The notes under the pieces were generated by a model. That model was not told where the DNA came from. It was given only the letters and a program-made list of their open reading frames with translations, and made no database searches. This document shows, piece by piece, positions 1 to 58,696 of a DNA stretch of 58,696 bases. How positions within the stretch are numbered: position 1 is the first letter of the stretch; each line of letters starts with the position of its first letter. A program made the position numbers and the translations under genes. Source of the stretch: an uncultured Gammaproteobacteria bacterium (lineage in GTDB: Bacteria > Pseudomonadota > Gammaproteobacteria > Steroidobacterales > Rariloculaceae); assembly GCA_964518995.1 (NCBI GenBank), contig CAZFJU010000002.1:1-58696 (forward strand), in the 5' to 3' direction.

Positions 1-3000
1 GCGACAACGAACAGGATCATCGATAACGCGCTCGTCACACTCAACAATCAGCGCGCCAACATCGGTCGAATCTGCGACTTTCCAAGTCAACAGCCGCGCC
101 TCGAATGGGCCCCCGATCAGGACAATTGCACCGCCCCCTCTGACGTCAAAACTTCGATTCCACCAGCGGAGCTTAAAGCAGCATCCAACGGTCTTCAGCT
201 GGTGCTGACGACTTCGATAGCAAGCGGCACCCCGACTGCCCAATCCCATAGTCCGCCGGCTGAAGGAAAAGAGTACAGATTCAACCTGCGCCTCCAAAGT
301 GTACTGGCTGACATTCCCTTTGGTGACGCACTCGATCTGTTGCTCATCGCCGACGAAAAAGGGAACGTTATCGAGCAGCACCAACCCTCGCAGCCTATCC
401 GAACAGAACTCCAGATCACCTCGCTGAGGACGCTGACTCGGGACGGGGGCGCGGGGAAACTGGACGTCGCCGGGTTAAGCGGAGCAAGCAGTATCGTCAC
501 GATCGAACTCGCGGGAGCGGATTACGAGCTATTGTGCCAGCCACTGCTAAGCCGCCAAAGTGCCGCAGGGGGGCGCGACATCAGCTGGTTGCTGTGCGGC
601 GTCGTATCAACTCAACGAGCCATTATGCAGTCACTTCAAGTGGCGCCATTTCTCGCGTTCCTGTTCTTCACTCTTATCGTGTTCGCATTACTGAGTTGGC
701 CATTACTGAAGCTGATCTGGATGTCAGAGCGCGATCGAGTACGGTTCAGCGACTCATGCTGCCTACTGTTCGGCACATGGGGCGGGCTGATGCTCGCGAC
801 AATACTGATACTCGGCTACGGCAGCTATCGCGCACTGGCGAAAGCCAGCGAAGCAGACCTGCAGGCAACGGCGATACGCCTGGAGAGAAATGTTCAGCGT
901 GAGATCAACACGCTGGTCGGCTGGATTCAGCAGTTGGACAATGCACTTCACGAGCGACTCGGCACCGACCTTATCGCGAGCCAGTGCCGCGATCGCCCGC
1001 CGCCTGTAGCCGAGGTGCAATCTTCCTCGCCGGTGCGCGACAACCCCTCTACATGCCCCAATATCACAGAATTATACGGCGCCCCCAAGTTCGAAGAAAC
1101 CGGCCCAGTGGCGTCGGTCGTCTCATATTGGCTGGAGCACACCCAGCCAGTCGATTCGAATTTCGAGATAGCGTTCTGGACAGACTGCAAAGGAGAGCAG
1201 GTACTCAAAGCGACGTCTGCGAAGCAGAACACTCCGTGGATTTCCGTCGCTCAGCGCGACTACTTCAAGGCGGCGCGGGACAACCGCCTCTGGCCGGGTC
1301 AACATGCAGCGCGGTACGTTGAACCGGTCCGCTCGCTGACCACCGGCAAGTTCGCGACCAACGTCGCTATTCGCAGCGGACCCTCGCAAGCGATACCTGA
1401 ATCGACGCTCCCGGGCCCCTGCAAGCTTAATACGTTCGCCGTCGCGGCCGTTCAGGCGACGCTTGTGTCTACATCGCGTCCGGTGCTGCCCCCCGGCGTA
1501 GGGTTCGCCATTATAGACGAAAGCGGGAAGGCACTTTTCCACTCGGACGAAAGACGGGCACTTTTCGAGAATATCTTCGAGGAGTTCAGCGACGGGGAGC
1601 GGCTCCGTGCGGTCGTTCAAGCGGGTCAAGAACAGCATCTTGTAACCCGCTACATTGGCCGTCCACATCGCGTTTTCTCGAAGCCCTTCTCGGAACTGCC
1701 CTGGTCCGTAGTGGTCTTCTCGGACACGGAGCTCGTCACCACGGCCAACCTGGAAATTCTCGGCCACGCTTCCGTGCTCGCTATTGCTTATGTACTCCTG
1801 TTCGTTGTGGTCGCCATCGCGTTTGTCGCAACCGGCGGACGTCGTACGCCGAAATGGTTCTGGCCCGGCGCGCATCGCGGGTTGGTTGTAAGGAGGGCGA
1901 CCACGGTTCCACTCACAGCCGTCATCGCATTCGCAGCCCTAGCATCCATGGCAACGGCGGATGGGTTGCTACTCGGCGCCTTCCTGATTCCGCTCATCAC
2001 GATTTGGCTACTCTACATCGTCACGGAACGCGGATTCCGATCAAGCGCCCCCATAGCTTCAGGTGCAGCCGGCATTGCCTCCAGCGTACGCTCCGGGATG
2101 CTTGTGTGGACGGCCTGCGCTATCGCTCCGGCCGCCATCTTCTTCTGCCTCTCCGCGGATGAAGAGAACAGATTGCTCGTTCAATTAGAGAATGAGCATC
2201 TAGCAGATGAACTGGTTGGACGAAATTGCGGGCTGGGTGATGATTACAGAGACATTAACCTCGCCGAGCTATGCGGCACGAATCGCACTTTGCAAAGTGT
2301 TTGCCCTATCGACCGTCGGCGGCAGTTGAAGGACGCGTATGACCTGTATCCCTCAACCATGTTTGCGCCGAGTCCAAACTACGAGCGCGTAAGAGATCTT
2401 CCCTCGGCAGTCCAGCCGTCCTGGGACGGGAGTCCACCCCCATCTTCGGAACCGGAGGTGCTCTCAAAGCAAGGAACCGGGCGAGCGCTGACGTCGAGAC
2501 TATGGCATTACCTAGCAAGGCTCAAGCCGATCTACAACGAGACCGCCACGGCCACCCGCTACATGTCGGGCCCCCATCAGCCGCGTTTCGACGCGTCCGC
2601 ACGATCGCCTTGGGCTTGGAGGGACGATGGCGCGGACTTCGAAGCCAACTCTCGGGCGTGCGATACAAACGTGCGGGTGACATCTTCGTTCCCTTTGAGA
2701 ACCGCGTCGCTCTTCCGCGACTGGACGGTATGGTTTCTCTTCGGATTGATGACTCTGGCGCTTTACCGCTGGACGCGCTACGCAGCCGGAAGGATCTTCT
2801 TCGGCGACGTACCGGCGCCAGATCTGCTCGACCGCGCCATGCTCGAGGCCAAGCTTAGAGATACCGCAAAGCATAGCGGGCGCCGGATACTAGCAGTCGC
2901 GAACGCCCCCATGGATCGCTTCCATTTGCTGTATCCAGAGCCGGCGGAAGGTGGGCGCGGCTCGTTCACCCGCTTCGATATGACCTCTTGCGAGAAGGAG

Positions 3001-3819
3001 ACATCCCCGCTTCTTCACCTCGAGAGGTGTATGGATAACGGCCATAACATGCTGCTCGTTAACGACCGCATCCCGTATGAGCATTTTGAATACCGCCATA
3101 GCGCCGATTCGACGACGAGCGGTACGCCCTCCGCAGACGCTCGCCGTTGGCACCAACTTCTTTCACACTTTCGTGTCGAGATCGTTGCGCTTACCGCGGC
3201 GCCTCCCCGCATTAGTTGGAGCGATTCCTGGCGGTCGGGGCTCGACAAGCGCATCTCGGCGGATGAAGTGACGGCAGAACTCGATGCCGTGCCGCAGCTT
3301 CGTCAACTCGATCCAAACCTCGAGCGAGAACTGACGCCGCGACCCGACGCCGGGTGGGCGCCTACCCGTCGCCAGGCGCTCGAACGCCTCCTGACCATCG
3401 CCGGTCCCTGCTACAGCGCGCTTTGGGAAGCGTGCTCCGAGGAGGAGAAGCTGGTTCTCGTGCAGCTTGCCTCTGAAGGCGTTGCTAATCCGAAGCAGCA
3501 CTCCACCGTGAGCCGTTTGATGCAGCGCGGCCTCCTCGTTCGAGATCCGATGCTCCGGCCGATGAATCGAAGCTTCGCCCTCTTCATTACTCATGTGCAG
3601 GATCCGGACGAGGTACGTGACTGGGAGAAACACATTCACGGCTTCTCGTGGACAGAGACGCGCTGGGCGCTGATTGGTCTGCTACTCCTCGGCCTGCTGT
3701 TCCTATGGGCTACGCAGCGAGCCCTCTTCGATGCCAGCTTGGTGTTCTTGTCCGCTGCTGGGCTCGGGCTGCCAGGGGTCATACGACTGCTCATGAGCGT
3801 TGGCAAGCCGCCGCAATGA
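1..3819 (+). CDS. large multi-pass membrane protein, probably 5'-partial; Cache-like extracytoplasmic domain(s), long cytoplasmic region of unknown function, C-terminal TM pair
   Basis: ORF track gives 202..3819 (GTG start, 1205 aa). I translated 1..201 in the same frame and found no stop codon and no ATG/GTG/TTG. The gene therefore starts at GTG 202 or continues upstream of the window. Hydrophobic helices: FLAFLFFTLIVFALLSWPLL, LLFGTWGGLMLATILILGYG, ASVLAIAYVLLFVVVAIAFV, LLLGAFLIPLITIWLLYIV, WTVWFLFGLMTLALY, WALIGLLLLGLLFLW. The loop YFKAARDNRLW..YVEPVRSLTTGKFATNVAI..GFAIIDESGKALFHSD between helices looks Cache-like. No kinase, GGDEF/EAL, MCP or Walker A motif seen. Confidence 0.6.
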   Translation, partial: ATTNRIIDNALVTLNNQRANIGRICDFPSQQPRLEWAPDQDNCTAPSDVKTSIPPAELKAASNGLQLVLTTSIASGTPTAQSHSPPAEGKEYRFNLRLQSVLADIPFGDALDLLLIADEKGNVIEQHQPSQPIRTELQITSLRTLTRDGGAGKLDVAGLSGASSIVTIELAGADYELLCQPLLSRQSAAGGRDISWLLCGVVSTQRAIMQSLQVAPFLAFLFFTLIVFALLSWPLLKLIWMSERDRVRFSDSCCLLFGTWGGLMLATILILGYGSYRALAKASEADLQATAIRLERNVQREINTLVGWIQQLDNALHERLGTDLIASQCRDRPPPVAEVQSSSPVRDNPSTCPNITELYGAPKFEETGPVASVVSYWLEHTQPVDSNFEIAFWTDCKGEQVLKATSAKQNTPWISVAQRDYFKAARDNRLWPGQHAARYVEPVRSLTTGKFATNVAIRSGPSQAIPESTLPGPCKLNTFAVAAVQATLVSTSRPVLPPGVGFAIIDESGKALFHSDERRALFENIFEEFSDGERLRAVVQAGQEQHLVTRYIGRPHRVFSKPFSELPWSVVVFSDTELVTTANLEILGHASVLAIAYVLLFVVVAIAFVATGGRRTPKWFWPGAHRGLVVRRATTVPLTAVIAFAALASMATADGLLLGAFLIPLITIWLLYIVTERGFRSSAPIASGAAGIASSVRSGMLVWTACAIAPAAIFFCLSADEENRLLVQLENEHLADELVGRNCGLGDDYRDINLAELCGTNRTLQSVCPIDRRRQLKDAYDLYPSTMFAPSPNYERVRDLPSAVQPSWDGSPPPSSEPEVLSKQGTGRALTSRLWHYLARLKPIYNETATATRYMSGPHQPRFDASARSPWAWRDDGADFEANSRACDTNVRVTSSFPLRTASLFRDWTVWFLFGLMTLALYRWTRYAAGRIFFGDVPAPDLLDRAMLEAKLRDTAKHSGRRILAVANAPMDRFHLLYPEPAEGGRGSFTRFDMTSCEKETSPLLHLERCMDNGHNMLLVNDRIPYEHFEYRHSADSTTSGTPSADARRWHQLLSHFRVEIVALTAAPPRISWSDSWRSGLDKRISADEVTAELDAVPQLRQLDPNLERELTPRPDAGWAPTRRQALERLLTIAGPCYSALWEACSEEEKLVLVQLASEGVANPKQHSTVSRLMQRGLLVRDPMLRPMNRSFALFITHVQDPDEVRDWEKHIHGFSWTETRWALIGLLLLGLLFLWATQRALFDASLVFLSAAGLGLPGVIRLLMSVGKPPQ

Positions 3820-3855
3820 ATCGTGCATTCGCTGTCAATATGCTTAGGAGTCTCT

Positions 3856-4725
3856 ATGTTCGCTACCTGTGTTCGTAGATCGAAGACAGCAGTAGTGCTC
3901 GTGGCCGGCTGTCTTTCGATGAGCTCGCACGCCCTCGCCCAACCCGTCGCCCCGTCCGAGGCGTCGCCGGCGATGGCGGATGAGCGCGACAATCTCATCG
4001 TCACGCCGTATGTCGGTATCGCGATCGATTCGTTCGCCGCAGGCGACATCAACGCGTATCTAAACCAGGACGAGTCGGGCGAGATCAAGGAACGCGCAAC
4101 GGCCGGTTTCGAGTTTTCATATCGATTGATCGGAAACCCTGCCGACTCGACGTTCAGAAACGGTCGCCAGTTCTGGATTTACGGACGGACGACGCATGGT
4201 GTGCGCAGTGCTGACGTGGACTGCCGAGAGAGCCCGCAAATCAGCGTATGTGAGCCGTTCGCTCTCGAGTTGCAGAATCCGACGGAACGCGGGCTCTACT
4301 TGTTGCGAAACGCAAGCAGTCTCGAAGGTCACGCAGGGCTCCGCTGGGAGTTTGCTGAGATCCAGCCCACGCGGACGCACGCTGCCCGAGCGTATCTAAA
4401 CGCCCAACTCGGATTTGTGGCCGTCACCGACGGTCCTGACGATGTCGCGGATATCCATCATGTGTCGCTCGGAGCGATGATATCGAACGGCCTCTACGAG
4501 CGCAGCTTCTTCGAAGTCGGCTACGGTCGAAACGACCTGATACTCGAGAATCGGACGGGTCGCTTCAAGCTGAACGCACGCGTGGTCCGCAAGTGGACCA
4601 AGAGCAGCGCCGGCTCGGTGTTCGCGCACATTGCTGTCGACGTCGATGCAGGCAGCGGCTCGGACAGCATTCAAACGTATCTAGGCGTGGCTTTCGCGTT
4701 ACCTGGAACACCAGACGATCAATGA
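3856..4725 (+). CDS. secreted protein, putative outer-membrane beta-barrel (unknown function)
   Basis: ATG 3856 is preceded by AGGAG (3846..3850). Sec signal MFATCVRRSKTAVVLVAGCLSMSSHALA-QP. Alternating hydrophobic/polar strands run through the protein (FEFSYRLIG, QFWIYGRT, LRWEFAEI, FFEVGYGR, IQTYLGVAFAL). It starts 37 nt after the stop of the giant membrane protein. Confidence 0.5.
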   Translation: MFATCVRRSKTAVVLVAGCLSMSSHALAQPVAPSEASPAMADERDNLIVTPYVGIAIDSFAAGDINAYLNQDESGEIKERATAGFEFSYRLIGNPADSTFRNGRQFWIYGRTTHGVRSADVDCRESPQISVCEPFALELQNPTERGLYLLRNASSLEGHAGLRWEFAEIQPTRTHAARAYLNAQLGFVAVTDGPDDVADIHHVSLGAMISNGLYERSFFEVGYGRNDLILENRTGRFKLNARVVRKWTKSSAGSVFAHIAVDVDAGSGSDSIQTYLGVAFALPGTPDDQ

Positions 4726-4908
4726 GCCGCCCGGCCTCACGGCCATTGGCTCAACCGCTGGCTGCATGGGCACGACCCTTGCAGCCAGCGGGCCATGACT
4801 GGACGCCAACTGACCGAGGAAGCCGCCTACGGCTCGGGCGTATGCAAACGACTCTATCCGGTGCCGCTGCGGCTGCCAGGGTTTCGCACGGCGTCCTTTC
4901 GCTCGCGA

Positions 4909-6261
4909 GTGGGAAGTCGTCCCGGCCTCGTTGCCGTCATGCTCTGCTGCTTCCTCGCGGGGTGCGCGCCAACGTATGGGCAGGAGCCGGGCGCCGAAGG
5001 CGCCGTTGCGCCCGACCAGCCTCGCGCGACGATCGAGTTGAGCCCGGATGCGGAACAAGACGAAGCCATCGCGCGCCGGCTCATCGCCATCTACGACGCG
5101 ATAGGTGGGCTCGAGGACGTCAACGCTCAGAGCAGCTCCGGCGTCGTCACATTGTCCGGAGAGGTCGACGGCCCCCGACTACGGCGTACGGCCGAGCAGC
5201 TCGCTGCCGCCCTCGAGGGCGTCGTCGCCGTCGAGAACGAAATCTCGACTGCAGCGGAGGTCGACACGCGGGTCCGGAGCGTATGGACGGACGTCCGAGC
5301 CCGCGCTGCCCAATGGGTGCAAACATTACCGCTGTGGCTGATCGCTTTCTCGATCGTCGTCGCAAGCTGGTACGGAGGAGCGGCGCTCGGCCGCCTTGCG
5401 GTCCAGACCCTGCGCCGAGCCCGCAACCCTTTTGTCGGCGAGCTCATCAGGCAGGCCGTCCGCATCGCGACCGTCTTCGCCGGCCTCATGCTCGCGCTGA
5501 TGCTGCTCGATGCCGGTCCCGTGATCGGCTCGCTGATCGGCAGCGTTGGGCTGATCGGGCTTGCGATCGGTTTCGCGGTTCGCGACGTCATCGAGAATTA
5601 CCTCGCGAGCGTGCTGCTGAGTCTTCGCCAGCCCTTCAAGCCGGACGAGCTCGTGTCGATCGACGGGCGCGAGGGGCGAGTGCTCCGCCTGAACTCCCGC
5701 GCAACGATGTTGATGGATTTCGACGGCAATCACGTGCGCATTCCGAATTCGGTCGTCTATAAAGCCACGATAGTCAATTACGACCGCAATCCAACTCGGC
5801 GTTTTTCTCTCCGATTCGGCGTCGATCCGGCACACTCCCTGCCTAATGTGGTGAGCGTTGCTAAGCAAGCGTTGGCCGACACACCGGGTGTGTTACGGCA
5901 GCCGCCCCCTATGGTCGTCCCTGACGCCTTCACGGAGTCGACCACGGAGATCCTGTGTCATGCCTGGATCGACCAGCAGCACGTCGACCTCGCCAAGACC
6001 CGCGGCGCCGCGATGATCTCGCTGCAGGCCGCGTTCATTGAGGCCGGTATAGACGTGGCCGTCCCGCGATACGTCGTCGCCGTCACCGACACCGCACGAG
6101 AGCGGATGCCGATGTCCGAGCATCCGGTGCACGAACACTCGGAGCATGAACACCCGGAGCACGCAGAAGCCATCGATGTCGGCCGAGCAGATCCGACCCG
6201 GCCCTTCCGGCAATGTGAATCGGGAGAGAATGTGCTAGCCGCCGATGCCCGGACCGAGTGA
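4909..6261 (+). CDS. mechanosensitive ion channel (MscS family) with N-terminal BON-like domain; possible lipoprotein signal
   Basis: BON-like VVTLSGEVDGPRLRRTAEQLAAALEGVVAVENEI. MscS core LIGLAIGFAVRDVIENYLASVLLSLRQPFKPDELVSIDGREGRVLRLNSRATMLMDFDGNHVRIPNSVV. GTG 4909 gives MGSRPGLVAVMLCCFLAGC (lipobox LAGC). The ORF-track start 4795 is the alternative. Confidence 0.88.
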   Translation: MGSRPGLVAVMLCCFLAGCAPTYGQEPGAEGAVAPDQPRATIELSPDAEQDEAIARRLIAIYDAIGGLEDVNAQSSSGVVTLSGEVDGPRLRRTAEQLAAALEGVVAVENEISTAAEVDTRVRSVWTDVRARAAQWVQTLPLWLIAFSIVVASWYGGAALGRLAVQTLRRARNPFVGELIRQAVRIATVFAGLMLALMLLDAGPVIGSLIGSVGLIGLAIGFAVRDVIENYLASVLLSLRQPFKPDELVSIDGREGRVLRLNSRATMLMDFDGNHVRIPNSVVYKATIVNYDRNPTRRFSLRFGVDPAHSLPNVVSVAKQALADTPGVLRQPPPMVVPDAFTESTTEILCHAWIDQQHVDLAKTRGAAMISLQAAFIEAGIDVAVPRYVVAVTDTARERMPMSEHPVHEHSEHEHPEHAEAIDVGRADPTRPFRQCESGENVLAADARTE

Positions 6262-6483
6262 CCAGCCGTCCCGGAGACCCGTGCCGCTAGCAGTGTGATG
6301 CACGTCCTTGTCATAAGTTCCTGACGCCTCGATCATGCGCCTGCGCCGCATGCCGGATCACCAGCATGCAGCCCCGTTTCGCCCGCCGAGCGGCCGAGCC
6401 GCTTAGCCGGCAAGACCATCGAAAGGACAGTGATGATGCGAAGGGTTCGTACTCGGTGCTTATGAGAAGGGTTTCCCGAACGC

Positions 6484-7875
6484 ATGACCGTACCGGACGG
6501 TAACGCCGGCATGCCCCGAAACTTCGACACCTCCGAGCGGCTGAAGAGAATGCAAGCCGCAAAGCTACGGGTTGTCGACAACTCCACGGCCATCCGTCCG
6601 GCGCGGGCAGCGCCGCGAGGTCCTCGTCGGCAACGCATCCTCGTGCTTGCACCTCGCGATCCTCACCCAGCGATCGGCGGAGATCGCGTACGCATCTACG
6701 GTGTCGCCAGAGAACTGGCCAACCGATACGACCTTACGTTGTTGACCTTCTGCCGCAATGACCGAGAGCGCGCCATTCCGCTCCCGGCAGACAGCGTGTT
6801 CAAGCAGGTCCACCGCATCGTCCTGCCGCGGTGGCGGCGCTGTGTCAGCACATTGGCGGCGCTGCCGACCCGCCTACCGCTGCAGGTGGCCTACTATCGA
6901 TCGCGCGAGTTCCAGGACGCAGTGCGCTCGCTCGCGCCCGCTCACGACGCGGTGATCGCGCATCTCGTCCGAACCGCGGACTACGCACAGGATCTGCCCG
7001 TTGTCCGCGTGCTCGAGATGACCGATGCGATCTCGATGAATATGCAGCGCGTTGCCGCTACGAGAACGGGCTATCTCGATCTTCGCCGCCTGGTTTACGC
7101 GATCGAAGCCAAGCGGCTGAGCGCATACGAGCGGCGTGCTGCGAAGAACTTCGACGTGCTCACGCTGACATCTGGCGTCGACGCCGCTTTTCTGTTTCCA
7201 CACGTAGCAACGCTGCCGCACCACGTGATGATCATGGCGAACGGGGTGGACGTTCCCACCTGGAGGGCACCGATCGCTGCCCGCCGGCCCGGCGAGATCG
7301 CGATGGTCGCCAATTTCGCTAGCCTACCGAACTTCGATGCAGCCTGGTACTTCTCGCGGAGTGTGCTGCCGCTCGTGCGCCAACGCGTTCCAGGCGCACG
7401 ACTGCGTCTGATCGGCCCAATGCCGCCGGTCGCGAAGCGCCGTTTGGCCGGCGTGCCGGGCGTCGAGGTTGTCGGCATTGTGCCGAATGTCGCGCACGCC
7501 CTCGCGTCAGCGCGCCTCGGCATTTGCCCCGTTCGCTTCGGATCCGGCATCCAGAACAAGGTGCTCGACTATTTCGCGAGCCGCCTGCCCGTCGTGTGCT
7601 CGCCGCTCGGCTTGGAGGGTCTGGAGGCGCGGCCGGACGAGCACTTGCTTACCGCCGCGACGACCGCAGCGTGGGCCAATAGCGTCCATCGACTTCTTTC
7701 GGACGACGTGCTCGCTCAGCGTCTGGCGGACGCCGGACGCCGTCTCGTCGAGCAACGCTACCACTGGAATCAGCGAATCGGGCCGCTGATCGAGCGGCTT
7801 GATGAATGCTTCCATGCCCGGGAAGCATGCGCTCACTCCGAGCGGCGAGCCGAATGGGCCGAAGCGGCCGTATAG
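6484..7875 (+). CDS. glycosyltransferase, GT-B fold, family 4-like
   Basis: N-terminal RILVLAPRDPHPAIGGDRVRIYGVARELA and C-terminal FGSGIQNKVLDYFASRLPVVCSPLGLEGL are typical of GT4 sugar transferases and resemble the EPS/PEP-CTERM-associated subtype. Start uncertain (ATG 6484, 6511 or 6550). Confidence 0.8.
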   Translation: MTVPDGNAGMPRNFDTSERLKRMQAAKLRVVDNSTAIRPARAAPRGPRRQRILVLAPRDPHPAIGGDRVRIYGVARELANRYDLTLLTFCRNDRERAIPLPADSVFKQVHRIVLPRWRRCVSTLAALPTRLPLQVAYYRSREFQDAVRSLAPAHDAVIAHLVRTADYAQDLPVVRVLEMTDAISMNMQRVAATRTGYLDLRRLVYAIEAKRLSAYERRAAKNFDVLTLTSGVDAAFLFPHVATLPHHVMIMANGVDVPTWRAPIAARRPGEIAMVANFASLPNFDAAWYFSRSVLPLVRQRVPGARLRLIGPMPPVAKRRLAGVPGVEVVGIVPNVAHALASARLGICPVRFGSGIQNKVLDYFASRLPVVCSPLGLEGLEARPDEHLLTAATTAAWANSVHRLLSDDVLAQRLADAGRRLVEQRYHWNQRIGPLIERLDECFHAREACAHSERRAEWAEAAV

Positions 7876-7877
7876 TC

Positions 7878-8666
7878 ATGCCGGGACCCGCTCGCACCGC
7901 CCTCCACGTCCAACGCGATGTGCTCTACGCGCTGCTTCTGCGGGAGATCGGGGCGCTGATCGGACGCAGTCGGATCGGTTTTCTCGGCGTACTGGCGGAG
8001 CCGGTCGCGCATCTCGTCTTTCCGGTTGTCTTGCTCGGCTACATGCTGCAGCGGACGTTGCCGGGGATCGAGTACCCCGTCTTTCTGATATACGGCTTCC
8101 TGCCGTTTCTGCTGTTCAAGACCATCTGTCTGCAAACCATGGCGGGCACGCAAGCGAATCGGGGGCTTTTGTCGTATCGGCAGGTGCTGCTGATGGACGT
8201 ATTCATCGCTAAAGCCCTCGCCAACTGCGCGATCCAAGCTGTGGTATTCGTGATCGTGGTCGCGGGGCTCGTGATGTTCGGCTATCAAGCGTTGCCCGCC
8301 GGCCCGCTGGAGCTTGGCGGCGTTCTCGTCCTCACCGTGCTGCTCGCGTTTGGGCTGGGACTCTTGTTCGCCGCCTTGACGAGCCTTGTTCCCGATGCGC
8401 GCACGGTCATCCGTGTATTGTTCATCCCTCTCTACTTCGTATCAGGGATTCTCTTCCCGGTCTCGCGGTTTCCGGATGAATGGCTAAGGTGGCTCGCGGT
8501 CAACCCGCTTTTGCATCTCGTCGAGCTCACACGCGCAACGAGCCTCGATCGCTATGAGCCGATGCGCCTCTTGAGCATCGAGTATCCGATCGCCGCTACA
8601 CTCGTTTCGCTGTTCTGCGGCCTCGCACTCTACAGACTGCGCTACCTCGCACGGGTCACGACATGA
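7878..8666 (+). CDS. kpsM: capsule polysaccharide export ABC-2 permease (KpsM-like)
   Basis: LYALLLREIGALIGRSRIGFLGVLAEPVAHLVF is the KpsM/CtrC-type N-terminal block. Multiple TM helices. ATG 7878 lies 2 nt after the upstream TAG. The stop overlaps the next start (ATGA). Confidence 0.85.
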   Translation: MPGPARTALHVQRDVLYALLLREIGALIGRSRIGFLGVLAEPVAHLVFPVVLLGYMLQRTLPGIEYPVFLIYGFLPFLLFKTICLQTMAGTQANRGLLSYRQVLLMDVFIAKALANCAIQAVVFVIVVAGLVMFGYQALPAGPLELGGVLVLTVLLAFGLGLLFAALTSLVPDARTVIRVLFIPLYFVSGILFPVSRFPDEWLRWLAVNPLLHLVELTRATSLDRYEPMRLLSIEYPIAATLVSLFCGLALYRLRYLARVTT

Positions 8667-9331
8667 TTCGTCTCGATCGACTGACGAAATCATACCTGAC
8701 TCTGCGCGGGCGAAAGATCGTGTTTCGAGACCTTTCACTCGACATCCCAGGCGGCGCGAACATCGGCCTGATCGGCCGCAATGGGGCGGGCAAATCTACG
8801 CTTATGCGCTTGCTGAGCAAGGTCGAATTGCCGGATCGGGGTAAGATCCGCGCCGAGGCCAAGTTGTCTTGGCCCGTAGGACTGATGGGCGGCATGCAAA
8901 GCTCGCTTACCGGACGGGAGAACGTCAAGTTCGTCTGCCGCATCCATGGCCTGCGCGGCGACGAGATGCGCGAGAAAGTTCGCTATGTGCAGAGCTTCGC
9001 CGACGTCGGCAGCTACTTCGATCAACCGGTATCGACCTATTCGTCCGGCATGCGGGCACGGGTCGCGTTCGGGACCAGCATGGCGTTCGACTTCGACTAC
9101 TACCTGATCGACGAAATACTGGCCGTCGGCGATGCATCGTTCAAAGCCAAAAGCCGCAAGGTTTTCGCCGAGCGGCTCGAACGCTCGAACGTTATTCTCG
9201 TCTCCCACAACATGGGCCTGATCCGCAAGATGTGTGATCTAGTCGTATTCCTTGACGCCGGACGAGCGATGCTCTTTGAAGATGTCGAGCATGGAATCTC
9301 GGCGTACCAAGCAGCGGGCGTCGCCTCGTGA
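8663..9331 (+). CDS. kpsT: capsule polysaccharide export ABC transporter ATP-binding protein (KpsT-like)
   Basis: Walker A GLIGRNGAGKSTL, ABC signature YSSGMRARVAFG, Walker B YYLIDEILAVGD. About 220 aa with no C-terminal extension, as in KpsT. Confidence 0.9.
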   Translation: MIRLDRLTKSYLTLRGRKIVFRDLSLDIPGGANIGLIGRNGAGKSTLMRLLSKVELPDRGKIRAEAKLSWPVGLMGGMQSSLTGRENVKFVCRIHGLRGDEMREKVRYVQSFADVGSYFDQPVSTYSSGMRARVAFGTSMAFDFDYYLIDEILAVGDASFKAKSRKVFAERLERSNVILVSHNMGLIRKMCDLVVFLDAGRAMLFEDVEHGISAYQAAGVAS

Positions 9332-10437
9332 AGGGTTTGCTCGCACTCGCCAGCAGCCGGAACCTTCGCGTTGGCTTGATCGCCGTGCCTTGGTTGCTTG
9401 CAGCGGTCTACCTGTATGCCTTCGCGGCGGACCGATACGCCGCAGAATCCCTCGTCGCAGTACGTAGCAACGGCGATACGCCGGCAATCGGAATGGACTC
9501 GCTCGCAATGATGCTCGGGGGCGGCCGCACGTCTTCTCGCGACGACGAGCTCATGCTGGAGGCGCACGTTCTGTCGATGGACATGCTGCGCGCGCTCGAC
9601 GAGCGCCTGGCCCTTCGCGAGGCTTATTCGGCACCCCGCTTCGACTTCATCTTCAGGCTCTCTCGCGACGCGACACGCGAACAGTTCCTCGAGCACTATC
9701 GCCGCCGGACCCACCTAGTGGTAAATGAAACCTCGGGGCTGATCACGATCCGCACTCAGGCCTTCACACCGGCGCTGGCCGAGGCGACCAACCGCGAGAT
9801 CCTCGAGATCAGCGAACGCTTCATCAACGAGGCGGGGCACCGAATCGCACGCGAGCAGATGGCTTTCGCCGAACAGGAGCTCGCGAAGGCCCGCCGGGCC
9901 GTGAACGCGGCCCGGGGTGCGTTGCTCGCGTTCCAGAACGAGCACGGTGTACTCGATCCGGTCGCGCAAGCTGCCGGCAATACCGGGCTCACTCTCGAAC
10001 TGAAGTCGATGTTGGCGCGGCAGGAGGCGGAGCTCAAGACGCTGCTTGCCTATCTCAATGAAGACTCACATCAAGCTCAAGCGCTGCGCGCGCAGATCGC
10101 CGGCACGCGAGCGCAAATCGAGTCGGAGAGCCGACGCGCGATGTCGAGTGCCGACGGCACGAGCCTCAACGCTCTCGCCGGCGAGTATCAGCAGCTCTCC
10201 GGGACACTGGAGTTCGCGCTCGACACGTACCGTCTGGCTCTGAGCGGCGTCGAGACGGCGCGCGTCGAGTCGACGCGGAAGCTCAAGAGCCTTGTGTTGG
10301 CGCAATCGCCGACGTTGCCCCAGACGGCGACGTACCCTCGCCGCGGTTACACGCTGATCGCGCTGCTAACCGGGCTCATGCTGCTTTATGGCATTGCGCG
10401 ACTGGTCGTCGCGACCATCGAGGACCATCGGGAGTGA
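9328..10437 (+). CDS. kpsE: capsule export inner-membrane/periplasmic adaptor (KpsE-like, PCP-3)
   Basis: N-terminal TM VGLIAVPWLLAAVYLYAFAADRY, long coiled-coil-like periplasmic region, C-terminal TM YTLIALLTGLMLLYGIARLVV. GTGA overlap with kpsT. Position between kpsT and an OPX gene. Confidence 0.75.
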   Translation: MKGLLALASSRNLRVGLIAVPWLLAAVYLYAFAADRYAAESLVAVRSNGDTPAIGMDSLAMMLGGGRTSSRDDELMLEAHVLSMDMLRALDERLALREAYSAPRFDFIFRLSRDATREQFLEHYRRRTHLVVNETSGLITIRTQAFTPALAEATNREILEISERFINEAGHRIAREQMAFAEQELAKARRAVNAARGALLAFQNEHGVLDPVAQAAGNTGLTLELKSMLARQEAELKTLLAYLNEDSHQAQALRAQIAGTRAQIESESRRAMSSADGTSLNALAGEYQQLSGTLEFALDTYRLALSGVETARVESTRKLKSLVLAQSPTLPQTATYPRRGYTLIALLTGLMLLYGIARLVVATIEDHRE

Positions 10438-12224
10438 GACGGCATATCTTTCATGAGCCTGTGCGCTCACTGCGGGCCGGATCCAGCGCAAGGACGACTC
10501 TCCGCCTGAGAACCCGTCGACAGTTTTGGGCGTTGTGGCTCGCCGTCGGGCTGTTGGCGGCACTCAGCAGCGCACACGGCCAACCGCTTCCTGGCGACCT
10601 CACGCCGTTGCGCTCCATGGAGGGCCGGTCCGCATCTGCAGTCCCGGGAACCGTAACCCGGTCGAATGCTCCGACGGCGCCGGAGCCAAGCTCTGGCGCA
10701 GATGCGGCTACTCTCCTCGACGGTCGACACTCGCTCCCGCCGGCGGAGCTGCCAATGTTTGGTGAGCAGCTTTTCCACGGCGGGGCGCAAACTTACAGCG
10801 TCGGCTTCAACCCGGACTACTCGCTCTCGATTGGCGACCGCATCACCGTGCGCTTGTGGGGAGCGTTCGACTACGAAGCCGAGCAAACCGTCGACCCACA
10901 GGGGAACATCTTCATTCCGAACGTCGGCCCTGTGCGCGTGAACGGCGTAAGGAACGCGGATCTCAACGCCATCGTTCGCGCGGAAGTGCAACGCGTGTAT
11001 CGTGACAACGTCGATGTGTACGTCTCGCTCGAAGCCTCCCAACCGGTACGCATCTTCGTCACCGGCTTCGTCCGCGCGCCGGGTCAGTATGCTGGGGCGG
11101 CAGGCGAGTCGATTCTCGGATATCTCACGCGTGCCGGAGGGATCGATCCTCTGCGCGGCAGCTATATCGACATCGAGCTGCGCCGCAGCGGTGATACGCG
11201 GGCAACGTTCGACCTATACGACTTCTTGCTCCTCGGCCGGCTCGACCCTGTGCAACTCCAGGACGGCGACACCATCGTCGTCGGCGGTCGTCACAATACC
11301 GTGCGCGTGACGGGAGAGGTGTTCAACGCCTTCGGCTTCGAGTTCCGCGGCGATCGCATGTCCGCGGCCGACATCCTGTCTCTCGCGCGGCCGCGGCCTT
11401 CCGCGACGCACGTCAGCATCACGCACAAGACCGGCCTCAGACAATACGGCGAGTATCATGAGCTCGATCAGCTCGCCAGCGTGACGCTCGCCGCCGGCGC
11501 GGAGCTTGCCGTCGTTGCCGACCGAGCCGTTGAAACCATCCTGGTGCGCGTCGACGGTGCGGTAGAGAGCTCTCGCGTGCTCACGCTGCCCTATGGCTCG
11601 CGGCTCCGAGATGCGATTGAGCTACTGACATTGACGCCCGAGGCGCAGCCCGAGGCTCTACAGCTCTATCGCGCCTCGGTCGCCGAACGCCAACGGGAGA
11701 TGCTCGACGTGTCGCTGCGCGTGCTCGAAACCTATGCCTTGACTGCGCGCTCCGCCACGAGCGAGGAAGCCGCGCTCCGCGGACGAGAAGCAGAGCAGAT
11801 CAGCCGTTTCGTCGAGCGCGCCCGCACCGTCGAGCCGCGGGGCCAAGTGGTGCTCGCGGGACACGAGAGCGCGACCGAAACGTTGCTTCAGAACGGCGAT
11901 GTCCTCGTGATCCCCGAGCGGAGCACGATCGTGATGGTCCACGGCGAGGTGACGCAACCGAGCGCCATCGCGTTCGAGCCCAAAGCTAGAGTGCGCGACT
12001 ACGTAGCGATGGCCGGCGGAACCACACAGCGCCCGCGAAATACCCGAATGCTCCTGATTCGCCGAGACGGCTCGTTCGTGGAGGATCGCCGCGCGGTCCC
12101 GGAACCCGGGGACGAGATCCTCGTGCTGCCTCGGGTCGCATCGAAAAACGTCGAGATCACACGCGGCATCACGCAGATTCTCTATCAGCTCGCGATCGCA
12201 GCGCGCGTGGTGATCGACCTATAG
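10434..12224 (+). CDS. kpsD: polysaccharide export outer-membrane/periplasmic protein (KpsD/Wza-type OPX)
   Basis: Poly_export block GDRITVRLWGAFDYEAEQTVDPQGNIFIPNVGPVRVNG plus SLBB-like repeats (DGDTIVVGG, NGDVLVIPE, PGDEILVLP). Signal-like FWALWLAVGLLAALSSAHG. GTGA overlap with kpsE. Confidence 0.8.
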   Translation: MRRHIFHEPVRSLRAGSSARTTLRLRTRRQFWALWLAVGLLAALSSAHGQPLPGDLTPLRSMEGRSASAVPGTVTRSNAPTAPEPSSGADAATLLDGRHSLPPAELPMFGEQLFHGGAQTYSVGFNPDYSLSIGDRITVRLWGAFDYEAEQTVDPQGNIFIPNVGPVRVNGVRNADLNAIVRAEVQRVYRDNVDVYVSLEASQPVRIFVTGFVRAPGQYAGAAGESILGYLTRAGGIDPLRGSYIDIELRRSGDTRATFDLYDFLLLGRLDPVQLQDGDTIVVGGRHNTVRVTGEVFNAFGFEFRGDRMSAADILSLARPRPSATHVSITHKTGLRQYGEYHELDQLASVTLAAGAELAVVADRAVETILVRVDGAVESSRVLTLPYGSRLRDAIELLTLTPEAQPEALQLYRASVAERQREMLDVSLRVLETYALTARSATSEEAALRGREAEQISRFVERARTVEPRGQVVLAGHESATETLLQNGDVLVIPERSTIVMVHGEVTQPSAIAFEPKARVRDYVAMAGGTTQRPRNTRMLLIRRDGSFVEDRRAVPEPGDEILVLPRVASKNVEITRGITQILYQLAIAARVVIDL

Positions 12225-12246
12225 CGGCGGCGGGCAGAGCGCACTG

Positions 12247-14805
12247 ATGGAGGCCTTTTCCGATCCTTACTGGAATGCAGCAGCGCAGGCGTCGTTTGAC
12301 GCTCTGCACGAGTCCCGGTACGTCCTCGTGCCGGAAGACTTCCTGCCGCTCCATCCCCGCTTCCTCCCGTTAGAGTACGCATGGGGGCTGCACACCGAGC
12401 GGCTAGCGTGGTGCTGCGTGAAGGACGATGTTGACCGACTCGCCCCGTCGTTGCTGGCGTCGAACGGCAACGACGTCCAGTTCTATCGCTGGGCAAACGA
12501 GGTGTTCGTCTTAGGTGCAAATTTTCCGTGGGCGGAGCAGGCAGACAGCGAAAGCCGCCGCCACTTGTGTGCATGGTTCGAACGTCTCGAGCGCTATCGC
12601 AGCGGAATCCCCGCGCGGGCATCGGCAGTAAGGCTGCCCGCCAGTTCCGGCGTCGATTTGCCGCCTTCGCCCGATGTCGCCGGCACTGCGGCGGCCGCTC
12701 AGCCCCGCGTTCTGATCGTTGGCGCGTCCAACATGGGGAACGTCGGAGACGATCTGCTTGCAGACGTTCTTGCTTCCCTCTGCAGCGCGATGGGCGCTGC
12801 AGCGCATTTTTCCGGGCCCGACATCGACCCGCTTCACCTCGTGCACTACGACGCCGTGATCGTCGGCGGCGGCGGCTTGATCTATGCCAGCCGCGACGGC
12901 GCCGACGAAGCTCAGAATCTTGCGAACTATCTGAAATTCGGCGCGCTCTGTTCCCAACTCGATATCCCGGTGGCGCTGATCGGCGTTGGCGATCAGGAAC
13001 AGCGTACCCCTGTGGCCGTATCGGGCTTATTCGACAGCGACTCCATCATCGCGCGGTTCGCTCGAGAGAGTCTGCAACACTTCAAATCGATCACGACAAG
13101 GGACGCGGATTCTACCGACTTACTGATCCGCCTCGGCGCCGCCGACTGCCAGACAGGCGCCGACCTCCTGTTTTTGTGGAGGGATCGCGCCGAGCAATGC
13201 ATACGGCCCACCGCCACCCTGCGGGGCCGCATCGCGCTCAGCGGCGAGTTGTACTCCCATCCGAGCGTTGCGCACGTCTTGGACAAGCAGGCCGGAGGGT
13301 TCGCACGCGCCGCCGCCGATCGGGATTTCGACCTCCTGGTGATGTCCAACGATGACATTGCTCATGTCATGCGAACGCAAAGTGCGCTCCGGAGAGTCGG
13401 TGCTTCGGCGTCGATCGTCGATCTCCGCGACCATGATTTCGACTCGCTGATCTACTTGTTCTCGTCCTACGACTGCGTAGTCACGACCCGTTTCCACGGT
13501 CTCGTGCTCGCCATTCTGAGCAACGTACCGGCAATCGCTCTCGATCATGAAAGCGGCAAGTGCAGCCGCCTATTGCATGAGATCGATGCGCTAGAGTCCC
13601 TGCTCCTCGTCGGCCAATCCGCCGCGGCGATCGATGCGCGGCTCGAACAAGCGCTAGCGGGTCATCAACGGCCCATTGATCGCGACGCAGCGCAGCGACT
13701 CTCGAGCAAGGCGGAGGTCCACCGAAAAAGCCTCGGAGCTTTGCTCCACGCCGATATGCCACAGCGAGTGGAATCGAACACCGCGCCTCCGAAACGCCCT
13801 TGTCGGAACCTGCGCAAGCGCTCACTCGGCGCCCTCAGCGTCTCGTTAGCCGAAAGCGGGCCGATCCCGCTGAGCTGGGCCGCCTCATCGGGGCATACCG
13901 CTGGGCACGCGAATCTTGGAGATTCGCTTAGTGCAGTGGTCGTAGCAGCCCTCTCCGGCCGCGCCGTGAAGCATGTCCACTTTGACGCCGATACGACGAA
14001 GATGGTGGCGATCGGCAGTATCGGCCACGCCATCCGGCACGGCACAGCCGTCGTATGGGGCGCAGGCGTTTCGATCCGTGCCGGTATTCTGCCGCGCAAC
14101 ATACGGTGCACGAGCTATGACATCCACGCGGTTCGAGGCCCGATCAGCGCGCAGCACTATCGAGATTTCGGCTTGAAAGTGCCGGACGTCTACGGTGACC
14201 CCGCATGGATTCTTCCATCGATCGTTGACGAGCCCGTAGAGCAGGAATATGAGCTGGGCATCATCCCGCACATCCACGATGTTGCAAGTCCGCACCCGAA
14301 GTCGCCCCCGAAGCCGGACTCATTACGTTGGTTCGTCGGCGCGCGCGATGCAAGCTCTATCGCAGTCATCAATACTTGGCATCACCCGACTTGGAGCGGC
14401 TTGCTGGCCAAGCTGCGGCTGATACGCTCGTGCAAACGAATCGTATCGCAGAGCTTTCACGGCCTCGTGATCGCCGAAGCCTACGGGATCCCAGCCCTCA
14501 ACCTTCGCGCCCTGCCTGGTGAAGACGCCGGCCCCGTCCGAGTCAATCTCGCTAGCGAGTGTCGAACGGATCCTCGCGTATGGGAGCTCTACAAAGGCGG
14601 TGGTCGAGAGTCCTTTTGGACCTACAACCAGCGCCGCACCGCTCATACCGATTGGGAGGATGTGATTCGAGCGATAGATCGCCTTTGGCAGCCTTTCGAG
14701 TACGACGCGGCGCCATTGATAGAAGCCTTCCCGCTGCCGCTCGCATACAACCCTCTCTATGAGCGCGTCTCGCCTCTTGCGCCGATCAAAGAACTTCGGT
14801 TTTGA
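12247..14805 (+). CDS. fusion protein with two polysaccharide pyruvyl-transferase-like domains (WcaK/CsaB-like middle domain, ExoV/GumL-like C-terminal domain) and an unknown N-terminal region of about 150 aa
   Basis: Middle domain: VLIVGASNMGNVGDDLLADVL .. VIVGGGGLIY .. VVTTRFHGLVLAILSNVPAIAL. C-terminal domain: GHANLGDSLSAVVVAAL .. IVSQSFHGLVIAEAYGIPAL, clearly paralogous to the next gene. Confidence 0.75.
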   Translation: MEAFSDPYWNAAAQASFDALHESRYVLVPEDFLPLHPRFLPLEYAWGLHTERLAWCCVKDDVDRLAPSLLASNGNDVQFYRWANEVFVLGANFPWAEQADSESRRHLCAWFERLERYRSGIPARASAVRLPASSGVDLPPSPDVAGTAAAAQPRVLIVGASNMGNVGDDLLADVLASLCSAMGAAAHFSGPDIDPLHLVHYDAVIVGGGGLIYASRDGADEAQNLANYLKFGALCSQLDIPVALIGVGDQEQRTPVAVSGLFDSDSIIARFARESLQHFKSITTRDADSTDLLIRLGAADCQTGADLLFLWRDRAEQCIRPTATLRGRIALSGELYSHPSVAHVLDKQAGGFARAAADRDFDLLVMSNDDIAHVMRTQSALRRVGASASIVDLRDHDFDSLIYLFSSYDCVVTTRFHGLVLAILSNVPAIALDHESGKCSRLLHEIDALESLLLVGQSAAAIDARLEQALAGHQRPIDRDAAQRLSSKAEVHRKSLGALLHADMPQRVESNTAPPKRPCRNLRKRSLGALSVSLAESGPIPLSWAASSGHTAGHANLGDSLSAVVVAALSGRAVKHVHFDADTTKMVAIGSIGHAIRHGTAVVWGAGVSIRAGILPRNIRCTSYDIHAVRGPISAQHYRDFGLKVPDVYGDPAWILPSIVDEPVEQEYELGIIPHIHDVASPHPKSPPKPDSLRWFVGARDASSIAVINTWHHPTWSGLLAKLRLIRSCKRIVSQSFHGLVIAEAYGIPALNLRALPGEDAGPVRVNLASECRTDPRVWELYKGGGRESFWTYNQRRTAHTDWEDVIRAIDRLWQPFEYDAAPLIEAFPLPLAYNPLYERVSPLAPIKELRF

Positions 14806-14861
14806 ATTGTAATGCGAACCCAAGCCGTCCTTGGCCGGACTCAACGTGCAGGACCCGTGAG

Positions 14862-15836
14862 ATGAGTGATTCGATCAGTTTCCTCGACGACGATACCGTA
14901 CCCCTCTGCTGGGCCGCGTCATCTCAGCATACCGACGGCTACGCAAATATGGGCGACTCGCTGAGCGCTGCAATCGTCGCTGGACTGGCCGATCGCGCCG
15001 TATGTCATACCCATTTCGATGCGCCGACTTCCAAGCTGGTCGCCGTCGGCAGCATCGGGCACGCCATCACACACGGGCTCGCCGTAATGTGGGGATCCGG
15101 CGTATCCGCTCGCGGACCGCACTTGGCGCTGAATGTGCCACGAACCCGCTACGACGTACGAGCGGTGCGTGGTCCGATCAGCGCGAAGCATCTTAGAGAC
15201 CACGGCGTCTCAGCCCCGAGCATCTATGGAGATCCGGTCTGGTTCTTACCTTCGATGCTGCCCGATCCGGTCGAGCGAAAGTATGAGCTCGGGGTCATAC
15301 CGCACATCCAAGACATCGCCGGCCACCATCCTGCCGCGCCGCCGCGCCCGGAATCGCTCCGATGTATCGTCGACGAGCCGGACACGCACATTGCGGTCTT
15401 CAACACGTGGCACGAGCCCACCTGGGGAGGTTTGGTCGAGAAGGTGAACCTGCTCCGGTCATGCAAACGCATCCTTTCACAAAGCTTCCACGGAGTAGTC
15501 ATCGCGGAGGCGTATGGAATTCCGTCGATGAACTTCCGCTACGTGCCCGGCCGCAAGAACGGCGTGCTGCGGATCGATCTCCTCCGGGATTGCAGCACCG
15601 ATCCGCGCATCTGGGAGTTCTACAAAGGCGGCCGTTGCAACCATTTCCACATGTACAACCAACGACGCAACGAACGCACGGACTGGGAGGCCGTTATCAG
15701 AGCGATCGACGAAACGTGGGAGCCCTTTGATTACGACGCGGAGCCGCTCCTAAGTGCCTTCCCGCTCCCGCTGGCTTACGATCCTTTGTCGAATGCGATT
15801 CAGCGTCGCGAGAAACTGACGAATCTACAGTTCTAG
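14862..15836 (+). CDS. polysaccharide pyruvyl transferase family protein (ExoV/GumL-like), paralog of the C-terminal domain of the preceding gene
   Basis: GYANMGDSLSAAIVAGL .. VAVGSIGHAITHGLAVMWGSGVS .. ILSQSFHGVVIAEAYGIPSM .. AFPLPLAYDPL aligns colinearly with residues from about 535 to 852 of the upstream protein. ATG 14862 fits the domain boundary. TTG 14802 (TTGA overlap) is the alternative start. Confidence 0.75.
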   Translation: MSDSISFLDDDTVPLCWAASSQHTDGYANMGDSLSAAIVAGLADRAVCHTHFDAPTSKLVAVGSIGHAITHGLAVMWGSGVSARGPHLALNVPRTRYDVRAVRGPISAKHLRDHGVSAPSIYGDPVWFLPSMLPDPVERKYELGVIPHIQDIAGHHPAAPPRPESLRCIVDEPDTHIAVFNTWHEPTWGGLVEKVNLLRSCKRILSQSFHGVVIAEAYGIPSMNFRYVPGRKNGVLRIDLLRDCSTDPRIWEFYKGGRCNHFHMYNQRRNERTDWEAVIRAIDETWEPFDYDAEPLLSAFPLPLAYDPLSNAIQRREKLTNLQF

Positions 15837-15939
15837 GCCGCTGTTACAGCCGACGAACTGACGGTCGGCTTTCGATCCGCCCCATAGAGCTTCGCGCTTG
15901 CCCGACACCGCGCGATCGCACTTACACGCCAGGACGGTC

Positions 15940-17325
15940 ATGAACCCAAAAAACATCCTCATCGATGGCTTCAACCTGGGCTTAGAACACGGTACAGGCG
16001 TCGCCACGTACGCGAGAAACCTCAGCTACTGCGCGAGGGACTTGGGCTATCGAGTCAATGTCCTCTACAACCGGTCGATGCCGAGCAAGAACCGCTTACT
16101 CAAAGAAGTCGCGTTCTTCGATCCGGCGGAACCACCTTCACCGAACTGGCTCGTGCAACTCCGCCGTGGCGCAGACATCGCTCGCCTCGGGATGGGGGTT
16201 ACAGCCAAGCCGGTGCCGGTGACCGGAAACGTCATCTACACAACCTATCAATCGCGCATGCCCTACTTCGACACCATTTGGAACTACGCCGATGTGTTCG
16301 GGCGCGCAGACAGACATTTCTATCTGAGTCGGTTCCTGTCTCCAATGCGACTTCGGGTCAAGCTGAACGGAGTCAAGCCCGACATCGCTCATTGGACCTA
16401 TCCGCTGCCCATGTTCGTGCCCGGCACGAAGAATATCTATACGCTGCACGATCTCGTCCCTCTACGGCTGCCCTATACAACCTTGGACCGTAAGCGCCAC
16501 TACTTCCGGCTCATGCAAACCCTAGCCCGCAAGGCGGACCACATCATCACCGTCTCGGAAACATCGAGGCGGGACATCATCAATCTGCTCGGCGTGAAAG
16601 AGCACCAAGTCACCAACACCTACCAGTCGGTAGAAATACCGGAAAAATACGCTTCCAAGTCGAACGACCTGGTTCAGCGGGAGGTCGAGGGAACGTTCAA
16701 CCTGAAGTACAAAGGATATCTGCTCTTCTTCGGCGCTATAGAGCCGAAGAAGAACGTGGGGCGGTTGATCGAAGGTTACCTGGCATCCGGAGTCGAGATT
16801 CCACTGGTGATCGTTGGCAAGCGGGCCTGGAAGTCCGAGCAGGAGCTCAGGCTGTTGAACGACGAATCAACATCGTATCTGGAACAGCTCGGCTCCCTCA
16901 CCTACCGCCGCAGACGCGTATTTCATGTCGACTACGCTCCTTTCCCGTTACTAGTCAGTCTCATTCGGGGCGCCCGAGCCGTGGTCTTTCCATCCCTTTA
17001 CGAAGGCTTCGGCTTGCCTGTGCTCGAGGCGATGAAGCTCGGCACGCCCGTCCTGACGTCATCAACGGGTGCGCTGGCAGAGGTCGCCGGTGACGCCGCT
17101 CTCCTCGTCAATCCTTACGATACGCGCGAAATCGCAGAGGGAATTGCTGCCCTCGCGCAAAATGACGAGCTACGCGGCGACCTGGCCGCAAAGGGCGTGG
17201 CGCGTGCTTCGTTGTTCTCCAAGCAGGCGTATACCCGCCGACTCGAAGAAGTGTATGACCGAGTCCTCGCGAAGAAGAATAGTCGCGTGGCGGCGGAGAC
17301 GCCCGGGCTGCTCAGCGGCGTTTAG
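15940..17325 (+). CDS. glycosyltransferase family 4
   Basis: MNPKNILIDGFNLGLEHGTGVATYARNL N-terminus and EX7E region YEGFGLPVLEAMKLGTPVLTSSTGALAEVAGDAALLVNP. AGGACGG lies upstream of ATG 15940. Confidence 0.85.
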   Translation: MNPKNILIDGFNLGLEHGTGVATYARNLSYCARDLGYRVNVLYNRSMPSKNRLLKEVAFFDPAEPPSPNWLVQLRRGADIARLGMGVTAKPVPVTGNVIYTTYQSRMPYFDTIWNYADVFGRADRHFYLSRFLSPMRLRVKLNGVKPDIAHWTYPLPMFVPGTKNIYTLHDLVPLRLPYTTLDRKRHYFRLMQTLARKADHIITVSETSRRDIINLLGVKEHQVTNTYQSVEIPEKYASKSNDLVQREVEGTFNLKYKGYLLFFGAIEPKKNVGRLIEGYLASGVEIPLVIVGKRAWKSEQELRLLNDESTSYLEQLGSLTYRRRRVFHVDYAPFPLLVSLIRGARAVVFPSLYEGFGLPVLEAMKLGTPVLTSSTGALAEVAGDAALLVNPYDTREIAEGIAALAQNDELRGDLAAKGVARASLFSKQAYTRRLEEVYDRVLAKKNSRVAAETPGLLSGV

Positions 17326-17391
17326 CGATGCTGCGGCTCTACCGTAAAGTCTTACCGGTCAGTGGTCGACTGGCACGCCTGGCAAGCGTCA

Positions 17392-18534
17392 ATGCGAACT
17401 AGCGCCTCCGCGTCGCCACCTCGAATCCTGGTGTTCAACTTCTTCGGCGGGGTGCTGGACCGCGGCATTCCGCATTACGCGCAAGATGTCGTGGAATGTA
17501 TGCGGCGCCTCGGTTTCCAGCCGGTTGAACTGCGTTGCCCGCGCTCGTTGGTCGCCGCTCCGCGCTACATCAGGAACCTGCTCTTCGTGCTGGCGGAGCA
17601 GATCATCGCTCCGCTCATGCGTATCGCCAGCCGATGTTCGTTTACCGTCTACTGTTACAACTCAGCGGGTGTGGTCGATGCTCTGCTCGGCCGCTCGGTC
17701 GTGATCGTTCATGATCTCATTCCGAACCGACGAAGAAATGCCACGCTGGCCGCACGTTATGTTCGCATCACCCAGGCAGCCCACACAGCGCTCCGCCGCC
17801 CGGTCTGCGCCGCGTCGGCACATACCTTCCAGCGGCTGCAGCGACTCCGCTCTTTTCGTTGTTGCCCGCTCGAGCTATGGCCGAACGCATTCTACTCGTT
17901 TGAACGTGCTTTGACGGCGCCAGCGACGTGTTCGCCGGGAAGGACCGGCCGCGCTCGAATTCTGCTGTGCAGCGGCATCGGCTCGAACAAGGATTATGCT
18001 GGCGCGATCAGAATGGTGCGCCGCAGTCCGGTGCTTCGTGACGCCGAGATCCGTATCGTTGGGTTCGGAGACGACGCTCATCTTGCAATGCGTCGCGTGT
18101 CGGCTTGGCCGACTGACCAACGCGAACGCATAGTCGTGCTCCCTCGCCTGACGTTACGTGAGCTGATCGCGGAGTACCAATCGAGTGACGTAGTCTGGGT
18201 ACACTCCAAAGCTGAAGGGTTCGGACGCTGGATCGTCGAAGCGAAGCTTTGCGGTCGCCCTGTAGTCGCAAGTCGAATCGGCGCGTTTTTGAAATTCGTT
18301 CCCTTGGGCGTCCACTGCTACCGCGGCGACGATTTCGACTCCACGGTCCGCGCTGCATTGGCTGCCGCCGGGCGCGACACTCCGCTCTCTCTCGCCGATT
18401 GCCACGCTCCCCTCGAAGCCGCGATGCGTCGCCTGGTGTCACTCATGACCGGCGCGTCGCCTGCAGGGCAGGGCTGGAGCCCATACGAGCAATCTGTGAC
18501 TCAAGGCATACCTAGGCGCGGCGAGTTGCCGTAG
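17392..18534 (+). CDS. glycosyltransferase, GT-B fold (divergent GT4-like)
   Basis: RILVFNFFGGVLDRGIPHY, VVIVHDLIPN, and C-terminal VVWVHSKAEGFGRWIVEAKLCGRPVVASRIGAF (EX7E-like). Start is ATG 17392 or GTG 17362. Confidence 0.6.
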   Translation: MRTSASASPPRILVFNFFGGVLDRGIPHYAQDVVECMRRLGFQPVELRCPRSLVAAPRYIRNLLFVLAEQIIAPLMRIASRCSFTVYCYNSAGVVDALLGRSVVIVHDLIPNRRRNATLAARYVRITQAAHTALRRPVCAASAHTFQRLQRLRSFRCCPLELWPNAFYSFERALTAPATCSPGRTGRARILLCSGIGSNKDYAGAIRMVRRSPVLRDAEIRIVGFGDDAHLAMRRVSAWPTDQRERIVVLPRLTLRELIAEYQSSDVVWVHSKAEGFGRWIVEAKLCGRPVVASRIGAFLKFVPLGVHCYRGDDFDSTVRAALAAAGRDTPLSLADCHAPLEAAMRRLVSLMTGASPAGQGWSPYEQSVTQGIPRRGELP

Positions 18535-18642
18535 ATTACGTAACGCTGTATAGCCTCGCTATCCATCCGTTACTTCCTTCGTGCTTGCCATGAGTTTGTA
18601 AGCCGGAGTTGGCAGTCGGTGCATCGAGCTTAAGGGGAGCAC

Positions 18643-19767
18643 GTGCAGGGACTTTGGCCGGCACTGGCCAGCTTTTCGATCTGTCTTCTTGCCACGGTGG
18701 CGTTGCGACCCATAGCGATAGCACTCGACCTCATCGACCGGCCGGAAGCGAGGAAGCTCCATGAGGGCGCTATTCCGCTGGTCGGCGGTCTTGCAATGCT
18801 CCTCGGGATCGTGCTGGGCACGGAGCTTGTTCCTCTTCCGAGCGGCACGAGCGCGTCGTTTCTCTCGGCATGCGCGCTACTTGTCGCGGTCGGACTGATC
18901 GACGATCGCTTTGGGCTTTCACCATGGGCACGCCTCTGCGCTCACGCTGCGGCCGCGGCGCTGTTCGTAATGGGGTCCAATACTGTCATCGGCACCCTTG
19001 GCGATCTTTTCGGCAACGGCCCGGTCATACTGCCCGGGCTATGGGCCCACGTCTTCACGGTGCTCACCATCATGGCCGCGATCAACGCGTTCAACATGCT
19101 TGATGGAGTGGACGGATTGGCCGGCGCCGTGGCGATCGTGTCGCTGATCGGCATGACGGCGCTCGCGCTCGGAACGGGCGAAATGATCCCAGCGCTCCTC
19201 GGACTCGTGATCGCCGGCGCCGTGGCCGCGTTCTTGCTTTCGAACCTGCCGATAACCTTCAACCGCCGTGTCCGCTGCTTCATGGGCGATTCAGGCAGCA
19301 CATTGCTCGGCTTCGCGGTGGTCTGCGTAGGGATTCTGCTCTCCCAGCAGCCGGCGCCGCCGGTCGCCCCGGTCACGGTGCTTTGGCTCGTCGCGCTGCC
19401 GCTTTATGACATTATCTGGAGCATCGTGCGGCGAAGCATCCGGGGCCAATCGCCGTTCAGGGGCGACAAAGAGCACCTGCATCACCTGCTGCTGCGCGCC
19501 GGATTCAACGTGCCGAGCACGTGCCTTCTGCTCGCGGCACTTGCGTTATTGCTCTCGGCCGTTGGCGTCGGGCTAGAGCTTGCGGGCGTTTCAGAGTCTC
19601 GTTCGTTCGTCGCACTCTGCCTGACTGGTGCCCTCGTCGTGAGCTCGACGCATCGCTCACACACGATACGGCGGTTGCTGCCCGGATCGATGCTGGCCGA
19701 TCCGGGGTCTGTCGGCGAACAGCCGCGTCCGCCGAGCGACTTCGATAGCGACTACGGCAAAGCGTAG
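18643..19767 (+). CDS. wecA: undecaprenyl-phosphate HexNAc-1-phosphate transferase (MraY/WecA family)
   Basis: LIDDRFGL, AINAFNMLDGVDGLAG, FMGDSGSTLLGF and DKEHLHHLLL motifs. About 10 TM helices. AAGGGGAG lies immediately upstream of GTG 18643. Confidence 0.85.
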   Translation: MQGLWPALASFSICLLATVALRPIAIALDLIDRPEARKLHEGAIPLVGGLAMLLGIVLGTELVPLPSGTSASFLSACALLVAVGLIDDRFGLSPWARLCAHAAAAALFVMGSNTVIGTLGDLFGNGPVILPGLWAHVFTVLTIMAAINAFNMLDGVDGLAGAVAIVSLIGMTALALGTGEMIPALLGLVIAGAVAAFLLSNLPITFNRRVRCFMGDSGSTLLGFAVVCVGILLSQQPAPPVAPVTVLWLVALPLYDIIWSIVRRSIRGQSPFRGDKEHLHHLLLRAGFNVPSTCLLLAALALLLSAVGVGLELAGVSESRSFVALCLTGALVVSSTHRSHTIRRLLPGSMLADPGSVGEQPRPPSDFDSDYGKA

Positions 19768-21860
19768 GCGATGAGCTCGCCGCCGGCCTCTGCGCCGGCG
19801 TGGCTTATCGCCAGCACGATGTACTGCTTGCCCTCGTGCATATACGTCATTGGGGAGCCGGTTTGCCTGGCTGGCATCTCCACCCGCCCGTCGACATCCG
19901 CTCCGGTGGCTTTGTCATATGCACGCAACAACGCGACGGTCTTACCTGCGTCATTGGTATGCACGCTGCCCTCCCCGGCGATCAGCAGCGTTTTGGTCGT
20001 CAAAACTCCAATGAAGATACGGCCGTAAGCGCCGAGCCGAGACGCCTCGACGCCCGCCAGTGCAGGATTGTCGCGGATATTGTCGGGCGTCGTGCCGTGC
20101 GCCTTCTGCCAAAGCATCTCGCCGCTGTTCATGTCGTAGGCGGTAATCCGATCGTAGGGCGGCTTGATCAATGGGATCGTGCCTTGCAGGAACGTGCCGA
20201 CTCGGCGGGCGCCGAGAGCGGGACCTCCGGGTGGCCCGAAGCCGCCCGCGCCGAGCCCGGGCCCGCTGAGCCCAGGCGGGGCAACGGCGGCGCGACTATC
20301 CGCGGACGAAGCCGTTCTTGCGGCCGGGCCCGGATCGAATGGTGTGAGATCCGCCGGAATGTTCCGTAAGGTGAAGACGGCCGTGTGTGAGTGAATGTAT
20401 AGGCGGTTGGTTTCTGGATCGAACGCGCCGCCCGGCCAGTTCGCACCGCCGACGTCCGCCGGCAGCATGAGCGTCGCGGCCGGCCCGTCAGCCGCATCGA
20501 CGGCCGGCGGCGTGAACATCGGCCCGAGGCGATACGCCTGGACCAACTGCTCCGCCTCCGCCCGCAGCTCGGGCGTCAGATCATTCAGATCGTCAAGCGA
20601 GATGCCCTGTCGATCGAACGGCTCGGGCCACGTCGGGAACGGCTGCGTCGCGCTCGTCTTCTCGTACGGCGACTCCGACTGCGGCACCGGACGCTCCTCG
20701 ATCGGCCAGATCGCCTCGCCCGTCTCGCGATTCAGCACGAACAGGAAAGCGGTTTTCGTCGGTTGCGCAAGCGCCTTGATCGTCCGCCCGTCTATCTGCA
20801 TGTCGAACAGGATCGGCGCGCACGGCAAGTCGTAATCCCAAAGGCCGTGATGGACGGTTTGATAGTGCCAACGCCGCTCGCCGGTCAGCACGTCGACAGC
20901 GACGAGCGACTCGCCGAACAGGCCGTCGCCCGGACGGTTGAAACCGTTGTAGTCGGCGGTCGGCATCTCGACAGGCAAATAGACCAGCCCGAGATCCGGA
21001 TCGGCGCTCATCTGCGCCCATACGCCGGTGTTGCCGTTACGATCGGCGGAAGCGTCCTCCCAGCTTTCGTAGCCGAGCTCGCCCGGATGCGGGATCGTGT
21101 GGAACGTCCACAGCCGCTCGCCGGTGTGAATGTCGTAGCCCCGCACATAGCCGCGCACGTCCCAAGTCGACTCCATGCTTCCGGCGGGCCGGTGAGCGGC
21201 GCCGACGACAATCACATCGTTGACGATCAACGGCGTCGCATTGAGCCCCACATTGGAGTCGATCGGATCGATTTCCTGGTCGAAGTCGAGCTTGAGATCG
21301 ACGACACCTGAATCACCGAAGGACTCGACCGGAAGGCCTGTCTTCGCGTCGAGCGCGAGCATCCGGTAGCCGGGCGTCACGTAGACGATGCGTTCATCGG
21401 AGCCGTCCGCGCTCGTCCAGTACGACACGCCTCGACCCGCGCCCTGGCGAACGGCTGCTGCTCCGCGAGCGCCTTCGTCCTCGCGGTGCATCCAGATCAT
21501 CTCGCCGGTGGCAGGATCGAGTGCGACCACCGCACGGCGTTGCCCGGCTGTCGTGTACAGCACGCCGTTCACGTAGAGCGGAGTGGCCGAATAGAGCGTA
21601 TCCGGGCGCGGGCCGAGGAAGTCGGTGCGCAAACGCCACGCGATTTCGAGATCCTTGAAGTTGTCGGCGTTGATCTGCTCGAGAGGCGAATATCGGTGGC
21701 TCGCGAGGTTGCCGCCGTAACTGGGCCACTCGGCTGCGGCATCGGCGAGCTGAGCTCGCGCAGCGGCCGTCATCATCAAGGCGCTTGCGCCGAGCGCAAG
21801 TGTGCTTAGAAACGTTCGAATCGCTCTCAAGCAAGCTCTCCTTATATAGCAGCGCTTCAT
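19752..21860 (-). CDS. PQQ-dependent (quinoprotein) dehydrogenase, exported beta-propeller
   Basis: EWPSYGGNLASHRYSPLEQINADNFKDLEIAWR and repeated propeller blocks (PLYVNGVLYTT, TGEMIWMH, VVALDPATGE, TGERRWHYQTVHHGLWDYD). ATG 21860 gives signal MKRCYIRRACLRAIRTFLSTLALGASALMMTAAARA. It overlaps the stop of the upstream cytochrome c (ATGA). The longer ORF-track N-terminus (to 22049) is rejected. Confidence 0.85.
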   Translation of the reverse strand: MKRCYIRRACLRAIRTFLSTLALGASALMMTAAARAQLADAAAEWPSYGGNLASHRYSPLEQINADNFKDLEIAWRLRTDFLGPRPDTLYSATPLYVNGVLYTTAGQRRAVVALDPATGEMIWMHREDEGARGAAAVRQGAGRGVSYWTSADGSDERIVYVTPGYRMLALDAKTGLPVESFGDSGVVDLKLDFDQEIDPIDSNVGLNATPLIVNDVIVVGAAHRPAGSMESTWDVRGYVRGYDIHTGERLWTFHTIPHPGELGYESWEDASADRNGNTGVWAQMSADPDLGLVYLPVEMPTADYNGFNRPGDGLFGESLVAVDVLTGERRWHYQTVHHGLWDYDLPCAPILFDMQIDGRTIKALAQPTKTAFLFVLNRETGEAIWPIEERPVPQSESPYEKTSATQPFPTWPEPFDRQGISLDDLNDLTPELRAEAEQLVQAYRLGPMFTPPAVDAADGPAATLMLPADVGGANWPGGAFDPETNRLYIHSHTAVFTLRNIPADLTPFDPGPAARTASSADSRAAVAPPGLSGPGLGAGGFGPPGGPALGARRVGTFLQGTIPLIKPPYDRITAYDMNSGEMLWQKAHGTTPDNIRDNPALAGVEASRLGAYGRIFIGVLTTKTLLIAGEGSVHTNDAGKTVALLRAYDKATGADVDGRVEMPARQTGSPMTYMHEGKQYIVLAISHAGAEAGGELIAYALP

Positions 21861-22315
21861 CCGCCGGGCAGCCGCGGCGCGTAGAACGGCATCTCCACCA
21901 AAACGCTCCGCTCGGTGCTGAGCGGCGCTTCGCCCATCGGCAAACCGTTGAACCACAGCATATACGCCAATATTGATACGGTATCTTGCCGCGACAGCTT
22001 TCCGGGTTGGCTCGGCGGCATCGCGTCGATGCGCGCGGCAAGCGCCCACAGGGTTTCGCCGTCCCAGACGGCGGTGAACTGAGGCCCAGCGAGCGGCGGC
22101 GCCTGATCGAGCCCGGCCATGTCTTCACCGTGGCAAGAAAGGCATTGCGCATAGTAAAGCGCCTGACCGCGCAGCGCTTGCTCCTCCGTGTAGGCGCCGT
22201 TCAATACCGAAGGCGCCGCCGTAGCTTGGCTGCCGGCGTCAGTGATCGTCATCGCCAAGCAGGCCGCACCAAGCACCGCAAACGAGCGGGCGGGCGCGGC
22301 AGCATCGAAGCTCAC
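21857..22315 (-). CDS. c-type cytochrome (probable electron acceptor of the PQQ dehydrogenase)
   Basis: Heme motif CLSCHG in YAQCLSCHGEDMAGLDQAPPLAG. Hydrophobic N-terminus FAVLGAACLAMT. Translationally coupled to the PQQ gene. Start uncertain; GTG 22315 was chosen so that it does not overlap the upstream MBL gene. Confidence 0.7.
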   Translation of the reverse strand: MSFDAAAPARSFAVLGAACLAMTITDAGSQATAAPSVLNGAYTEEQALRGQALYYAQCLSCHGEDMAGLDQAPPLAGPQFTAVWDGETLWALAARIDAMPPSQPGKLSRQDTVSILAYMLWFNGLPMGEAPLSTERSVLVEMPFYAPRLPGG

Positions 22316-22331
22316 GACTGGCCTTACAGTG

Positions 22332-23282
22332 TCACTCGAGCGTCGCCAACGCAGCGAGGGCGCACTCGTGCGCAACGGTCAGATATCGCTCGACCGAGTC
22401 CGTGCCGACGACATACGGATGCGGCTCACCGGGCCCACGCTCGGCAAGCGCCGGCATCTTCTCCTTGCTGCCGTCGTAATCGGTGTGATTCGAGAGCAGC
22501 ACGTCGACGGCCTCGCGCCCGACAACCTCGCGAAAACGCTCGGCGGACTCGGCGTACGCGGTAAACCGCTCGGCGTCCGGGCCGAAGTTGAACAAGGTGC
22601 CGCCCCAAAGGGCCGCAAGATGCGTCTCGTCGCCGTCCCGAACCGGGATCAGCGTCGACACGGTGCCATACGTGTGGCCCGGCGTGAGGTACAGCTCGAG
22701 CGTGGTATCGCCAAGCGTCAGCTCCTGCCCGTCCACGACCTCGATATCCCGCCTGGGCTTCCAGCTCGGATTGCTCTCATCAAGCATGTCCCAGTCGGCC
22801 GCCCCGAGCAGCACCCGCGCGCCAAACGTTTCCTGCAGAAACTTCGCACCGCCGGCATGGTCACCGTGACCATGGCTGACGAGCACGTAACGAATGTCCG
22901 CGGGATCAAGGCCGAGCTTGCGCAAGCCCTCGACGACGGCGGCTTCGACTGAATAGTCGAAGACCGGATCGATGACGATGATACCGTCGCTGGTCGTGAC
23001 GGCCCATGTCGAGAACTCGGTCATGCCGACGTAGTAAAGGTTGTCGAACACTTGCATCGGCTCCTTGTACCACTCGTCGCGCGAAGGCGCGCCGCGCTGC
23101 GGAGGCCGGGCCTGCCCCCGCGCCGCCGCGGCCGGTTCTCGCGGGCACAGCCGGTCCACCATACCGGCGTGCTCGCCGGCTGCGGCGCGCGCAGCCGCGA
23201 TGTGTGCGTCGACGTTTGCATTCTGAGCCTCGGCGCTCGCCGCCGCGACCAGGAGGGCGGCAGCCATACTACGTATAAGCAT
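22332..23282 (-). CDS. MBL-fold metallo-hydrolase, subclass B3 beta-lactamase-like, Sec signal
   Basis: Signal MLIRSMAAALLVAAASAEA. FDNLYYVGMTEFSTWAVTTSDGIIVID, VLVSHGHGDHAGG (HxHxDH), LTPGHTYGTVS, LLSNHTD. Confidence 0.85.
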   Translation of the reverse strand: MLIRSMAAALLVAAASAEAQNANVDAHIAAARAAAGEHAGMVDRLCPREPAAAARGQARPPQRGAPSRDEWYKEPMQVFDNLYYVGMTEFSTWAVTTSDGIIVIDPVFDYSVEAAVVEGLRKLGLDPADIRYVLVSHGHGDHAGGAKFLQETFGARVLLGAADWDMLDESNPSWKPRRDIEVVDGQELTLGDTTLELYLTPGHTYGTVSTLIPVRDGDETHLAALWGGTLFNFGPDAERFTAYAESAERFREVVGREAVDVLLSNHTDYDGSKEKMPALAERGPGEPHPYVVGTDSVERYLTVAHECALAALATLE

Positions 23283-23390
23283 TTCTTATTCTCTCCTCCG
23301 CCGTATCGTCCGACGATGGCCGAACCGAGTCGACGCGCATTGGCATGGTACGATGCCGGACAATCCTTCCACACTCGAAGGCCATCGACA

Positions 23391-24254
23391 ATGAGAACGA
23401 ATAGATCGGCTGCAACGAGATTGTTCGAAGCGCTTACCGTCATAGCTGCGATGACTTTCTCGACCTCCGTCCTAGCTCAAAAGCACTTCAACACGGTCAA
23501 GGCGAAGCTCGCGGCGGGCGAGCAGGTCGTCGGCGGAACCGTGAGCTCGCCGGACGTCAGTGTCTACTGCGCGATGGCGAGCGCCGGCTTCGACTTCCTG
23601 TGGATCGAGATGCAGCATAGCCCGCTGACGTATTCGGAAGTCGCGACGATGATTCGGGCGTGCCCGGGCCCGGCGATCCCGTTCATTCGCGTGCCTGACG
23701 CCACTGAAGGCGATATCCAGAAGGCCGTCGATATCGGCGCGCTCGGCGTGATCGTCCCGATGGTCGATACCATCGAGAAAATCCAGAACGCGATCACTTT
23801 TTCGATGTATCCGCCGCTCGGCAAGCGCAGCCAGGGCGGCGGACAGTACGGCACGCTGTGGGGACGCGATTACCGCCAGCAGGCCAACGACAACATAATG
23901 ATCGTCGCAATGATCGAGAACCCGGAGGGCGTCGAGATCGTTGATGAGATTGCCGCCCTTGAGCACGTCGACGTCATCTTCGCGGCCAGCTCGGACCTCA
24001 GCAGCTTTACCGGCCTCCGCCAAGGCGACCCGGCATACGAGGCGGTCATTACGCGAATCAAGGATGCGACGCTTGCGGCCGGCAAGTACCTGGCAGGGCC
24101 ATCGGCTTGGAAGGATACCCGCGACGGCTATACGTTTTTCCAAGGCCCTCCCGAGACGGCATTGCTACGGGCCGGCGCGCGCCAAGCGCTCGGCGGCGCA
24201 CCCGCTCCCGGCCTCCCCGCCGGAGTCGCCCCGATCGAAGGCCTCGAGGAGTAG
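23391..24254 (+). CDS. HpcH/HpaI family aldolase with N-terminal signal-peptide-like extension
   Basis: Class II aldolase blocks NTVKAKLAAGEQVVGGTV, AGFDFLWIEMQHSPL, GALGVIVPMVDT, MIVAMIENPEGV. ATG 23391 gives MRTNRSAATRLFEALTVIAAMTFSTSVLA-QK. The ORF-track start 23052 would overlap the divergent MBL gene. Confidence 0.8.
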   Translation: MRTNRSAATRLFEALTVIAAMTFSTSVLAQKHFNTVKAKLAAGEQVVGGTVSSPDVSVYCAMASAGFDFLWIEMQHSPLTYSEVATMIRACPGPAIPFIRVPDATEGDIQKAVDIGALGVIVPMVDTIEKIQNAITFSMYPPLGKRSQGGGQYGTLWGRDYRQQANDNIMIVAMIENPEGVEIVDEIAALEHVDVIFAASSDLSSFTGLRQGDPAYEAVITRIKDATLAAGKYLAGPSAWKDTRDGYTFFQGPPETALLRAGARQALGGAPAPGLPAGVAPIEGLEE

Positions 24255-24284
24255 GCGCGCCGCCAGAGTTTCTTCAACAGCCTG

Positions 24285-25322
24285 CTAGCAGATGTGTGCG
24301 CCGGCGACTCCAACATAAAGCGAGTACAGCGATTGGCTGGCCGTCATAAACAGCCGGTTGCGTCGAGCGCCGCCGAAGGCGACGTTCGCGCAGATCTCGG
24401 GCAGCCGAATCGCTCCGATCGGCGTACCGTTCGCAGCGATCACCTGAACGCCGGGGCTCGCGCCCGCCCATATGTTGCCGTCGACATCGCAGCGAATACC
24501 GTCAGCCGACGCCGGCCCGCCGCCGGGCTGCTCGAGACGGACGAACTGCCGTGCGTTGCGAAGGCTCGAGCCGGCAACGTCCCACACTATCGTCTCGCGA
24601 GCACCGGTGTCCGCGACGTAGAGCCGCGAGTAATCCGGCGAAAAGCACAACCCGTTCGGCTGCACGACTTCGTCGGTGACCAGCTCGATCTCGCCCGAAT
24701 CGCCATCGATGCGGTACACGGCCGTATCGATTTCCGACTCTGCCGCGAAGCCTTCGTAGTTGCCGCCGATACCGTAGATCGGATCGGTGAACCAGATGCT
24801 GCCGTCTGGGTGGACGACGACATCATTCGGCGAATTGAGCCGGCGGCCGTTGTAGCTCGCGGCCAGCACGGTGACGGAACCGTCCGCCTCGTAACGCACG
24901 ACGCGGCGCCCGCCGTGCTCGCAGGAGATCTGCCGACCGCTGTAATCGAACGTATTGCCGTTGCTGTAACCGGACGGCGAGCGGAACGTCGTCACACGGC
25001 TATCGTCGTCGATGAAGCGCAGCTGCGTGTCGCTCGGAATATCGCTCCAGACGAGGTAGCGGCCGACGCCGTTCCACGCCGGCCCCTCCGCCCACAACGT
25101 ACCGGTGTGGAGGCGCTGCAGCGGTGTGTTGAACGGCACGTAGCGCCTGAAGCGCGGGTCGAGCACGACGACGTCCGGGTCGGGATAGCGCAGCGGCGTG
25201 TTGCCGGACCAGTCGCGCTCGACCGGCGCCGACTGCTGCGCCCCACCCGCCTTCGGCCACCACGGCAGCACAGCCGCCCCCGCCGCGAGGCCGGTCAGCA
25301 ATCGTCTTCGATCAGCGTTCAC
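24285..25322 (-). CDS. SMP-30/gluconolactonase/LRE family protein, Tat signal
   Basis: GTG 25322 is preceded by GAGGA. Tat motif DRRRLLTGLAAGAAVLPW. Blocks LWAEGPAWN, RLNSPNDVVVHPDGSIWFTDP, PNGLCFSPDYSRLYVADT, ADGIRCDVDGNIWA. Confidence 0.85.
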   Translation of the reverse strand: MNADRRRLLTGLAAGAAVLPWWPKAGGAQQSAPVERDWSGNTPLRYPDPDVVVLDPRFRRYVPFNTPLQRLHTGTLWAEGPAWNGVGRYLVWSDIPSDTQLRFIDDDSRVTTFRSPSGYSNGNTFDYSGRQISCEHGGRRVVRYEADGSVTVLAASYNGRRLNSPNDVVVHPDGSIWFTDPIYGIGGNYEGFAAESEIDTAVYRIDGDSGEIELVTDEVVQPNGLCFSPDYSRLYVADTGARETIVWDVAGSSLRNARQFVRLEQPGGGPASADGIRCDVDGNIWAGASPGVQVIAANGTPIGAIRLPEICANVAFGGARRNRLFMTASQSLYSLYVGVAGAHIC

Positions 25323-25479
25323 TCGCACTCCTCTGCTTCGCCCACATGACACACCGATCGACGTTGCAATCGTGCGTGCGTTATTTGAGCTTAACCGAAT
25401 GGGCCGAGCAAACACTGCCAGCGAACCCACTTTATCAACGCCCTAGTCGCCGGCGTGTCGGCGACCACCGAGAGAGAAC

Positions 25480-27093
25480 ATGACCGAAAAGAAGCAAGCA
25501 AGCAGCGACGCGCTCAACCGGCTGGACCGGCGCGGATTTTTTCGCGGCGCCGCCGCCGCGGCCGTGGGCAGCCTCGGCGTTTCCACGGCATCGGCACAGT
25601 CGTCGGCGCAGCGCGCGGCCTTCGAGAGCGGCGGGAGCGCAGCTGAACGCCTCGATGCGCAAACGCGCGACGCGCACCGTTGGCTCGGGCCGGATCCGGG
25701 GAACTGGGTGCGCGCCCGCGCCGGCGCAGACCATAACGTCGTCATCGTCGGCGGCGGCCAGAGCGGCATTTCGATCGCGTATCAGCTCAAGCGTAAAGGC
25801 GTGGGCGGCGTCGAGGTCATCGACCAAGCGGCGCCGGGCCAAGCAGGAATCTGGCGCACGATCGCGCGCATGCATCAGCTACGCACGCCGAAGACGATGG
25901 CGGGTCTGGAGCTCGGCAACCCGGCGCTCAGCTTTCGTGCGTGGTACGAAACATTGAACGGTGGCAGCGCCGCTTTCGACGCGCTCGATCGCATTCCGCG
26001 CTTGGCCTGGGCCGACTATCTCGACTGGTTCCAGCAGGTCACCGGCACAACGGTGCGTCACGGTACGCGGCTCGTCGAGATCGAGCCACAACAGGACCTG
26101 CTGCGCCTGCACCTCGAGACCGACGGCGTGCGGCGCATCGCCACGACGCGCAAGCTCGTGCTCGCGAACGGCTACGCGGGCGCAGGCGGACCGAACGTCC
26201 CCGACACGCTACGCACACTGCCGACGAGCGTTTGGACGCATACGACAGGCGCGATTCCTGCGGCGTCGGTGGACGGAAAAATCGTGGGCATCATCGGCGC
26301 GGGATCAAACGCCTTCGACGCCGCCGCCGTCGCACTCGAGAGCGGCGCACGCGAGGTCCATCTCTTCAGCCGCCGCTCGTACATCGACTATCAAGGCGGG
26401 CCGCCGCGGCCGCAGCCCGCCGCGCCGCTCGATCGCGGCTATGGCAACTGGCTCGAGCTGAGCTACGAATTGCCCGATGTCGTTCGCTGGCGCAACTTCC
26501 TGCTCGGCGAGCGACGCGTCGCGTCCGTGCCGTTCGACTCACTGGAGCGCGTAGTGCCATTCAATGGCTTTCACATCCATCTGGACAGCTCACTCGACGA
26601 CCTCGCGCTCGCCGGCAACGGTCAAGTAACTGGCCGCACCAGCAGCCGCAGCTTCCGCTTCGACTACCTGATTGCGGCCACCGGCTACCGCATCGACCTG
26701 GCGGCTCAGCCCGAGCTCGTGCGTATCCACGAGCACGTCGCGCTGTGGCGGGATAGGTATCGGCCGCTTGCCGGCGAGGAGAACGCGGCGGGCGCGGCGC
26801 ATCCGTACTTGGGGCCGGCGTTCGAGTTCTTGCCGCGCGCAGACAACGGCGCCGACTTCCTTCGCAACATCCACTGCTTCAATCTCGCCGGCGCGTTGAG
26901 CTTCGGCATTCCGGTCGGCGACGTGCCGAGCGTGGTCGACCAGCCGCGGCTGGTCGCCGCGATCGCACGCGATCTTTACGTCGAGGGAGTCGACGTGGCG
27001 GCGCACGAGCAGTTCATCAACGCGCCGCTGGCGGCGCCGAGCGCGGCGCCGTACGAGCGGTCGGTGGCTACGGCGGGACGCGACGCGGCCTGA
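25480..27093 (+). CDS. FAD/NAD(P)-binding oxidoreductase (flavin monooxygenase-like) with Tat signal
   Basis: Tat motif LDRRGFFRGAAAAAVGSLGV. Two dinucleotide-binding folds: VVIVGGGQSGISIAYQLKRKG and IVGIIGAGSNAFDAAAVALESGA. Confidence 0.8.
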   Translation: MTEKKQASSDALNRLDRRGFFRGAAAAAVGSLGVSTASAQSSAQRAAFESGGSAAERLDAQTRDAHRWLGPDPGNWVRARAGADHNVVIVGGGQSGISIAYQLKRKGVGGVEVIDQAAPGQAGIWRTIARMHQLRTPKTMAGLELGNPALSFRAWYETLNGGSAAFDALDRIPRLAWADYLDWFQQVTGTTVRHGTRLVEIEPQQDLLRLHLETDGVRRIATTRKLVLANGYAGAGGPNVPDTLRTLPTSVWTHTTGAIPAASVDGKIVGIIGAGSNAFDAAAVALESGAREVHLFSRRSYIDYQGGPPRPQPAAPLDRGYGNWLELSYELPDVVRWRNFLLGERRVASVPFDSLERVVPFNGFHIHLDSSLDDLALAGNGQVTGRTSSRSFRFDYLIAATGYRIDLAAQPELVRIHEHVALWRDRYRPLAGEENAAGAAHPYLGPAFEFLPRADNGADFLRNIHCFNLAGALSFGIPVGDVPSVVDQPRLVAAIARDLYVEGVDVAAHEQFINAPLAAPSAAPYERSVATAGRDAA

Positions 27094-27130
27094 GCCCGCG
27101 ATCATGCTGATGACTAAAGGGAGAACCGCG

Positions 27131-28012
27131 ATGCACATCAAACGCCGAAGTCTACTGTGGGGCATGGCCGCGCTTGCCGCGCCGCTGCCGCCTCTCGTAT
27201 GGGGACAGGATGCCGTGCTGCCGCTGCGCACACCGGGCCTCGACCATCTCGACGTGATGGTGCCCGACGTGGAGGCGACGACGAAATTCTACATGGGTCT
27301 GCTCAACACCGAATTGCACGCGCAGGCCTTCCGAGGCGCGTACCGCTACTTCGTGCTGCTCGCTCCGTTGCCCGAGAATCGCGAGGTGGGCTACCTCGCA
27401 GTGGGTGACTCCAGCGGACGAGGCAGCTATATCGGCCATTTCTGCACGTCGGTCTACGACTGGCGCCGCGACGGCGAAGCCATCATGGAAGGGCTGCACG
27501 AACAGTTCGCCGCCGGCGGCTTCGGCGAGTTTCCGGGCTCGCGCGGTTTCGGCGCGCTGTTCACCGATCCCGACGGTATCGAGATTCAGTTCCTGCCGGC
27601 GCCAGACACGCTGGTGACGGCGGCCGAGCCTTCGCAGCTCGTGCCGTGGCATCAGGGCCTGGTGACACCGCACGGCGTGCACAGCGTGTTATTGCGCGTT
27701 CGCGATCTCGAACGCGCGCTGGCCTGGTATGGCGTGCTGTACGGCACAGCCTCGTGGACGCCGGACCGGAGCCTCGCGTATTTCGAGTTTCCTGAATCGC
27801 AAACACGGCTTTACCTCGAGCAGTCGCGTTACGAATATGGCCACGCGCCCGGCATCGCGCACTTCGGCATCAAGGTCGATCCCTTCGACCCCGTTACCGT
27901 CAGCGATGGCGTCGCGGCGCTCGGCGGCACGGTATTGCCTATGGCCGGCAATAACGAGCTCCTCCGCATCCGCGATCCGGACGGCAACATCGTGCAATTG
28001 CATCCGGTATAA
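27131..28012 (+). CDS. two-domain VOC (glyoxalase/dioxygenase) family protein with Tat-like signal
   Basis: AAGGGAGA lies upstream of ATG 27131. MHIKRRSLLWGMAALAAPLPPLVWG. VOC halves LDHLDVMVPDVEATTKFY and VHSVLLRVRDLERALAWY, ending IRDPDGNIVQL. Confidence 0.75.
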   Translation: MHIKRRSLLWGMAALAAPLPPLVWGQDAVLPLRTPGLDHLDVMVPDVEATTKFYMGLLNTELHAQAFRGAYRYFVLLAPLPENREVGYLAVGDSSGRGSYIGHFCTSVYDWRRDGEAIMEGLHEQFAAGGFGEFPGSRGFGALFTDPDGIEIQFLPAPDTLVTAAEPSQLVPWHQGLVTPHGVHSVLLRVRDLERALAWYGVLYGTASWTPDRSLAYFEFPESQTRLYLEQSRYEYGHAPGIAHFGIKVDPFDPVTVSDGVAALGGTVLPMAGNNELLRIRDPDGNIVQLHPV

Positions 28013-28140
28013 GGCTTACCGCTCGTGGCCTTCGCGCGAACAGAGGTTGCGAGCTGGATATTCACTAAACCTCTGGAGAACGCGGGTGATCCATGCATCG
28101 GTAGCCCGATGCGATCGATGCACCGGCTCGGGCTCGCCGC

Positions 28141-28168
28141 TTGACGTGTCTAACGGGAGTCTTAATGT
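28141..28168 (+). promoter_or_regulatory. candidate sigma-70 promoter of the antitoxin gene; would give a leaderless or near-leaderless mRNA
   Basis: TTGACG (28141..28146), 16-nt spacer, TAATGT (28163..28168). The ATG at 28175 begins 6 nt after the -10 hexamer, and no Shine-Dalgarno sequence lies between them. Confidence 0.4.
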
Positions 28169-28174
28169 AGATAC

Positions 28175-28453
28175 ATGGATGTCGGAGTTCGTGAGCTCAA
28201 GCAGCGTCTTTCCGAGTACCTGGAGCGCGTCGCTCGAGGCGAAGTCATTCGGGTGACGGACCGCGGCCGCCCAAAGGCAATATTGACAGGCATCCGGCAG
28301 GAGCAAGCCGTCGCGCGCGGAATCAATGAGGGATGGCTGAAGCCCGGCGATCTCGCCGAGCCTGTCGCGGTTCCGCGTGTCCGTGCCCGAAAGCGTGCGC
28401 TGGAGCTGCTGGCGCTGCGACGCGAGTCGGCGTCGACGTGTTGTCGTTCTTAA
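28175..28453 (+). CDS. type II antitoxin, Phd/YefM (prevent-host-death) family
   Basis: MDVGVRELKQRLSEYLERVARGEVIRVTDRGRPKAILTGI is the canonical Phd/YefM N-terminal fold. The C-terminal ARKRALELLALRRES resembles the toxin-binding tail. Confidence 0.8.
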   Translation: MDVGVRELKQRLSEYLERVARGEVIRVTDRGRPKAILTGIRQEQAVARGINEGWLKPGDLAEPVAVPRVRARKRALELLALRRESASTCCRS

Positions 28454-28515
28454 CCTTCGATGTTCGCCAGGCTCAAGTAGCACGCCAGCTAGGATTCGTC
28501 GTGCTCGGCGTCTAG
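28429..28515 (+). pseudogene. remnant of a PIN-domain (VapC-like) toxin with most of the domain deleted
   Basis: In the frame overlapping the antitoxin 3' end the sequence reads GVDVLSFLTFDVRQAQVARQLGFVVLGV*. VDV resembles the first acidic PIN motif (xDTS). LTFDxRxAxxAxxLGxxV is the usual VapC C-terminus. Only about 29 codons remain where about 130 are expected. Confidence 0.4.
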
Positions 28516-28647
28516 ATTCCGCCGCATACGATGCCTTCGTATAACGAGTTCCGGCCGCGTACGCAGTAACATATAAGCGCAGCGCGTGCTCAGCCGAGCC
28601 GCTTGATGAATAATGCTCGTGATGCTTCCCCAGTAGAGGATTCCGGC

Positions 28648-29715
28648 ATGACGAGACTCGCAGTTCTTTCGATCTTGGCCACCGCATCGGTCGCCGCCTA
28701 CGCGCAGCCCGAAGACCAAAGCTGTGCCTCCGCGGCCGGCCTCGACTTCGTCTGCGGCCCACAAAATGCCGAAGACCTCGTGCTCGTCCCGGGCACGGAC
28801 TGGATCATCGCGAGCTCCATGACCGAAGGCGCGGGACTCGTGCTCCTCGATGCCAACGACGGAACGTGGAGCGTGCTCTATCCGAGCACCTCGGCGCGCG
28901 TTGCGCATGATCCAATGTACGCCGAATGCACGGAACCGCCCGCTGCCGCCACGTTCAATGCGCACGGCTTACACCTCCGTACCGACACGACTGGACGCAC
29001 GAAGCTTTACTCGGTCGCGCATGGCGAGCGCGAGTCGATTGAGGTCTTCGATGTCGACGCCGCCGGTGACCAACCCGTGCTGACCTGGATCGGCTGCGTG
29101 CATTTGCCGGACGGCCTCGCGGCGAATAGCGTTGCGTCGCTCGCCGATGGGTCTCTTGTCGCCACCGTGCTGATTCTGCCCGGCAGAACGTTCGCCGACT
29201 CGGTTGCGATGCGGCCGACCGGCATCGTGCTCGAATGGTCGCCCGGAGGAGACGCGGGATTCACACCGATCGAGGGCACCGAGCTGCCGGGCAACAACGG
29301 CATCGAAGTATCGCCTGACGGCGACGAGATCTATGTCGTCTCGTCGGGGTTCCAGACGGTGGTTGCGTTCTCGAACACCCGCCCCGCCCGTCAGCTCAGG
29401 ACCACCGACCCGCTGCCGTTCACGCCCGACAATCTGCACTTCGATGAGGCGGGCCGGCTGCAGACCGCCGGCATGAAGAACGACGTGCCCGAGTGCGGCG
29501 GCAAGCCCGGCCCGGGGCACGACCTCGAAACGCTATCGACGTGTCCGCGCGGCACCTACGCGGTCGCGATCGACCCCGTCACCATGAGCCACGAGATCAT
29601 CGTCGACACTCCGGCGACGCCCGCGTTCAGTAACACCTCGACGGTATTGACGCATGAAGGACGGTTCTGGCTCGCCACGTTTCAAGGCGATCGGATCGCG
29701 CATGGAGAGCTGTAG
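28648..29715 (+). CDS. secreted six-bladed beta-propeller protein, paraoxonase/arylesterase- or SGL-like (putative lactonase)
   Basis: GAGGA lies upstream of ATG 28648. Signal MTRLAVLSILATASVAAYA-QP. NGIEVSPDGDEIYVVSSGFQTVVAF, FTPDNLHFDEAGRLQTAG and the C-terminal VLTHEGRFWLATFQGDRIAHGEL resemble PON-type propellers. Confidence 0.6.
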   Translation: MTRLAVLSILATASVAAYAQPEDQSCASAAGLDFVCGPQNAEDLVLVPGTDWIIASSMTEGAGLVLLDANDGTWSVLYPSTSARVAHDPMYAECTEPPAAATFNAHGLHLRTDTTGRTKLYSVAHGERESIEVFDVDAAGDQPVLTWIGCVHLPDGLAANSVASLADGSLVATVLILPGRTFADSVAMRPTGIVLEWSPGGDAGFTPIEGTELPGNNGIEVSPDGDEIYVVSSGFQTVVAFSNTRPARQLRTTDPLPFTPDNLHFDEAGRLQTAGMKNDVPECGGKPGPGHDLETLSTCPRGTYAVAIDPVTMSHEIIVDTPATPAFSNTSTVLTHEGRFWLATFQGDRIAHGEL

Positions 29716-29875
29716 CGCCGCGAGCGGTCACTGTCAACTTCGGTAGCCAACACAAATTCGACCCGGATGGTACGGTTTGACAAGCATTTCGTAGGTTGAA
29801 ACACTCCGCAGCCAAATTCGCGCTGCGTGCTGCGGCACGCGCGGAGTGCGATATTCGTCTGTGGGGGAATCAGAT

Positions 29876-32800
29876 TTGTCGAATTCATCGTTCGGGCCTC
29901 GCGCGTTTCTGTCCTGCGCGATCATCGCCGCGCTCGGCACGGGCGGTATGGCCGTCGCGCAGCAGCCTCTGGAAGAAGTCACCGTCACCGGCACGCGCGT
30001 GCGCCAGACCGATGGCATGGCCGCGCCCGTTCCGGTTACTGTCGTTACGCCTGACGAGCTCTCGACGTTCGAGCCCGGCGGCACAATCGCCGAGCAGCTC
30101 GACGCGCTGCCGCAGTTCTTCCAGACCGCAACGGCGCAGCGCGGCACCGGAGGCAGCATCGTCGGCGGCACCAGCGGGGGCAGCTATCTGAACATGCGCG
30201 CGCTCGGCGCCCAGCGCACCCTCGTCCTGCTCGACGGCGCGCGGATGATGCCGGCAGATAAGCGGGGCTCAACGAACATCGATGTGTTTCCGACCGCACT
30301 GGTTCGCTCCGTCGAGGTCGTGACCGGCGGTGCGTCCGCGGCCTACGGCGCCGATGCGCTCGGCGGCGTCACCAACTTCATCCTCGATCGTGAGTTTCAG
30401 GGGCTGACGATCGATGCGGGAACGGGCGTCACCGACTGGGGTGACGGCGAGCGCTGGAACGTGTCGATTGCAGGCGGCACTCAGATCGGCGAGCGCCTGA
30501 ACCTGATCGGCTCGTTCGAGTCGCGGCACATCGAGCAAATCCAGCGCGACCCCGAGCGGCTCGCCGAGAAGACGAGCTGGTTTCGCCGCTGGGGTCATGT
30601 CACGAACCCCGAGTGGTCTCCCGGCGCGCCGGCCGGTATCCCGCAACGCCTGACCCGGCCCTGGATCGCGTCCACCGACTCGAGCCCGACCGGTATCATC
30701 TGGGCGCGGGAGGCAAGCTCGCCTAACCCGACTCCGTTGATACCCTTTGATTTCAACGGCTATACCTTCCTCGAAGACGGCTCGGCCGCGCGTCCCTTCA
30801 TTCAAGGCGACTACTATGCGTCGCCGTACGAGCCCGGGAGCACGTGGACGATGTCGGGCGGTCCGGAGGCCACAGCTCACAACTGGGCGTTCGACGGCGG
30901 CCCGTCAGGCCGCGAAGTCGTCGGCCGCTCTGCATTCGTCGGCCTGCAATATGCGTTCACGGACAATATGTCGATCTTCGCGCAGTACCTGCAGGGGCGC
31001 TCCGAGTCGAACTTCGTCAATCAGCGAGGCACGGTCTATCTCGCCGACGGAAAGCACGCGACGGTATTCCGCGACAACGCGTTCTTGCCTGACGAGATTG
31101 GCCTCGCGATGGACGAGGCCGGCATTGATCACTTCCAGCTCAGCAAGCTCGGCGCATTCGCCTGGAACAATGGCGTCGGTAAGGGCGCCGAGAATCGCGC
31201 CGCGTTCGATACGTACTCTTGGACTCTCGGCCTCGACGTCGCATTCGCCAACGGATGGGATTTGCGCGCGTCATGGCAATCGGGCGAATCAGAGAAAACC
31301 ACGGGCATCTACGACGAGGTGCGCATCGACCGCGTGTTCCTCGCGATGGACGCGGTACGCGACCCGGCAACGGGTGCAATCGTCTGCAACGTGCAACTCT
31401 ATAATCCGACCGAGCAGCAGCTCTTCGAGTCGATCCAGCACCTCGGGCTCGAATCGTCCCTCGGCGGTCCGCTGATGTCGCCGGTCGGGCTCGACAACAC
31501 GATCCGCGACTGCGTGCCCTTCAACGTGATGGGCGACGGCAATATGAGCCGTGCGGCCATGGAGTACATGACCTCTCCTCTCACCGGCGAAAGCATCGTC
31601 AAACAGGACTTTGCCGAGGTGCTCATGACGGGCGAAGTGCATGAAGGATGGGGCGCGGGGCCCGTGTCGTTCGCGGGCGGCTTGACCTACCGCGAACAGA
31701 GCTTCTCGGATCGCTCGCTGCCGGTCGAGGTCGATGCGCTCGGGCCGCCGCAGAACGCGCCCGAGATAGGCATCCGCGGCTTGCCGATCCGCTACTACGC
31801 GGCACTGAATACGTTGCACCAGTTCTCGAGCATTCCGACCGCGAGCGGCAAGTACGATGTCTGGGAATGGTTCGCCGAAGGAAACGTGCCGATATGGGAG
31901 TCGGCCTCTGGCGGCCGTTATCTCGGCGGCAGCGTCGCGTATCGTTCGTCAGACTACTCGAGCATCGGCCGGATCGAGAGCTGGAAGGCCGGCATCGATT
32001 TTCAAGTCGCGCAAGCGCTTCGGTTCCGTCTAACGCAGTCGCGTGACGTACGCGAAGCCAGCTTCTCGGAGCGCTTCGATGCACAGAATGGCGGCGCCAG
32101 CATCGTGGATCCGAGAATGGATAACGCGAACTTCACGACCGTCGTCGTCGCGGGCGGCAACCCCGAGCTGCGGCCCGAGATCGCTGACACCACTGTTTTC
32201 GGGCTAGTCTACGAGCCGCAGTGGGCGAGCGGGCTCAGCCTGTCAGCGGACTGGTATGAGATCAAGATCAACGACGCGGTCGGTACGCTAGGCGCGCAGC
32301 GGATCGTGGACGAATGCGAGCTGAACGGCGTGCAATCGCTGTGCAACCAGATCGTGCGTAACCCGGTCGATGGCAGCATCGAGACCATCTACAACGTTTT
32401 CTTGAACGTCGAGGAAGCCAAGGTCGAAGGGATCGACATGGAGGTGTCGTATCGCGCCGAGCCGAATCTTTTCAGCGATCGGAGCGAGTCGCTCAGCCTG
32501 CGCTTTTTAGGCGGCTATCTGCTCGAGCGATCCGATACACCGCTCGGCGGGACGCCGTGGGACGTCGCCGGCCAGCTCGGCACCCCCGATTTCACGGCGA
32601 ACGCCACGTTGAGCTATAACGTCGGCCGCTTCGGCGTACAGCTGCAGCAGCGCTACATCGCCGACACGATTCGCAATCTGCGTTGGAGCGAGGGTGTGGA
32701 CGTCGACGACAACACGATTCCTTCGGCAAGCTACACGAACCTCCGCCTGTCGTATGCCGGCGATACCTTCAACGGAGCCGCGTGGAGCGCCGCGCTGCAC

Positions 32801-32932
32801 GTGACGAATCTGCTCGACCGCGATCCGCCAATCATCGCGAGCTCCTCCCCGTACGGCGCAGCGCAGAGCATGCATAACGACTACGACATCTTCGGGCGCC
32901 GCTATCAGGTGAGTTTCAATATGAGCTTCTGA
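29876..32932 (+). CDS. TonB-dependent receptor (large, oligosaccharide-type)
   Basis: Plug EEVTVTGTRVRQTDGMAAPVPVTVVTPDEL, NMRALGAQRTLVLLDGARM, VEVVTGGASAAYGADALGGVTNFIL. Barrel ends YQVSFNMSF (terminal Phe). TTG 29876 is preceded by GGGGGA and gives signal MSNSSFGPRAFLSCAIIAALGTGGMAVA. GTG 29846 is the alternative start. Confidence 0.9.
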   Translation: MSNSSFGPRAFLSCAIIAALGTGGMAVAQQPLEEVTVTGTRVRQTDGMAAPVPVTVVTPDELSTFEPGGTIAEQLDALPQFFQTATAQRGTGGSIVGGTSGGSYLNMRALGAQRTLVLLDGARMMPADKRGSTNIDVFPTALVRSVEVVTGGASAAYGADALGGVTNFILDREFQGLTIDAGTGVTDWGDGERWNVSIAGGTQIGERLNLIGSFESRHIEQIQRDPERLAEKTSWFRRWGHVTNPEWSPGAPAGIPQRLTRPWIASTDSSPTGIIWAREASSPNPTPLIPFDFNGYTFLEDGSAARPFIQGDYYASPYEPGSTWTMSGGPEATAHNWAFDGGPSGREVVGRSAFVGLQYAFTDNMSIFAQYLQGRSESNFVNQRGTVYLADGKHATVFRDNAFLPDEIGLAMDEAGIDHFQLSKLGAFAWNNGVGKGAENRAAFDTYSWTLGLDVAFANGWDLRASWQSGESEKTTGIYDEVRIDRVFLAMDAVRDPATGAIVCNVQLYNPTEQQLFESIQHLGLESSLGGPLMSPVGLDNTIRDCVPFNVMGDGNMSRAAMEYMTSPLTGESIVKQDFAEVLMTGEVHEGWGAGPVSFAGGLTYREQSFSDRSLPVEVDALGPPQNAPEIGIRGLPIRYYAALNTLHQFSSIPTASGKYDVWEWFAEGNVPIWESASGGRYLGGSVAYRSSDYSSIGRIESWKAGIDFQVAQALRFRLTQSRDVREASFSERFDAQNGGASIVDPRMDNANFTTVVVAGGNPELRPEIADTTVFGLVYEPQWASGLSLSADWYEIKINDAVGTLGAQRIVDECELNGVQSLCNQIVRNPVDGSIETIYNVFLNVEEAKVEGIDMEVSYRAEPNLFSDRSESLSLRFLGGYLLERSDTPLGGTPWDVAGQLGTPDFTANATLSYNVGRFGVQLQQRYIADTIRNLRWSEGVDVDDNTIPSASYTNLRLSYAGDTFNGAAWSAALHVTNLLDRDPPIIASSSPYGAAQSMHNDYDIFGRRYQVSFNMSF

Positions 32933-33031
32933 AGCGGGCTGGAGTCGCGAGCGGGTCGGAGTGGTGCCCCCCAAGGTTGTGCGTGCCGCGGGGCCCTGTG
33001 GCGGCTCGCGCGCTCAGCACGTCAACTCCGC

Positions 33032-35920
33032 TCAGAATAGGAAGCGCACTCCGGCCGTATACTGCCGCCCTATCGTGTCGAACGTCGCAGCGTTCGTATA
33101 GCTCGAGCCGAAGAAGTCCCCAAAGGCGCCCGGCGCTAGCGGGGGCTTTCGGTCGAACAGATTCCTTACGTTGAGGAACATCCTCCATTCGCCGCCCGTC
33201 GCCTCGAGCGTATAGCCCAGGCGGAGATTTGTTGACGTAAAGGAGCCGACACGATTATCAAAGATATCAACTCCGCTCACCCAGTCGTTATTGCGCACGG
33301 TCGAGCCGATGTAGTTTTGTTGAACGTAGACACTCCAAGGCCCGGTGTTGTAAGTCGCGCCTACATTCGCGCGCCATCGCGGTCGAACTATCTCCCGCGC
33401 CTGATCGTCGAGCACGCCATCGATAGTCGTCGAGGATTCCTGCAAGTTACTGATGAGACCGCGAATCCCCAAGCTGCCTCGAGCCAACGCCCTGCGATAC
33501 GACGTCTCGATATCGAAACCTCGGACGCGAGCCTCGTCGAGATTCAGAAATGTATTGAGCACAAGAGTGATAGGACCTAGGGAATCATCCGGGTTCGGCA
33601 CACCGCGGGTAATCCGATCGCATAGCGTGGCAATATCGTCCTCGAAGCAGCCGTCGATCGTGCGGTCCACTCCGAGCGTATTGATCGCACCATCGACCTT
33701 TACATCGAAGTAATCGACGGAGACACCGAGGCCGGGGATCGCGGACGGTTGGTAAACCACCCCGAAAACTCGCGTGTTGGCTTCTTCCGGATCGACGTTT
33801 GAATTGCCTCCCGAGATCTGCGTCGCGGCATAAGTCGGCTCGCCCGCCATCCATCGATCCGTTACGTTCGTGCCGGCGACAGACGTATCGAAGCGTTCTG
33901 ACAGGGAGCCCGCGCGCACGTCGCGGGACCACGTTGCGCGCAGCCGCACGTCCTCGGTCACCGACCAATCAAGACCTCCTTTCCAAGCTTGCACGCCTCC
34001 GCTGCCGGAGTAGTCCGCATATCGCCAAGCAAGGCTGAGATCGAGAGCCTCCGCACCGCGGACGCCAGAGATCAGCGGGATCAACGTTTCGATGAAAGCT
34101 TCTCGGACGTCGAAGCTGCCGTCGACGACATTTGCACTCGCCCGTTCGAACCGACTCACGCAGCCTCGATATGCGGGCGGGACGCCCAAGTAGCCGGCGG
34201 CGGCCGATTCGGCCGCCCCTCTAAAGCAGTTAGGACCGCCCGTGTCGACGCTCGGAGAGATGCTGCTCTTTTGGCGGAACGCGTCGCTGCGATATGAGGC
34301 GCCGAGAGCGATCGACACCGGCCCCGTTGCTCGGTTGACGAGCAGATCTCGGTCGATCGCGACTTCCGCGAAACGCTGATCGACCTTCTGCAGCAGCGCG
34401 AGCGATCCGCCGATCGGCTGCAGATCCTCAGTGCCTTGGATGTAGGCACGCGCTGCGGGAGAAACGGAGCCCTCTCCGAAGAAGTTGCCGGGAACGCAGC
34501 CGTCATCCGGCACAGTCAGAGTGGAACGGCAGATAATCTCCCCGGTATCCGGGTGCCGGACGGCATCCAGCGAGCGGTAGATTCTGTCGATCCGGACGGT
34601 GTTTCTGAGCTCCACCGCTTGATCGTTCCAACCATACTGATAGTAGGCATTCATTCGCCAGTTGCCCACGTCGCCTTCGATGCCCGTAGTGAACGAGTAC
34701 GTATCGTTCTCCATCACGTGCATCGAGCCGCCGATGTCGCTTCCGCCAGAACGCGCAAACGAGAAGCTGGCTTCGCCCGCATCGATCATCTGTTGGCGAA
34801 GACTCTCGTCGAGATATGCGTTATCGACATAGATCGTGCCGATCCATCCGCCATGCATCATGTTCGGGCCCTTGTCACGCTCGACGCGACCGCGCCCGTA
34901 GACCCCCTGGATGAACCACTCGAGATTACCCAGATCGTACTTCAAATGAGCGAAAAGGCTGCTGCGGTCGTTAGCGGTCATCGGCCAGTAGCGATGAGCC
35001 ATATCGGCGCCGCTTCCGCCTGATTGCACGCTTCCTGAGACGATCGCTCCGTCGACAAATGGCGCGTAGGTTCCGCCCGGCAGAAACTCGGTGCCCGCAA
35101 GCACTCCACTCGTCGCGAGCCCGCCGAAGGTATAGCTGCGCGTGCGTAGATTTGGCAGGTAGATCCGCTGAGGGTGTGTTCCGGAAGGATCGCCAGCGCT
35201 CCAGTCCGGATTAGTGAGCATCCCCCAATCTCGATACCACCCGTACTCGTCCCAGTCTTGAATCCCCTCATGCTCATAGTGGTCGGCGGCTACCACGACA
35301 TGCGCACGCTCGCCGATCGCCGTGCCGCCGGCTGCCGAAATCTTGTAGTTTTCGCCCTGCCCGCGGCTTGTTGCTCCGCCCTGCAGGTTGACCTCGAGAC
35401 CCTCAAATTCCGTGTCGAGTATGAAGTTCACGACACCGGCCACGGCATCCGAGCCATACGCTGCGGAGGCGCCGCCGGTGACAGTCTCGACCCGTGAAAT
35501 GATGCCCTCGGGAAAAATGTTTACGTCAGTCGTGCCAAGCCGCGTCGACGGGACGATTCGGCGATTGTTGAGCAGAGTCAGGGTGCGATTGGCACCCAGC
35601 CCTCTCAGGTTCAGAATACTGGCGCCTGCGTCTCCGCTCCAGGTGTTCACTGTGGTCGGTGTAGTGTTGCCAAGAAACTGCGGCAACTGATCGAGCGCAT
35701 CGATTAAAGTCGTCGGCGCCATGTACGAGAGCTCTTCGGCGGTTACCGTCGTGACCGGTGTCGGAGTCGTCATGCCGGAGCGCTGAATCCTCGACCCGGT
35801 CACTTGAACCTCTTCGATGGGACCGCTTGATTGCAGCCCCTCCTGAGATTGCGCGCCGACCGAGAGTCCACTTGCCGCCAAGCCCACAAACATTGCAAGC
35901 ATGCTGCCGGAGTGTTTCAT
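33032..35920 (-). CDS. TonB-dependent receptor
   Basis: Signal MKHSGSMLAMFVGLAASGLSVGA. Plug EEVQVTGSRIQRSGMTTPTPVTTVTAEEL, NLRGLGANRTLTLLNNRR, VETVTGGASAAYGSDAVAGVVNFIL. Ends YTAGVRFLF. Confidence 0.9.
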   Translation of the reverse strand: MKHSGSMLAMFVGLAASGLSVGAQSQEGLQSSGPIEEVQVTGSRIQRSGMTTPTPVTTVTAEELSYMAPTTLIDALDQLPQFLGNTTPTTVNTWSGDAGASILNLRGLGANRTLTLLNNRRIVPSTRLGTTDVNIFPEGIISRVETVTGGASAAYGSDAVAGVVNFILDTEFEGLEVNLQGGATSRGQGENYKISAAGGTAIGERAHVVVAADHYEHEGIQDWDEYGWYRDWGMLTNPDWSAGDPSGTHPQRIYLPNLRTRSYTFGGLATSGVLAGTEFLPGGTYAPFVDGAIVSGSVQSGGSGADMAHRYWPMTANDRSSLFAHLKYDLGNLEWFIQGVYGRGRVERDKGPNMMHGGWIGTIYVDNAYLDESLRQQMIDAGEASFSFARSGGSDIGGSMHVMENDTYSFTTGIEGDVGNWRMNAYYQYGWNDQAVELRNTVRIDRIYRSLDAVRHPDTGEIICRSTLTVPDDGCVPGNFFGEGSVSPAARAYIQGTEDLQPIGGSLALLQKVDQRFAEVAIDRDLLVNRATGPVSIALGASYRSDAFRQKSSISPSVDTGGPNCFRGAAESAAAGYLGVPPAYRGCVSRFERASANVVDGSFDVREAFIETLIPLISGVRGAEALDLSLAWRYADYSGSGGVQAWKGGLDWSVTEDVRLRATWSRDVRAGSLSERFDTSVAGTNVTDRWMAGEPTYAATQISGGNSNVDPEEANTRVFGVVYQPSAIPGLGVSVDYFDVKVDGAINTLGVDRTIDGCFEDDIATLCDRITRGVPNPDDSLGPITLVLNTFLNLDEARVRGFDIETSYRRALARGSLGIRGLISNLQESSTTIDGVLDDQAREIVRPRWRANVGATYNTGPWSVYVQQNYIGSTVRNNDWVSGVDIFDNRVGSFTSTNLRLGYTLEATGGEWRMFLNVRNLFDRKPPLAPGAFGDFFGSSYTNAATFDTIGRQYTAGVRFLF

Positions 35921-35972
35921 CGATGCTCCACCTCGAACATCCGTGGCCTAAGCCGTGACGTACCAGGCATCC

Positions 35973-35990
35973 CTGACATTGCCCTGTCAG
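35973..35990. promoter_or_regulatory. CTGACA-N6-TGTCAG inverted repeat, also readable as a Pho-box-like TGACA-N6-TGTCA with 11-bp period
   Basis: The sequence cCTGACATTGCCCTGTCAGc lies 53 bp upstream of the minus-strand TonB receptor start (35920), in the divergent region shared with phoX. Confidence 0.35.
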
Positions 35991-36064
35991 CGTTATCAGG
36001 ATAAACGCTGTGAGCGCAACAAAAGACCGTACTGCAGGCGTCGGAGGCGTGTCAATTCGATCAT

Positions 36065-36084
36065 CCCTAGGTTACCCCTAGGTT
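36065..36084. repeat. exact 9-bp direct repeat CCCTAGGTT with 11-bp period
   Basis: CCCTAGGTT at 36065..36073 and again at 36076..36084. Each unit contains the palindrome CCTAGG. Located in the TBDR/phoX divergent intergenic region. Confidence 0.5.
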
Positions 36085-36123
36085 GGCGCTGCTGCCGCGC
36101 ACACACATTTGCCGCTTGTTCTC

Positions 36124-36161
36124 GGGAATCCCTCGAAGATGGGGGGAATCACTCGAAGATG
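36124..36161. repeat. tandem 18-bp direct repeat (one mismatch), 20-bp period, upstream of phoX
   Basis: GGGAATCCCTCGAAGATG (36124..36141) and GGGAATCACTCGAAGATG (36144..36161). The second copy ends 83 bp upstream of the phoX ATG. Confidence 0.5.
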
Positions 36162-36243
36162 ACGAAGAAGTCGCGGAGCGCATCATAGCCGTCGCGTATA
36201 CACTTCCGACTTGGCCCAGGCACCGGGATCGCGGGGAGGATCA

Positions 36244-38058
36244 ATGAATAATCACGACGACGGCACAAGTAACAGATCAGCTAATCGTCCCTTCGAGGAC
36301 GTCTTATTGTCGTACCGGACTCGGCGCGACGTGCTACGCGGCGGGCTCGCGTCCGCCGCGGCGGCATTCCTCACGTCTTCTCCGGTGCTATCGCCGGCCG
36401 CTGAGAAGCCGCGAGGCAAGGCTCGCCCCGGCCTGATGGACTTCGAGCCGCTCCCGGTCGCGGGCGGCGGCGGCAGGACGCCGAGAATCGCTCCGGACTA
36501 CCAGATGCAGATCCTCATTCCGTGGGGAGAGCGGATCAATCCCTCCTCCGGCCCGGATTTCGCTTGGCCGCCGAGCGCCGCCGATCAGGAGAAGCAAGTC
36601 GGCATTGGGCACGACGGCATGTGGTTCTTCCCTCTCGACGAAAGCAGCGAGCGCGGCCTTCTCGTGCTGAACCACGAATACGGCACGAACAACCACATCC
36701 TCGGCCGCCCGCCTGAGAGCCTCGACGACGTGCGCGTCTCACAGCGCGCACACGGCATCTCGGTCGTGGAGCTCGTGAAGGACGACGGCGGCTGGCAGCA
36801 CGTCGACAGCCGGTACGCGCGGCGCATCCACGCAAACACGCCGGTCGAATTCAGCGGGCCTGCGGCCGATTCGCCGCTCCTGCGCAATCCGGCCAACAAT
36901 CCGCCCGCCGGCACGCTGAACAACTGCGCCAACGGTCATACGCCGTGGGGCACCTACCTCACGTGCGAGGAAAACGTGCACTTCTACTTCGGCGGCGAAG
37001 GGTTCACGCCGAACGCGCGCCAGGAACGCTACGGTTTCACCTCGCGCTGGACCGCCTTCCACGGCTGGAGCCGTTTCGATTCGCGCTTCAATCTCATGGA
37101 CGCGGACTACGTGAACGAGCCCAATCGCTTCGGCTGGATCGTCGAGATCGACCCCCTCGCACCGGACGCGAAACCGATCAAGCGCACGGCGCTCGGGCGC
37201 TTCCGGCACGAAGGCTGCGCCATTACCGTCGGAGAGGACGACCGCGTTGTCGGTTACATGGGTGACGACGAAGGTTTTGAGTACATCTACAAGTACGTCT
37301 CGGAGAAGAGTTGGAAGGCCCTACGCGACGAGGGCCGCAGCCCGCTGGATCACGGCAAGCTCTATGCCGCGAAATTCAACGATGACGGCAGCGGCGAATG
37401 GCTCGAGCTGACGATAGAAAACCCCTTGCTTGCCGAGGAGTTTGAAGATGAGGCGGAAGTCTTGCTGTTCGCACGACGGGCCGCGGATCTGGTCGGCGCG
37501 ACACCGATGGATCGGCCCGAGTGGACCACCGTCGGCCCCGACGAGTACGTGTATTGCTCGCTCACCAATAATATCCAGCGTAATGCGGCGGACGCCGCGA
37601 ATCCGACCGCACCGAATGTGCACGGCCACATCATCCGCTGGCGCGATGAGCGCCACCACGTCGGCACCAAGTTCGAGTGGGACATTTTCCTGATCGCCGA
37701 GGAGACCCACGGCACGGAAGAATCGTTCTCGTCTCCGGACGGGCTTTGGGCCGATCCCGACGGCCGCTTGTTCATCCAAACCGACGGCAGCGGCCAGGCG
37801 GACGGGCTCAATGATCAGATGCTGGTCGCCGATACCGAGAGCGGCGAGATCAAACGCCTGTTCGAGGGTGTACCCGGGTGCGAGGTGACGGGGATTGCCG
37901 TGACGCCGGATCGCCGCACGATGTTCATCAACGTTCAGCATCCGGGAAATGGGAACCCGGAGCAGACGAGCTTTCCCGAAGCATTCGATGGCGTCACGAT
38001 TCCTCGCGACGCGACAATCGCGATCAGCCGTAAGGACGGAGCGGTGATCGGCTCATGA
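36244..38058 (+). CDS. phoX: PhoX-family alkaline phosphatase (DUF839), Tat signal
   Basis: GGGGAGGA lies upstream of ATG 36244. Tat motif RRDVLRGGLASAAAAFL. PhoX blocks LVLNHEYGTN, NNCANGHTPWGTYLTCEEN, NRFGWIVEIDP, GRFRHEGCAI, MDRPEWTTV, CSLTNN, MFINVQHPG. Confidence 0.9.
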   Translation: MNNHDDGTSNRSANRPFEDVLLSYRTRRDVLRGGLASAAAAFLTSSPVLSPAAEKPRGKARPGLMDFEPLPVAGGGGRTPRIAPDYQMQILIPWGERINPSSGPDFAWPPSAADQEKQVGIGHDGMWFFPLDESSERGLLVLNHEYGTNNHILGRPPESLDDVRVSQRAHGISVVELVKDDGGWQHVDSRYARRIHANTPVEFSGPAADSPLLRNPANNPPAGTLNNCANGHTPWGTYLTCEENVHFYFGGEGFTPNARQERYGFTSRWTAFHGWSRFDSRFNLMDADYVNEPNRFGWIVEIDPLAPDAKPIKRTALGRFRHEGCAITVGEDDRVVGYMGDDEGFEYIYKYVSEKSWKALRDEGRSPLDHGKLYAAKFNDDGSGEWLELTIENPLLAEEFEDEAEVLLFARRAADLVGATPMDRPEWTTVGPDEYVYCSLTNNIQRNAADAANPTAPNVHGHIIRWRDERHHVGTKFEWDIFLIAEETHGTEESFSSPDGLWADPDGRLFIQTDGSGQADGLNDQMLVADTESGEIKRLFEGVPGCEVTGIAVTPDRRTMFINVQHPGNGNPEQTSFPEAFDGVTIPRDATIAISRKDGAVIGS

Positions 38059-38064
38059 GCAGTA

Positions 38065-38090
38065 GAGCCCCCGGCTTGCGCCGGGGGCTC
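38065..38090. terminator. bidirectional stem-loop terminator between convergent phoX and G8 gene
   Basis: GAGCCCCCGGC (38065..38075), loop TTGC, GCCGGGGGCTC (38080..38090): a perfect 11-bp GC-rich stem. It lies 7 nt after the phoX stop and 26 nt after the G8 gene stop. There is no clear U-tract. Confidence 0.6.
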
Positions 38091-38115
38091 TAGTTCAGTC
38101 CGCAGGTATTGAATT

Positions 38116-40674
38116 TTACCTGAGCACTTCGATGCGGGTTCCTACTCCACCGAAATTGCCAGGGCTGCCGGCACTGCCGGCATCTTCTACGACATCGACC
38201 ACGAGCTTGACCCAAAGCGTGTCGCCGTCGGCGTAGTACGCGGTGTGACTCGCCTCGCGCAGCGCAGCCAGGCTGCTTTGCTCTGCGCCCGCAGCGGCCT
38301 TGGTGAACCCGGGCAGCTCGAAGATTACCCAGGAGCCCTCGTCCATCTGGCTCAGGGACAGCGGCAAGGATTCTCTTTTTGTATTGACCGTAACTTCGGC
38401 TCCGCTGCGGATCGTGGTTTGCCCCCGGAACTCGAAATCCCGGCCGTTACGGCTGAGAATGACCGGCTCAGCATCCCGGTTAGCGCCGAATCCGAAACCA
38501 CCGCCGAGACTGAGGCGACCGAAATCACCCTGACACACAGCAGCGCCCCATGTTGGCTTGATCTCACAGGCTTCTTCGTCGGACGCGATGCCGTTGTCGA
38601 TGACAATGTACGAATCCGGCACACCGCTGATTGAGCCGTCCAAGTCGTGAATGGCCGCGGTCAGATACGCTCCACTGCCCCCAAAGTCGTTAGCCCACTT
38701 TTCCAACCGCTCCGGGAAGTGCACCGGCTTGGCGTTGACGAACTTCAGGCCTTTAGCGGCGTTCTCGGTGCTCATCCCAAAGCTGGTATAGAGCAGATAC
38801 GAGAGCGCTCCTGCCTCGCGAGTGTCGTTGTCTTCGTAATTCACGAAGGTGGTGTTCTCGATCGTATGCACGAAGTCGTAGTACTCGTAGCCACGAATCG
38901 GGAAATCCGCGATCGCTTTCGGCAAGCTGCGGCCGTACGCGATTTCCTCCGGCGTTTTGGGGTTACCGATGTTGTCGGTTTCACCCACGAACAGCGAGTC
39001 AATGACCTTTGACGTGAAGGGGTCACGACCGATCGAGCCGGAAGCAAACGTGTAGCCGATAGCGTTGTCGGCGAGCTTCAGATTCCGGAATACCTTCATC
39101 TCGCCGCGGGCCCAGACGCCGCCATTGCGGTTCTTGTAGGCCGTGAAATCCTCGATGACCGACTCAATCGACTTGCTGTTCGGATCAGCGGGGTTCTCAC
39201 GTGCGATATGCGAGCTGCCGGTCACACCGAAAGTGTTATCGGCCGCGAAATTGCGGTCGAACATCAGGCCATCGAAGTTCGAGTGGGCGACGTTGCCCCT
39301 GAACTCCCCTTGCGGCATTCGACGCGGCCAGGTGTTCGCGCTGATCTCCGTGCCCTCGAACGCGCCGTTCGGATGCTCCGGCAACGAGAACCAGAAGCCG
39401 GTCGAGTCGGAACCTGCGGCTACGTTGTCGATGTAATCGTTGGACGGGTTGGTGATCCAGAACGTCGCGGCCGTGTTGTCCGAAGGAATCAGGATATGTT
39501 CGGATCTCTGGCCTGCGAAGCTACCCGGGTCGGAGGGTATCCCGAGGTTGGTCGGCACACACTCCATGGTCGGATGGCACTTGGTTTGGATACCGAGATT
39601 GCGAACGAGCTGGTTACCCTGCTCGATGCCGTCTTCCATGAAGAAGCAGTGCCCGACGGTGTTGTAGGTGACGTTGTTTTCGACACGCAGATTATCCGTG
39701 CCGTGAATGGTCACGCAGCGGTTGTAGGTGTTGTGAATCGCAGAGTTTCTGATGTACTGCCCCGTCACGTCGCCGTTCAGATGCCAGTGGATCGGGTAGC
39801 GGGCGAGCTCCAGGTGCTGCCCCATTCGGTACAACTCGACGCCGGACACATTCATCGTGCTTCCCGCCATCGCCATGATATGCCCGCCGACATAGGTCTC
39901 TTCGGCGTCGGCGGAAGCCCGAACTTTGATATTGCGCGTCAGCAAGCCGACCTCACCGCGTTGGTCGACGTCGAACGTGATCTCACCGAAATGCATGTAC
40001 TCGAGCGGCTGATCGAGCGTCAGCGTATTGCCGTCGATGGCCGCGATGTGGCGCGTCTCCGCTTGCCTCGGATCGAAATCCGTCGAAGCCAGGACGATCT
40101 GGTCACCGACTCGCCAGCCGCTGGCATCTAGAACCTCGATCTTGGTGCTGCCGGCCTCGGCAGTTTCGGCCAGCTTGGTCCACGCGTTCTCCCGATCACC
40201 GTGCAGGCTCAGCACCCCGCCGACAATCATGATCCCACGGTCACCCATTCCCATGACGTTCTCGTCGGGGACGTTGTTGGTCAGGGTGATCGTCGCGTTG
40301 CGCGTATGAGGATTGTTTTCGCTCCCGGCATGCAGCTCCCCACGCAGCAGAATCCACTCGGTGGTGAGCTCGACGTCCTTATCGTCGGCAAAGCTGAGCG
40401 TGCCGTTGAGATTCAAACCGTGCAGCGCCGGCGGATCCACATCGAGGACGATATCCATCCCCTCGTCGATTGTGACGATGTCGCCGGCCTCCGGCAGTAC
40501 GCCACCGGACCAAGTGGATGGATCGGACCACAGTCCGCCTTTGACGGCCGAGTAGCCCTGCTCTTGGGCCTCGACGTGAGCATGCTCCTGTGCTTGGGCG
40601 CCAGCAGCCCCGCTGACGGCAACACCGGCCGCTATAAGCCATGACGAAAAGAACGGACGATGGAGTATTCGCAT
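38116..40674 (-). CDS. secreted G8-domain / right-handed beta-helix protein (CEMIP/TMEM2-like architecture), copy 1
   Basis: Signal MRILHRPFFSSWLIAAGVAVSGAAGAQA. G8 block GGLWSDPSTWSGGVLPEAGDIVTIDEGMDIVLDVDPPALHGLNLNGTLSFAD..ELTTEWILLRGELHAG. Beta-helix (PbH1-like) turns ARYPIHWHLNGDVTGQYIRNSAIHNTYNRCVTIHGTDNLRVENNVTYNTVGHCFFMEDGIEQGN. Confidence 0.85.
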   Translation of the reverse strand: MRILHRPFFSSWLIAAGVAVSGAAGAQAQEHAHVEAQEQGYSAVKGGLWSDPSTWSGGVLPEAGDIVTIDEGMDIVLDVDPPALHGLNLNGTLSFADDKDVELTTEWILLRGELHAGSENNPHTRNATITLTNNVPDENVMGMGDRGIMIVGGVLSLHGDRENAWTKLAETAEAGSTKIEVLDASGWRVGDQIVLASTDFDPRQAETRHIAAIDGNTLTLDQPLEYMHFGEITFDVDQRGEVGLLTRNIKVRASADAEETYVGGHIMAMAGSTMNVSGVELYRMGQHLELARYPIHWHLNGDVTGQYIRNSAIHNTYNRCVTIHGTDNLRVENNVTYNTVGHCFFMEDGIEQGNQLVRNLGIQTKCHPTMECVPTNLGIPSDPGSFAGQRSEHILIPSDNTAATFWITNPSNDYIDNVAAGSDSTGFWFSLPEHPNGAFEGTEISANTWPRRMPQGEFRGNVAHSNFDGLMFDRNFAADNTFGVTGSSHIARENPADPNSKSIESVIEDFTAYKNRNGGVWARGEMKVFRNLKLADNAIGYTFASGSIGRDPFTSKVIDSLFVGETDNIGNPKTPEEIAYGRSLPKAIADFPIRGYEYYDFVHTIENTTFVNYEDNDTREAGALSYLLYTSFGMSTENAAKGLKFVNAKPVHFPERLEKWANDFGGSGAYLTAAIHDLDGSISGVPDSYIVIDNGIASDEEACEIKPTWGAAVCQGDFGRLSLGGGFGFGANRDAEPVILSRNGRDFEFRGQTTIRSGAEVTVNTKRESLPLSLSQMDEGSWVIFELPGFTKAAAGAEQSSLAALREASHTAYYADGDTLWVKLVVDVVEDAGSAGSPGNFGGVGTRIEVLR

Positions 40675-40745
40675 GAAATCAGCCTCCCGGCACTCGGCTT
40701 TCGGAGTCCCGTACTTGAGCGAGTCAGAACGGCGCGAGCGATGAG

Positions 40746-40785
40746 CTTATATCAGAAGCATGCAGTTGGGCGTTAAGAATTCTTA
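40746..40785 (-). promoter_or_regulatory. candidate extended -10 promoter plus 12-bp perfect palindrome upstream of G8 copy 1
   Basis: On the gene strand, TGATATAAG (40754..40746) matches the extended -10 pattern TGnTATAAT. TAAGAATTCTTA (40774..40785) is a perfect AT-rich palindrome in GC-rich DNA, 100 bp upstream of the start codon. Both elements recur upstream of G8 copy 2. Confidence 0.45.
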
Positions 40786-40888
40786 TATGGCCGGCCGCCC
40801 CGGCGAGCCCGCAGCCGCGGCACGGCTCGATCGTCGGTCCGGCCACGATCCGCTATAATCGGACCGCTCGAAGTTCAGGACCAGCGTC

Positions 40889-41311
40889 TTGCGCGATCCA
40901 AACCCCAAATTTCTCGCCAGTTTCATGCTCGCCGTCGGAATGACCGTCGGGCAGGTCGCACTGGCCGATTCCGACCAGCTGGCCGCCAAAACCGCCGCGC
41001 CGAGCTCGACGCCCGCGCGTCTGACCGGCCCGCAGGTCTACAACAACGTCTGTATCGCCTGTCACTCCCCGCCCGGCATCGGCGGTGCACCGGCGCTCGG
41101 CGACGCCAATGCCTGGGCCGCGCGTATCGGCCAAGGCATGGACACGCTCATCGGTCATGCGCTGCGCGGATTGTCCGGCAGCACGGGCATCATGCCGCGC
41201 AAGGGCGGGCGGCTCGACCTCTCCGATGAGGAGGTGATCGCGGCGGTCGAGTACATGGTCGCGCAGGTCGCCGATCGCGACGATCGAGCCGCCCAGAAGG
41301 CAGCTCGATGA
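40889..41311 (+). CDS. cytochrome c5-like class I c-type cytochrome
   Basis: CIACHS heme motif, then GIGGAPALGDANAWAARIGQGMDTLIGHALRGL..GIMPRKGG..LSDEEVIAAVEYM. Signal MRDPNPKFLASFMLAVGMTVGQVALA (TTG start). TATAAT at 40854..40859 lies upstream. Confidence 0.8.
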   Translation: MRDPNPKFLASFMLAVGMTVGQVALADSDQLAAKTAAPSSTPARLTGPQVYNNVCIACHSPPGIGGAPALGDANAWAARIGQGMDTLIGHALRGLSGSTGIMPRKGGRLDLSDEEVIAAVEYMVAQVADRDDRAAQKAAR

Positions 41312-41334
41312 ACCGCCCGCGCTGAACTTACCGC

Positions 41335-41369
41335 CCGACGCACCGGCCGAGAATGCGCTGGTGCGTCGG
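41335..41369. terminator. possible stem-loop between convergent cytochrome c5 and S8 peptidase genes
   Basis: CCGACGCACC (41335..41344) pairs with GGTGCGTCGG (41360..41369): a 10-bp stem with a 15-nt loop and no U-tract. Confidence 0.3.
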
Positions 41370-41380
41370 CTAGAACGACG

Positions 41381-42592
41381 TTAGCGCGGCGCTCTAACTA
41401 TTCCTACGCCGATATCGGCCTCATCGACTGCCGAATCGAGATCTTGTCTAGTGGCAGAAGCGATCAGGTGAGCCAGCACCGTCGATGCGCGCGGCCGGTT
41501 AAACGTCTCGCGCACCGCTTGCCACCAGAGCGCCGACACGCCCGCAACGTGCGGTGTAGCCATACTCGTTCCGGAAAGGCTTCGCAATCCGCCGCCCGGA
41601 CGCGCCGAGACAATATCTACCCCAGGAGCGCAAACCTGCGGGAAAGTGTTGGAAAAATCCGCTACTTGCAAGCCGTTGATGCCCTGCCGTAGCGCCCCAA
41701 CCGATACTACACCTTCGGCCGCGGCAGGCAGAGCGACAGCAATTTCCAGATCCGAATTTTCGGAACTCATGTTCTCGTTCCCAGCCGCGGCGCAAACGAA
41801 CGTGCCTTCGCTGAACCCGCCGGAAAACAGCGTCTGAATGATGCCCATGAGTTGGTCGAACATTCGTACGTTGGCCCGGTAGCCCTGCAGAGCAAAAGAG
41901 GTTGCCGAGGTGATCGGCCAGCCGAAACTCTCCGTCAGACGCTGAACCAAACCCGGGAAATCGAAGCCGAGCGACATGGAGATGACGTCGGCTCGGTTGT
42001 CGATCGCCCACTGGATCCCGCGAAAGATCATATCCGAGTCGCCCGAGCCGTCATCGCCGAGAACCTTCCCAATGAGCGCTTCCTGAACACCCGGAGCGAC
42101 ACCGATGCGAAGTCCATCCGCGTCACGGCCGAATATCGTTCCAGCGCAGTGAGTTCCGTGACCCTGACGATCACCGTCGCCGGCTCCGGAGAAATCCTTC
42201 TCGCTGATCGTCATGCCGGCGAATGCCGGGTGGTCGCGGTCGATCCCGGTGTCGAGCACTGCCACTCTTACTCCCGCCCCAGTGAATCGTGTATCGCTGG
42301 CGCCCACCGCAGCGATGCCCCAGGTCGAGTCGACGGCAGCCGTCGAATCCAACGGCTCGATAAGGCGTGTAGGGAAGGCGGGCGCTAGCCCTCGCACACG
42401 CGGGTCGCGCGAAATATCCAAAACCTCCTTCTTGGTGAGATCGGCCGTCTCCAGCACGACCTCGCCGAGCATGGCCTCGAGACGAGATGCACCGCCGGAC
42501 GAAGCTCCGCGGGCTCCCAATCCTCGTACGGTTCCGGGCAGAAAAGGCTCGGCTAACGATACGTGAAGATCTCGCAGAACCGTGTACTTCAT
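41381..42592 (-). CDS. S8 family serine peptidase (subtilase), no signal peptide
   Basis: Catalytic triad blocks VAVLDTGIDRDHPAF (Asp), GHGTHCAGTIFG (His), SGTSMATPHVAGVSAL (Ser). The N-terminus MKYTVLRDLHVSLAEPF is not hydrophobic. Confidence 0.9.
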   Translation of the reverse strand: MKYTVLRDLHVSLAEPFLPGTVRGLGARGASSGGASRLEAMLGEVVLETADLTKKEVLDISRDPRVRGLAPAFPTRLIEPLDSTAAVDSTWGIAAVGASDTRFTGAGVRVAVLDTGIDRDHPAFAGMTISEKDFSGAGDGDRQGHGTHCAGTIFGRDADGLRIGVAPGVQEALIGKVLGDDGSGDSDMIFRGIQWAIDNRADVISMSLGFDFPGLVQRLTESFGWPITSATSFALQGYRANVRMFDQLMGIIQTLFSGGFSEGTFVCAAAGNENMSSENSDLEIAVALPAAAEGVVSVGALRQGINGLQVADFSNTFPQVCAPGVDIVSARPGGGLRSLSGTSMATPHVAGVSALWWQAVRETFNRPRASTVLAHLIASATRQDLDSAVDEADIGVGIVRAPR

Positions 42593-42712
42593 GATGGTCC
42601 TCCCAGTTCAGACATCGTGTCATCACGCTACTCGGAGACGGTCAACGGGAACATTTCAGCGATGCATGCGACTGAGCTGCGTCGACGGAGAACTTATGGG
42701 GTTGATAGGCCC

Positions 42713-45007
42713 CTACTTTTCGAGAAGCAACAGAACGGAGCGCGGATTCACTACGTAAGTCGGCCCGTCGAGCGCTTCCTCTTGACCTGGTTCGACGATG
42801 TTGTCTCGGTCTTCCATCCACGCGTCGGTGTCGGCGACCCGAAACCAGCGCCTACCGTGGAGATTCGCGGGCAGCGTCGCGATCACGTCTTCCGACCAGC
42901 CGTTATACGCCACGTAAATCGAGGTCGCGCTGTCGCCGAGCTCCGTGCCATCGATGCGGTACGAGAGAAAATGATTATCGGTGTTGTCGAGGTACGCGGC
43001 GTCCGCCTCGGCGCCTGAGCTCATGAGCCAGGTGATGTCCTTGAGTCCGTTGCCATTACCGTCCGCGCCCGTGAAGTAGTCCGCCACTCGCAGCGCTGGA
43101 TGCGTGTTGCGAAACGCGAATAGCTTCTTGGCGTAGCGATGAAACTGCGCGAACGTGACGGCGTTCGACCAGTCGAGGTAGTTCTTGTCCGAGTCGAGGT
43201 TGTACGGGTTGTTGTTGCCGAACTGCGTGCGGTACATCTCGTCGCCGCCCGTGATCATCGGCACGCCGGCAGAAAGCATCAGGAACGCGAGCGCCGTCCG
43301 TGCGGCCTGCCGTTGCGCGACCGGGTCGCCGCCGTGGTCCCATTCGATGTTATTGTCGCTGCCGCCATCCGACGGGCCGAACGGCCACGGCTGCTGGTTC
43401 TGCTTTGAACTGTACGAGTACAAGTCGCGCAGCGAGTAGCCGTCGTGCGCCACGATGAAATTCACTGAATGCCACGGCTTGCGGCCGTCGTCTTGATAGA
43501 GGTCTGAGGAGCCGGCGAAGCGGCGCGCGAGCTCGGCGGGCGGAACATGAGCCACGCTGAGGCGATTCTGTGCGACGCGGAAGGTATCGCGATACTTGTC
43601 GTTCCACTCAGCCCAGCCGCTCGGGAATTGGCCGACTTGGTAAGTGCCGGTGCCTATCGCCCACGGCTCAGCGATCAAGTCCACGCCCTCGCCTCCGTCG
43701 GCTGGGCGCGCAGGCAGCTCGCTGACGGCGCGGTTCAGGATGTTTTGAGGCTCGAACTTGTTGAAGTAGAAGCACGCCTCGAGGCACGCGTTGCCGAGAA
43801 CGGACGCGAGGTCGAAGCGATAACCGTCGACGCCGAGCACGTCCTTCCAGTAGCTCAGCGAGTCGATAACGAGCTGGCGCACGCGCGGATGCGCTGTGTT
43901 CAAGTTCGGGCCCACGCCGTTGTTGTCAATGTAGAAGCGGCGGTCGGGTGCGAGCTCATAGTAGGCCGCGTTATCAAGCCCACGAAACGATAGCAGACGC
44001 GCGCGCTGACCGTTGTTCGCCGACGGGCCCTCACCCGTGTGGTTGTAGACGACGTCGATATAGACCTTGATGCCTTCGTCGTGGAAGGCGCGCGTCATCG
44101 CCTGGAATTCCCGCGTGGGTCCGCCGGGCGAGGCGTCCGCAGCGTAGCGACGATCGGGCGCGAAGTAGTTGATTGGATCGTAGCCCCAGTAGTTGTCGCC
44201 GCTTGTCGAAAGCTGGATATCGTTGTGCTCGTTCTGGAATTCCTGAACCGGCAAAAACTCGACGGCCGTGACTCCGAGGGCCTTCAGGTAGGCAGCTTTC
44301 CGTGCCGCGCCGGCGTAAGTACCGCGAAGGTCGGCCGGCACGCTCGGGTCGTTCAAGGTTAGCCCGCGCACATGCACCTCATAGATGATCTCGTCTTTGA
44401 AGGCTCGTGCAGGTCGGTTCGTCGTGTCGGCGGGCTCGGGCGCGAGCACAATGCCCTTCGGCGCGTGCGCGCCCGTATCGGTATTGCGCCGTGCGCCGGA
44501 TTCGGTTATCGCGTCGCTCGGCTGGCCCGGTCGACGCAGGTCGTGGCTGACCTCCAACGCGTACGGGTCGAGGAGCAGTTTGTTGGGATTAAAGCGGTTG
44601 CCCTGGTCATCCACGTCGGCGACGAAGCCTAGAGCCGCGCCGGGGCGCCACTCGGGATCGTAAATCCAATTCGGGCCCCATGCTCGATACCCGTAATAGA
44701 TCGTTCCGCCAATCCCGGCAGACTCAAGATCCGAGATGGACACGCTCGCGGTCCAGATCCCCGCTTCCGGATCGGGAATCAGCACGAGCTGCGCCTTCTC
44801 CGTTTCGCCGAACGGGCTCGCATAGATCCAGGCCTCGAGCCGGGTGGCCCGAGCGGAGTAGACACGAAACGTCACCGAGTCGCCGGCGGGGCCCAGCGTC
44901 GCGCCCAAGCCATCCGGACCGAACCCATTCGCGAGCGGCGCGACCAAGAAGTAGATAGACGCAACCCACAAGCACGACGGCAGAGCAAGCGAACCGTTCT
45001 TACGCAT
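42713..45007 (-). CDS. secreted isoamylase (GH13 glycogen-debranching type, Pseudomonas amyloderamosa isoamylase-like)
   Basis: Signal MRKNGSLALPSCLWVASIYFLVAPLANG. N-terminal CBM48-type VTFRVYSARATRLEAWIY. YYGYRAWGPNW, NRFNPNKLLLDPYA, YEVHVRGLT, LGVTAVEFLPVQEF, NYWGYDPINYFAPDRRYA, IKVYIDVVYNHTGEG, VDGYRFDLASVLG, LIAEPWAIG, NFIVAHDGYSL, IYVAYNGWS. Confidence 0.92.
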   Translation of the reverse strand: MRKNGSLALPSCLWVASIYFLVAPLANGFGPDGLGATLGPAGDSVTFRVYSARATRLEAWIYASPFGETEKAQLVLIPDPEAGIWTASVSISDLESAGIGGTIYYGYRAWGPNWIYDPEWRPGAALGFVADVDDQGNRFNPNKLLLDPYALEVSHDLRRPGQPSDAITESGARRNTDTGAHAPKGIVLAPEPADTTNRPARAFKDEIIYEVHVRGLTLNDPSVPADLRGTYAGAARKAAYLKALGVTAVEFLPVQEFQNEHNDIQLSTSGDNYWGYDPINYFAPDRRYAADASPGGPTREFQAMTRAFHDEGIKVYIDVVYNHTGEGPSANNGQRARLLSFRGLDNAAYYELAPDRRFYIDNNGVGPNLNTAHPRVRQLVIDSLSYWKDVLGVDGYRFDLASVLGNACLEACFYFNKFEPQNILNRAVSELPARPADGGEGVDLIAEPWAIGTGTYQVGQFPSGWAEWNDKYRDTFRVAQNRLSVAHVPPAELARRFAGSSDLYQDDGRKPWHSVNFIVAHDGYSLRDLYSYSSKQNQQPWPFGPSDGGSDNNIEWDHGGDPVAQRQAARTALAFLMLSAGVPMITGGDEMYRTQFGNNNPYNLDSDKNYLDWSNAVTFAQFHRYAKKLFAFRNTHPALRVADYFTGADGNGNGLKDITWLMSSGAEADAAYLDNTDNHFLSYRIDGTELGDSATSIYVAYNGWSEDVIATLPANLHGRRWFRVADTDAWMEDRDNIVEPGQEEALDGPTYVVNPRSVLLLLEK

Positions 45008-45059
45008 CGGCCAACGCTCCTACATCTTCGAGTCCCGCCCGACGCCGCGCAGCCGCCTG

Positions 45060-46310
45060 TCAGTCGTATCCGCCAAACATGAACAGGGAGGCGTTTTCGT
45101 CGAGCGCGTTTATCAGGCCGTGCAGGTTGCCGCCCTTCAGCATTGCTATGTGGCCGGGACGCAGCGTGCGCACCTCGAAGCAGCGCTCACGCTCTGGCAT
45201 CTTGCACCAGTCGCCGACGACCATGAAGCCGCGGCCCTCCATCATTAGAAAAATCTCCTGGTTATCCCGGTGCCGATGAAGGCCGATGCCGCAGTGAGGC
45301 CGCATGATGTGCAGATCCATGTAGTCAACGGCCATAAAGTTTTCCCAACGCACCTGGGCGGCTTTCTGCCCGAACGCGTCGAACATCCACGGCTCGATTT
45401 GCCTGCCGAGCTCCGGGCGGCCCGCGTAGCGGCCGTAGTTGGACATCAGGTTGCGGTACTCGAGGAAGTTGACGCCGCCGTGCGGGTTGGGGCTCATCCC
45501 CACACTGAGGTAATGCTCCCAGCCGCGTAGAATCATGTTGAACTCGTAGTGGTAGTTGGCGCCGTCCTTGGAGTCCCAAAACGACTCGGAGCCGTCGGCC
45601 CACGCGACCTCGACATGCAGCGGCAAAATCGGGTGCATCGAGTTGCCTGGCGCGACATCGACCATGTAAGCGTCGCTGACGTCCTCGCGGCGGAAGTCGC
45701 TTGTGCTGCCTCGGACGAGGTCCGTTCGCACTTGCAGCTCGTCGCGCGCCATCGCCGCCTGGCCTTTCGTGTCCAGCAGGCTTTGTAGATTCGAGCCCGG
45801 GTAACCCCACAGCTCGACCTCGTAACGGTCGCTCGCCTCGTTGTATGGCACAGTGAGTAGCGAGGACGCAGCCGAGCCGTTGATCTTGACCCACGCCTTG
45901 ATCGACGCACCCAGCCTATGCGCCGAGGCTTCGGAGAGCTTCGAGTCGGGGCCCCCGCGATAGGACAGGCGGATGAACGGCCCGGTCCAGCTCCCGGCGG
46001 TCACGAGGCCGCGAACGAGGTGCGCATCCGTTGTGCGGAAATCGCGGACGTTCTGTTTCTGGAAGTCCGTCTTGACGTCCTGCAGCCGAGCATCCAGCTG
46101 ATCCTGATTCGGCGGGCTTGGGCCGTACAGCTCGAGAAATTCGAACGGGAACAGATACTGCAAGTGCTCGGTCGCGTAGAACTCACGCTCGGCAGCCAAC
46201 TCCACCCGTTCGATCAACCCCATGATGCGTAGAAGCGGATTGCTCGAGTCGTAGTTCGGCTGAGTGCCCGGCGCGACGCGAAAGACGCTGTCCGAGTGCA
46301 GGATGTCCAT
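45060..46310 (-). CDS. cupin-domain protein with N-terminal CBM21-like starch/glycogen-binding module (cupin B)
   Basis: C-terminal cupin GLHRHRDNQEIFLMMEGRGFMVVGD..LRPGHIAMLKGGNLHGLIN. Upstream, LHVEVAWADGSESFWDSKDGANYHYEF matches the CBM21 terminal motif (FWDNNDGxNY). No signal peptide. Confidence 0.7.
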   Translation of the reverse strand: MDILHSDSVFRVAPGTQPNYDSSNPLLRIMGLIERVELAAEREFYATEHLQYLFPFEFLELYGPSPPNQDQLDARLQDVKTDFQKQNVRDFRTTDAHLVRGLVTAGSWTGPFIRLSYRGGPDSKLSEASAHRLGASIKAWVKINGSAASSLLTVPYNEASDRYEVELWGYPGSNLQSLLDTKGQAAMARDELQVRTDLVRGSTSDFRREDVSDAYMVDVAPGNSMHPILPLHVEVAWADGSESFWDSKDGANYHYEFNMILRGWEHYLSVGMSPNPHGGVNFLEYRNLMSNYGRYAGRPELGRQIEPWMFDAFGQKAAQVRWENFMAVDYMDLHIMRPHCGIGLHRHRDNQEIFLMMEGRGFMVVGDWCKMPERERCFEVRTLRPGHIAMLKGGNLHGLINALDENASLFMFGGYD

Positions 46311-46334
46311 TTCGTTTCCTCGACGCGCGGCGTT

Positions 46335-47468
46335 CTACGTCGTGTGATACAGGAAGGCGACGAACTTGAGCGGCTCGCTGCTCGGGTTGACGATGCCATG
46401 AATGCCGCCGCTCTTCGTGAAAATCACGTTGCCGGCGCGCACGGGCAGCTCCTTGCACGGGCGGCGATCCATGCCGAAGATCGAACGCTCGACGGTCGGA
46501 AACCCCGAAAGATTCGGGTCGTCGTTCTCGCCCATGTACGCAAGCCCTTCGCCCGAGATAATGTAATAGAGCTCCTCGGTGCCGATATGCCGGTGAGTCC
46601 CCTCCACCTTTCCGGGCGGAACCGTGACCTCGTGGAAGAACACGAGCGACCCGCCGAGCTCGCGCTGCAGAAGCCAGCGCATCTCGACGATGTTGTCGTC
46701 GTGACGTTCGGGATCGTCCGCGTTCATCATCGCGTTGCGGTAGCGAACCGGCGCAAAGTCTTCGGCCTGCAGGAACCAGCCACGGCGGAAGTCGAAGAAA
46801 TAGTTCTCGTCCTTGATGGTGTTCTCCCCCGCGCTAGGGGCCTGCGTGCGCGGCTCCTCGTGCGTCCGCAGGTAGTTGTTGTCCCACTGCGGCTGTTTGA
46901 TTTCCCAGCCGAACGGCAGATCGCGGTCGTTCTCGCGGAACGCGAGCTCGAGCTGGCGCAGCTTTGCGAGGTCCTTGAGCGCAGGGTCGAGCTGCCGCGC
47001 GCGCGTAATCGAGTTGCTAGCGCCCATGAGGTCGAGCACAGAGAAGTCGTGTGACTTTCCGGCCGGCGGCTCCAACGTCTCCCAGAGCTCGACCTGATAC
47101 GCGTCCACCCAGGGGCAGTAGCGCATCTTCAGTGTGGCCTCGGCCGTCTCGAGCCCTTCCGGTCGAGTGCGGATCCAGACAAGCAGCTCACCTTTCAGAA
47201 ACCGTCCCTCCTCACGAGCGAGCTCGACGAGACGGCTCGCCCGATACTCGATACGCAGAAAGTTGGTCAGGAACTCGCCATCGAGATACACCTCGCCTTT
47301 CATCACACCGATGTCGAGCTGGTTGCGGACTTCGCGCACGTTGTAGCGATAGCGCTTGCTGCGCGTCGCATTCAGGTAGGCCGCGTGATAGATGCGGTCT
47401 GGGTAGAAGACGACCCGGAAGATCTGGTTCTCCGGGTCGGTGAACAGTCGGTTGAAACGATCGTCCAT
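46335..47468 (-). CDS. cupin-domain protein, paralog of cupin B (cupin A)
   Basis: Cupin GTHRHIGTEELYYIISGEGLAYMGE..VRAGNVIFTKSGGIHGIVN. N-terminal region is colinear with cupin B (FRVVFYP / FRVAPGT; AYQVELWETLEP / RYEVELWGYPGS) with a degenerate QWDNNY motif. No signal peptide. Confidence 0.7.
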   Translation of the reverse strand: MDDRFNRLFTDPENQIFRVVFYPDRIYHAAYLNATRSKRYRYNVREVRNQLDIGVMKGEVYLDGEFLTNFLRIEYRASRLVELAREEGRFLKGELLVWIRTRPEGLETAEATLKMRYCPWVDAYQVELWETLEPPAGKSHDFSVLDLMGASNSITRARQLDPALKDLAKLRQLELAFRENDRDLPFGWEIKQPQWDNNYLRTHEEPRTQAPSAGENTIKDENYFFDFRRGWFLQAEDFAPVRYRNAMMNADDPERHDDNIVEMRWLLQRELGGSLVFFHEVTVPPGKVEGTHRHIGTEELYYIISGEGLAYMGENDDPNLSGFPTVERSIFGMDRRPCKELPVRAGNVIFTKSGGIHGIVNPSSEPLKFVAFLYHTT

Positions 47469-47471
47469 GGG

Positions 47472-49268
47472 CTACACCAAAGGGACCAGCACCTCGGCCA
47501 CACGGAATGCGTTGGCTTGAATGGTCAGCGTGGGGTTGGCGCCGCCGCTCGTCGGCATGAACGCGCCGTCGGTCACGTACAGATTGTCGAAATTCCACGC
47601 GCGGCAATTCGGGTCGAGCACCGAGTCATTCGGGTCCGTGCCGAAGCGAGCGCCGCCGAGAATGTGGTTCGCGATGCGCACGAGCCCGTTCGGCGCGAGG
47701 TATACGCCGCCGAGCTCGTTGACGGGATAGTTGCCCTGACCGCCGTCACCGCCAAAGCGCAGCACGCGTGCACATTGCTCGGCCAGCGTGTCCATCAGAA
47801 AGCGGTCGTGCGCATGCCAGTCCTTGATGATGTAGGCGACGCGGCGGCCCCACTTATCGCGAATCGAAGGATGCAGCTCGATCCGGTTCGAGCGCAGCGG
47901 CACTTGATTGGCCATAAAGCTTACGGACAGACGCGTACCGAAGTTCGCGTCCATCCATGCGACGAGTCTCTCGCCGGTCATATCCGTGTCGTCTACGAAG
48001 GATCTCCAGATCGTGTCGAGGTCCTGGCTGCCGTGCGTCCGCGCGAGCGAAATCGGCAGCGCCTGATCCGAAGTGTTGTTGTACATCGCGCCGCCCGCCC
48101 ACAGTCCGTTACTCCTGATGAAGTCGTCCGTGGCACAGAAGTCGGTCGCCCAGTCGCTGTCGAGCGAGATCGATTTATCGTAGCGACCAGGCATGATCGC
48201 TTCGGCGCCACCGAAACAGTGGGTCAGGAAATATGCACCGAGCAGCCCGCTCGCCTCCATGCGCGCCGCGAACGCCGAATCCAATTCCCCGGAAAGCTTG
48301 AGTAGCCGCACCGACTCGATCGCAGAACAGGCCACGACGACGATCTCGCCCTGCACCGTGCGCGGCGCGCCTCCCGGATCGCGAAAGTGCACCTTCGTGA
48401 CGTTCGCGCCGCTCGCCTCGAGGTGGGTCACAACGCAGTTCGGTCTCACCTCGAGATCCGTCTGACCCACGATCGGCCAAAGCAGCGATACCCACGCGTT
48501 CGACTTCAAGCCCATCGGGTCGCCGTAGCGATTCACGTAACCCGTCTTCGGCGGATACGCGTTGCGGCCGCTCGGCGCATGATCCTCCGTAATCACGGCC
48601 AGCGGCGTGCGATAACGCGGCATGCCGAGCGCGTCCATGCCGATCTCCGCGAAGCGACTGATCGGATTCGGCCCGATCGGCGTCTGGTAGTGATCCACGC
48701 TTGCCGGCTTGGCTTGGTTCGCGCGCGTGCCGTTAATCCCAACGAGCCTTTCGGCCTCACAGTAGTACGGCTCGAGATCGTCGTAGGTGATCGGCCAGTC
48801 GCGCGCTTCCCGCTGAACGTCGCCGGTCGGATCGTTGCGGATATCCGTGCGGCCGTCGTTATACGAGCGCAGCCTGAAGTCGTCGGGCGTGAAGCGCAGC
48901 GAGACGGCTCCATATAGATTTGTGCCGCCGCCGACGACCTGCGCTGTGTACCCTTCGATGGTCACGCGGTCGCTCCCGTCGGCGCTGCGATAGATGTGCG
49001 GCTCGTCGTTGAGGTCCGGCTCGACGTGACTCGTATAAAAGGACTCGCCTTGGTTTGCGACCGGATGCTGAATGCGCTTCTCGCTGCCTGTAGCCAGCAA
49101 CTCGTCACGTTTGAACTCGCTGATCCCACGCGGATCCTGATGCTGCGCGCTCAGCTGAGGGCCCTTCTCGAGGATACAGACCGATTTTCCCGCCTGCGCG
49201 AGCACGTTCGCGATCGGTGCCCCACCCGCCCCGCTGCCGATGATCACGATATCGAACTGGTCACGCAT
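47472..49268 (-). CDS. GMC family FAD-dependent oxidoreductase (gluconate 2-dehydrogenase flavoprotein-subunit-like)
   Basis: FDIVIIGSGAGGAPIANVLAQAGKSVCILEKG (ADP-binding fold). C-terminal NLYVTDGAFMPTSGGANPTLTIQANAFRVAE. About 598 aa, as for dehydrogenase alpha subunits. No signal peptide. Confidence 0.9.
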   Translation of the reverse strand: MRDQFDIVIIGSGAGGAPIANVLAQAGKSVCILEKGPQLSAQHQDPRGISEFKRDELLATGSEKRIQHPVANQGESFYTSHVEPDLNDEPHIYRSADGSDRVTIEGYTAQVVGGGTNLYGAVSLRFTPDDFRLRSYNDGRTDIRNDPTGDVQREARDWPITYDDLEPYYCEAERLVGINGTRANQAKPASVDHYQTPIGPNPISRFAEIGMDALGMPRYRTPLAVITEDHAPSGRNAYPPKTGYVNRYGDPMGLKSNAWVSLLWPIVGQTDLEVRPNCVVTHLEASGANVTKVHFRDPGGAPRTVQGEIVVVACSAIESVRLLKLSGELDSAFAARMEASGLLGAYFLTHCFGGAEAIMPGRYDKSISLDSDWATDFCATDDFIRSNGLWAGGAMYNNTSDQALPISLARTHGSQDLDTIWRSFVDDTDMTGERLVAWMDANFGTRLSVSFMANQVPLRSNRIELHPSIRDKWGRRVAYIIKDWHAHDRFLMDTLAEQCARVLRFGGDGGQGNYPVNELGGVYLAPNGLVRIANHILGGARFGTDPNDSVLDPNCRAWNFDNLYVTDGAFMPTSGGANPTLTIQANAFRVAEVLVPLV

Positions 49269-49277
49269 GTTCGCCCT

Positions 49278-50321
49278 TCATCCGTGATAGTCGGGGTCGT
49301 CGCCAAGCGGCTGCTCGATGGCGCGCCGCCAGTCGAACAGCGTCTTACCCTCCGCGTCGCGGTAGCGCTCCTCGAGATAGGCCCAGCCGGCCGCGAGCGT
49401 GTTGCCGCCGTGCTTCGGGTGACAGAACGCGCCCGTGTACGTATGCCGACGCAGCAGCTGCAGGAAGAACCGCGGATTGTCATAGCGCCCGTAGTCCCAG
49501 CCCGGCACATTTCCACTGCCCATCTGGTTGTACAGGTCGACGAACATCGGCTTCGCCATAACCGCCGGCTCCTCGAACGGGTTCCGCTGCCGCAGCACGC
49601 CATCGATCAGCGACAGGCAGATCTTGTAGTCGTCGAGATAGTGGTTCTCCTCGCGCGAGATAAGCTTGTCGATGAAGTTGACCGCGCCGATGGACTGGTC
49701 TAGCAAGAACGTCTTCTCGACGAGATTCTGCTCGAGCGCGCGCTGTCCCTCTTCGGTCCTGAACGGCAGAATGTGGTCCGTCAACCGCTGCAGCAGCGCT
49801 TCCTCCCAACGTTCGAGGCTAATCGGCTGCGTGCAGTTATGCGTGAAGAAACGCGACCACGACCGCCCGTTATCGAGCACCGCGGTCAGCGGATTGATCG
49901 GATCCAGCATCGGCTCGCCGTCCACGATGAACTGATATGTGTGGACTGCGCCCTTCGGCACCGCCACGGTCAGCGCGAAGTACGGCGTACTCTCGTCGTG
50001 GAACTTAAGCTGGCGGAGCGGCAGCGCGTCAAAAAGATTAGCGAACGTCCCGATGACCGCCACCGTTTGCGGCGGCTGCGGTTGCGACTGGGACGCGAAT
50101 ACAAAGGTCACGTCGTTCAAGCCGTAGTTGGCGATGAAGTTCGTCCCATCGCTATGCGTATCGACGATTGGAAATCGCCATGGCTCACAGATGCGTGCTC
50201 GATAACTGGCCGGGTCGTACTGGCCGAAGTTATGGCGAGCTTCTGCACTGTCGCGCGCGATGTACTTGGCGCAATAGTTCAGAACATCGACGTCGGGACG
50301 ATCAACGATCTGAACCGCCAT
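49278..50321 (-). CDS. gluconate 2-dehydrogenase subunit-3-like small subunit fused to an N-terminal CBM48/AMPK-beta-type glycogen-binding module; no Tat signal
   Basis: C-terminal HTYTGAFCHPKHGGNTLAAGWAYL matches the subunit-3 signature (GYFCDPxYGGNxxxAxW). N-terminal VTFVFAS..VAVIGTFANLFDALPLRQLKF..YFALTVAVPKGAVHTYQFIVDGEPMLDPINP matches the AMPK-beta/CBM48 pattern. GGGAGGGA lies upstream of ATG 50321. Confidence 0.75.
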   Translation of the reverse strand: MAVQIVDRPDVDVLNYCAKYIARDSAEARHNFGQYDPASYRARICEPWRFPIVDTHSDGTNFIANYGLNDVTFVFASQSQPQPPQTVAVIGTFANLFDALPLRQLKFHDESTPYFALTVAVPKGAVHTYQFIVDGEPMLDPINPLTAVLDNGRSWSRFFTHNCTQPISLERWEEALLQRLTDHILPFRTEEGQRALEQNLVEKTFLLDQSIGAVNFIDKLISREENHYLDDYKICLSLIDGVLRQRNPFEEPAVMAKPMFVDLYNQMGSGNVPGWDYGRYDNPRFFLQLLRRHTYTGAFCHPKHGGNTLAAGWAYLEERYRDAEGKTLFDWRRAIEQPLGDDPDYHG

Positions 50322-50633
50322 GCTTCCCTCCCGCGGACAAGACTATTTGTAAACGGGGCAAGGGTCGCCGTCAATGCCCCGCAGCGTCGAAGGCAGCCGG
50401 AGCACGCTATCTAGGTAGCGTTGCCTATCGTCGACACCACGGATCGCGTCATAGAAGCTCGTGCGGAGCTGCCAACCCAATCTTCAATCCGAGCAATTAC
50501 CGCAAGCATGCCTAGACACTCCGTCGTTTTCGGACCGAGAGCGGCTAGCTCATTCCACTCTCGAGACATAACGCACTACGCAATGTTCGTCGTATCTGTT
50601 ATTCTCAGGACCTTCCGTATGAAGGAATACCTC

Positions 50634-50912
50634 ATGTTCAGAATACCACCCGTCAGCGTCTTTAAAGTAATCTTCAGCGCTTCTGTCCTCGGCAGCCTCG
50701 GAATGTGGCTGACTGGGATTCGCGCATGGTGGCTTGTTGCACTTCCCGCAGCACTTTTCGTGGGGCTGTATGCCCTGGAGTTCCTGTTTGCCGCATTGTG
50801 CATTGCGTTCAACAAACTTATCCCCCAAGAGCCGCCACGCGCCAGACCGAAGGCCGCTACGTCGAGAATCAGCATTCCAGCGAAGACGGAATCCAGCGCT
50901 TCGACACATTGA
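50634..50912 (+). CDS. small hypothetical two-TM membrane protein
   Basis: GAAGGA lies 7 nt upstream of ATG 50634. MFRIPPVSVFKVIFSASVLGSLGMWLTGIRAWWLVALPAALFVGLYALEFLFAALCIAF gives two or three hydrophobic helices. It sits in a visibly lower-GC patch. No homology recognised. Confidence 0.3.
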   Translation: MFRIPPVSVFKVIFSASVLGSLGMWLTGIRAWWLVALPAALFVGLYALEFLFAALCIAFNKLIPQEPPRARPKAATSRISIPAKTESSASTH

Positions 50913-51199
50913 AACGGGTGGAACGGAGATATTCAGCGGCGTGGACGCGGACGGTTCGAGATGAATCGTACTCGGCGTACCCGCGGCGGCGAGGCAACCG
51001 GGTCGGTTATTTGTACAGCTCGCATAGTCGCGCCTCACCGTGTGCTGCTTCAGTTATCAGCCGAACCTTGACATGGTGAGAGTGGCAGCAGCGGGCCATT
51101 GCAAGCAGGACGCCTGCAATGGTCATGCCGCTGCGGTGTGCTCGCTCTCGCTCTTACAGGGCGTCACGCGCAACCGTCGTTGCACGGGAAGCGGCGGTG

Positions 51200-52192
51200 T
51201 CAGGCCGCTCCGCCGCCCGCCACAGCGGCGATGATCTCGAACGAACGCAGTCGTTTGGCAGGATCAAACATGTCGGAAACGATCATCAGTTCGTCCGCCT
51301 GAGTCCGCTGGATGAACGCTTCCATCCCCCTGCGCACGGCGTCCGGCCCGCCGATAATGGAGCCGCCGAGCATCTGCGCGACCTGCGCTTTCTCCTGCGG
51401 CGTCCAGTATGCCTCGATGTCTTCAATGGGCGGCCGGGTGAGCTCGCGCTCGCCCCGGAAGATATCCACGAACGACATCTGCTGCGAGGTCGCCAGAAAC
51501 CGCGCCTCGTCGTCGGTTTCCGCCGCGATGACGTTCAACCCGGCCAGAACATAGGGGCGAGCGAGCTGCTTCGACGGCTTGAATCGCTCGCGGTAGATTT
51601 TCAGCGCCGCGTCTAACATTTGCGGGGCGAAATGCGACGCGAAGCCATAGGGAAGGCCGAGCTCCGCCGCCAGCTGCGCGCCGAACAGGCTCGATCCCAG
51701 AATCCACAGCGGCACCTCCGTGCCCGAACCCGGAACCGCCTCGATCCGCTGCCCCCGCCCAACCGGCGCCAAAAACGCCTGCAGCTCGAGGACATCCTGC
51801 GGAAAGTTTTCCGCGTTGGCAGGGTCGCGGCGGAGCGCGCGGAGCGTCAGCTGATCCGTGCCCGGCGCTCGCCCGAGCCCCAGGTCGATGCGCCCGGGAA
51901 ACAACGTTTCGAGCGTGCCGAACTGCTCAGCGATGATATAGGGCGCGTGATTGGGAAGCATGATGCCGCCCGCGCCGACGCGAATCGTTGTCGTGCCGGC
52001 CGCGATATGGCCGATCACCAGCGAGGTTGCCGCCGTGGTGACGGCCGGCATGTTGTGATGCTCGGCGACCCAGATTCGCCTGTACCCCCACGTTTCGACA
52101 TGCTGGGCCAACGAGCGGGCCTCATCCAGGGCGGTGCGGCGATCAGAACCCTGGCGCACACGGCCGAGCTCGAGGACAGAGAGTTCAATCAT
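51200..52192 (-). CDS. LLM-class (luciferase-like) flavin-dependent oxidoreductase
   Basis: [90 protein letters not shown] is the characteristic YhbW/MsnO8-type LLM N-terminal half. Confidence 0.9.
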
Positions 52193-52307
52193 GATGTGCT
52201 CCTATGGAAGCTAAGCCCCGGCGAGGGTCGCCAAGGGCTGGCGTCACCGCAAGACCAGCGATGGCAGCGGGGCGTTCGCCAGCGAGGAGCGCGTCGTGCC
52301 GAACAGG

Positions 52308-52339
52308 CGAAAGCCCCCGGATTGCGCCGGGGGCTTTCG
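52308..52339. terminator. stem-loop terminator downstream of G8 copy 2, nearly identical in sequence to the hairpin after copy 1
   Basis: CGAAAGCCCCCGG (52308..52320), loop ATTGCG, CCGGGGGCTTTCG (52327..52339): a 13-bp stem, 20 nt after the G8 stop. The core AGCCCCCGG-N-GCGCCGGGGGCT is shared with 38065..38090. Confidence 0.55.
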
Positions 52340-52358
52340 TTACTCAGCGGAGCTGAAT

Positions 52359-54938
52359 TTATCTGCTGACGTCGATGCTGGTCCTACCCCCCGGACCACC
52401 CGAGCCCGGACCGCCTGGTCCGTCGAGGACCGGCGGACCGCCGACATCGGCGACCACCAGCTTGACCCAAAGGGACTCGTCATCGCGGTAATAGGACGTC
52501 TCACTGGCGTCGCGCAGCGCATCGAGGCTGCTTTGCTTCACGCCCTGGGCCGCGGTGGTGAACTGGGGAAACTCGAAAATCACGAACGAACCCTTGCCCA
52601 TTTCCTGTAGGGAAAGAGTCAGCGTATCCCGGGCCGTCTCGACCCTGACCTCGGCGCCGCTGCCGATCGTGTTGCCCCCGGTGTACTCGAACCGCCTGCC
52701 GTTGCGTTGGAGGATGATCGGATTGGTGATGGGGCCAGCCTGGAACCCACTGAAGTCACCGGCGATGCTCAGGCGGCCCATATCCCCCGTGCAGATCGCT
52801 GCATTCCAGGTCGGCTTCATCTCGCAGGTTTCTTCGTCGGATGCGATGCCATTGTCGATGACGATGTAGGCGCCGGGAGTGCCAGTGACCGAGCCGTCCA
52901 GGTCGCGGAACGCCGCACTCTTGTAGGCAGCACTGCGCCCCCAGTCAGACGCCCAGCGGCGCTGCAGCGGCGGGAAGCTGACCGGCTTGGCGTTCTCGAA
53001 TTTCATGCCCTTCACCGAGTTCTCGGTGCTCATGCCGAAGCTGGTGAATAACAGATAAGAGAGCGCGCCCGCGTCGCGAAGCTCGTTAGACTCGTAGTTC
53101 ACGAACGTGACGTTTTCCACCTCGTGATGAAAATCATAGAACTCGTAACCGCGGATCGGGAAATCAGCATACCCGGCCGGCATCGGCAGACTGCGACCGT
53201 ACGCGATTTCCTCCGGCGTCGTCGGATTACCGATGTTGTCGCTCTCCCCTACAAACAGCGAGTCGACGACCCGTGACGTGTAGGGTGCGATGCCCGGAGC
53301 ACCGGACGCATGGGTAAAGCCGATGCCGTTATCCGCCAGTTTCAAGTTGGTGTACAGATGCATCTCACCGCGGCCCCAAACAGCGCCATTGCGGTTTTTG
53401 TAGCCGGTGAAATCGTCGAAGTGCCCCACCAGCACCTCGCTGCTCGTATCAGCAGGATCGGCGTAGGTGATCAGGTTGGGACCGGCGATACCGAAGGTGC
53501 CGTCCGGTCTTTGGCCGCGATCGAGCATCAGGCCATCGAAATTGGAGTGCGCGGTATTGCCGCTGAACTCCCGCAGCCTCGACCGTCCGGGCCATGTATT
53601 GGCGCTGATCTCCGTTCCTTCGAACGCCCCGACCGGATGCGTAGGGATCGCGAACCAGAAACCGATCTGGTCCGAACCCGCCGCCACGTTGTCGCGGAAG
53701 ATATTGTCCGGGTGCGTGATCCAGAACGTGGAGACCGTGTTGTCCGAAGGGATCAGGATATGCTCGGAGGCTTGGCCTTCCGTCGACTGATAAGCCAGAA
53801 CCAGGTTCGTCGGCTCACAAGGCAGCGTCGGATGACACTTGGTCTGAATCCCCAAGTTGCGCACCACCTGGTTGCCCGTCTCGATGCCGTCCTCCATGAA
53901 GAAGCAGTGCCCGACCGTGTTGTACGTGACGTTGTTCTCGACCAGCAGGTTGTCCGTGCCGTGAATCGTCACGCAGCGGCTGTAGGTGTCGTGAATCGCC
54001 GAGTTCTTGATGTACTGCCCGCTCGCGTCGCCCATCAAATGCCAGTGGATCGGATAACGGGCGAGCTCCAGGTGCTGACCCATTCGAGTCAATTGGATAC
54101 CGGACACATTCATCGTGCTTCCGGCCATCGCCATGATATGCCCGCCAAACCACGTCTCTTCGGCATCGGCGGACGCCTGAACTTTGATGTTACGCGTCAG
54201 CAAGCCGACTTCGCCGCGTTGATCGACTCCGAACGTGATCGCGCCGAAATGCATGTACTCGAGCGGCTGATCCAGCGTGATCACATTACCGCTGATCTCG
54301 GCGATGTGCCGCCTCTCCGCCTGCCTCGGGTTGAAATCCGTCGAGGCCAGAACGATCTGGTCACCGACTCGCCACTCGCTCGCGTCGAGCACTTCGATAG
54401 CCGTGCTGCCGGCTTCGGCGGTTCGAGCGAGCTTGGTCCAGGCGTTCTCCCGATCGCCGTGCAGGTTCAAGGTCCCGCCGACAATCAGGATCCCGCGGTC
54501 ACCCATGCCATTGATGTTTTCGCCAGGGACATTATCGGTCAGCGTGATCGTCGCATGACCTGTGTGAGGGGCCCCTTCACTGCCGATCTGCAGCTCGCCG
54601 CGCAGCAGAATCCACTCGGTGGTGAGCTCGACATCCTGGTCGTCGGCGAAGCTGAGCCTGCCGTTCACGTTCATGCCGTAAAGCGCCGGCGGGCTGACGT
54701 CGAGGACCACGTCCAGGCCCTCCGCGATGGTAACGATGTCACCCTCCGCCGGCACCGCGCCGCCCGACCAAATGGACGAATCCGACCAAAGCCCGCCGCG
54801 GATCGCCGAAGCGCCTTGCTCCTGCGCTGCCGCGGGCTCGTGCGCCGCGGCGTGCTGCTGCGCCTGGGCGCCCGCGCTGACCGCGAAGCAGGCGGGAACG
54901 AGCAATGAAAGCAGAAACAAGCGATTGTGTATTCGCAT
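52359..54938 (-). CDS. secreted G8-domain / right-handed beta-helix protein, copy 2 (paralog of 38116..40674)
   Basis: ATG 54938 gives signal MRIHNRLFLLSLLVPACFAVSAGAQA. GGLWSDSSIWSGGAVPAEGDIVTIAEGLDVVLDVSPPALYGMNVNGRLSFAD, ARYPIHWHLMGDASGQYIKNSAIHDTYSRCVTIHGTDNLLVENNVTYNTVGHCFFMEDGIETGN. Colinear with copy 1 over essentially the full length. Confidence 0.85.
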   Translation of the reverse strand: MRIHNRLFLLSLLVPACFAVSAGAQAQQHAAAHEPAAAQEQGASAIRGGLWSDSSIWSGGAVPAEGDIVTIAEGLDVVLDVSPPALYGMNVNGRLSFADDQDVELTTEWILLRGELQIGSEGAPHTGHATITLTDNVPGENINGMGDRGILIVGGTLNLHGDRENAWTKLARTAEAGSTAIEVLDASEWRVGDQIVLASTDFNPRQAERRHIAEISGNVITLDQPLEYMHFGAITFGVDQRGEVGLLTRNIKVQASADAEETWFGGHIMAMAGSTMNVSGIQLTRMGQHLELARYPIHWHLMGDASGQYIKNSAIHDTYSRCVTIHGTDNLLVENNVTYNTVGHCFFMEDGIETGNQVVRNLGIQTKCHPTLPCEPTNLVLAYQSTEGQASEHILIPSDNTVSTFWITHPDNIFRDNVAAGSDQIGFWFAIPTHPVGAFEGTEISANTWPGRSRLREFSGNTAHSNFDGLMLDRGQRPDGTFGIAGPNLITYADPADTSSEVLVGHFDDFTGYKNRNGAVWGRGEMHLYTNLKLADNGIGFTHASGAPGIAPYTSRVVDSLFVGESDNIGNPTTPEEIAYGRSLPMPAGYADFPIRGYEFYDFHHEVENVTFVNYESNELRDAGALSYLLFTSFGMSTENSVKGMKFENAKPVSFPPLQRRWASDWGRSAAYKSAAFRDLDGSVTGTPGAYIVIDNGIASDEETCEMKPTWNAAICTGDMGRLSIAGDFSGFQAGPITNPIILQRNGRRFEYTGGNTIGSGAEVRVETARDTLTLSLQEMGKGSFVIFEFPQFTTAAQGVKQSSLDALRDASETSYYRDDESLWVKLVVADVGGPPVLDGPGGPGSGGPGGRTSIDVSR

Positions 54939-55017
54939 GGACTTAGATCCCCCGGGATACTCGACTTCTGGATTCCGGCATTTGGGCAGCGCGGACCGCA
55001 AGATTACCAGCCTGCAA

Positions 55018-55062
55018 ACTATATCAGGCAAGCCGGTCAGAATCGGCCATTAAGAATTCTTG
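55018..55062 (-). promoter_or_regulatory. candidate extended -10 promoter plus AAGAATTCTT palindrome upstream of G8 copy 2
   Basis: On the gene strand, TGATATAGT (55026..55018). TAAGAATTCTTG lies at 55051..55062 (10-bp perfect palindrome core), 113 bp upstream of ATG 54938. Same order as upstream of copy 1. Confidence 0.45.
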
Positions 55063-55406
55063 TCTTTCCGGCCGCGGGCCGGCTCGGCAGCCGCTCGCGG
55101 AAACGCAGGCGGCTGACCGTGGTCGGGCGCCTCCCGCTTGCAGCCGCTGTCACGGCTTTCGGCGAGGGTGTCGAGGACCGCTTCCGAGGGCCGCGGCCAG
55201 CGCTCCGTTGCGTTTTCCTGACAGGCGGCGCTAAGGTACATCCGCAGCCTACAATTAGCCGCCGTTCTCTAAACTTGGCCACGCTTGTCGCAACGATAAA
55301 GGACCTTGCGTGTGTCGCGACCGGCATAAAGGTGACACCACGCTCGTGGCGAGCCGTTCCCTCACGCCCGCGGCATCAGCAAGAGCAACAATTGGGGAAT
55401 TCGAAA

Positions 55407-58400
55407 ATGGCTGGGAAATTGAACCCATCTCAACCTTTTATGATTTCCGCGCTTTCTGCGACGATTGCAGCGATTCTTGCAGCCGGGGGGAACGTTGCTA
55501 TCGGGCAGGAAGAAGTCAGGGCGGTGGAGGAGATCACCGTCACTGGCTCTCGTATTCAGCGCTCGACCGGTTTTACGACGCCCGTGCCTGTGACTGCGGT
55601 GACGCCGGATGAACTGACGAATTTCGAGCCCGGCAATCTCACGGCCGAGCAGCTTGACAGCCTGCCGCAGTTCTTCAACACGCATACCGCGCAGCGCGGC
55701 CATCTGAACCGAGCCGTTGTCGGCACCGGTGGCGCGGGCCTGATGAACATGCGCAATCTAGGCACTTCCCGCACGCTGATCCTGCTGGACGGCGCCCGTC
55801 TCGTGCCTCAGGGCGGCGCTGGCGGCACCAATGTGGACGTGCTCCCCACCGCGCTGATGAGTAGCGTCGATGTCGTAACCGGCGGCGCTTCGGCGGCATA
55901 CGGCGCGGATGCCGTCGGCGGCGCGGTCAATTTCGTCCTGAACCGCGAGTTCGAGGGCCTCAATGTCAGCACCGGAGTAGGCGCTCATGAGCACAAGGGC
56001 ACGGGCCAGCAGTGGAACCTGTCCGTTGCCGGAGGCCATTCGTTCATCGACCAGCGTCTTCATTTAATCGGCTCCTTCGAAGCTCGCCAGATCGATTACG
56101 TTCGCGGCGACCGGCGCCGCTATAGTGATTTCAGACGCACCGGCTATGTGTTCAATCCCGACCCGAACGGGCCAGCAAGGATCCGGACGGATTACGTGTT
56201 TCCGACCACCACCTCCCCCACGGGACTGATCCGAGGCACGGGCACGGAGCTCGATGGAATGCAGTTTACGATCGACGGCACGGGCCTCGAACCCTTCGAC
56301 GCTTCGTGCGCCGCGATCGTGTCTGCGAGCAACGCTGGCGGCAACCCGGATTGCCCGGCTTATCAGCGTTTCGATGACGCCACAGCGGAACCCGGCAACG
56401 GGCAGGAGGTCACCAACCGCGCGGGCTTCTTGGCGGCGCAGTGGCGGTTCAGCGACACCTTATCCGCATATGTCCAGGGCATGTATGGGCGCACGACCTC
56501 CGGCGGCCCGGGCGAAGGCGTCTACTATTTCGCGCAAAACCAATGGATCCCCCGTATTTTCCCGGAGAACCCCTTCCTGCCGGACGAAGTAAGGCAGGTC
56601 ATGCTCGATAACGACATGGAGTACCTCGAGACCAACAAAGCCGGCATGATGTCCCACGCGCAATATGAAGTCGGTTCCACCACGAGGCCCGACAATCGCC
56701 ACACTCAAACGCAGTACGGCGTAGGCTTCAATTGGGATATCTCGCCAAGGTGGCATCTAAGAGGTTCCTGGCAGACGGGTGACTACGAGGGCAATCAGCA
56801 CGAACGTAATCTGACCCAGATTGACCGGCAGGTCCTGGCCACGGACGCCGTCCGCCACCCGGTTACCGGGGAAATCGTCTGTAACGTGCAGCTATACAAC
56901 CCTTCGCTCGAGCAGCTGGCGGCGGCACCGTCTATCCAGGGCCTCAATTCGAGCCGCCCGCTCAATCCCTATGAGCCCACCGGAGTTCCGGGCAACACTC
57001 AGCCTCTACCCTATCCGGTGGAGCCGGCGGCGATTCCATCCTGCGTGCCGCTCAACTTCCTGGGCTCGGGCAATGCAAGCCGGGAAGCGGTGGAGTACAT
57101 CGGCACGGGGACGACCAACCGTTTCGTGGTGGATCAGGATTTTGCCGAGCTGATGGCAACCGGCGAGCTGGCCACGCTTCCGGCCGGCACGCTGAGTGGA
57201 GCCTTCGGGCTGACTTGGCGCGAGCAGAGTTTTCTTCAAGGCAAGGTGCCGGCGGAAATTGATCTGTTGGGCGGTGTCATCAACACGCCGGAGCTGGGCA
57301 TTCGCGGCGCCTCCCCCGGCTGGGCCGGCGGCGCGGGCAGTCTGCATTTCTTCTCGGGCGTGCCGCATGTAGGCGGCAAGTACGACGTTTGGGAATGGTT
57401 TAGCGAAGTCGACGTGCCGGTCTGGGAACACAATACACGGTTCCTGTCGCTGAGCGGCGCGTTCCGCCGGTCGTATTACGACAACGGCAACATCGGGGAA
57501 AGCTGGAAGCTGGGGATGAACTTTCAGGTCCACGAGGATCTGCGATTGCGATACACGAATTCAAGGGATGTGCGTGAGCCGACCTTTAACGAACGCTTTG
57601 CACGCTCTGGCTTCGGTTCCAACATCGAAGATCCGGAGCTGGATTTGAACTACTTGATTAGCGGCGTCTCGGGCGGTAACCCGAACGTCGATGCTGAAAC
57701 CGCGGAAACCGTTACAGCAGGTTTCGTATACCAGCCAAGCTTCGCGCCCTGGGTCAACGGACTGCAGCTCAGCGTGGACTTCTGGGACGTCGAGATCCGC
57801 GGGGCGATCAATAGTGTGAGCGTACAACGAATCATCGACGATTGTTTCGCCGGCGCGCAGGCGATGTGCGCGAACATCGAGCGGGACCCCGCCACCGGCT
57901 TCATCACTCAGGTTAATTCTGGGGTACAGAACCTCGGCCGGGAGACGGTGAAGGGCACGGACTTCGAGATCGTCTATCAGTCAGAGCCGAATCTCTTTAG
58001 CAACCAGTCCGAAGCGTTTCAATTGCGCTTCCTTGGCGGCTACATCAAGGAGGCGGGAGATATTCCGGAAGGCGGGCTCTTCCAGGACGTATCCGGGACC
58101 CTTGGATTTCCCGATTTTACCGGGGTTGTCACCGCCAATTATGACGTCGGTCCGTATTCCTTCCGTCTACAAGGAACGTACACCGGTTCCGTGGCGTTCA
58201 ACGGAAACTGGATCGAGGGAATCGATGTGGACGACAACTCCGTGTCTTCAGAGACCGTCATCAGTGCGCAGTTTGGTTATCGCGGGACGTTCGCCAACGG
58301 TGCCGCCTGGAACGCACGGCTCAATATCACCAACCTGCTCGACACGGAGGCTCCGATTATGGCCCTGGGTAGCCCCGGATATGAGAGGTTCGGCAGGCGC

Positions 58401-58430
58401 TACAACATGAACTTTAATTACTCATTCTAA
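55407..58430 (+). CDS. TonB-dependent receptor, paralog of 29876..32932
   Basis: ATG 55407 gives MAGKLNPSQPFMISALSATIAAILAAGGNVAIG. Plug EEITVTGSRIQRSTGFTTPVPVTAVTPDELTNFEPGNLTAEQLDSLPQFF, NMRNLGTSRTLILLDGARL, VDVVTGGASAAYGADAVGGAVNFVL. Ends YNMNFNYSF. The 160-codon ORF-track N-terminal extension is rejected. Confidence 0.9.
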   Translation: MAGKLNPSQPFMISALSATIAAILAAGGNVAIGQEEVRAVEEITVTGSRIQRSTGFTTPVPVTAVTPDELTNFEPGNLTAEQLDSLPQFFNTHTAQRGHLNRAVVGTGGAGLMNMRNLGTSRTLILLDGARLVPQGGAGGTNVDVLPTALMSSVDVVTGGASAAYGADAVGGAVNFVLNREFEGLNVSTGVGAHEHKGTGQQWNLSVAGGHSFIDQRLHLIGSFEARQIDYVRGDRRRYSDFRRTGYVFNPDPNGPARIRTDYVFPTTTSPTGLIRGTGTELDGMQFTIDGTGLEPFDASCAAIVSASNAGGNPDCPAYQRFDDATAEPGNGQEVTNRAGFLAAQWRFSDTLSAYVQGMYGRTTSGGPGEGVYYFAQNQWIPRIFPENPFLPDEVRQVMLDNDMEYLETNKAGMMSHAQYEVGSTTRPDNRHTQTQYGVGFNWDISPRWHLRGSWQTGDYEGNQHERNLTQIDRQVLATDAVRHPVTGEIVCNVQLYNPSLEQLAAAPSIQGLNSSRPLNPYEPTGVPGNTQPLPYPVEPAAIPSCVPLNFLGSGNASREAVEYIGTGTTNRFVVDQDFAELMATGELATLPAGTLSGAFGLTWREQSFLQGKVPAEIDLLGGVINTPELGIRGASPGWAGGAGSLHFFSGVPHVGGKYDVWEWFSEVDVPVWEHNTRFLSLSGAFRRSYYDNGNIGESWKLGMNFQVHEDLRLRYTNSRDVREPTFNERFARSGFGSNIEDPELDLNYLISGVSGGNPNVDAETAETVTAGFVYQPSFAPWVNGLQLSVDFWDVEIRGAINSVSVQRIIDDCFAGAQAMCANIERDPATGFITQVNSGVQNLGRETVKGTDFEIVYQSEPNLFSNQSEAFQLRFLGGYIKEAGDIPEGGLFQDVSGTLGFPDFTGVVTANYDVGPYSFRLQGTYTGSVAFNGNWIEGIDVDDNSVSSETVISAQFGYRGTFANGAAWNARLNITNLLDTEAPIMALGSPGYERFGRRYNMNFNYSF

Positions 58431-58453
58431 AGGTTGGAACCTCGGAAGCAGGA

Positions 58454-58476
58454 GCCTGCCGCCAATTCCGGCAGGC
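58454..58476 (+). terminator. possible terminator hairpin after the TonB-dependent receptor
   Basis: GCCTGCCG (58454..58461), loop CCAATTC, CGGCAGGC (58469..58476), 24 nt after the stop. No U-tract. Confidence 0.4.
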
Positions 58477-58696
58477 GCCTATCAAGTACACACGCTCATG
58501 AGGCTAGTGAAACCTCAAGTGGGATGTGTTCTTGCTACGAGAGAATGACAGGCACGGTTTTCGGGACGCCCAGGCTCACCCATATAACTTCCGGCAGTCG
58601 CCTATGCGCCCGGCTGTCGAAAAAGGAGACCTTCGGCTTCTAGTTGCGTTTCAGCGTCCTTGGTATCAGCGACGTCGTCGCTTTCAGTTTCGGCAT

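What the first reader, a model, noticed from the sequence alone, without database searches (positions are those of the whole stretch)
38116..40674. Bacterial G8 / beta-helix protein with the architecture of the animal hyaluronan depolymerases CEMIP/TMEM2, embedded among TonB receptors and PhoX
The 852-aa secreted protein starts with a clear G8 domain and continues into parallel beta-helix repeats (RYPIHWHL..NRCVTIHGTDNLRVENNVTYNTVGHCFFMEDG). The G8 domain is best known from CEMIP/KIAA1199, TMEM2 and fibrocystin. As far as I know, bacterial members are essentially uncharacterised. The genomic setting is two convergent large TonB-dependent receptors and PhoX immediately upstream, with a second copy divergent from a third TonB receptor. 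It resembles proteobacterial carbohydrate-utilisation loci in which a secreted depolymerase feeds an outer-membrane importer. The substrate is unknown. It could be a host or algal glycosaminoglycan-like polymer, a phosphoglycan (given PhoX), or the cell's own capsule.
Basis: partly seen in the sequence, partly recalled or inferred. Interest (0 to 1): 0.65.

Follow-up and report, generated by a model that had tools for sequence, protein, structure and literature searches.

The report
Bacterial CEMIP-like enzyme with dedicated cytochrome
This gene encodes a bacterial relative of the human hyaluronan-degrading proteins CEMIP/TMEM2 that keeps their conserved core site; it is not tied to the neighbouring nutrient receptors, but is paired with its own small electron-carrying cytochrome, which offers a simple system for working out how this poorly understood protein family works.

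Summary
ORF 38116-40674 (-) encodes an 852-aa Sec-exported protein with a G8 domain and a CEMIP-type beta-helix. It is homologous to human TMEM2 over about 650 residues, and the fold model agrees. A 71%-identical paralog lies at 52359-54938.

- The protein is the family "core" and lacks both GG/lectin domains, which carry all known activity-determining residues of CEMIP/TMEM2.
- The TonB-receptor/PhoX setting is local coincidence. PhoX is convergent behind a bidirectional terminator. Across 102 homologous genes a receptor is an immediate neighbour once, and PhoX never recurs.
- The one conserved partner is a divergently transcribed class I cytochrome c (40889-41311). It accompanies 24 of 45 non-alphaproteobacterial gene arrays, and 21 of 23 close homologs of the cytochrome sit next to a G8 gene, amid diverse flanking genes.

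A 12-residue signature (Y293, H296, H298, R319, H324, H342, E347, D348, E351, D399, W406, W428) is conserved from bacteria to human TMEM2. It is lost as a block in the second modules of fibrocystin-like giants, which marks a candidate active site. Fusions to carbohydrate-binding modules elsewhere in the family point to glycan substrates.

Best reading: an exported glycan-active enzyme working with a dedicated electron carrier. The substrate and the chemistry are unknown.

The parts
38116..40674 (-). Gene for the 852-aa exported CEMIP/TMEM2-type core protein (G8 cap, beta-helix and C-terminal beta-sandwich region)
   Evidence: ORF and translation. Pfam G8 and CEMIP_beta-hel. TMEM2 homology at E=2.7e-92. 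Model and Foldseek match.
40591..40674 (-). Signal peptide (aa 1-28, MRILHRPFFSSWLIAAGVAVSGAAGAQA|QE), followed by a disordered His-rich tail (QEHAH)
   Evidence: Read from the sequence. Family N-termini compared. Residues 1-39 have pLDDT below 50. The cleavage site is inferred, not predicted with a dedicated tool.
40168..40515 (-). G8 domain (aa 54-169), the N-terminal rungs of the beta-helix
   Evidence: Pfam PF10162, E=4.4e-28. In TMEM2 the G8 domain is part of the continuous beta-helix (PMC10206443).
39271..39891 (-). CEMIP-type beta-helix domain (aa 262-468)
   Evidence: Pfam PF24606, E=3.7e-81. The central block aligns closely with TMEM2.
39391..39798 (-). Candidate active-site signature: Y293, H296, H298, R319, H324, H342, E347, D348, E351, D399, W406, W428
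   Evidence: Eleven of the twelve are at least 93% conserved in 71 sequences of median 37% identity. D348 is the exception: at least 97% in the close family and about 90% in the diverse set. All twelve are present in human TMEM2. They are lost together in the second modules of giant relatives, while fold residues are kept.
38119..39270 (-). C-terminal half (aa 469-852): further beta-helix rungs, then a beta-sandwich
   Evidence: Aligns to TMEM2 up to aa 721. Strands 738-851 in the model. No Pfam hit, including CEMIP_X.
40675..40888 (.). 214-bp divergent promoter region shared by the G8 gene and the cytochrome gene. It holds a TATAAT -10 box for the cytochrome gene, the palindrome TAAGAATTCTTA and a CTGATATAAGC block.
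   Evidence: Sequence. Blocks conserved across 16 orthologous intergenic regions. The same two boxes lie upstream of the paralog. No regulator was assigned.
40889..41311 (+). Dedicated class I (c5/c-555/c551-type) monohaem cytochrome c, 140 aa, with signal peptide, CIACH haem motif and MPRKGG Met-ligand motif
   Evidence: Translation. Pfam Cytochrome_CBB3 and Cytochrom_C above their cut-offs. PDB relatives c-555, c551, ScyA and c5. Conserved pairing with G8 genes.
38064..38091 (.). Bidirectional intrinsic terminator hairpin (AGAGCCCCCGGC-ttgc-GCCGGGGGCTCT) between the convergent stop codons of PhoX and the G8 gene
   Evidence: Read from the sequence. The consensus terminator scan, which requires a T-tract, did not list it.
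52359..54938 (-). Paralog, 859 aa and 71% identical, with the same domains and the full signature. It has no cytochrome partner and is divergent from TonB receptor 55407-58430.
   Evidence: Pfam. Start codon and N-terminus equal database protein P0070. Identity. No cytochrome remnant nearby.

Best explanation
The gene encodes a Sec-exported 'core' member of the CEMIP/TMEM2 protein family. It has a right-handed beta-helix whose first rungs are the G8 domain, followed by a beta-sandwich, and it lacks the animal GG/lectin domains.

It carries the complete conserved site signature of the family: three carboxylates, four histidines, Arg, Tyr and two Trp. From sequence periodicity these residues appear to lie on the outward PB1 face of consecutive rungs. 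The protein is therefore most likely a catalytically competent enzyme acting on a carbohydrate polymer.

It is a stand-alone transcription unit, not part of a TonB-receptor/PhoX utilisation locus. It forms a two-gene divergent module with a dedicated periplasmic class I cytochrome c. This implies that in these Gammaproteobacteria the enzyme's function is coupled to electron transfer, with the cytochrome either donating electrons to the beta-helix protein or accepting them from it.

Shown: the homology and fold, the absence of GG domains, the all-or-none signature, the lack of conserved receptor or PhoX linkage, and the conserved reciprocal cytochrome pairing.

Inferred: catalytic activity, a glycan substrate, periplasmic co-location, and any redox step.
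For: - Domains and homology.
- The family is very large and strongly conserved. There are 9,498 representative clusters, and 238 columns are at least 97% identical among 101 alpha- and gammaproteobacterial sequences.
- Signature: 51 deep invariants, all also present in TMEM2. Twelve residues behave as an all-or-none set in two-module giants, while E206, H228, E241, Q286 and H464 are always kept.
- Glycan direction: fusions to PA14, NPCBM, malectin, CBM96, GLEYA, dockerin, a T9SS tail and CWB2. The nearest non-TMEM2 folds are capsule and phage depolymerases.
- Cytochrome partner, forward test: a haem c protein sits divergently within 600 bp of 27 of 93 G8 genes and in 24 of 45 non-alpha arrays.
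- Two unrelated cytochrome types (about 20% identical) pair with different G8 clades, and three loci carry two pairs each.
- Independent contigs with proper gene calls confirm the pairing.
- Cytochrome partner, reciprocal test: 21 of 23 loci with a cytochrome at least 56% identical have the divergent G8 gene, against 1 of 17 for more distant cytochromes.
- The gene beyond the cytochrome falls into 23 different families in 33 pairs, so the pair is not kept merely by block synteny.
- Stand-alone unit in the window: terminator hairpin and convergent neighbours on both sides.
Against: - No activity is known for any bacterial member, and the catalytic status of the animal proteins is itself disputed. 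Purified human TMEM2 ectodomain was inactive (PMC10206443).
- Alphaproteobacterial members (0 of 32 arrays) and the window's own paralog lack the cytochrome, so it is not universally required, or it is encoded elsewhere.
- No cytochrome fusion was seen among 31 longer relatives.
- No recognised cofactor motif is present.
- The rung-stacking geometry of the signature comes from sequence periodicity and the model's secondary structure, not from coordinates.
- Part of the co-divergence signal (rho 0.72) reflects species phylogeny.
- If the protein is periplasmic, the accessible substrates are limited; whether it is secreted further is unknown.
Confidence: 0.5

Rival explanations
1. One reading: a secreted depolymerase that feeds the neighbouring TonB-dependent receptors in a proteobacterial carbohydrate-utilisation locus, possibly acting on a phosphoglycan because PhoX is adjacent.
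For: Three TonB receptors and PhoX lie within 9 kb, and the paralog is divergent from a receptor. Family-level fusions to carbohydrate-binding modules exist. On a Croceibacterium plasmid two G8 genes bracket a DUF6152-TonB receptor-MarR operon.
Against: The gene is convergent with PhoX behind a terminator, and PhoX separates it from the receptors. A receptor is an immediate neighbour for 1 of 102 G8 genes, PhoX recurs in 0 of 77 other loci, and receptor density in the flanks is low and flat. No recurrent CAZyme, transporter or regulator appears in 268 flanking ORFs. The best Pho-box-like site lies between PhoX and its own divergent receptor, not upstream of the G8 gene. A receptor lies within 2.5 kb of a DUF6152 gene in only 2 of 15 DUF6152-containing loci.
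Confidence: 0.07
2. A conventional cofactor-free polysaccharide hydrolase or Ca2+-dependent lyase. In this reading the cytochrome is a co-regulated bystander, for example respiration tuned to the same environmental cue, with no electron exchange.
For: The signature composition (three carboxylates, His, Arg, Tyr, Trp) resembles the active centres of beta-helix glycosidases and lyases (established knowledge of GH28 and PL1/PL6). TMEM2 activity is reported to need calcium (PMC10474455). Alphaproteobacterial members and the paralog function without an adjacent cytochrome. No cytochrome fusions were found.
Against: The cytochrome subfamily occurs almost only next to G8 genes (21 of 23). A second, unrelated cytochrome type was recruited to another G8 clade. 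The pair persists amid diverse flanks. That degree of reciprocity is unusual for a bystander.
Confidence: 0.25
3. A non-catalytic beta-helix protein: an adhesin, a glycan-binding scaffold, or a maturation factor for a periplasmic metalloprotein in the manner of NosD.
For: Purified TMEM2 showed no activity or hyaluronan binding (PMC10206443). Fibrocystin-type relatives are regarded as non-enzymatic. The beta-helix accessory protein NosD is a precedent (established knowledge).
Against: Conservation of polar residues is extreme across phyla, and their all-or-none loss in degenerate modules is the pattern of an active site. There is no ABC-transporter partner as NosD has. The protein has no repeat or anchor features of adhesins.
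Confidence: 0.1

Closest known systems
Human/mouse TMEM2 (CEMIP2) and CEMIP (KIAA1199/HYBID); structure 8c6i
   Same: G8 domain and CEMIP-type beta-helix. About 650 residues align (E=2.7e-92), and the fold matches at TM 0.75. All 51 deep invariants are shared, including the signature, whose TMEM2 equivalents are Y547, H550, H552, R580, H585, H603, E608, D609 and E612. The Cys pair C320/C343 equals TMEM2 C581/C604. The two long loops that cover the mid-helix groove in TMEM2 have counterparts at about aa 366-400 and 474-494 (PMC10206443).
   Different: 852 aa against about 1,360-1,380. It has no GG-1 or GG-2 lectin-like domains and lacks the small beta-sandwich insert, and there is no transmembrane anchor. 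It is bacterial and Sec-exported. It is paired with a cytochrome c, and the family forms tandem paralog arrays. Hyaluronan is an unlikely substrate, because the residues shown to control hyaluronan degradation lie in the missing GG-1 domain (PMC12423501).
Fibrocystin/PKHD1-like giant proteins with two G8/beta-helix modules
   Same: Their first module carries the same twelve-residue signature and the same fold residues.
   Different: They are 2,000-4,600 aa multi-domain proteins. Their second module has lost the signature. They are not known as enzymes.
Beta-helix polysaccharide depolymerases (Klebsiella K1 capsule lyase 7w1c, phage tailspikes, GH110, GH28, chondroitinase B)
   Same: Right-handed parallel beta-helix, with a polar and aromatic cluster on the helix surface. 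Relatives carry the same kinds of accessory carbohydrate-binding modules.
   Different: Only a generic fold resemblance (TM 0.1-0.26, 7-11% identity). No sequence-profile match. The catalytic motifs of those families are not present in the same order.
Periplasmic enzyme plus dedicated class I cytochrome c gene pairs, such as quinoprotein ethanol dehydrogenase ExaA with cytochrome c550 ExaB, or copper nitrite reductase with cytochrome c551 (2zon)
   Same: An exported enzyme is encoded beside a small monohaem cytochrome c that occurs almost only with it. The cytochrome is homologous to c551, c5 and ScyA electron shuttles.
   Different: The enzyme here has no known redox cofactor or motif and belongs to a family thought of as glycan depolymerases. 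The direction of any electron flow is unknown. The comparison with ExaA/ExaB rests on my own knowledge, not on a tool result.

Membership tests
CEMIP/TMEM2 family (Pfam G8 + CEMIP_beta-hel) | G8 domain | tested here: met
   PF10162, E=4.4e-28, aa 54-169, 98.1 bits against a cut-off of 22.9.
CEMIP/TMEM2 family (Pfam G8 + CEMIP_beta-hel) | CEMIP-type beta-helix, and overall fold like the TMEM2 ectodomain | tested here: met
   PF24606, E=3.7e-81. phmmer against 8c6i E=2.7e-92. Foldseek E=3e-41, TM 0.75. Profile against PDB gives only 8c6i, E=1.9e-200.
CEMIP/TMEM2 family (Pfam G8 + CEMIP_beta-hel) | Conserved polar signature on the beta-helix (YPxHxH, RCxxxH, GHCFFxEDGxE, D, W, W) | tested here: met
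   All present in both window copies. Conserved in diverse relatives and in TMEM2.
Animal CEMIP/TMEM2 hyaluronan-depolymerising architecture | GG-1 and GG-2 (ILEI/PANDER-like lectin) domains, with GG-1 required for hyaluronan degradation | tested here: not met
   No PF15711 hit at E<=0.01. The alignment jumps from 8c6i chain position 167 to 334, which skips lectin-like domain 1. Only 1 of 31 longer relatives has ILEI. The role of GG-1 is from PMC10206443 and PMC12423501.
Animal CEMIP/TMEM2 hyaluronan-depolymerising architecture | Domain X (PF24605) after the beta-helix | tested here: inconclusive
   No Pfam hit for aa 469-852. The sequence nevertheless aligns to TMEM2 up to aa 721, and a C-terminal beta-sandwich is predicted.
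Animal CEMIP/TMEM2 hyaluronan-depolymerising architecture | Hyaluronan depolymerisation | not testable with these tools
   Needs biochemistry.
TonB-receptor-centred carbohydrate utilisation locus (proteobacterial CUT locus / PUL-like) | Enzyme co-transcribed or co-oriented with the receptor, plus an inner-membrane transporter and a regulator | tested here: not met
   The gene is monocistronic, convergent with PhoX across a terminator hairpin, and separated from the receptors. No sugar transporter or regulator lies in the unit.
TonB-receptor-centred carbohydrate utilisation locus (proteobacterial CUT locus / PUL-like) | Enzyme-receptor linkage conserved in related genomes | tested here: not met
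   A receptor is an immediate neighbour for 1 of 102 G8 genes. There are 18 receptors in 1.49 Mb of flanks. PhoX occurs only in the window. The Pfam census of 268 flanking ORFs agrees.
Periplasmic enzyme + dedicated cytochrome c module | Adjacent class I cytochrome c with haem motif and export signal | tested here: met
   CIACH and MPRKGG motifs and a signal peptide. Pfam above cut-offs. c5/c551/c-555 relatives in the PDB.
Periplasmic enzyme + dedicated cytochrome c module | Pairing conserved in both directions and independent of the flanking genes | tested here: met
   Forward: 27 of 93 genes and 24 of 45 non-alpha arrays. Reciprocal: 21 of 23. The gene beyond the cytochrome falls into 23 families in 33 pairs. 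The pairing is absent from Alphaproteobacteria (0 of 32).
Periplasmic enzyme + dedicated cytochrome c module | Redox cofactor or metal centre in the enzyme | not testable with these tools
   No known cofactor motif is present.

The most novel reading that the evidence does not exclude
The CEMIP/TMEM2-type beta-helix may be a redox-dependent metalloenzyme. In this reading its conserved His/Glu cluster (H296, H298, H324, H342, E347, D348, E351, with Met267/Met269 on the rung above) binds a metal that exchanges electrons with the dedicated cytochrome c, and glycan cleavage or modification is oxidative or reductant-activated rather than simple hydrolysis. This could also explain why purified animal TMEM2 and CEMIP are inactive outside living cells: an electron donor or cofactor would be missing.
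Probability: 0.13. Interest if true: 0.9.

Novelty: new variant of a known kind. Interest (0 to 1): 0.6.

Why it matters
How CEMIP and TMEM2 degrade hyaluronan has been unresolved since 2013. No active site is known, the purified TMEM2 ectodomain was inactive in one study and active in another, and all functional mutations map to an accessory lectin domain.

This work shows that a compact bacterial form of the same core exists in thousands of variants, including in cultured Erythrobacteraceae. It carries a twelve-residue signature that is shared with human TMEM2 and is lost as a block in degenerate modules. That gives concrete residues to mutate and a simple protein in which to test for activity.

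The conserved, reciprocal pairing with a dedicated cytochrome c is unexpected for a supposed glycosidase. If it reflects function, it points to chemistry that has not been considered for this family.

For bacterial ecology, the family is abundant and multi-copy in sediment and marine Gammaproteobacteria and Erythrobacteraceae, yet it has no assigned role.

Tried and rejected
1. Lipoprotein idea. The conserved Cys in 'LLVPACF' lies inside a Sec signal peptide with Pro at -2, and an AxA|Q cleavage site follows. It is not a lipobox.
2. His-rich mature N-terminus (QEHxH) as a marker of the cytochrome-linked genes. There is no association: 5 of 15 against 11 of 36.
3. A named regulator site in the divergent promoter. 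Conserved blocks exist, but I could not fit sigma-70, sigma-54, Pho, Fur or FNR patterns. A relaxed motif scan was too noisy to use, and the consensus promoter scan found nothing.
4. Riboswitch or leader RNA. No Rfam hit anywhere in the window.
5. A decayed cytochrome gene next to the paralog. None was found.
6. Rescuing the receptor link through DUF6152-receptor operons. DUF6152 occurs in 15 of 75 loci, at variable distance, and a receptor is close to it in only 2.
7. Link to the window's own EPS cluster (6484-19767). It is more than 18 kb away, and no EPS genes recur near G8 genes.
8. Cytochrome domain fusion as Rosetta-stone evidence. None was seen in 31 longer relatives or as CxxCH in the 102 G8 proteins.
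9. Remote relation to a characterised glycosidase or lyase family. None was found by profile search, and there is no NCBIfam model.
10. A MAFFT run on all 150 representatives timed out. It was repeated with 70 core-length sequences.
Full report
**Observation**

The minus-strand ORF 38116-40674 is real and encodes 852 aa. Pfam assigns a G8 domain (aa 54-169, E=4.4e-28) and a CEMIP-type beta-helix (aa 262-468, E=3.7e-81). An ORF listed as 52359-55031 has the same two domains. Its true start is 54938, which gives the 859-aa database protein P0070, 71% identical to the target.

The N-terminus is a Sec signal peptide. The Cys conserved in relatives lies within the hydrophobic core of the signal and is not a lipobox.

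The only solved relative is the human TMEM2 ectodomain, 8c6i:
- phmmer gives E=2.7e-92.
- A family profile gives E=1.9e-200, with nothing else in the PDB.
- An AlphaFold2 model (pLDDT 80.6, pTM 0.84) matches 8c6i at Foldseek E=3e-41 and TM 0.75. All other beta-helix enzymes score TM 0.1-0.26.

**What differs from the animal proteins**

The TMEM2 alignment jumps from chain position 167 to 334. Adding 82 converts chain positions to residue numbers. This offset is validated because it places the aligned 'HLCGD' cysteine at Cys554, which the structure paper lists as unpaired.

The bacterial protein therefore lacks the small sandwich and lectin-like domain 1 (GG-1). It is also too short to hold GG-2. 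No ILEI/GG Pfam hit appears.

This matters because every residue known to affect hyaluronan degradation by CEMIP or TMEM2 lies in GG-1. No active site has been assigned on the beta-helix (PMC10206443; PMC12423501). The window protein is the family core, not the full architecture.

**Genomic context in the window**

- PhoX (36211-38058, +) and the G8 gene are convergent. Their stop codons are 57 bp apart and flank a perfect 12-bp GC hairpin at 38064-38091.
- The receptors lie beyond PhoX.
- On the other side a 214-bp region separates the G8 start from a divergent 140-aa ORF (40889-41311, +). That ORF is in turn convergent with an S8 peptidase gene.
- The best Pho-box-like site in the window lies between PhoX and its own divergent receptor, at 35973-35990. 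This is weak, because the total count of such sites is at chance level.

The G8 gene is therefore not co-transcribed with PhoX or with any receptor.

**Comparative context**

A scan of reference genomes gave 359 related stretches, of which 76 loci were kept. They come from uncultured Gammaproteobacteria (Rariloculaceae, Steroidobacteraceae, Pseudohongiellaceae) and from cultured and uncultured Erythrobacteraceae.

I called ORFs crudely and clustered them.

- Receptors and PhoX. Among 102 G8 genes, a TonB receptor is an immediate neighbour once, and that case is the window's paralog. There are 18 receptors in 1.49 Mb of flanking DNA, with no peak next to the gene. PhoX occurs only in the window.
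- Pfam census. Among the 268 ORFs at positions ±1 and ±2, one family recurs: cytochrome c, with 22 hits. Receptor domains appear about 5 times, and there is no recurrent CAZyme, transporter or phosphatase.
- Gene arrays. G8 genes often form tandem arrays of up to five copies.

The utilisation-locus reading is not supported.

**The cytochrome partner**

The divergent ORF has a signal peptide, a CIACH haem motif and an MPRKGG methionine-ligand motif. It passes the Pfam cut-offs for cytochrome c. Its solved relatives are the small periplasmic electron shuttles c-555, c551 (the donor to copper nitrite reductase in 2zon), ScyA and c5.

Forward test:
- An HMM of these ORFs finds a divergent copy within 600 bp of 27 of 93 G8 genes.
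- By array, that is 24 of 45 outside the Alphaproteobacteria and 0 of 32 within them.
- A second cytochrome type, c2/c550-like and about 20% identical, occupies the same position next to a different G8 clade. Three loci carry two pairs each.
- Independent metagenome contigs with proper gene calls show the same arrangement.

Reciprocal test:
- Starting from the cytochrome, 21 of 23 informative metagenome loci with a cytochrome at least 56% identical have the divergent G8 gene.
- Only 1 of 17 do so at lower identity.

Flanking genes: the gene beyond the cytochrome falls into 23 families in 33 pairs. The pair is therefore not simply part of a larger inherited block.

This cytochrome subfamily is a dedicated partner of G8 genes. 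The window's paralog has no such partner, and no remnant of one.

**Candidate active site**

The exhaustive search finds 9,498 representative clusters at E<=1e-3.

- Among 70 core-length representatives plus the target (median 37% identity), 51 columns are at least 93% conserved. Six of the protein's 25 histidines and 7 of its 15 tryptophans are among them. All 51 residues are also present in human TMEM2.
- The 27 giant relatives, each with two G8/beta-helix modules, are decisive. Their first modules keep Y293, H296, H298, R319, H324, H342, E347, D348, E351, D399, W406 and W428.
- Their second modules have lost these residues together, while keeping E206, H228, E241, Q286 and H464.
- The first set is therefore a functional-site signature and the second set is fold-determining.

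From strand periodicity and the model's secondary structure, I infer that H298, H324 and E347 stack in one outward column on the PB1 face. H296 would lie in the next column, and the C320-C343 pair (equal to TMEM2 C581-C604) beside it. D348 and E351 would sit in the following turn. This is inference, because I had no coordinates.

The composition fits a beta-helix glycosidase or lyase centre. It is equally compatible with a metal site.

**Substrate class**

In 31 longer relatives the same core is fused to PA14 (6), a T9SS sorting tail (5), CWB2 (3), and NPCBM, malectin, CBM96, GLEYA and dockerin. There are no cytochrome fusions. These are the usual accessory modules of extracellular carbohydrate-active enzymes, so a glycan substrate is the best-supported class. 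The particular glycan is unknown. Hyaluronan is unlikely given the missing GG-1 domain.

**Verdict**

The best explanation (confidence about 0.5) is an exported, probably catalytic, glycan-directed CEMIP-type core enzyme. It forms a two-gene module with a dedicated class I cytochrome c and is unrelated to the adjacent receptors and PhoX.

Rivals:
- A conventional hydrolase or lyase with a bystander cytochrome (0.25).
- A non-catalytic protein (0.1).

The most novel reading not excluded is that the family is redox-dependent, which could also explain the elusive in-vitro activity of the animal proteins (probability about 0.13).

No paper in the searchable library describes bacterial members or the cytochrome pairing. 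[quoted passage not shown] I therefore rate the finding a new variant of a known kind, with interest 0.6.

Noticed in passing
window 6484-19767 (+): An exopolysaccharide or capsule cluster: GT4 glycosyltransferases, an ABC transporter ATPase, a Wza-like Poly_export/SLBB exporter and two polysaccharide pyruvyl transferases (12247-14805, 14802-15836). It is not linked to G8 genes in other genomes.
   Followed up: partly
window 42713-50321 (-): A co-directional run of a GlgX-like isoamylase, two cupin-domain ORFs, a GMC flavoprotein oxidoreductase and a 'gluconate 2-dehydrogenase subunit 3'-like small subunit carrying a glycogen-binding (AMPK1_CBM) domain. It may be a periplasmic oxidative alpha-glucan or glycoside pathway.
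   Followed up: no
window 19752-22049 (-): A PQQ-dependent alcohol/glucose dehydrogenase (E=9e-177). Homologs also lie within 2-8 kb of G8 genes in L017, L018, L028 and L029, and L002 also has a PQQ-domain gene nearby. The association is loose and unexplained.
   Followed up: no
window 35973-35990: The best Pho-box-like site in the window (CTGACATTGCCCTGTCAG, 2 mismatches) lies in the divergent region between TonB receptor 33032-35920 and PhoX. This suggests the two form their own phosphate-regulated pair. The total number of matches is not above chance.
   Followed up: partly
window 40776-40790 and 55048-55062: The palindrome TAAGAATTCTTA and a TGCCTGATATAG-type block occur upstream of both G8 copies, and related boxes occur in orthologous promoters. 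They may be an operator for an unidentified family-specific regulator.
   Followed up: partly
window 40560-40590 (aa 29-39 of the protein) and many homologs: The mature N-terminus starts with a disordered His-rich tail (QEHAH, QEHDH, QEHAAAHEH). If cleavage is after AQA, the first three residues form an X-X-H motif like a copper/nickel-binding ATCUN site. It is not correlated with the presence of the cytochrome.
   Followed up: partly
L002, L004, L008, L009, L016, L027, L031, L036, L082 and others: DUF6152 genes occur within 10 kb of G8 genes in 15 of 75 loci, at variable distance. These are small exported proteins whose mature N-terminus begins His-His-Ser. On the Croceibacterium atlanticum plasmid two of them, a hypothetical gene, a TonB receptor and a MarR regulator sit between two G8 genes.
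   Followed up: partly
L081 7920-9636; L008 4813-5829; L024 4529-5389: A ferritin-like (PF12902) gene accompanies the cytochrome beside one G8 clade. A DUF8021 gene (about 300 aa, exported) lies next to G8 genes in about 11 loci, sometimes in the same orientation. The functions of both are unknown.
   Followed up: no
L007, L073, L039, L008, L024, L081: Tandem arrays of three to five G8 paralogs, 55-70% identical to each other, all keeping the full site signature.
   Followed up: partly
plasmid hits H2-H5: G8 proteins 29-33% identical to the target are annotated on replicons of the archaeon Haloferax mediterranei, Vitreoscilla filiformis and a Planctomyces strain. The core family therefore reaches beyond Proteobacteria and into Archaea.
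   Followed up: no
window 202-3819 (+) and 3823-4725 (+): A 1,205-aa ORF and a 300-aa ORF at the start of the window have no Pfam match at E<=1e-4.
   Followed up: no

Follow-up and report, generated by a model that had tools for sequence, protein, structure and literature searches.

The closest described counterparts of the proteins analysed here are the animal proteins TMEM2 (CEMIP2) and CEMIP (KIAA1199, HYBID), in which a long right-handed parallel beta-helix continues directly from the G8 domain. The motifs RYPIHWH, GHCFFMEDGIE and HSNFDG are common to the bacterial proteins and TMEM2, but the domain architectures differ. TMEM2 contains an inserted lectin-like (GG) domain (residues 168-333 of the 8c6i chain) that has no bacterial counterpart, the alignment jumping from residue 167 to 334, and its C-terminal lectin-like domain is likewise absent from the bacterial proteins, with a beta domain of about 130 residues in its place. 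Mutation of R265, D273 and D286, residues of the inserted GG domain, abolishes the activity of TMEM2 (PMC10206443), and whether TMEM2 itself acts on hyaluronan is a matter of dispute (PMC10206443 versus PMC10474455). Also unlike TMEM2, the bacterial proteins are exported by Sec, come in multiple copies and have a cytochrome c as ancestral partner. A literature search for bacterial G8/CEMIP-like proteins returned no paper and no characterised bacterial member. Lacking lectin domains and paired with a cytochrome, these relatives provide a simple system for the mechanism of CEMIP/TMEM2-type beta-helices.

The window, meaning the whole stretch of 58,696 nucleotides that was analysed, comes from an uncultured gammaproteobacterium; its nearest relatives with a name are 'Candidatus Rariloculaceae' MAGs. 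It carries two genes, 11.7 kb apart on one contig, whose products are members of a family of Sec-exported G8/CEMIP-TMEM2-like beta-helix proteins:

38116..40674, minus strand: copy 1, a G8/CEMIP-like paralog of 852 aa with a Sec signal peptide, a-type lineage (from the ORF and its translation)
52359..54938, minus strand: copy 2, a G8/CEMIP-like paralog of 859 aa counted from the ATG, b-type lineage

The longest ORF of copy 2 reaches a TTG at 55031, and the ATG at 54938 is the sensible start. In Pfam searches, both copies score above the gathering cut-offs for G8 (PF10162; cut-off 22.9) and CEMIP_beta-hel (PF24606; cut-off 27.3), at 98.1 bits (4.4e-28) and 272.4 bits (3.7e-81) for copy 1 and 92.8 bits (1.9e-26) and 279.7 bits (2.1e-83) for copy 2; no domain beyond these two was found in either copy. 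Copy 1 matches the TMEM2 ectodomain 8c6i over residues 67-721 by sequence (phmmer, E 2.7e-92), and its AF2 model (pLDDT 72.5, pTM 0.75) matches 8c6i_A in Foldseek (E 1.8e-37, TMq 0.73). By both sequence and model, the G8 domain is continuous with a TMEM2-type parallel beta-helix. In the model, the last strand of the C-terminal beta domain comes after a Gly/Pro-rich linker. Many His, Cys and Met residues are invariant, for example MH227-228, H265-M267-M269, H296/H298, H342-C343 and C366-H367-C372.

The first-pass annotation of this DNA had claimed that copy 2 is colinear with copy 1 and that the likeness runs beyond the coding sequence into both flanks, and alignment bears this out. The proteins are identical at 587 of 831 residues (71%, BLASTP), and the genes form a single blastn HSP of 2538 nt at 73.8% identity, which opens 105 nt into the CDS and runs to 47-50 nt past both stops (38066, 52312), thereby spanning the hairpin described below. 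Rather than halting at the start and stop codons, similarity at nucleotide level crosses both ends. It extends about 50 nt downstream of the stop, across a small hairpin and a GC-rich hairpin, and about 125-130 nt upstream, covering the leader together with the AT-rich and TGnTATA boxes. Four-fold degenerate sites are 56% identical between the copies, so the matches in the flanks (24 of 25 positions in the hairpin core, 12 of 12 in AAGAATTCTTAA and 8 of 8 in CTGATATA, two upstream blocks common to both copies) exceed neutral decay. These flanks are also specific to the family, which makes chance resemblance an inadequate account of them. The divergence reported for the signal peptide, the His/Gln-rich stretch and the C-terminal tail is likewise evident when the copies are aligned.

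On the sequence comparisons, the copies are probably ancient a- and b-type paralogs, autonomous units each inherited whole with cis-elements under selection. Each gene would form a mostly monocistronic transcription unit with an upstream control region and a 3' UTR. The identity of the flanks would be explained by purifying selection on these cis-elements and not by recency.

The 3' UTR, of about 55 nt, is predicted to carry two hairpins: a small one near the stop codon and, after it, a GC-rich one with a GNRA loop, acting as an intrinsic terminator. The following elements were located:

38063..38092, minus strand: terminator hairpin of copy 1, with a 13-bp stem, a GCAA loop on the gene strand and no T-run (covariance-model R1 match 38057-38117, 57.4 bits)
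52308..52339, minus strand: terminator hairpin of copy 2, with a 13-bp stem, a 6-nt loop and a weak T-rich tail (covariance-model R1 match 52303-52361, 64.6 bits)
52343..52357, minus strand: small stop-proximal hairpin of copy 2 (ATTCAGC-TCC-GCTGAGT)

The two larger hairpins sit exactly where they had first been quoted. The small one, with the family consensus TTCAGC-NNN-GCTGAA, is degenerate in copy 1 at about 38093..38115. Since the copy 1 hairpin lies 5 nt past the stop codon of phoX, a gene convergent with copy 1, it is a probable terminator for transcription from either side.

This module is strongly associated with the gene family. The stem GCCCCCGG-N3-9-CCGGGGGC occurs at three sites in the 4.58-Mb host genome, all of them no more than 100 nt downstream of G8-family genes, and eight of the nine sites in five relatives' genomes are placed likewise. 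With the looser pattern CCCCGG-N-CCGGGG, four of seven genome sites follow G8 genes. Hairpins of this class were found in 47 of 94 distinct downstream regions of the family, starting at a median of 21 nt past the stop. Among 32 members, compensatory change affects 10 of 12 stem pairs, a result equalled in 0 of 500 shuffles, and 94% of cells are paired, a percentage inflated by the selection of rows with a hairpin finder. All nine matches to a covariance model of the module at E<1e-4, in five genomes outside the model-building set, lie directly after G8 stops. Across the host genome, the model gave no comparable match outside G8-gene sites; weak matches on contigs C107 and C153 are a 5S rRNA operon terminator and an unrelated terminator, respectively.

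The stable GC-rich stem-loop just past the stop, its pairing kept by compensatory change, is characteristic of an intrinsic terminator. Known terminators with C(GNRA)G tetraloops, which close many proteobacterial genes and sRNAs such as BjrC68, resemble the 9-13-bp GC-rich stem of the family, which usually has a GCAA loop and stands just past the stop. Unlike generic intrinsic terminators, the family stem is kept among paralogs with saturated synonymous sites, is essentially confined to one family in the genome and is preceded by a conserved small hairpin, and the window copies are without a clear U-tract. The tails that follow the hairpins (CTACTGCTCAT in copy 1, TCGCCTGTTCG in copy 2) each have 4 T in 11 nt, no proper T-run in either copy; a terminator scan called neither window hairpin. 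In the family, 24 of 47 hairpins have at least 5 T in the tail. Sub-threshold Rfam matches to such terminators reach 23.5 and 21.1 bits, against a gathering score of 39. The matches to the known sRNAs BjrC68 and BSnc120 fall well short of their gathering scores and rest on the terminator stem, and a known sRNA at the 3' end was rejected. GC-rich hairpins with GCAA loops are a common terminator design, and their similarity across phyla may be partly convergent.

Upstream, the putative control region measures about 130-250 nt and was in the ancestor shared with a divergent small cytochrome c gene. It combines the AT-rich and TGnTATA boxes with a further box resembling TGCTATTCT, which has decayed in both window copies, and with a strong Shine-Dalgarno sequence. 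The corresponding features in the window are:

55050..55062, minus strand: upstream box of copy 2, AT-rich (CAAGAATTCTTAA as read on the gene strand), at -124..-112 relative to the ATG
40773..40785, minus strand: upstream box of copy 1, AT-rich (TAAGAATTCTTAA), at -111..-99 relative to the ATG
55018..55026, minus strand: extended -10-like box of copy 2, TGATATAGT
40746..40754, minus strand: extended -10-like box of copy 1, TGATATAAG
54939..55104, minus strand: retained ancestral cytochrome-G8 intergenic control region of copy 2 (HMM match 54940-55070)
40675..40888, unstranded: complete divergent control region between copy 1 and cytochrome c, 214 nt

The AT-rich box has the consensus AATGRCAAGAATTGT and recurs together with TGATATA in relatives of both lineages. 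An HMM built from the 140-nt upstream regions of ten relatives alone, with the window copies left out, gave exactly two matches in the genome, both of them these promoters (E = 5.5e-13 and 3.5e-8). The -10-like box has a TGn abutting a TATAAT-type hexamer, the mark of an extended -10 element, and in both lineages the relatives have it as TG(A/C/G)TA(T/C)A. A promoter scan found no sigma-70 -35/-10 pair in either copy. The AT-rich box itself does not serve as a -35 element, TTCTTA/TTGTCA lying too far (22-27 nt) from the -10-like box, nor does its GG-N8-GC spacing fit sigma-54. It is a putative site for an activator or for the RNA polymerase alpha subunit, through which the paralogs would be co-regulated. 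The distance from AAGAATTCTTAA to CTGATATA is 18 nt in copy 1 and 23 nt in copy 2, copy 1 having its -10-like box 5 nt nearer to the AT-rich one than copy 2 and the relatives do. Such a shift, half a turn of the helix, sits awkwardly with an activator that binds one face of the DNA.

The promoter-proximal palindrome proposed in the first-pass annotation does not hold up. Its symmetry is a local accident: the palindrome AAGAATTCTT depends on a derived C common to the window copies, where most orthologs of either have G, and the relatives carry CAAGAATTGTCAA, CAAGAATTGTTAA, CAAGAAATCTTAA and CAAGAATTAGG, with no dyad. At the same site they read AAGAATTGTC/GTT/AATCTT, only the 5' half AATGRCAAGAATT being conserved, and a palindromic operator of a dimeric regulator was accordingly rejected. 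A wider regulon was also rejected: strict AT-box patterns match just the two promoters, and the other two AAGAATTCTT sites, one on contig C9 and one on C236, appear to lie within genes. The leader of about 80 nt shows weaker homology between the copies, at roughly neutral identity and with indels between the conserved blocks. RNAalifold predicts no pairs in 24 leaders, which speaks against a riboswitch or attenuator, so the conserved blocks are read as DNA-level signals. Rfam at gathering thresholds gave nothing in the window. The cis-elements at both ends mark out a probable regulon among uncultured proteobacteria of sediment and soil, and can be used to locate family members and gene ends in fragmented MAGs.

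Partial gene conversion occurs between bacterial paralogs, as with tufA and tufB in Salmonella, and the flank identity could in principle come mainly from such concerted evolution among same-genome paralogs and not from selection on cis-elements. The segment concerned is:

39775..40542, minus strand: 5' third of copy 1 (codons 45-300), gene-conversion-prone; counterpart in copy 2 at about 54033..54800

As in the tufA/tufB case, one segment of the paralogs is more alike, and tandem copies in relatives have a clearly younger 5' third. The tandem pairs G017a/b (an a-type and a b-type gene in one genome) and L021a/b show 88-89% identity over the N part, with dS of 0.32-0.48, against 68% elsewhere. 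In the window, the paralogs are as alike as orthologs in the N part (residues 45-300; dN 0.123 versus 0.10-0.13), while they are far more distant in the M part (residues 301-560; 0.232 versus 0.06-0.08). All lineage-diagnostic sites (47 fixed, 55 disjoint) are at residue 303 or later. It clearly appears from these patterns that the 5' third has been gene-converted in related genomes. In contrast to tufA/tufB, conversion is limited to the first ~300 codons, the remainder defining stable, functionally distinct lineages.

As an explanation of the flanks in the window, conversion is nevertheless unlikely. The derived C in AAGAATTCTT would fit it, but the 3' module keeps its near-identity beside the most diverged part of the gene (dS 1.2-1.8) and is conserved in genomes with unrelated paralog sets, and the leader has decayed between its conserved blocks. 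In the N-part tree, copy 1 and copy 2 still group each with its own lineage, so there has been no recent conversion in the window pair. An older conversion of the N part and a divergence burst affecting the M and C parts are not cleanly told apart here, and the conversion, if real, is old. The reading as ancient paralogs with selected flanks accommodates such exchange: the 5' third, perhaps together with the promoter, may have been homogenised between paralogs, with the C-terminal domain and the distal part of the beta-helix as the probable seat of specialisation. The mosaic pattern thus helps to locate specialisation, the 5' third being exchangeable and the diagnostic residues lying past 303.

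The first-pass annotation had explained the shared unit by a segmental duplication within the genome that kept its regulation and then subfunctionalised. Its structural part stands, in that the promoter-proximal DNA and the terminator hairpin are homologous along with the ORF, and the protein divergence is consistent with specialisation; a recent two-copy event is highly improbable. Colinear homology that takes in both flanks and the proximity of the copies on one contig would suit recent duplication of promoter, gene and terminator. However, the dN/dS comparison proposed at the time gives a dN/dS of 0.22 and a dS of 0.96, imprecise near 1, with synonymous sites close to saturation. Orthologs in other genomes are 82-83% identical to copy 1 and, in six other genomes, 79-89% identical to copy 2. 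All orthologs of either copy, from other species and two further genera, are closer than the 71% between the copies, by 8-18 percentage points in other genera. A tree of 87 family members places the copies in deeply separated clades, and a third member, on contig C91, is nearer to copy 1 (78%) than copy 2 is. The synteny of copy 1 with its cytochrome gene is kept in another genus.

The copies are therefore old members of a large gene family whose control signals have been kept by selection, and not a fresh duplication. The host genome has at least seven members, all nine genomes of the genus have multiple copies, and there are over 5,700 homologs overall. Alphaproteobacteria, as well as MAGs that bear the label Acidobacteria or Terriglobia, have members at 64-71% identity with the same hairpin. 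Tandem arrays of family genes occur, and one relative's copy lies between two DDE transposase genes. Nothing about the kind of duplication is unusual: an expanded family has old paralogs whose cis-elements are under selection. The noteworthy features are the family-specific 3' UTR and the pairing with cytochrome.

It is likewise highly improbable that gene and hairpin form a mobile cassette with the 3' hairpin, and perhaps the AT-rich box, as recombination or transposition sites: the multicopy, phylum-crossing distribution with the same hairpin, the transposase-flanked copy and the arrays would fit, but neither direct nor inverted repeats flank the window copies, no recombinase lies with them, the cytochrome-G8 arrangement persists from genus to genus, and the hairpin covaries as a stem, is followed in about half of instances by a T-rich tail as in a terminator, and is fixed in position to the stop codon and not to the end of the unit.

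The neighbours of the two copies provide further evidence on the ancestral arrangement:

40889..41311, plus strand: small periplasmic c-type cytochrome (Pfam Cytochrome_CBB3 and Cytochrom_C), conserved divergent partner of G8 genes in both lineages
55407..58430, plus strand: TonB-dependent receptor of 1007 aa (Pfam Plug and TonB_dep_Rec_b-barrel), start inferred from the signal peptide

Cytochrome c genes adjoin G8 genes at about 18 distinct gammaproteobacterial loci, and the ancestral unit is a divergent pair of a small cytochrome c gene and a G8 gene. The TATAAT of the cytochrome gene (40854..40859, plus strand) lies inside a conserved CGCGATTATAGCGnATCGCG block of the control region. The annotation had set copy 2, divergent from a TonB receptor, against copy 1, divergent from a cytochrome, yet this contrast is not original. 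Orthologs of copy 2 are also divergent from a cytochrome c gene. The upstream region of copy 2 aligns with that of its L011 ortholog over 166 nt at 77.5% identity (blastn), ending at about 55104; the breakpoint is thus 166 nt upstream of the copy 2 ATG, and the ancestral cytochrome was lost there by rearrangement. No remnant of it was found in 54900-55500 by tblastn.

The proteins may have a polysaccharide as their substrate, with activity in the periplasm or extracellularly and perhaps in concert with the cytochrome. A more specific proposal is that cytochrome and beta-helix protein form a redox module, the latter being a metal-dependent oxidative enzyme on polysaccharide and not a classical hydrolase or lyase, with cytochrome-less paralogs such as copy 2 sharing the remaining cytochrome through common promoter logic. 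It draws on the pair's own family-specific control region and 3' UTR and on the invariant His, Cys and Met residues of the protein. This proposal is rather doubtful; if true, it would bear on the catalytic mechanism of animal CEMIP/TMEM2. The TonB-dependent receptor beside copy 2 recalls the polysaccharide-utilisation-type loci of Proteobacteria. Unlike in such loci, the receptor is not adjacent in the copy 2 orthologs, which adjoin cytochrome c; it is a secondary neighbour outside the ancestral unit. The window holds three TonB-dependent receptors.

The two G8/CEMIP-like genes of the window, copy 1 and copy 2, both encode Pfam G8 and CEMIP beta-helix domains that score well above threshold, and their proteins are 71% identical across 831 residues. 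The genes, the cytochrome gene divergent from copy 1 and the elements of the 214-nt cytochrome-G8 intergenic region are as follows.

38116..40674, minus strand: copy 1, 852 aa
52359..54938, minus strand: copy 2, 859 aa counted from the ATG; the longest ORF extends to a TTG at 55031
40889..41311, plus strand: small c-type cytochrome, divergent from copy 1
CGCGATTATAGCGnATCGCG, with TATAAT at 40854..40859, plus strand: cytochrome promoter block, conserved
AATGRCAAGAATTGT: AT-rich box, conserved
gcTTGCCTGATATAGG: further conserved block
GGnnAATCnTGCTATTCT: further block, decayed in both window copies
Shine-Dalgarno region: further block of the conserved intergenic region

When the two regions were compared by blastn with 400-nt flanks, the genes aligned as a single HSP, 2538 nt long and 73.8% identical, which runs 47-50 nt past both stop codons and ends after the GC hairpin. 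Two further, weaker colinear HSPs lie upstream of both start codons. In the flank alignment, the hairpin core is identical at 24 of 25 positions, AGCCCCCGGCGCAA(G/T)CCGGGGGCT, and the copies have in common the upstream blocks AAGAATTCTTAA (12/12) and CTGATATA (8/8). Homology is patchy throughout the leader, where the start region GGGGG-N9-ATGCGAATAC is conserved. The sequences and coordinates quoted in the first-pass annotation are accurate on these alignments, as is its claim that similarity extends outside the ORF, through the hairpin on one side and into the upstream blocks on the other.

The flank similarity of the two copies is not due to chance. The exact stem GCCCCCGG-N3-9-CCGGGGGC occurs at three sites in the 4.58-Mb, 65.5% GC genome, all just downstream of a G8-family gene (copy 1, copy 2 and a member on contig C175). 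The looser pattern CCCCGG-N-CCGGGG has seven sites in this genome, four of them after family members, and in five related genomes 8/9 exact-stem sites have a family gene ending no more than 100 nt before them. The stop codon, small hairpin and terminator hairpin were combined in one covariance model, which was run against five genomes that had supplied none of its sequences; all nine distinct sites with E<1e-4 directly follow a G8-family stop codon. Other matches in the window's genome are weak generic terminators only, including that of 5S rRNA. Upstream, an HMM was built from the 140-nt upstream regions of ten relatives, excluding window and coding sequence. Genome-wide it matches at exactly two places: the upstream region of copy 2, with E 5.5e-13, and that of copy 1, with E 3.5e-8. 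The observation that the copies share more than their coding sequence is confirmed.

Of 94 distinct regions downstream of family members, 47 carry a hairpin of the same class, with a median distance of 21 nt from stop to hairpin, a median stem of 12 bp and most often a GCAA loop. The stem variants covary (GCCCCCGG/CCGGGGGC, AACCCCGG/CCGGGGTT, AAACCCGG/CCGGGTTT, GGCCTTCGG/CCGAGGGCC, CCCCCAGCC/GGCTGGGGG): among rows picked beforehand as hairpins, 94% of cells are paired and 10 of 12 pairs carry compensatory changes, a level reached by no shuffle. A small hairpin, TTCAGC-NNN-GCTGAA, followed by ATGAA, is conserved between the stop and the GC hairpin. T-rich tails follow about half of the family hairpins and are absent from the window copies; the copy 1 hairpin lies 5 nt beyond the stop of the convergent phoX gene. 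The GC hairpin is best read as a predicted intrinsic terminator, and transcripts would end near 38060 and 52305, where the hairpin tails lie. Transcription is predicted to start about 7 nt downstream of the TGATATAAG/TGATATAGT boxes. In copy 1, 5 nt are deleted between the AT-rich box and TGATATA. No conserved secondary structure was found in the leader, and Rfam recognises nothing in the window.

The duplication itself is old. By the Nei-Gojobori method, the copies differ by a dS of 0.96 with a dN/dS of 0.22. At four-fold sites they agree in 56% of cases, where base composition alone would give 34%; the conserved flank blocks have thus kept far more of their identity than neutral positions have. 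Copy 1 has orthologs in two other genera (83% identity in G017, 82% in G014), and those of copy 2 reach 89% (G001), 82-83% (G004, G006, G007), 80% (G017) and 79% (G014). Maximum-likelihood analysis of 87 members places the copies in deeply separated clades. The split between the copy 1 (a) and copy 2 (b) lineages therefore predates at least three genera. The first-pass annotation had proposed segmental duplication of a whole transcription unit with its regulation kept. The unit does include its signals, but a recent segmental event is contradicted by the dS, by the deep clades and by orthologs (79-89%) closer than the 71% paralog. That proposal is partly supported; the better explanation is that both copies are ancient members of an expanded family whose cis-elements have been kept by selection.

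Divergence between the copies is mosaic. Over residues 45-300, paralog identity is 82% and ortholog identity 78-86%, with a dN of 0.123 between paralogs and 0.10-0.13 for copy 1's orthologs. Over residues 301-560, the corresponding values are 68% and 85-92%, and 0.232 and 0.06-0.08. Constraint alone cannot produce this crossing pattern. When five a-type orthologs were compared with five b-type orthologs, the lineage-diagnostic positions (47 fixed, 55 non-overlapping) all lay at residue 303 or later, with none in the first 300. In G017, a- and b-type genes stand in tandem behind a single cytochrome gene. In this pair, as in that of a related MAG, identity is 88-89% over the first third, with a dS of 0.32-0.48, but 68% over the rest, a clear sign of recent partial gene conversion in the first ~300 codons. 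These pairs are located at G017:C4:5562-10675 (L009/L022/L097) and L021:3001-8359, with gaps of about 30-250 nt. For copy 1 and copy 2, even the tree of the first third keeps the two lineages apart, so any conversion between them must be old; a burst of change in the distal regions is an alternative for this pair.

The ancestral unit is larger than first proposed, comprising the G8 gene and a divergent cytochrome c gene. Such a cytochrome (~135 aa, periplasmic, 52-71% identical across loci) divergently adjoins G8-family genes of both lineages, and of several lineages of the family, at ~18 distinct gammaproteobacterial loci. Partner loci include L009, L011-L014, L021, L023, L030, L033, L036, L038, L042, L045, L053, L056, L057 and L064. 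The window's genome has only one such cytochrome for at least seven G8 genes. Copy 2 orthologs in G001, G004, G006 and G007 likewise adjoin the cytochrome gene. Upstream of copy 2, the match to its closest ortholog breaks off at ~55104, 166 nt from the ATG, and no cytochrome remnant was found beyond this breakpoint; copy 2 therefore lost its partner by rearrangement. The contrasting TonB-receptor and cytochrome contexts are thus not original, and the TonB-receptor neighbour is secondary. The promoter-proximal palindrome, a dyad AAGAATTCTT peculiar to the window's genome, is likewise a local accident.

The family is multicopy in most of the nine sampled genomes of the genus and present in all. 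At least seven members occur in the window's genome: three complete genes (copy 1, copy 2 and one on C91), a nearly complete one on C129, and five fragments at contig ends. At 78% identity, the C91 member resembles copy 1 more than copy 2 does. Six contigs break within family genes (C129, C33 and C402 at their starts; C229, C255 and C175 at their ends); the family is one cause of assembly fragmentation, and the count of seven is a lower bound. In two closed genomes of the genus, three copies (G003:C1:4391006-4397993, G009:C1:4737900-4740579) each carry one in-frame TAG near residue 175-180, at which the match splits; they are candidate pseudogenes or split genes.

More than 5,700 homologs were found, mainly from uncultured Gammaproteobacteria. 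Members at 64-71% identity also occur in Erythrobacteraceae and other Alphaproteobacteria (L051-L096) and in MAGs of other phyla, including those labelled Terriglobia/Acidobacteria (L035, L037, L046, L047). The terminator hairpin is identical in L035 and L060 despite the other class or phylum. Such members suggest either that gene and terminator were transferred together horizontally or that contigs were mis-binned. On a 5.5-Mb contig (L098), DDE transposase genes at 7207-8997 and 13117-13806 flank a relative's G8 gene on both sides, hinting at occasional mobilisation of a single-gene unit.

Among solved structures, the human TMEM2 ectodomain comes closest (sequence match E 2.7e-92; Foldseek E 1.8e-37, TMq 0.73, from a medium-confidence model, pLDDT 72.5), followed by bacterial and phage polysaccharide lyases and depolymerases. 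Unlike TMEM2, the bacterial proteins lack the inserted lectin-like domain. They have cleavable Sec signal peptides and a C-terminal Gly/Pro-rich linker before a conserved final strand, ...(I/V)xVSR. The low-complexity Gly/Pro/Ser linker and last strand span residues 826-852 in copy 1 and 833-859 in copy 2, and every family member, including all seven 3' ends in the window's genome, ends in ...(I/V)x(V/L)(S/N/R)R-stop after the linker. In the AlphaFold model, the linker is disordered and the last seven residues form a beta-strand docked on the C-terminal domain.

Among 42 homologs, invariant His, Cys and Met residues are unusually dense in copy 1 residues 227-372 plus 464 (about 39280..39995): M227, H228, H265, M267, M269, M274, M284, H287, H296, H298, H324, H342, C343, C366, H367, C372 and H464. 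Several are also present in TMEM2, and the cluster may form a metal site. We read these as beta-helix proteins that act on polysaccharides in the periplasm or after secretion; the invariant residues and the cytochrome partner would also allow a redox role. TMEM2 activity is itself contested (PMC10206443; PMC10474455), and a literature search found no study of bacterial G8/CEMIP-like members. The same contig carries, at 1..19000, a capsule/exopolysaccharide biosynthesis and export cluster with GT4 glycosyltransferases, two polysaccharide pyruvyl transferases, a Wza-like Poly_export/SLBB protein and an ABC-2 transporter, which could matter should the G8 proteins act in remodelling polysaccharide made by the cell itself.
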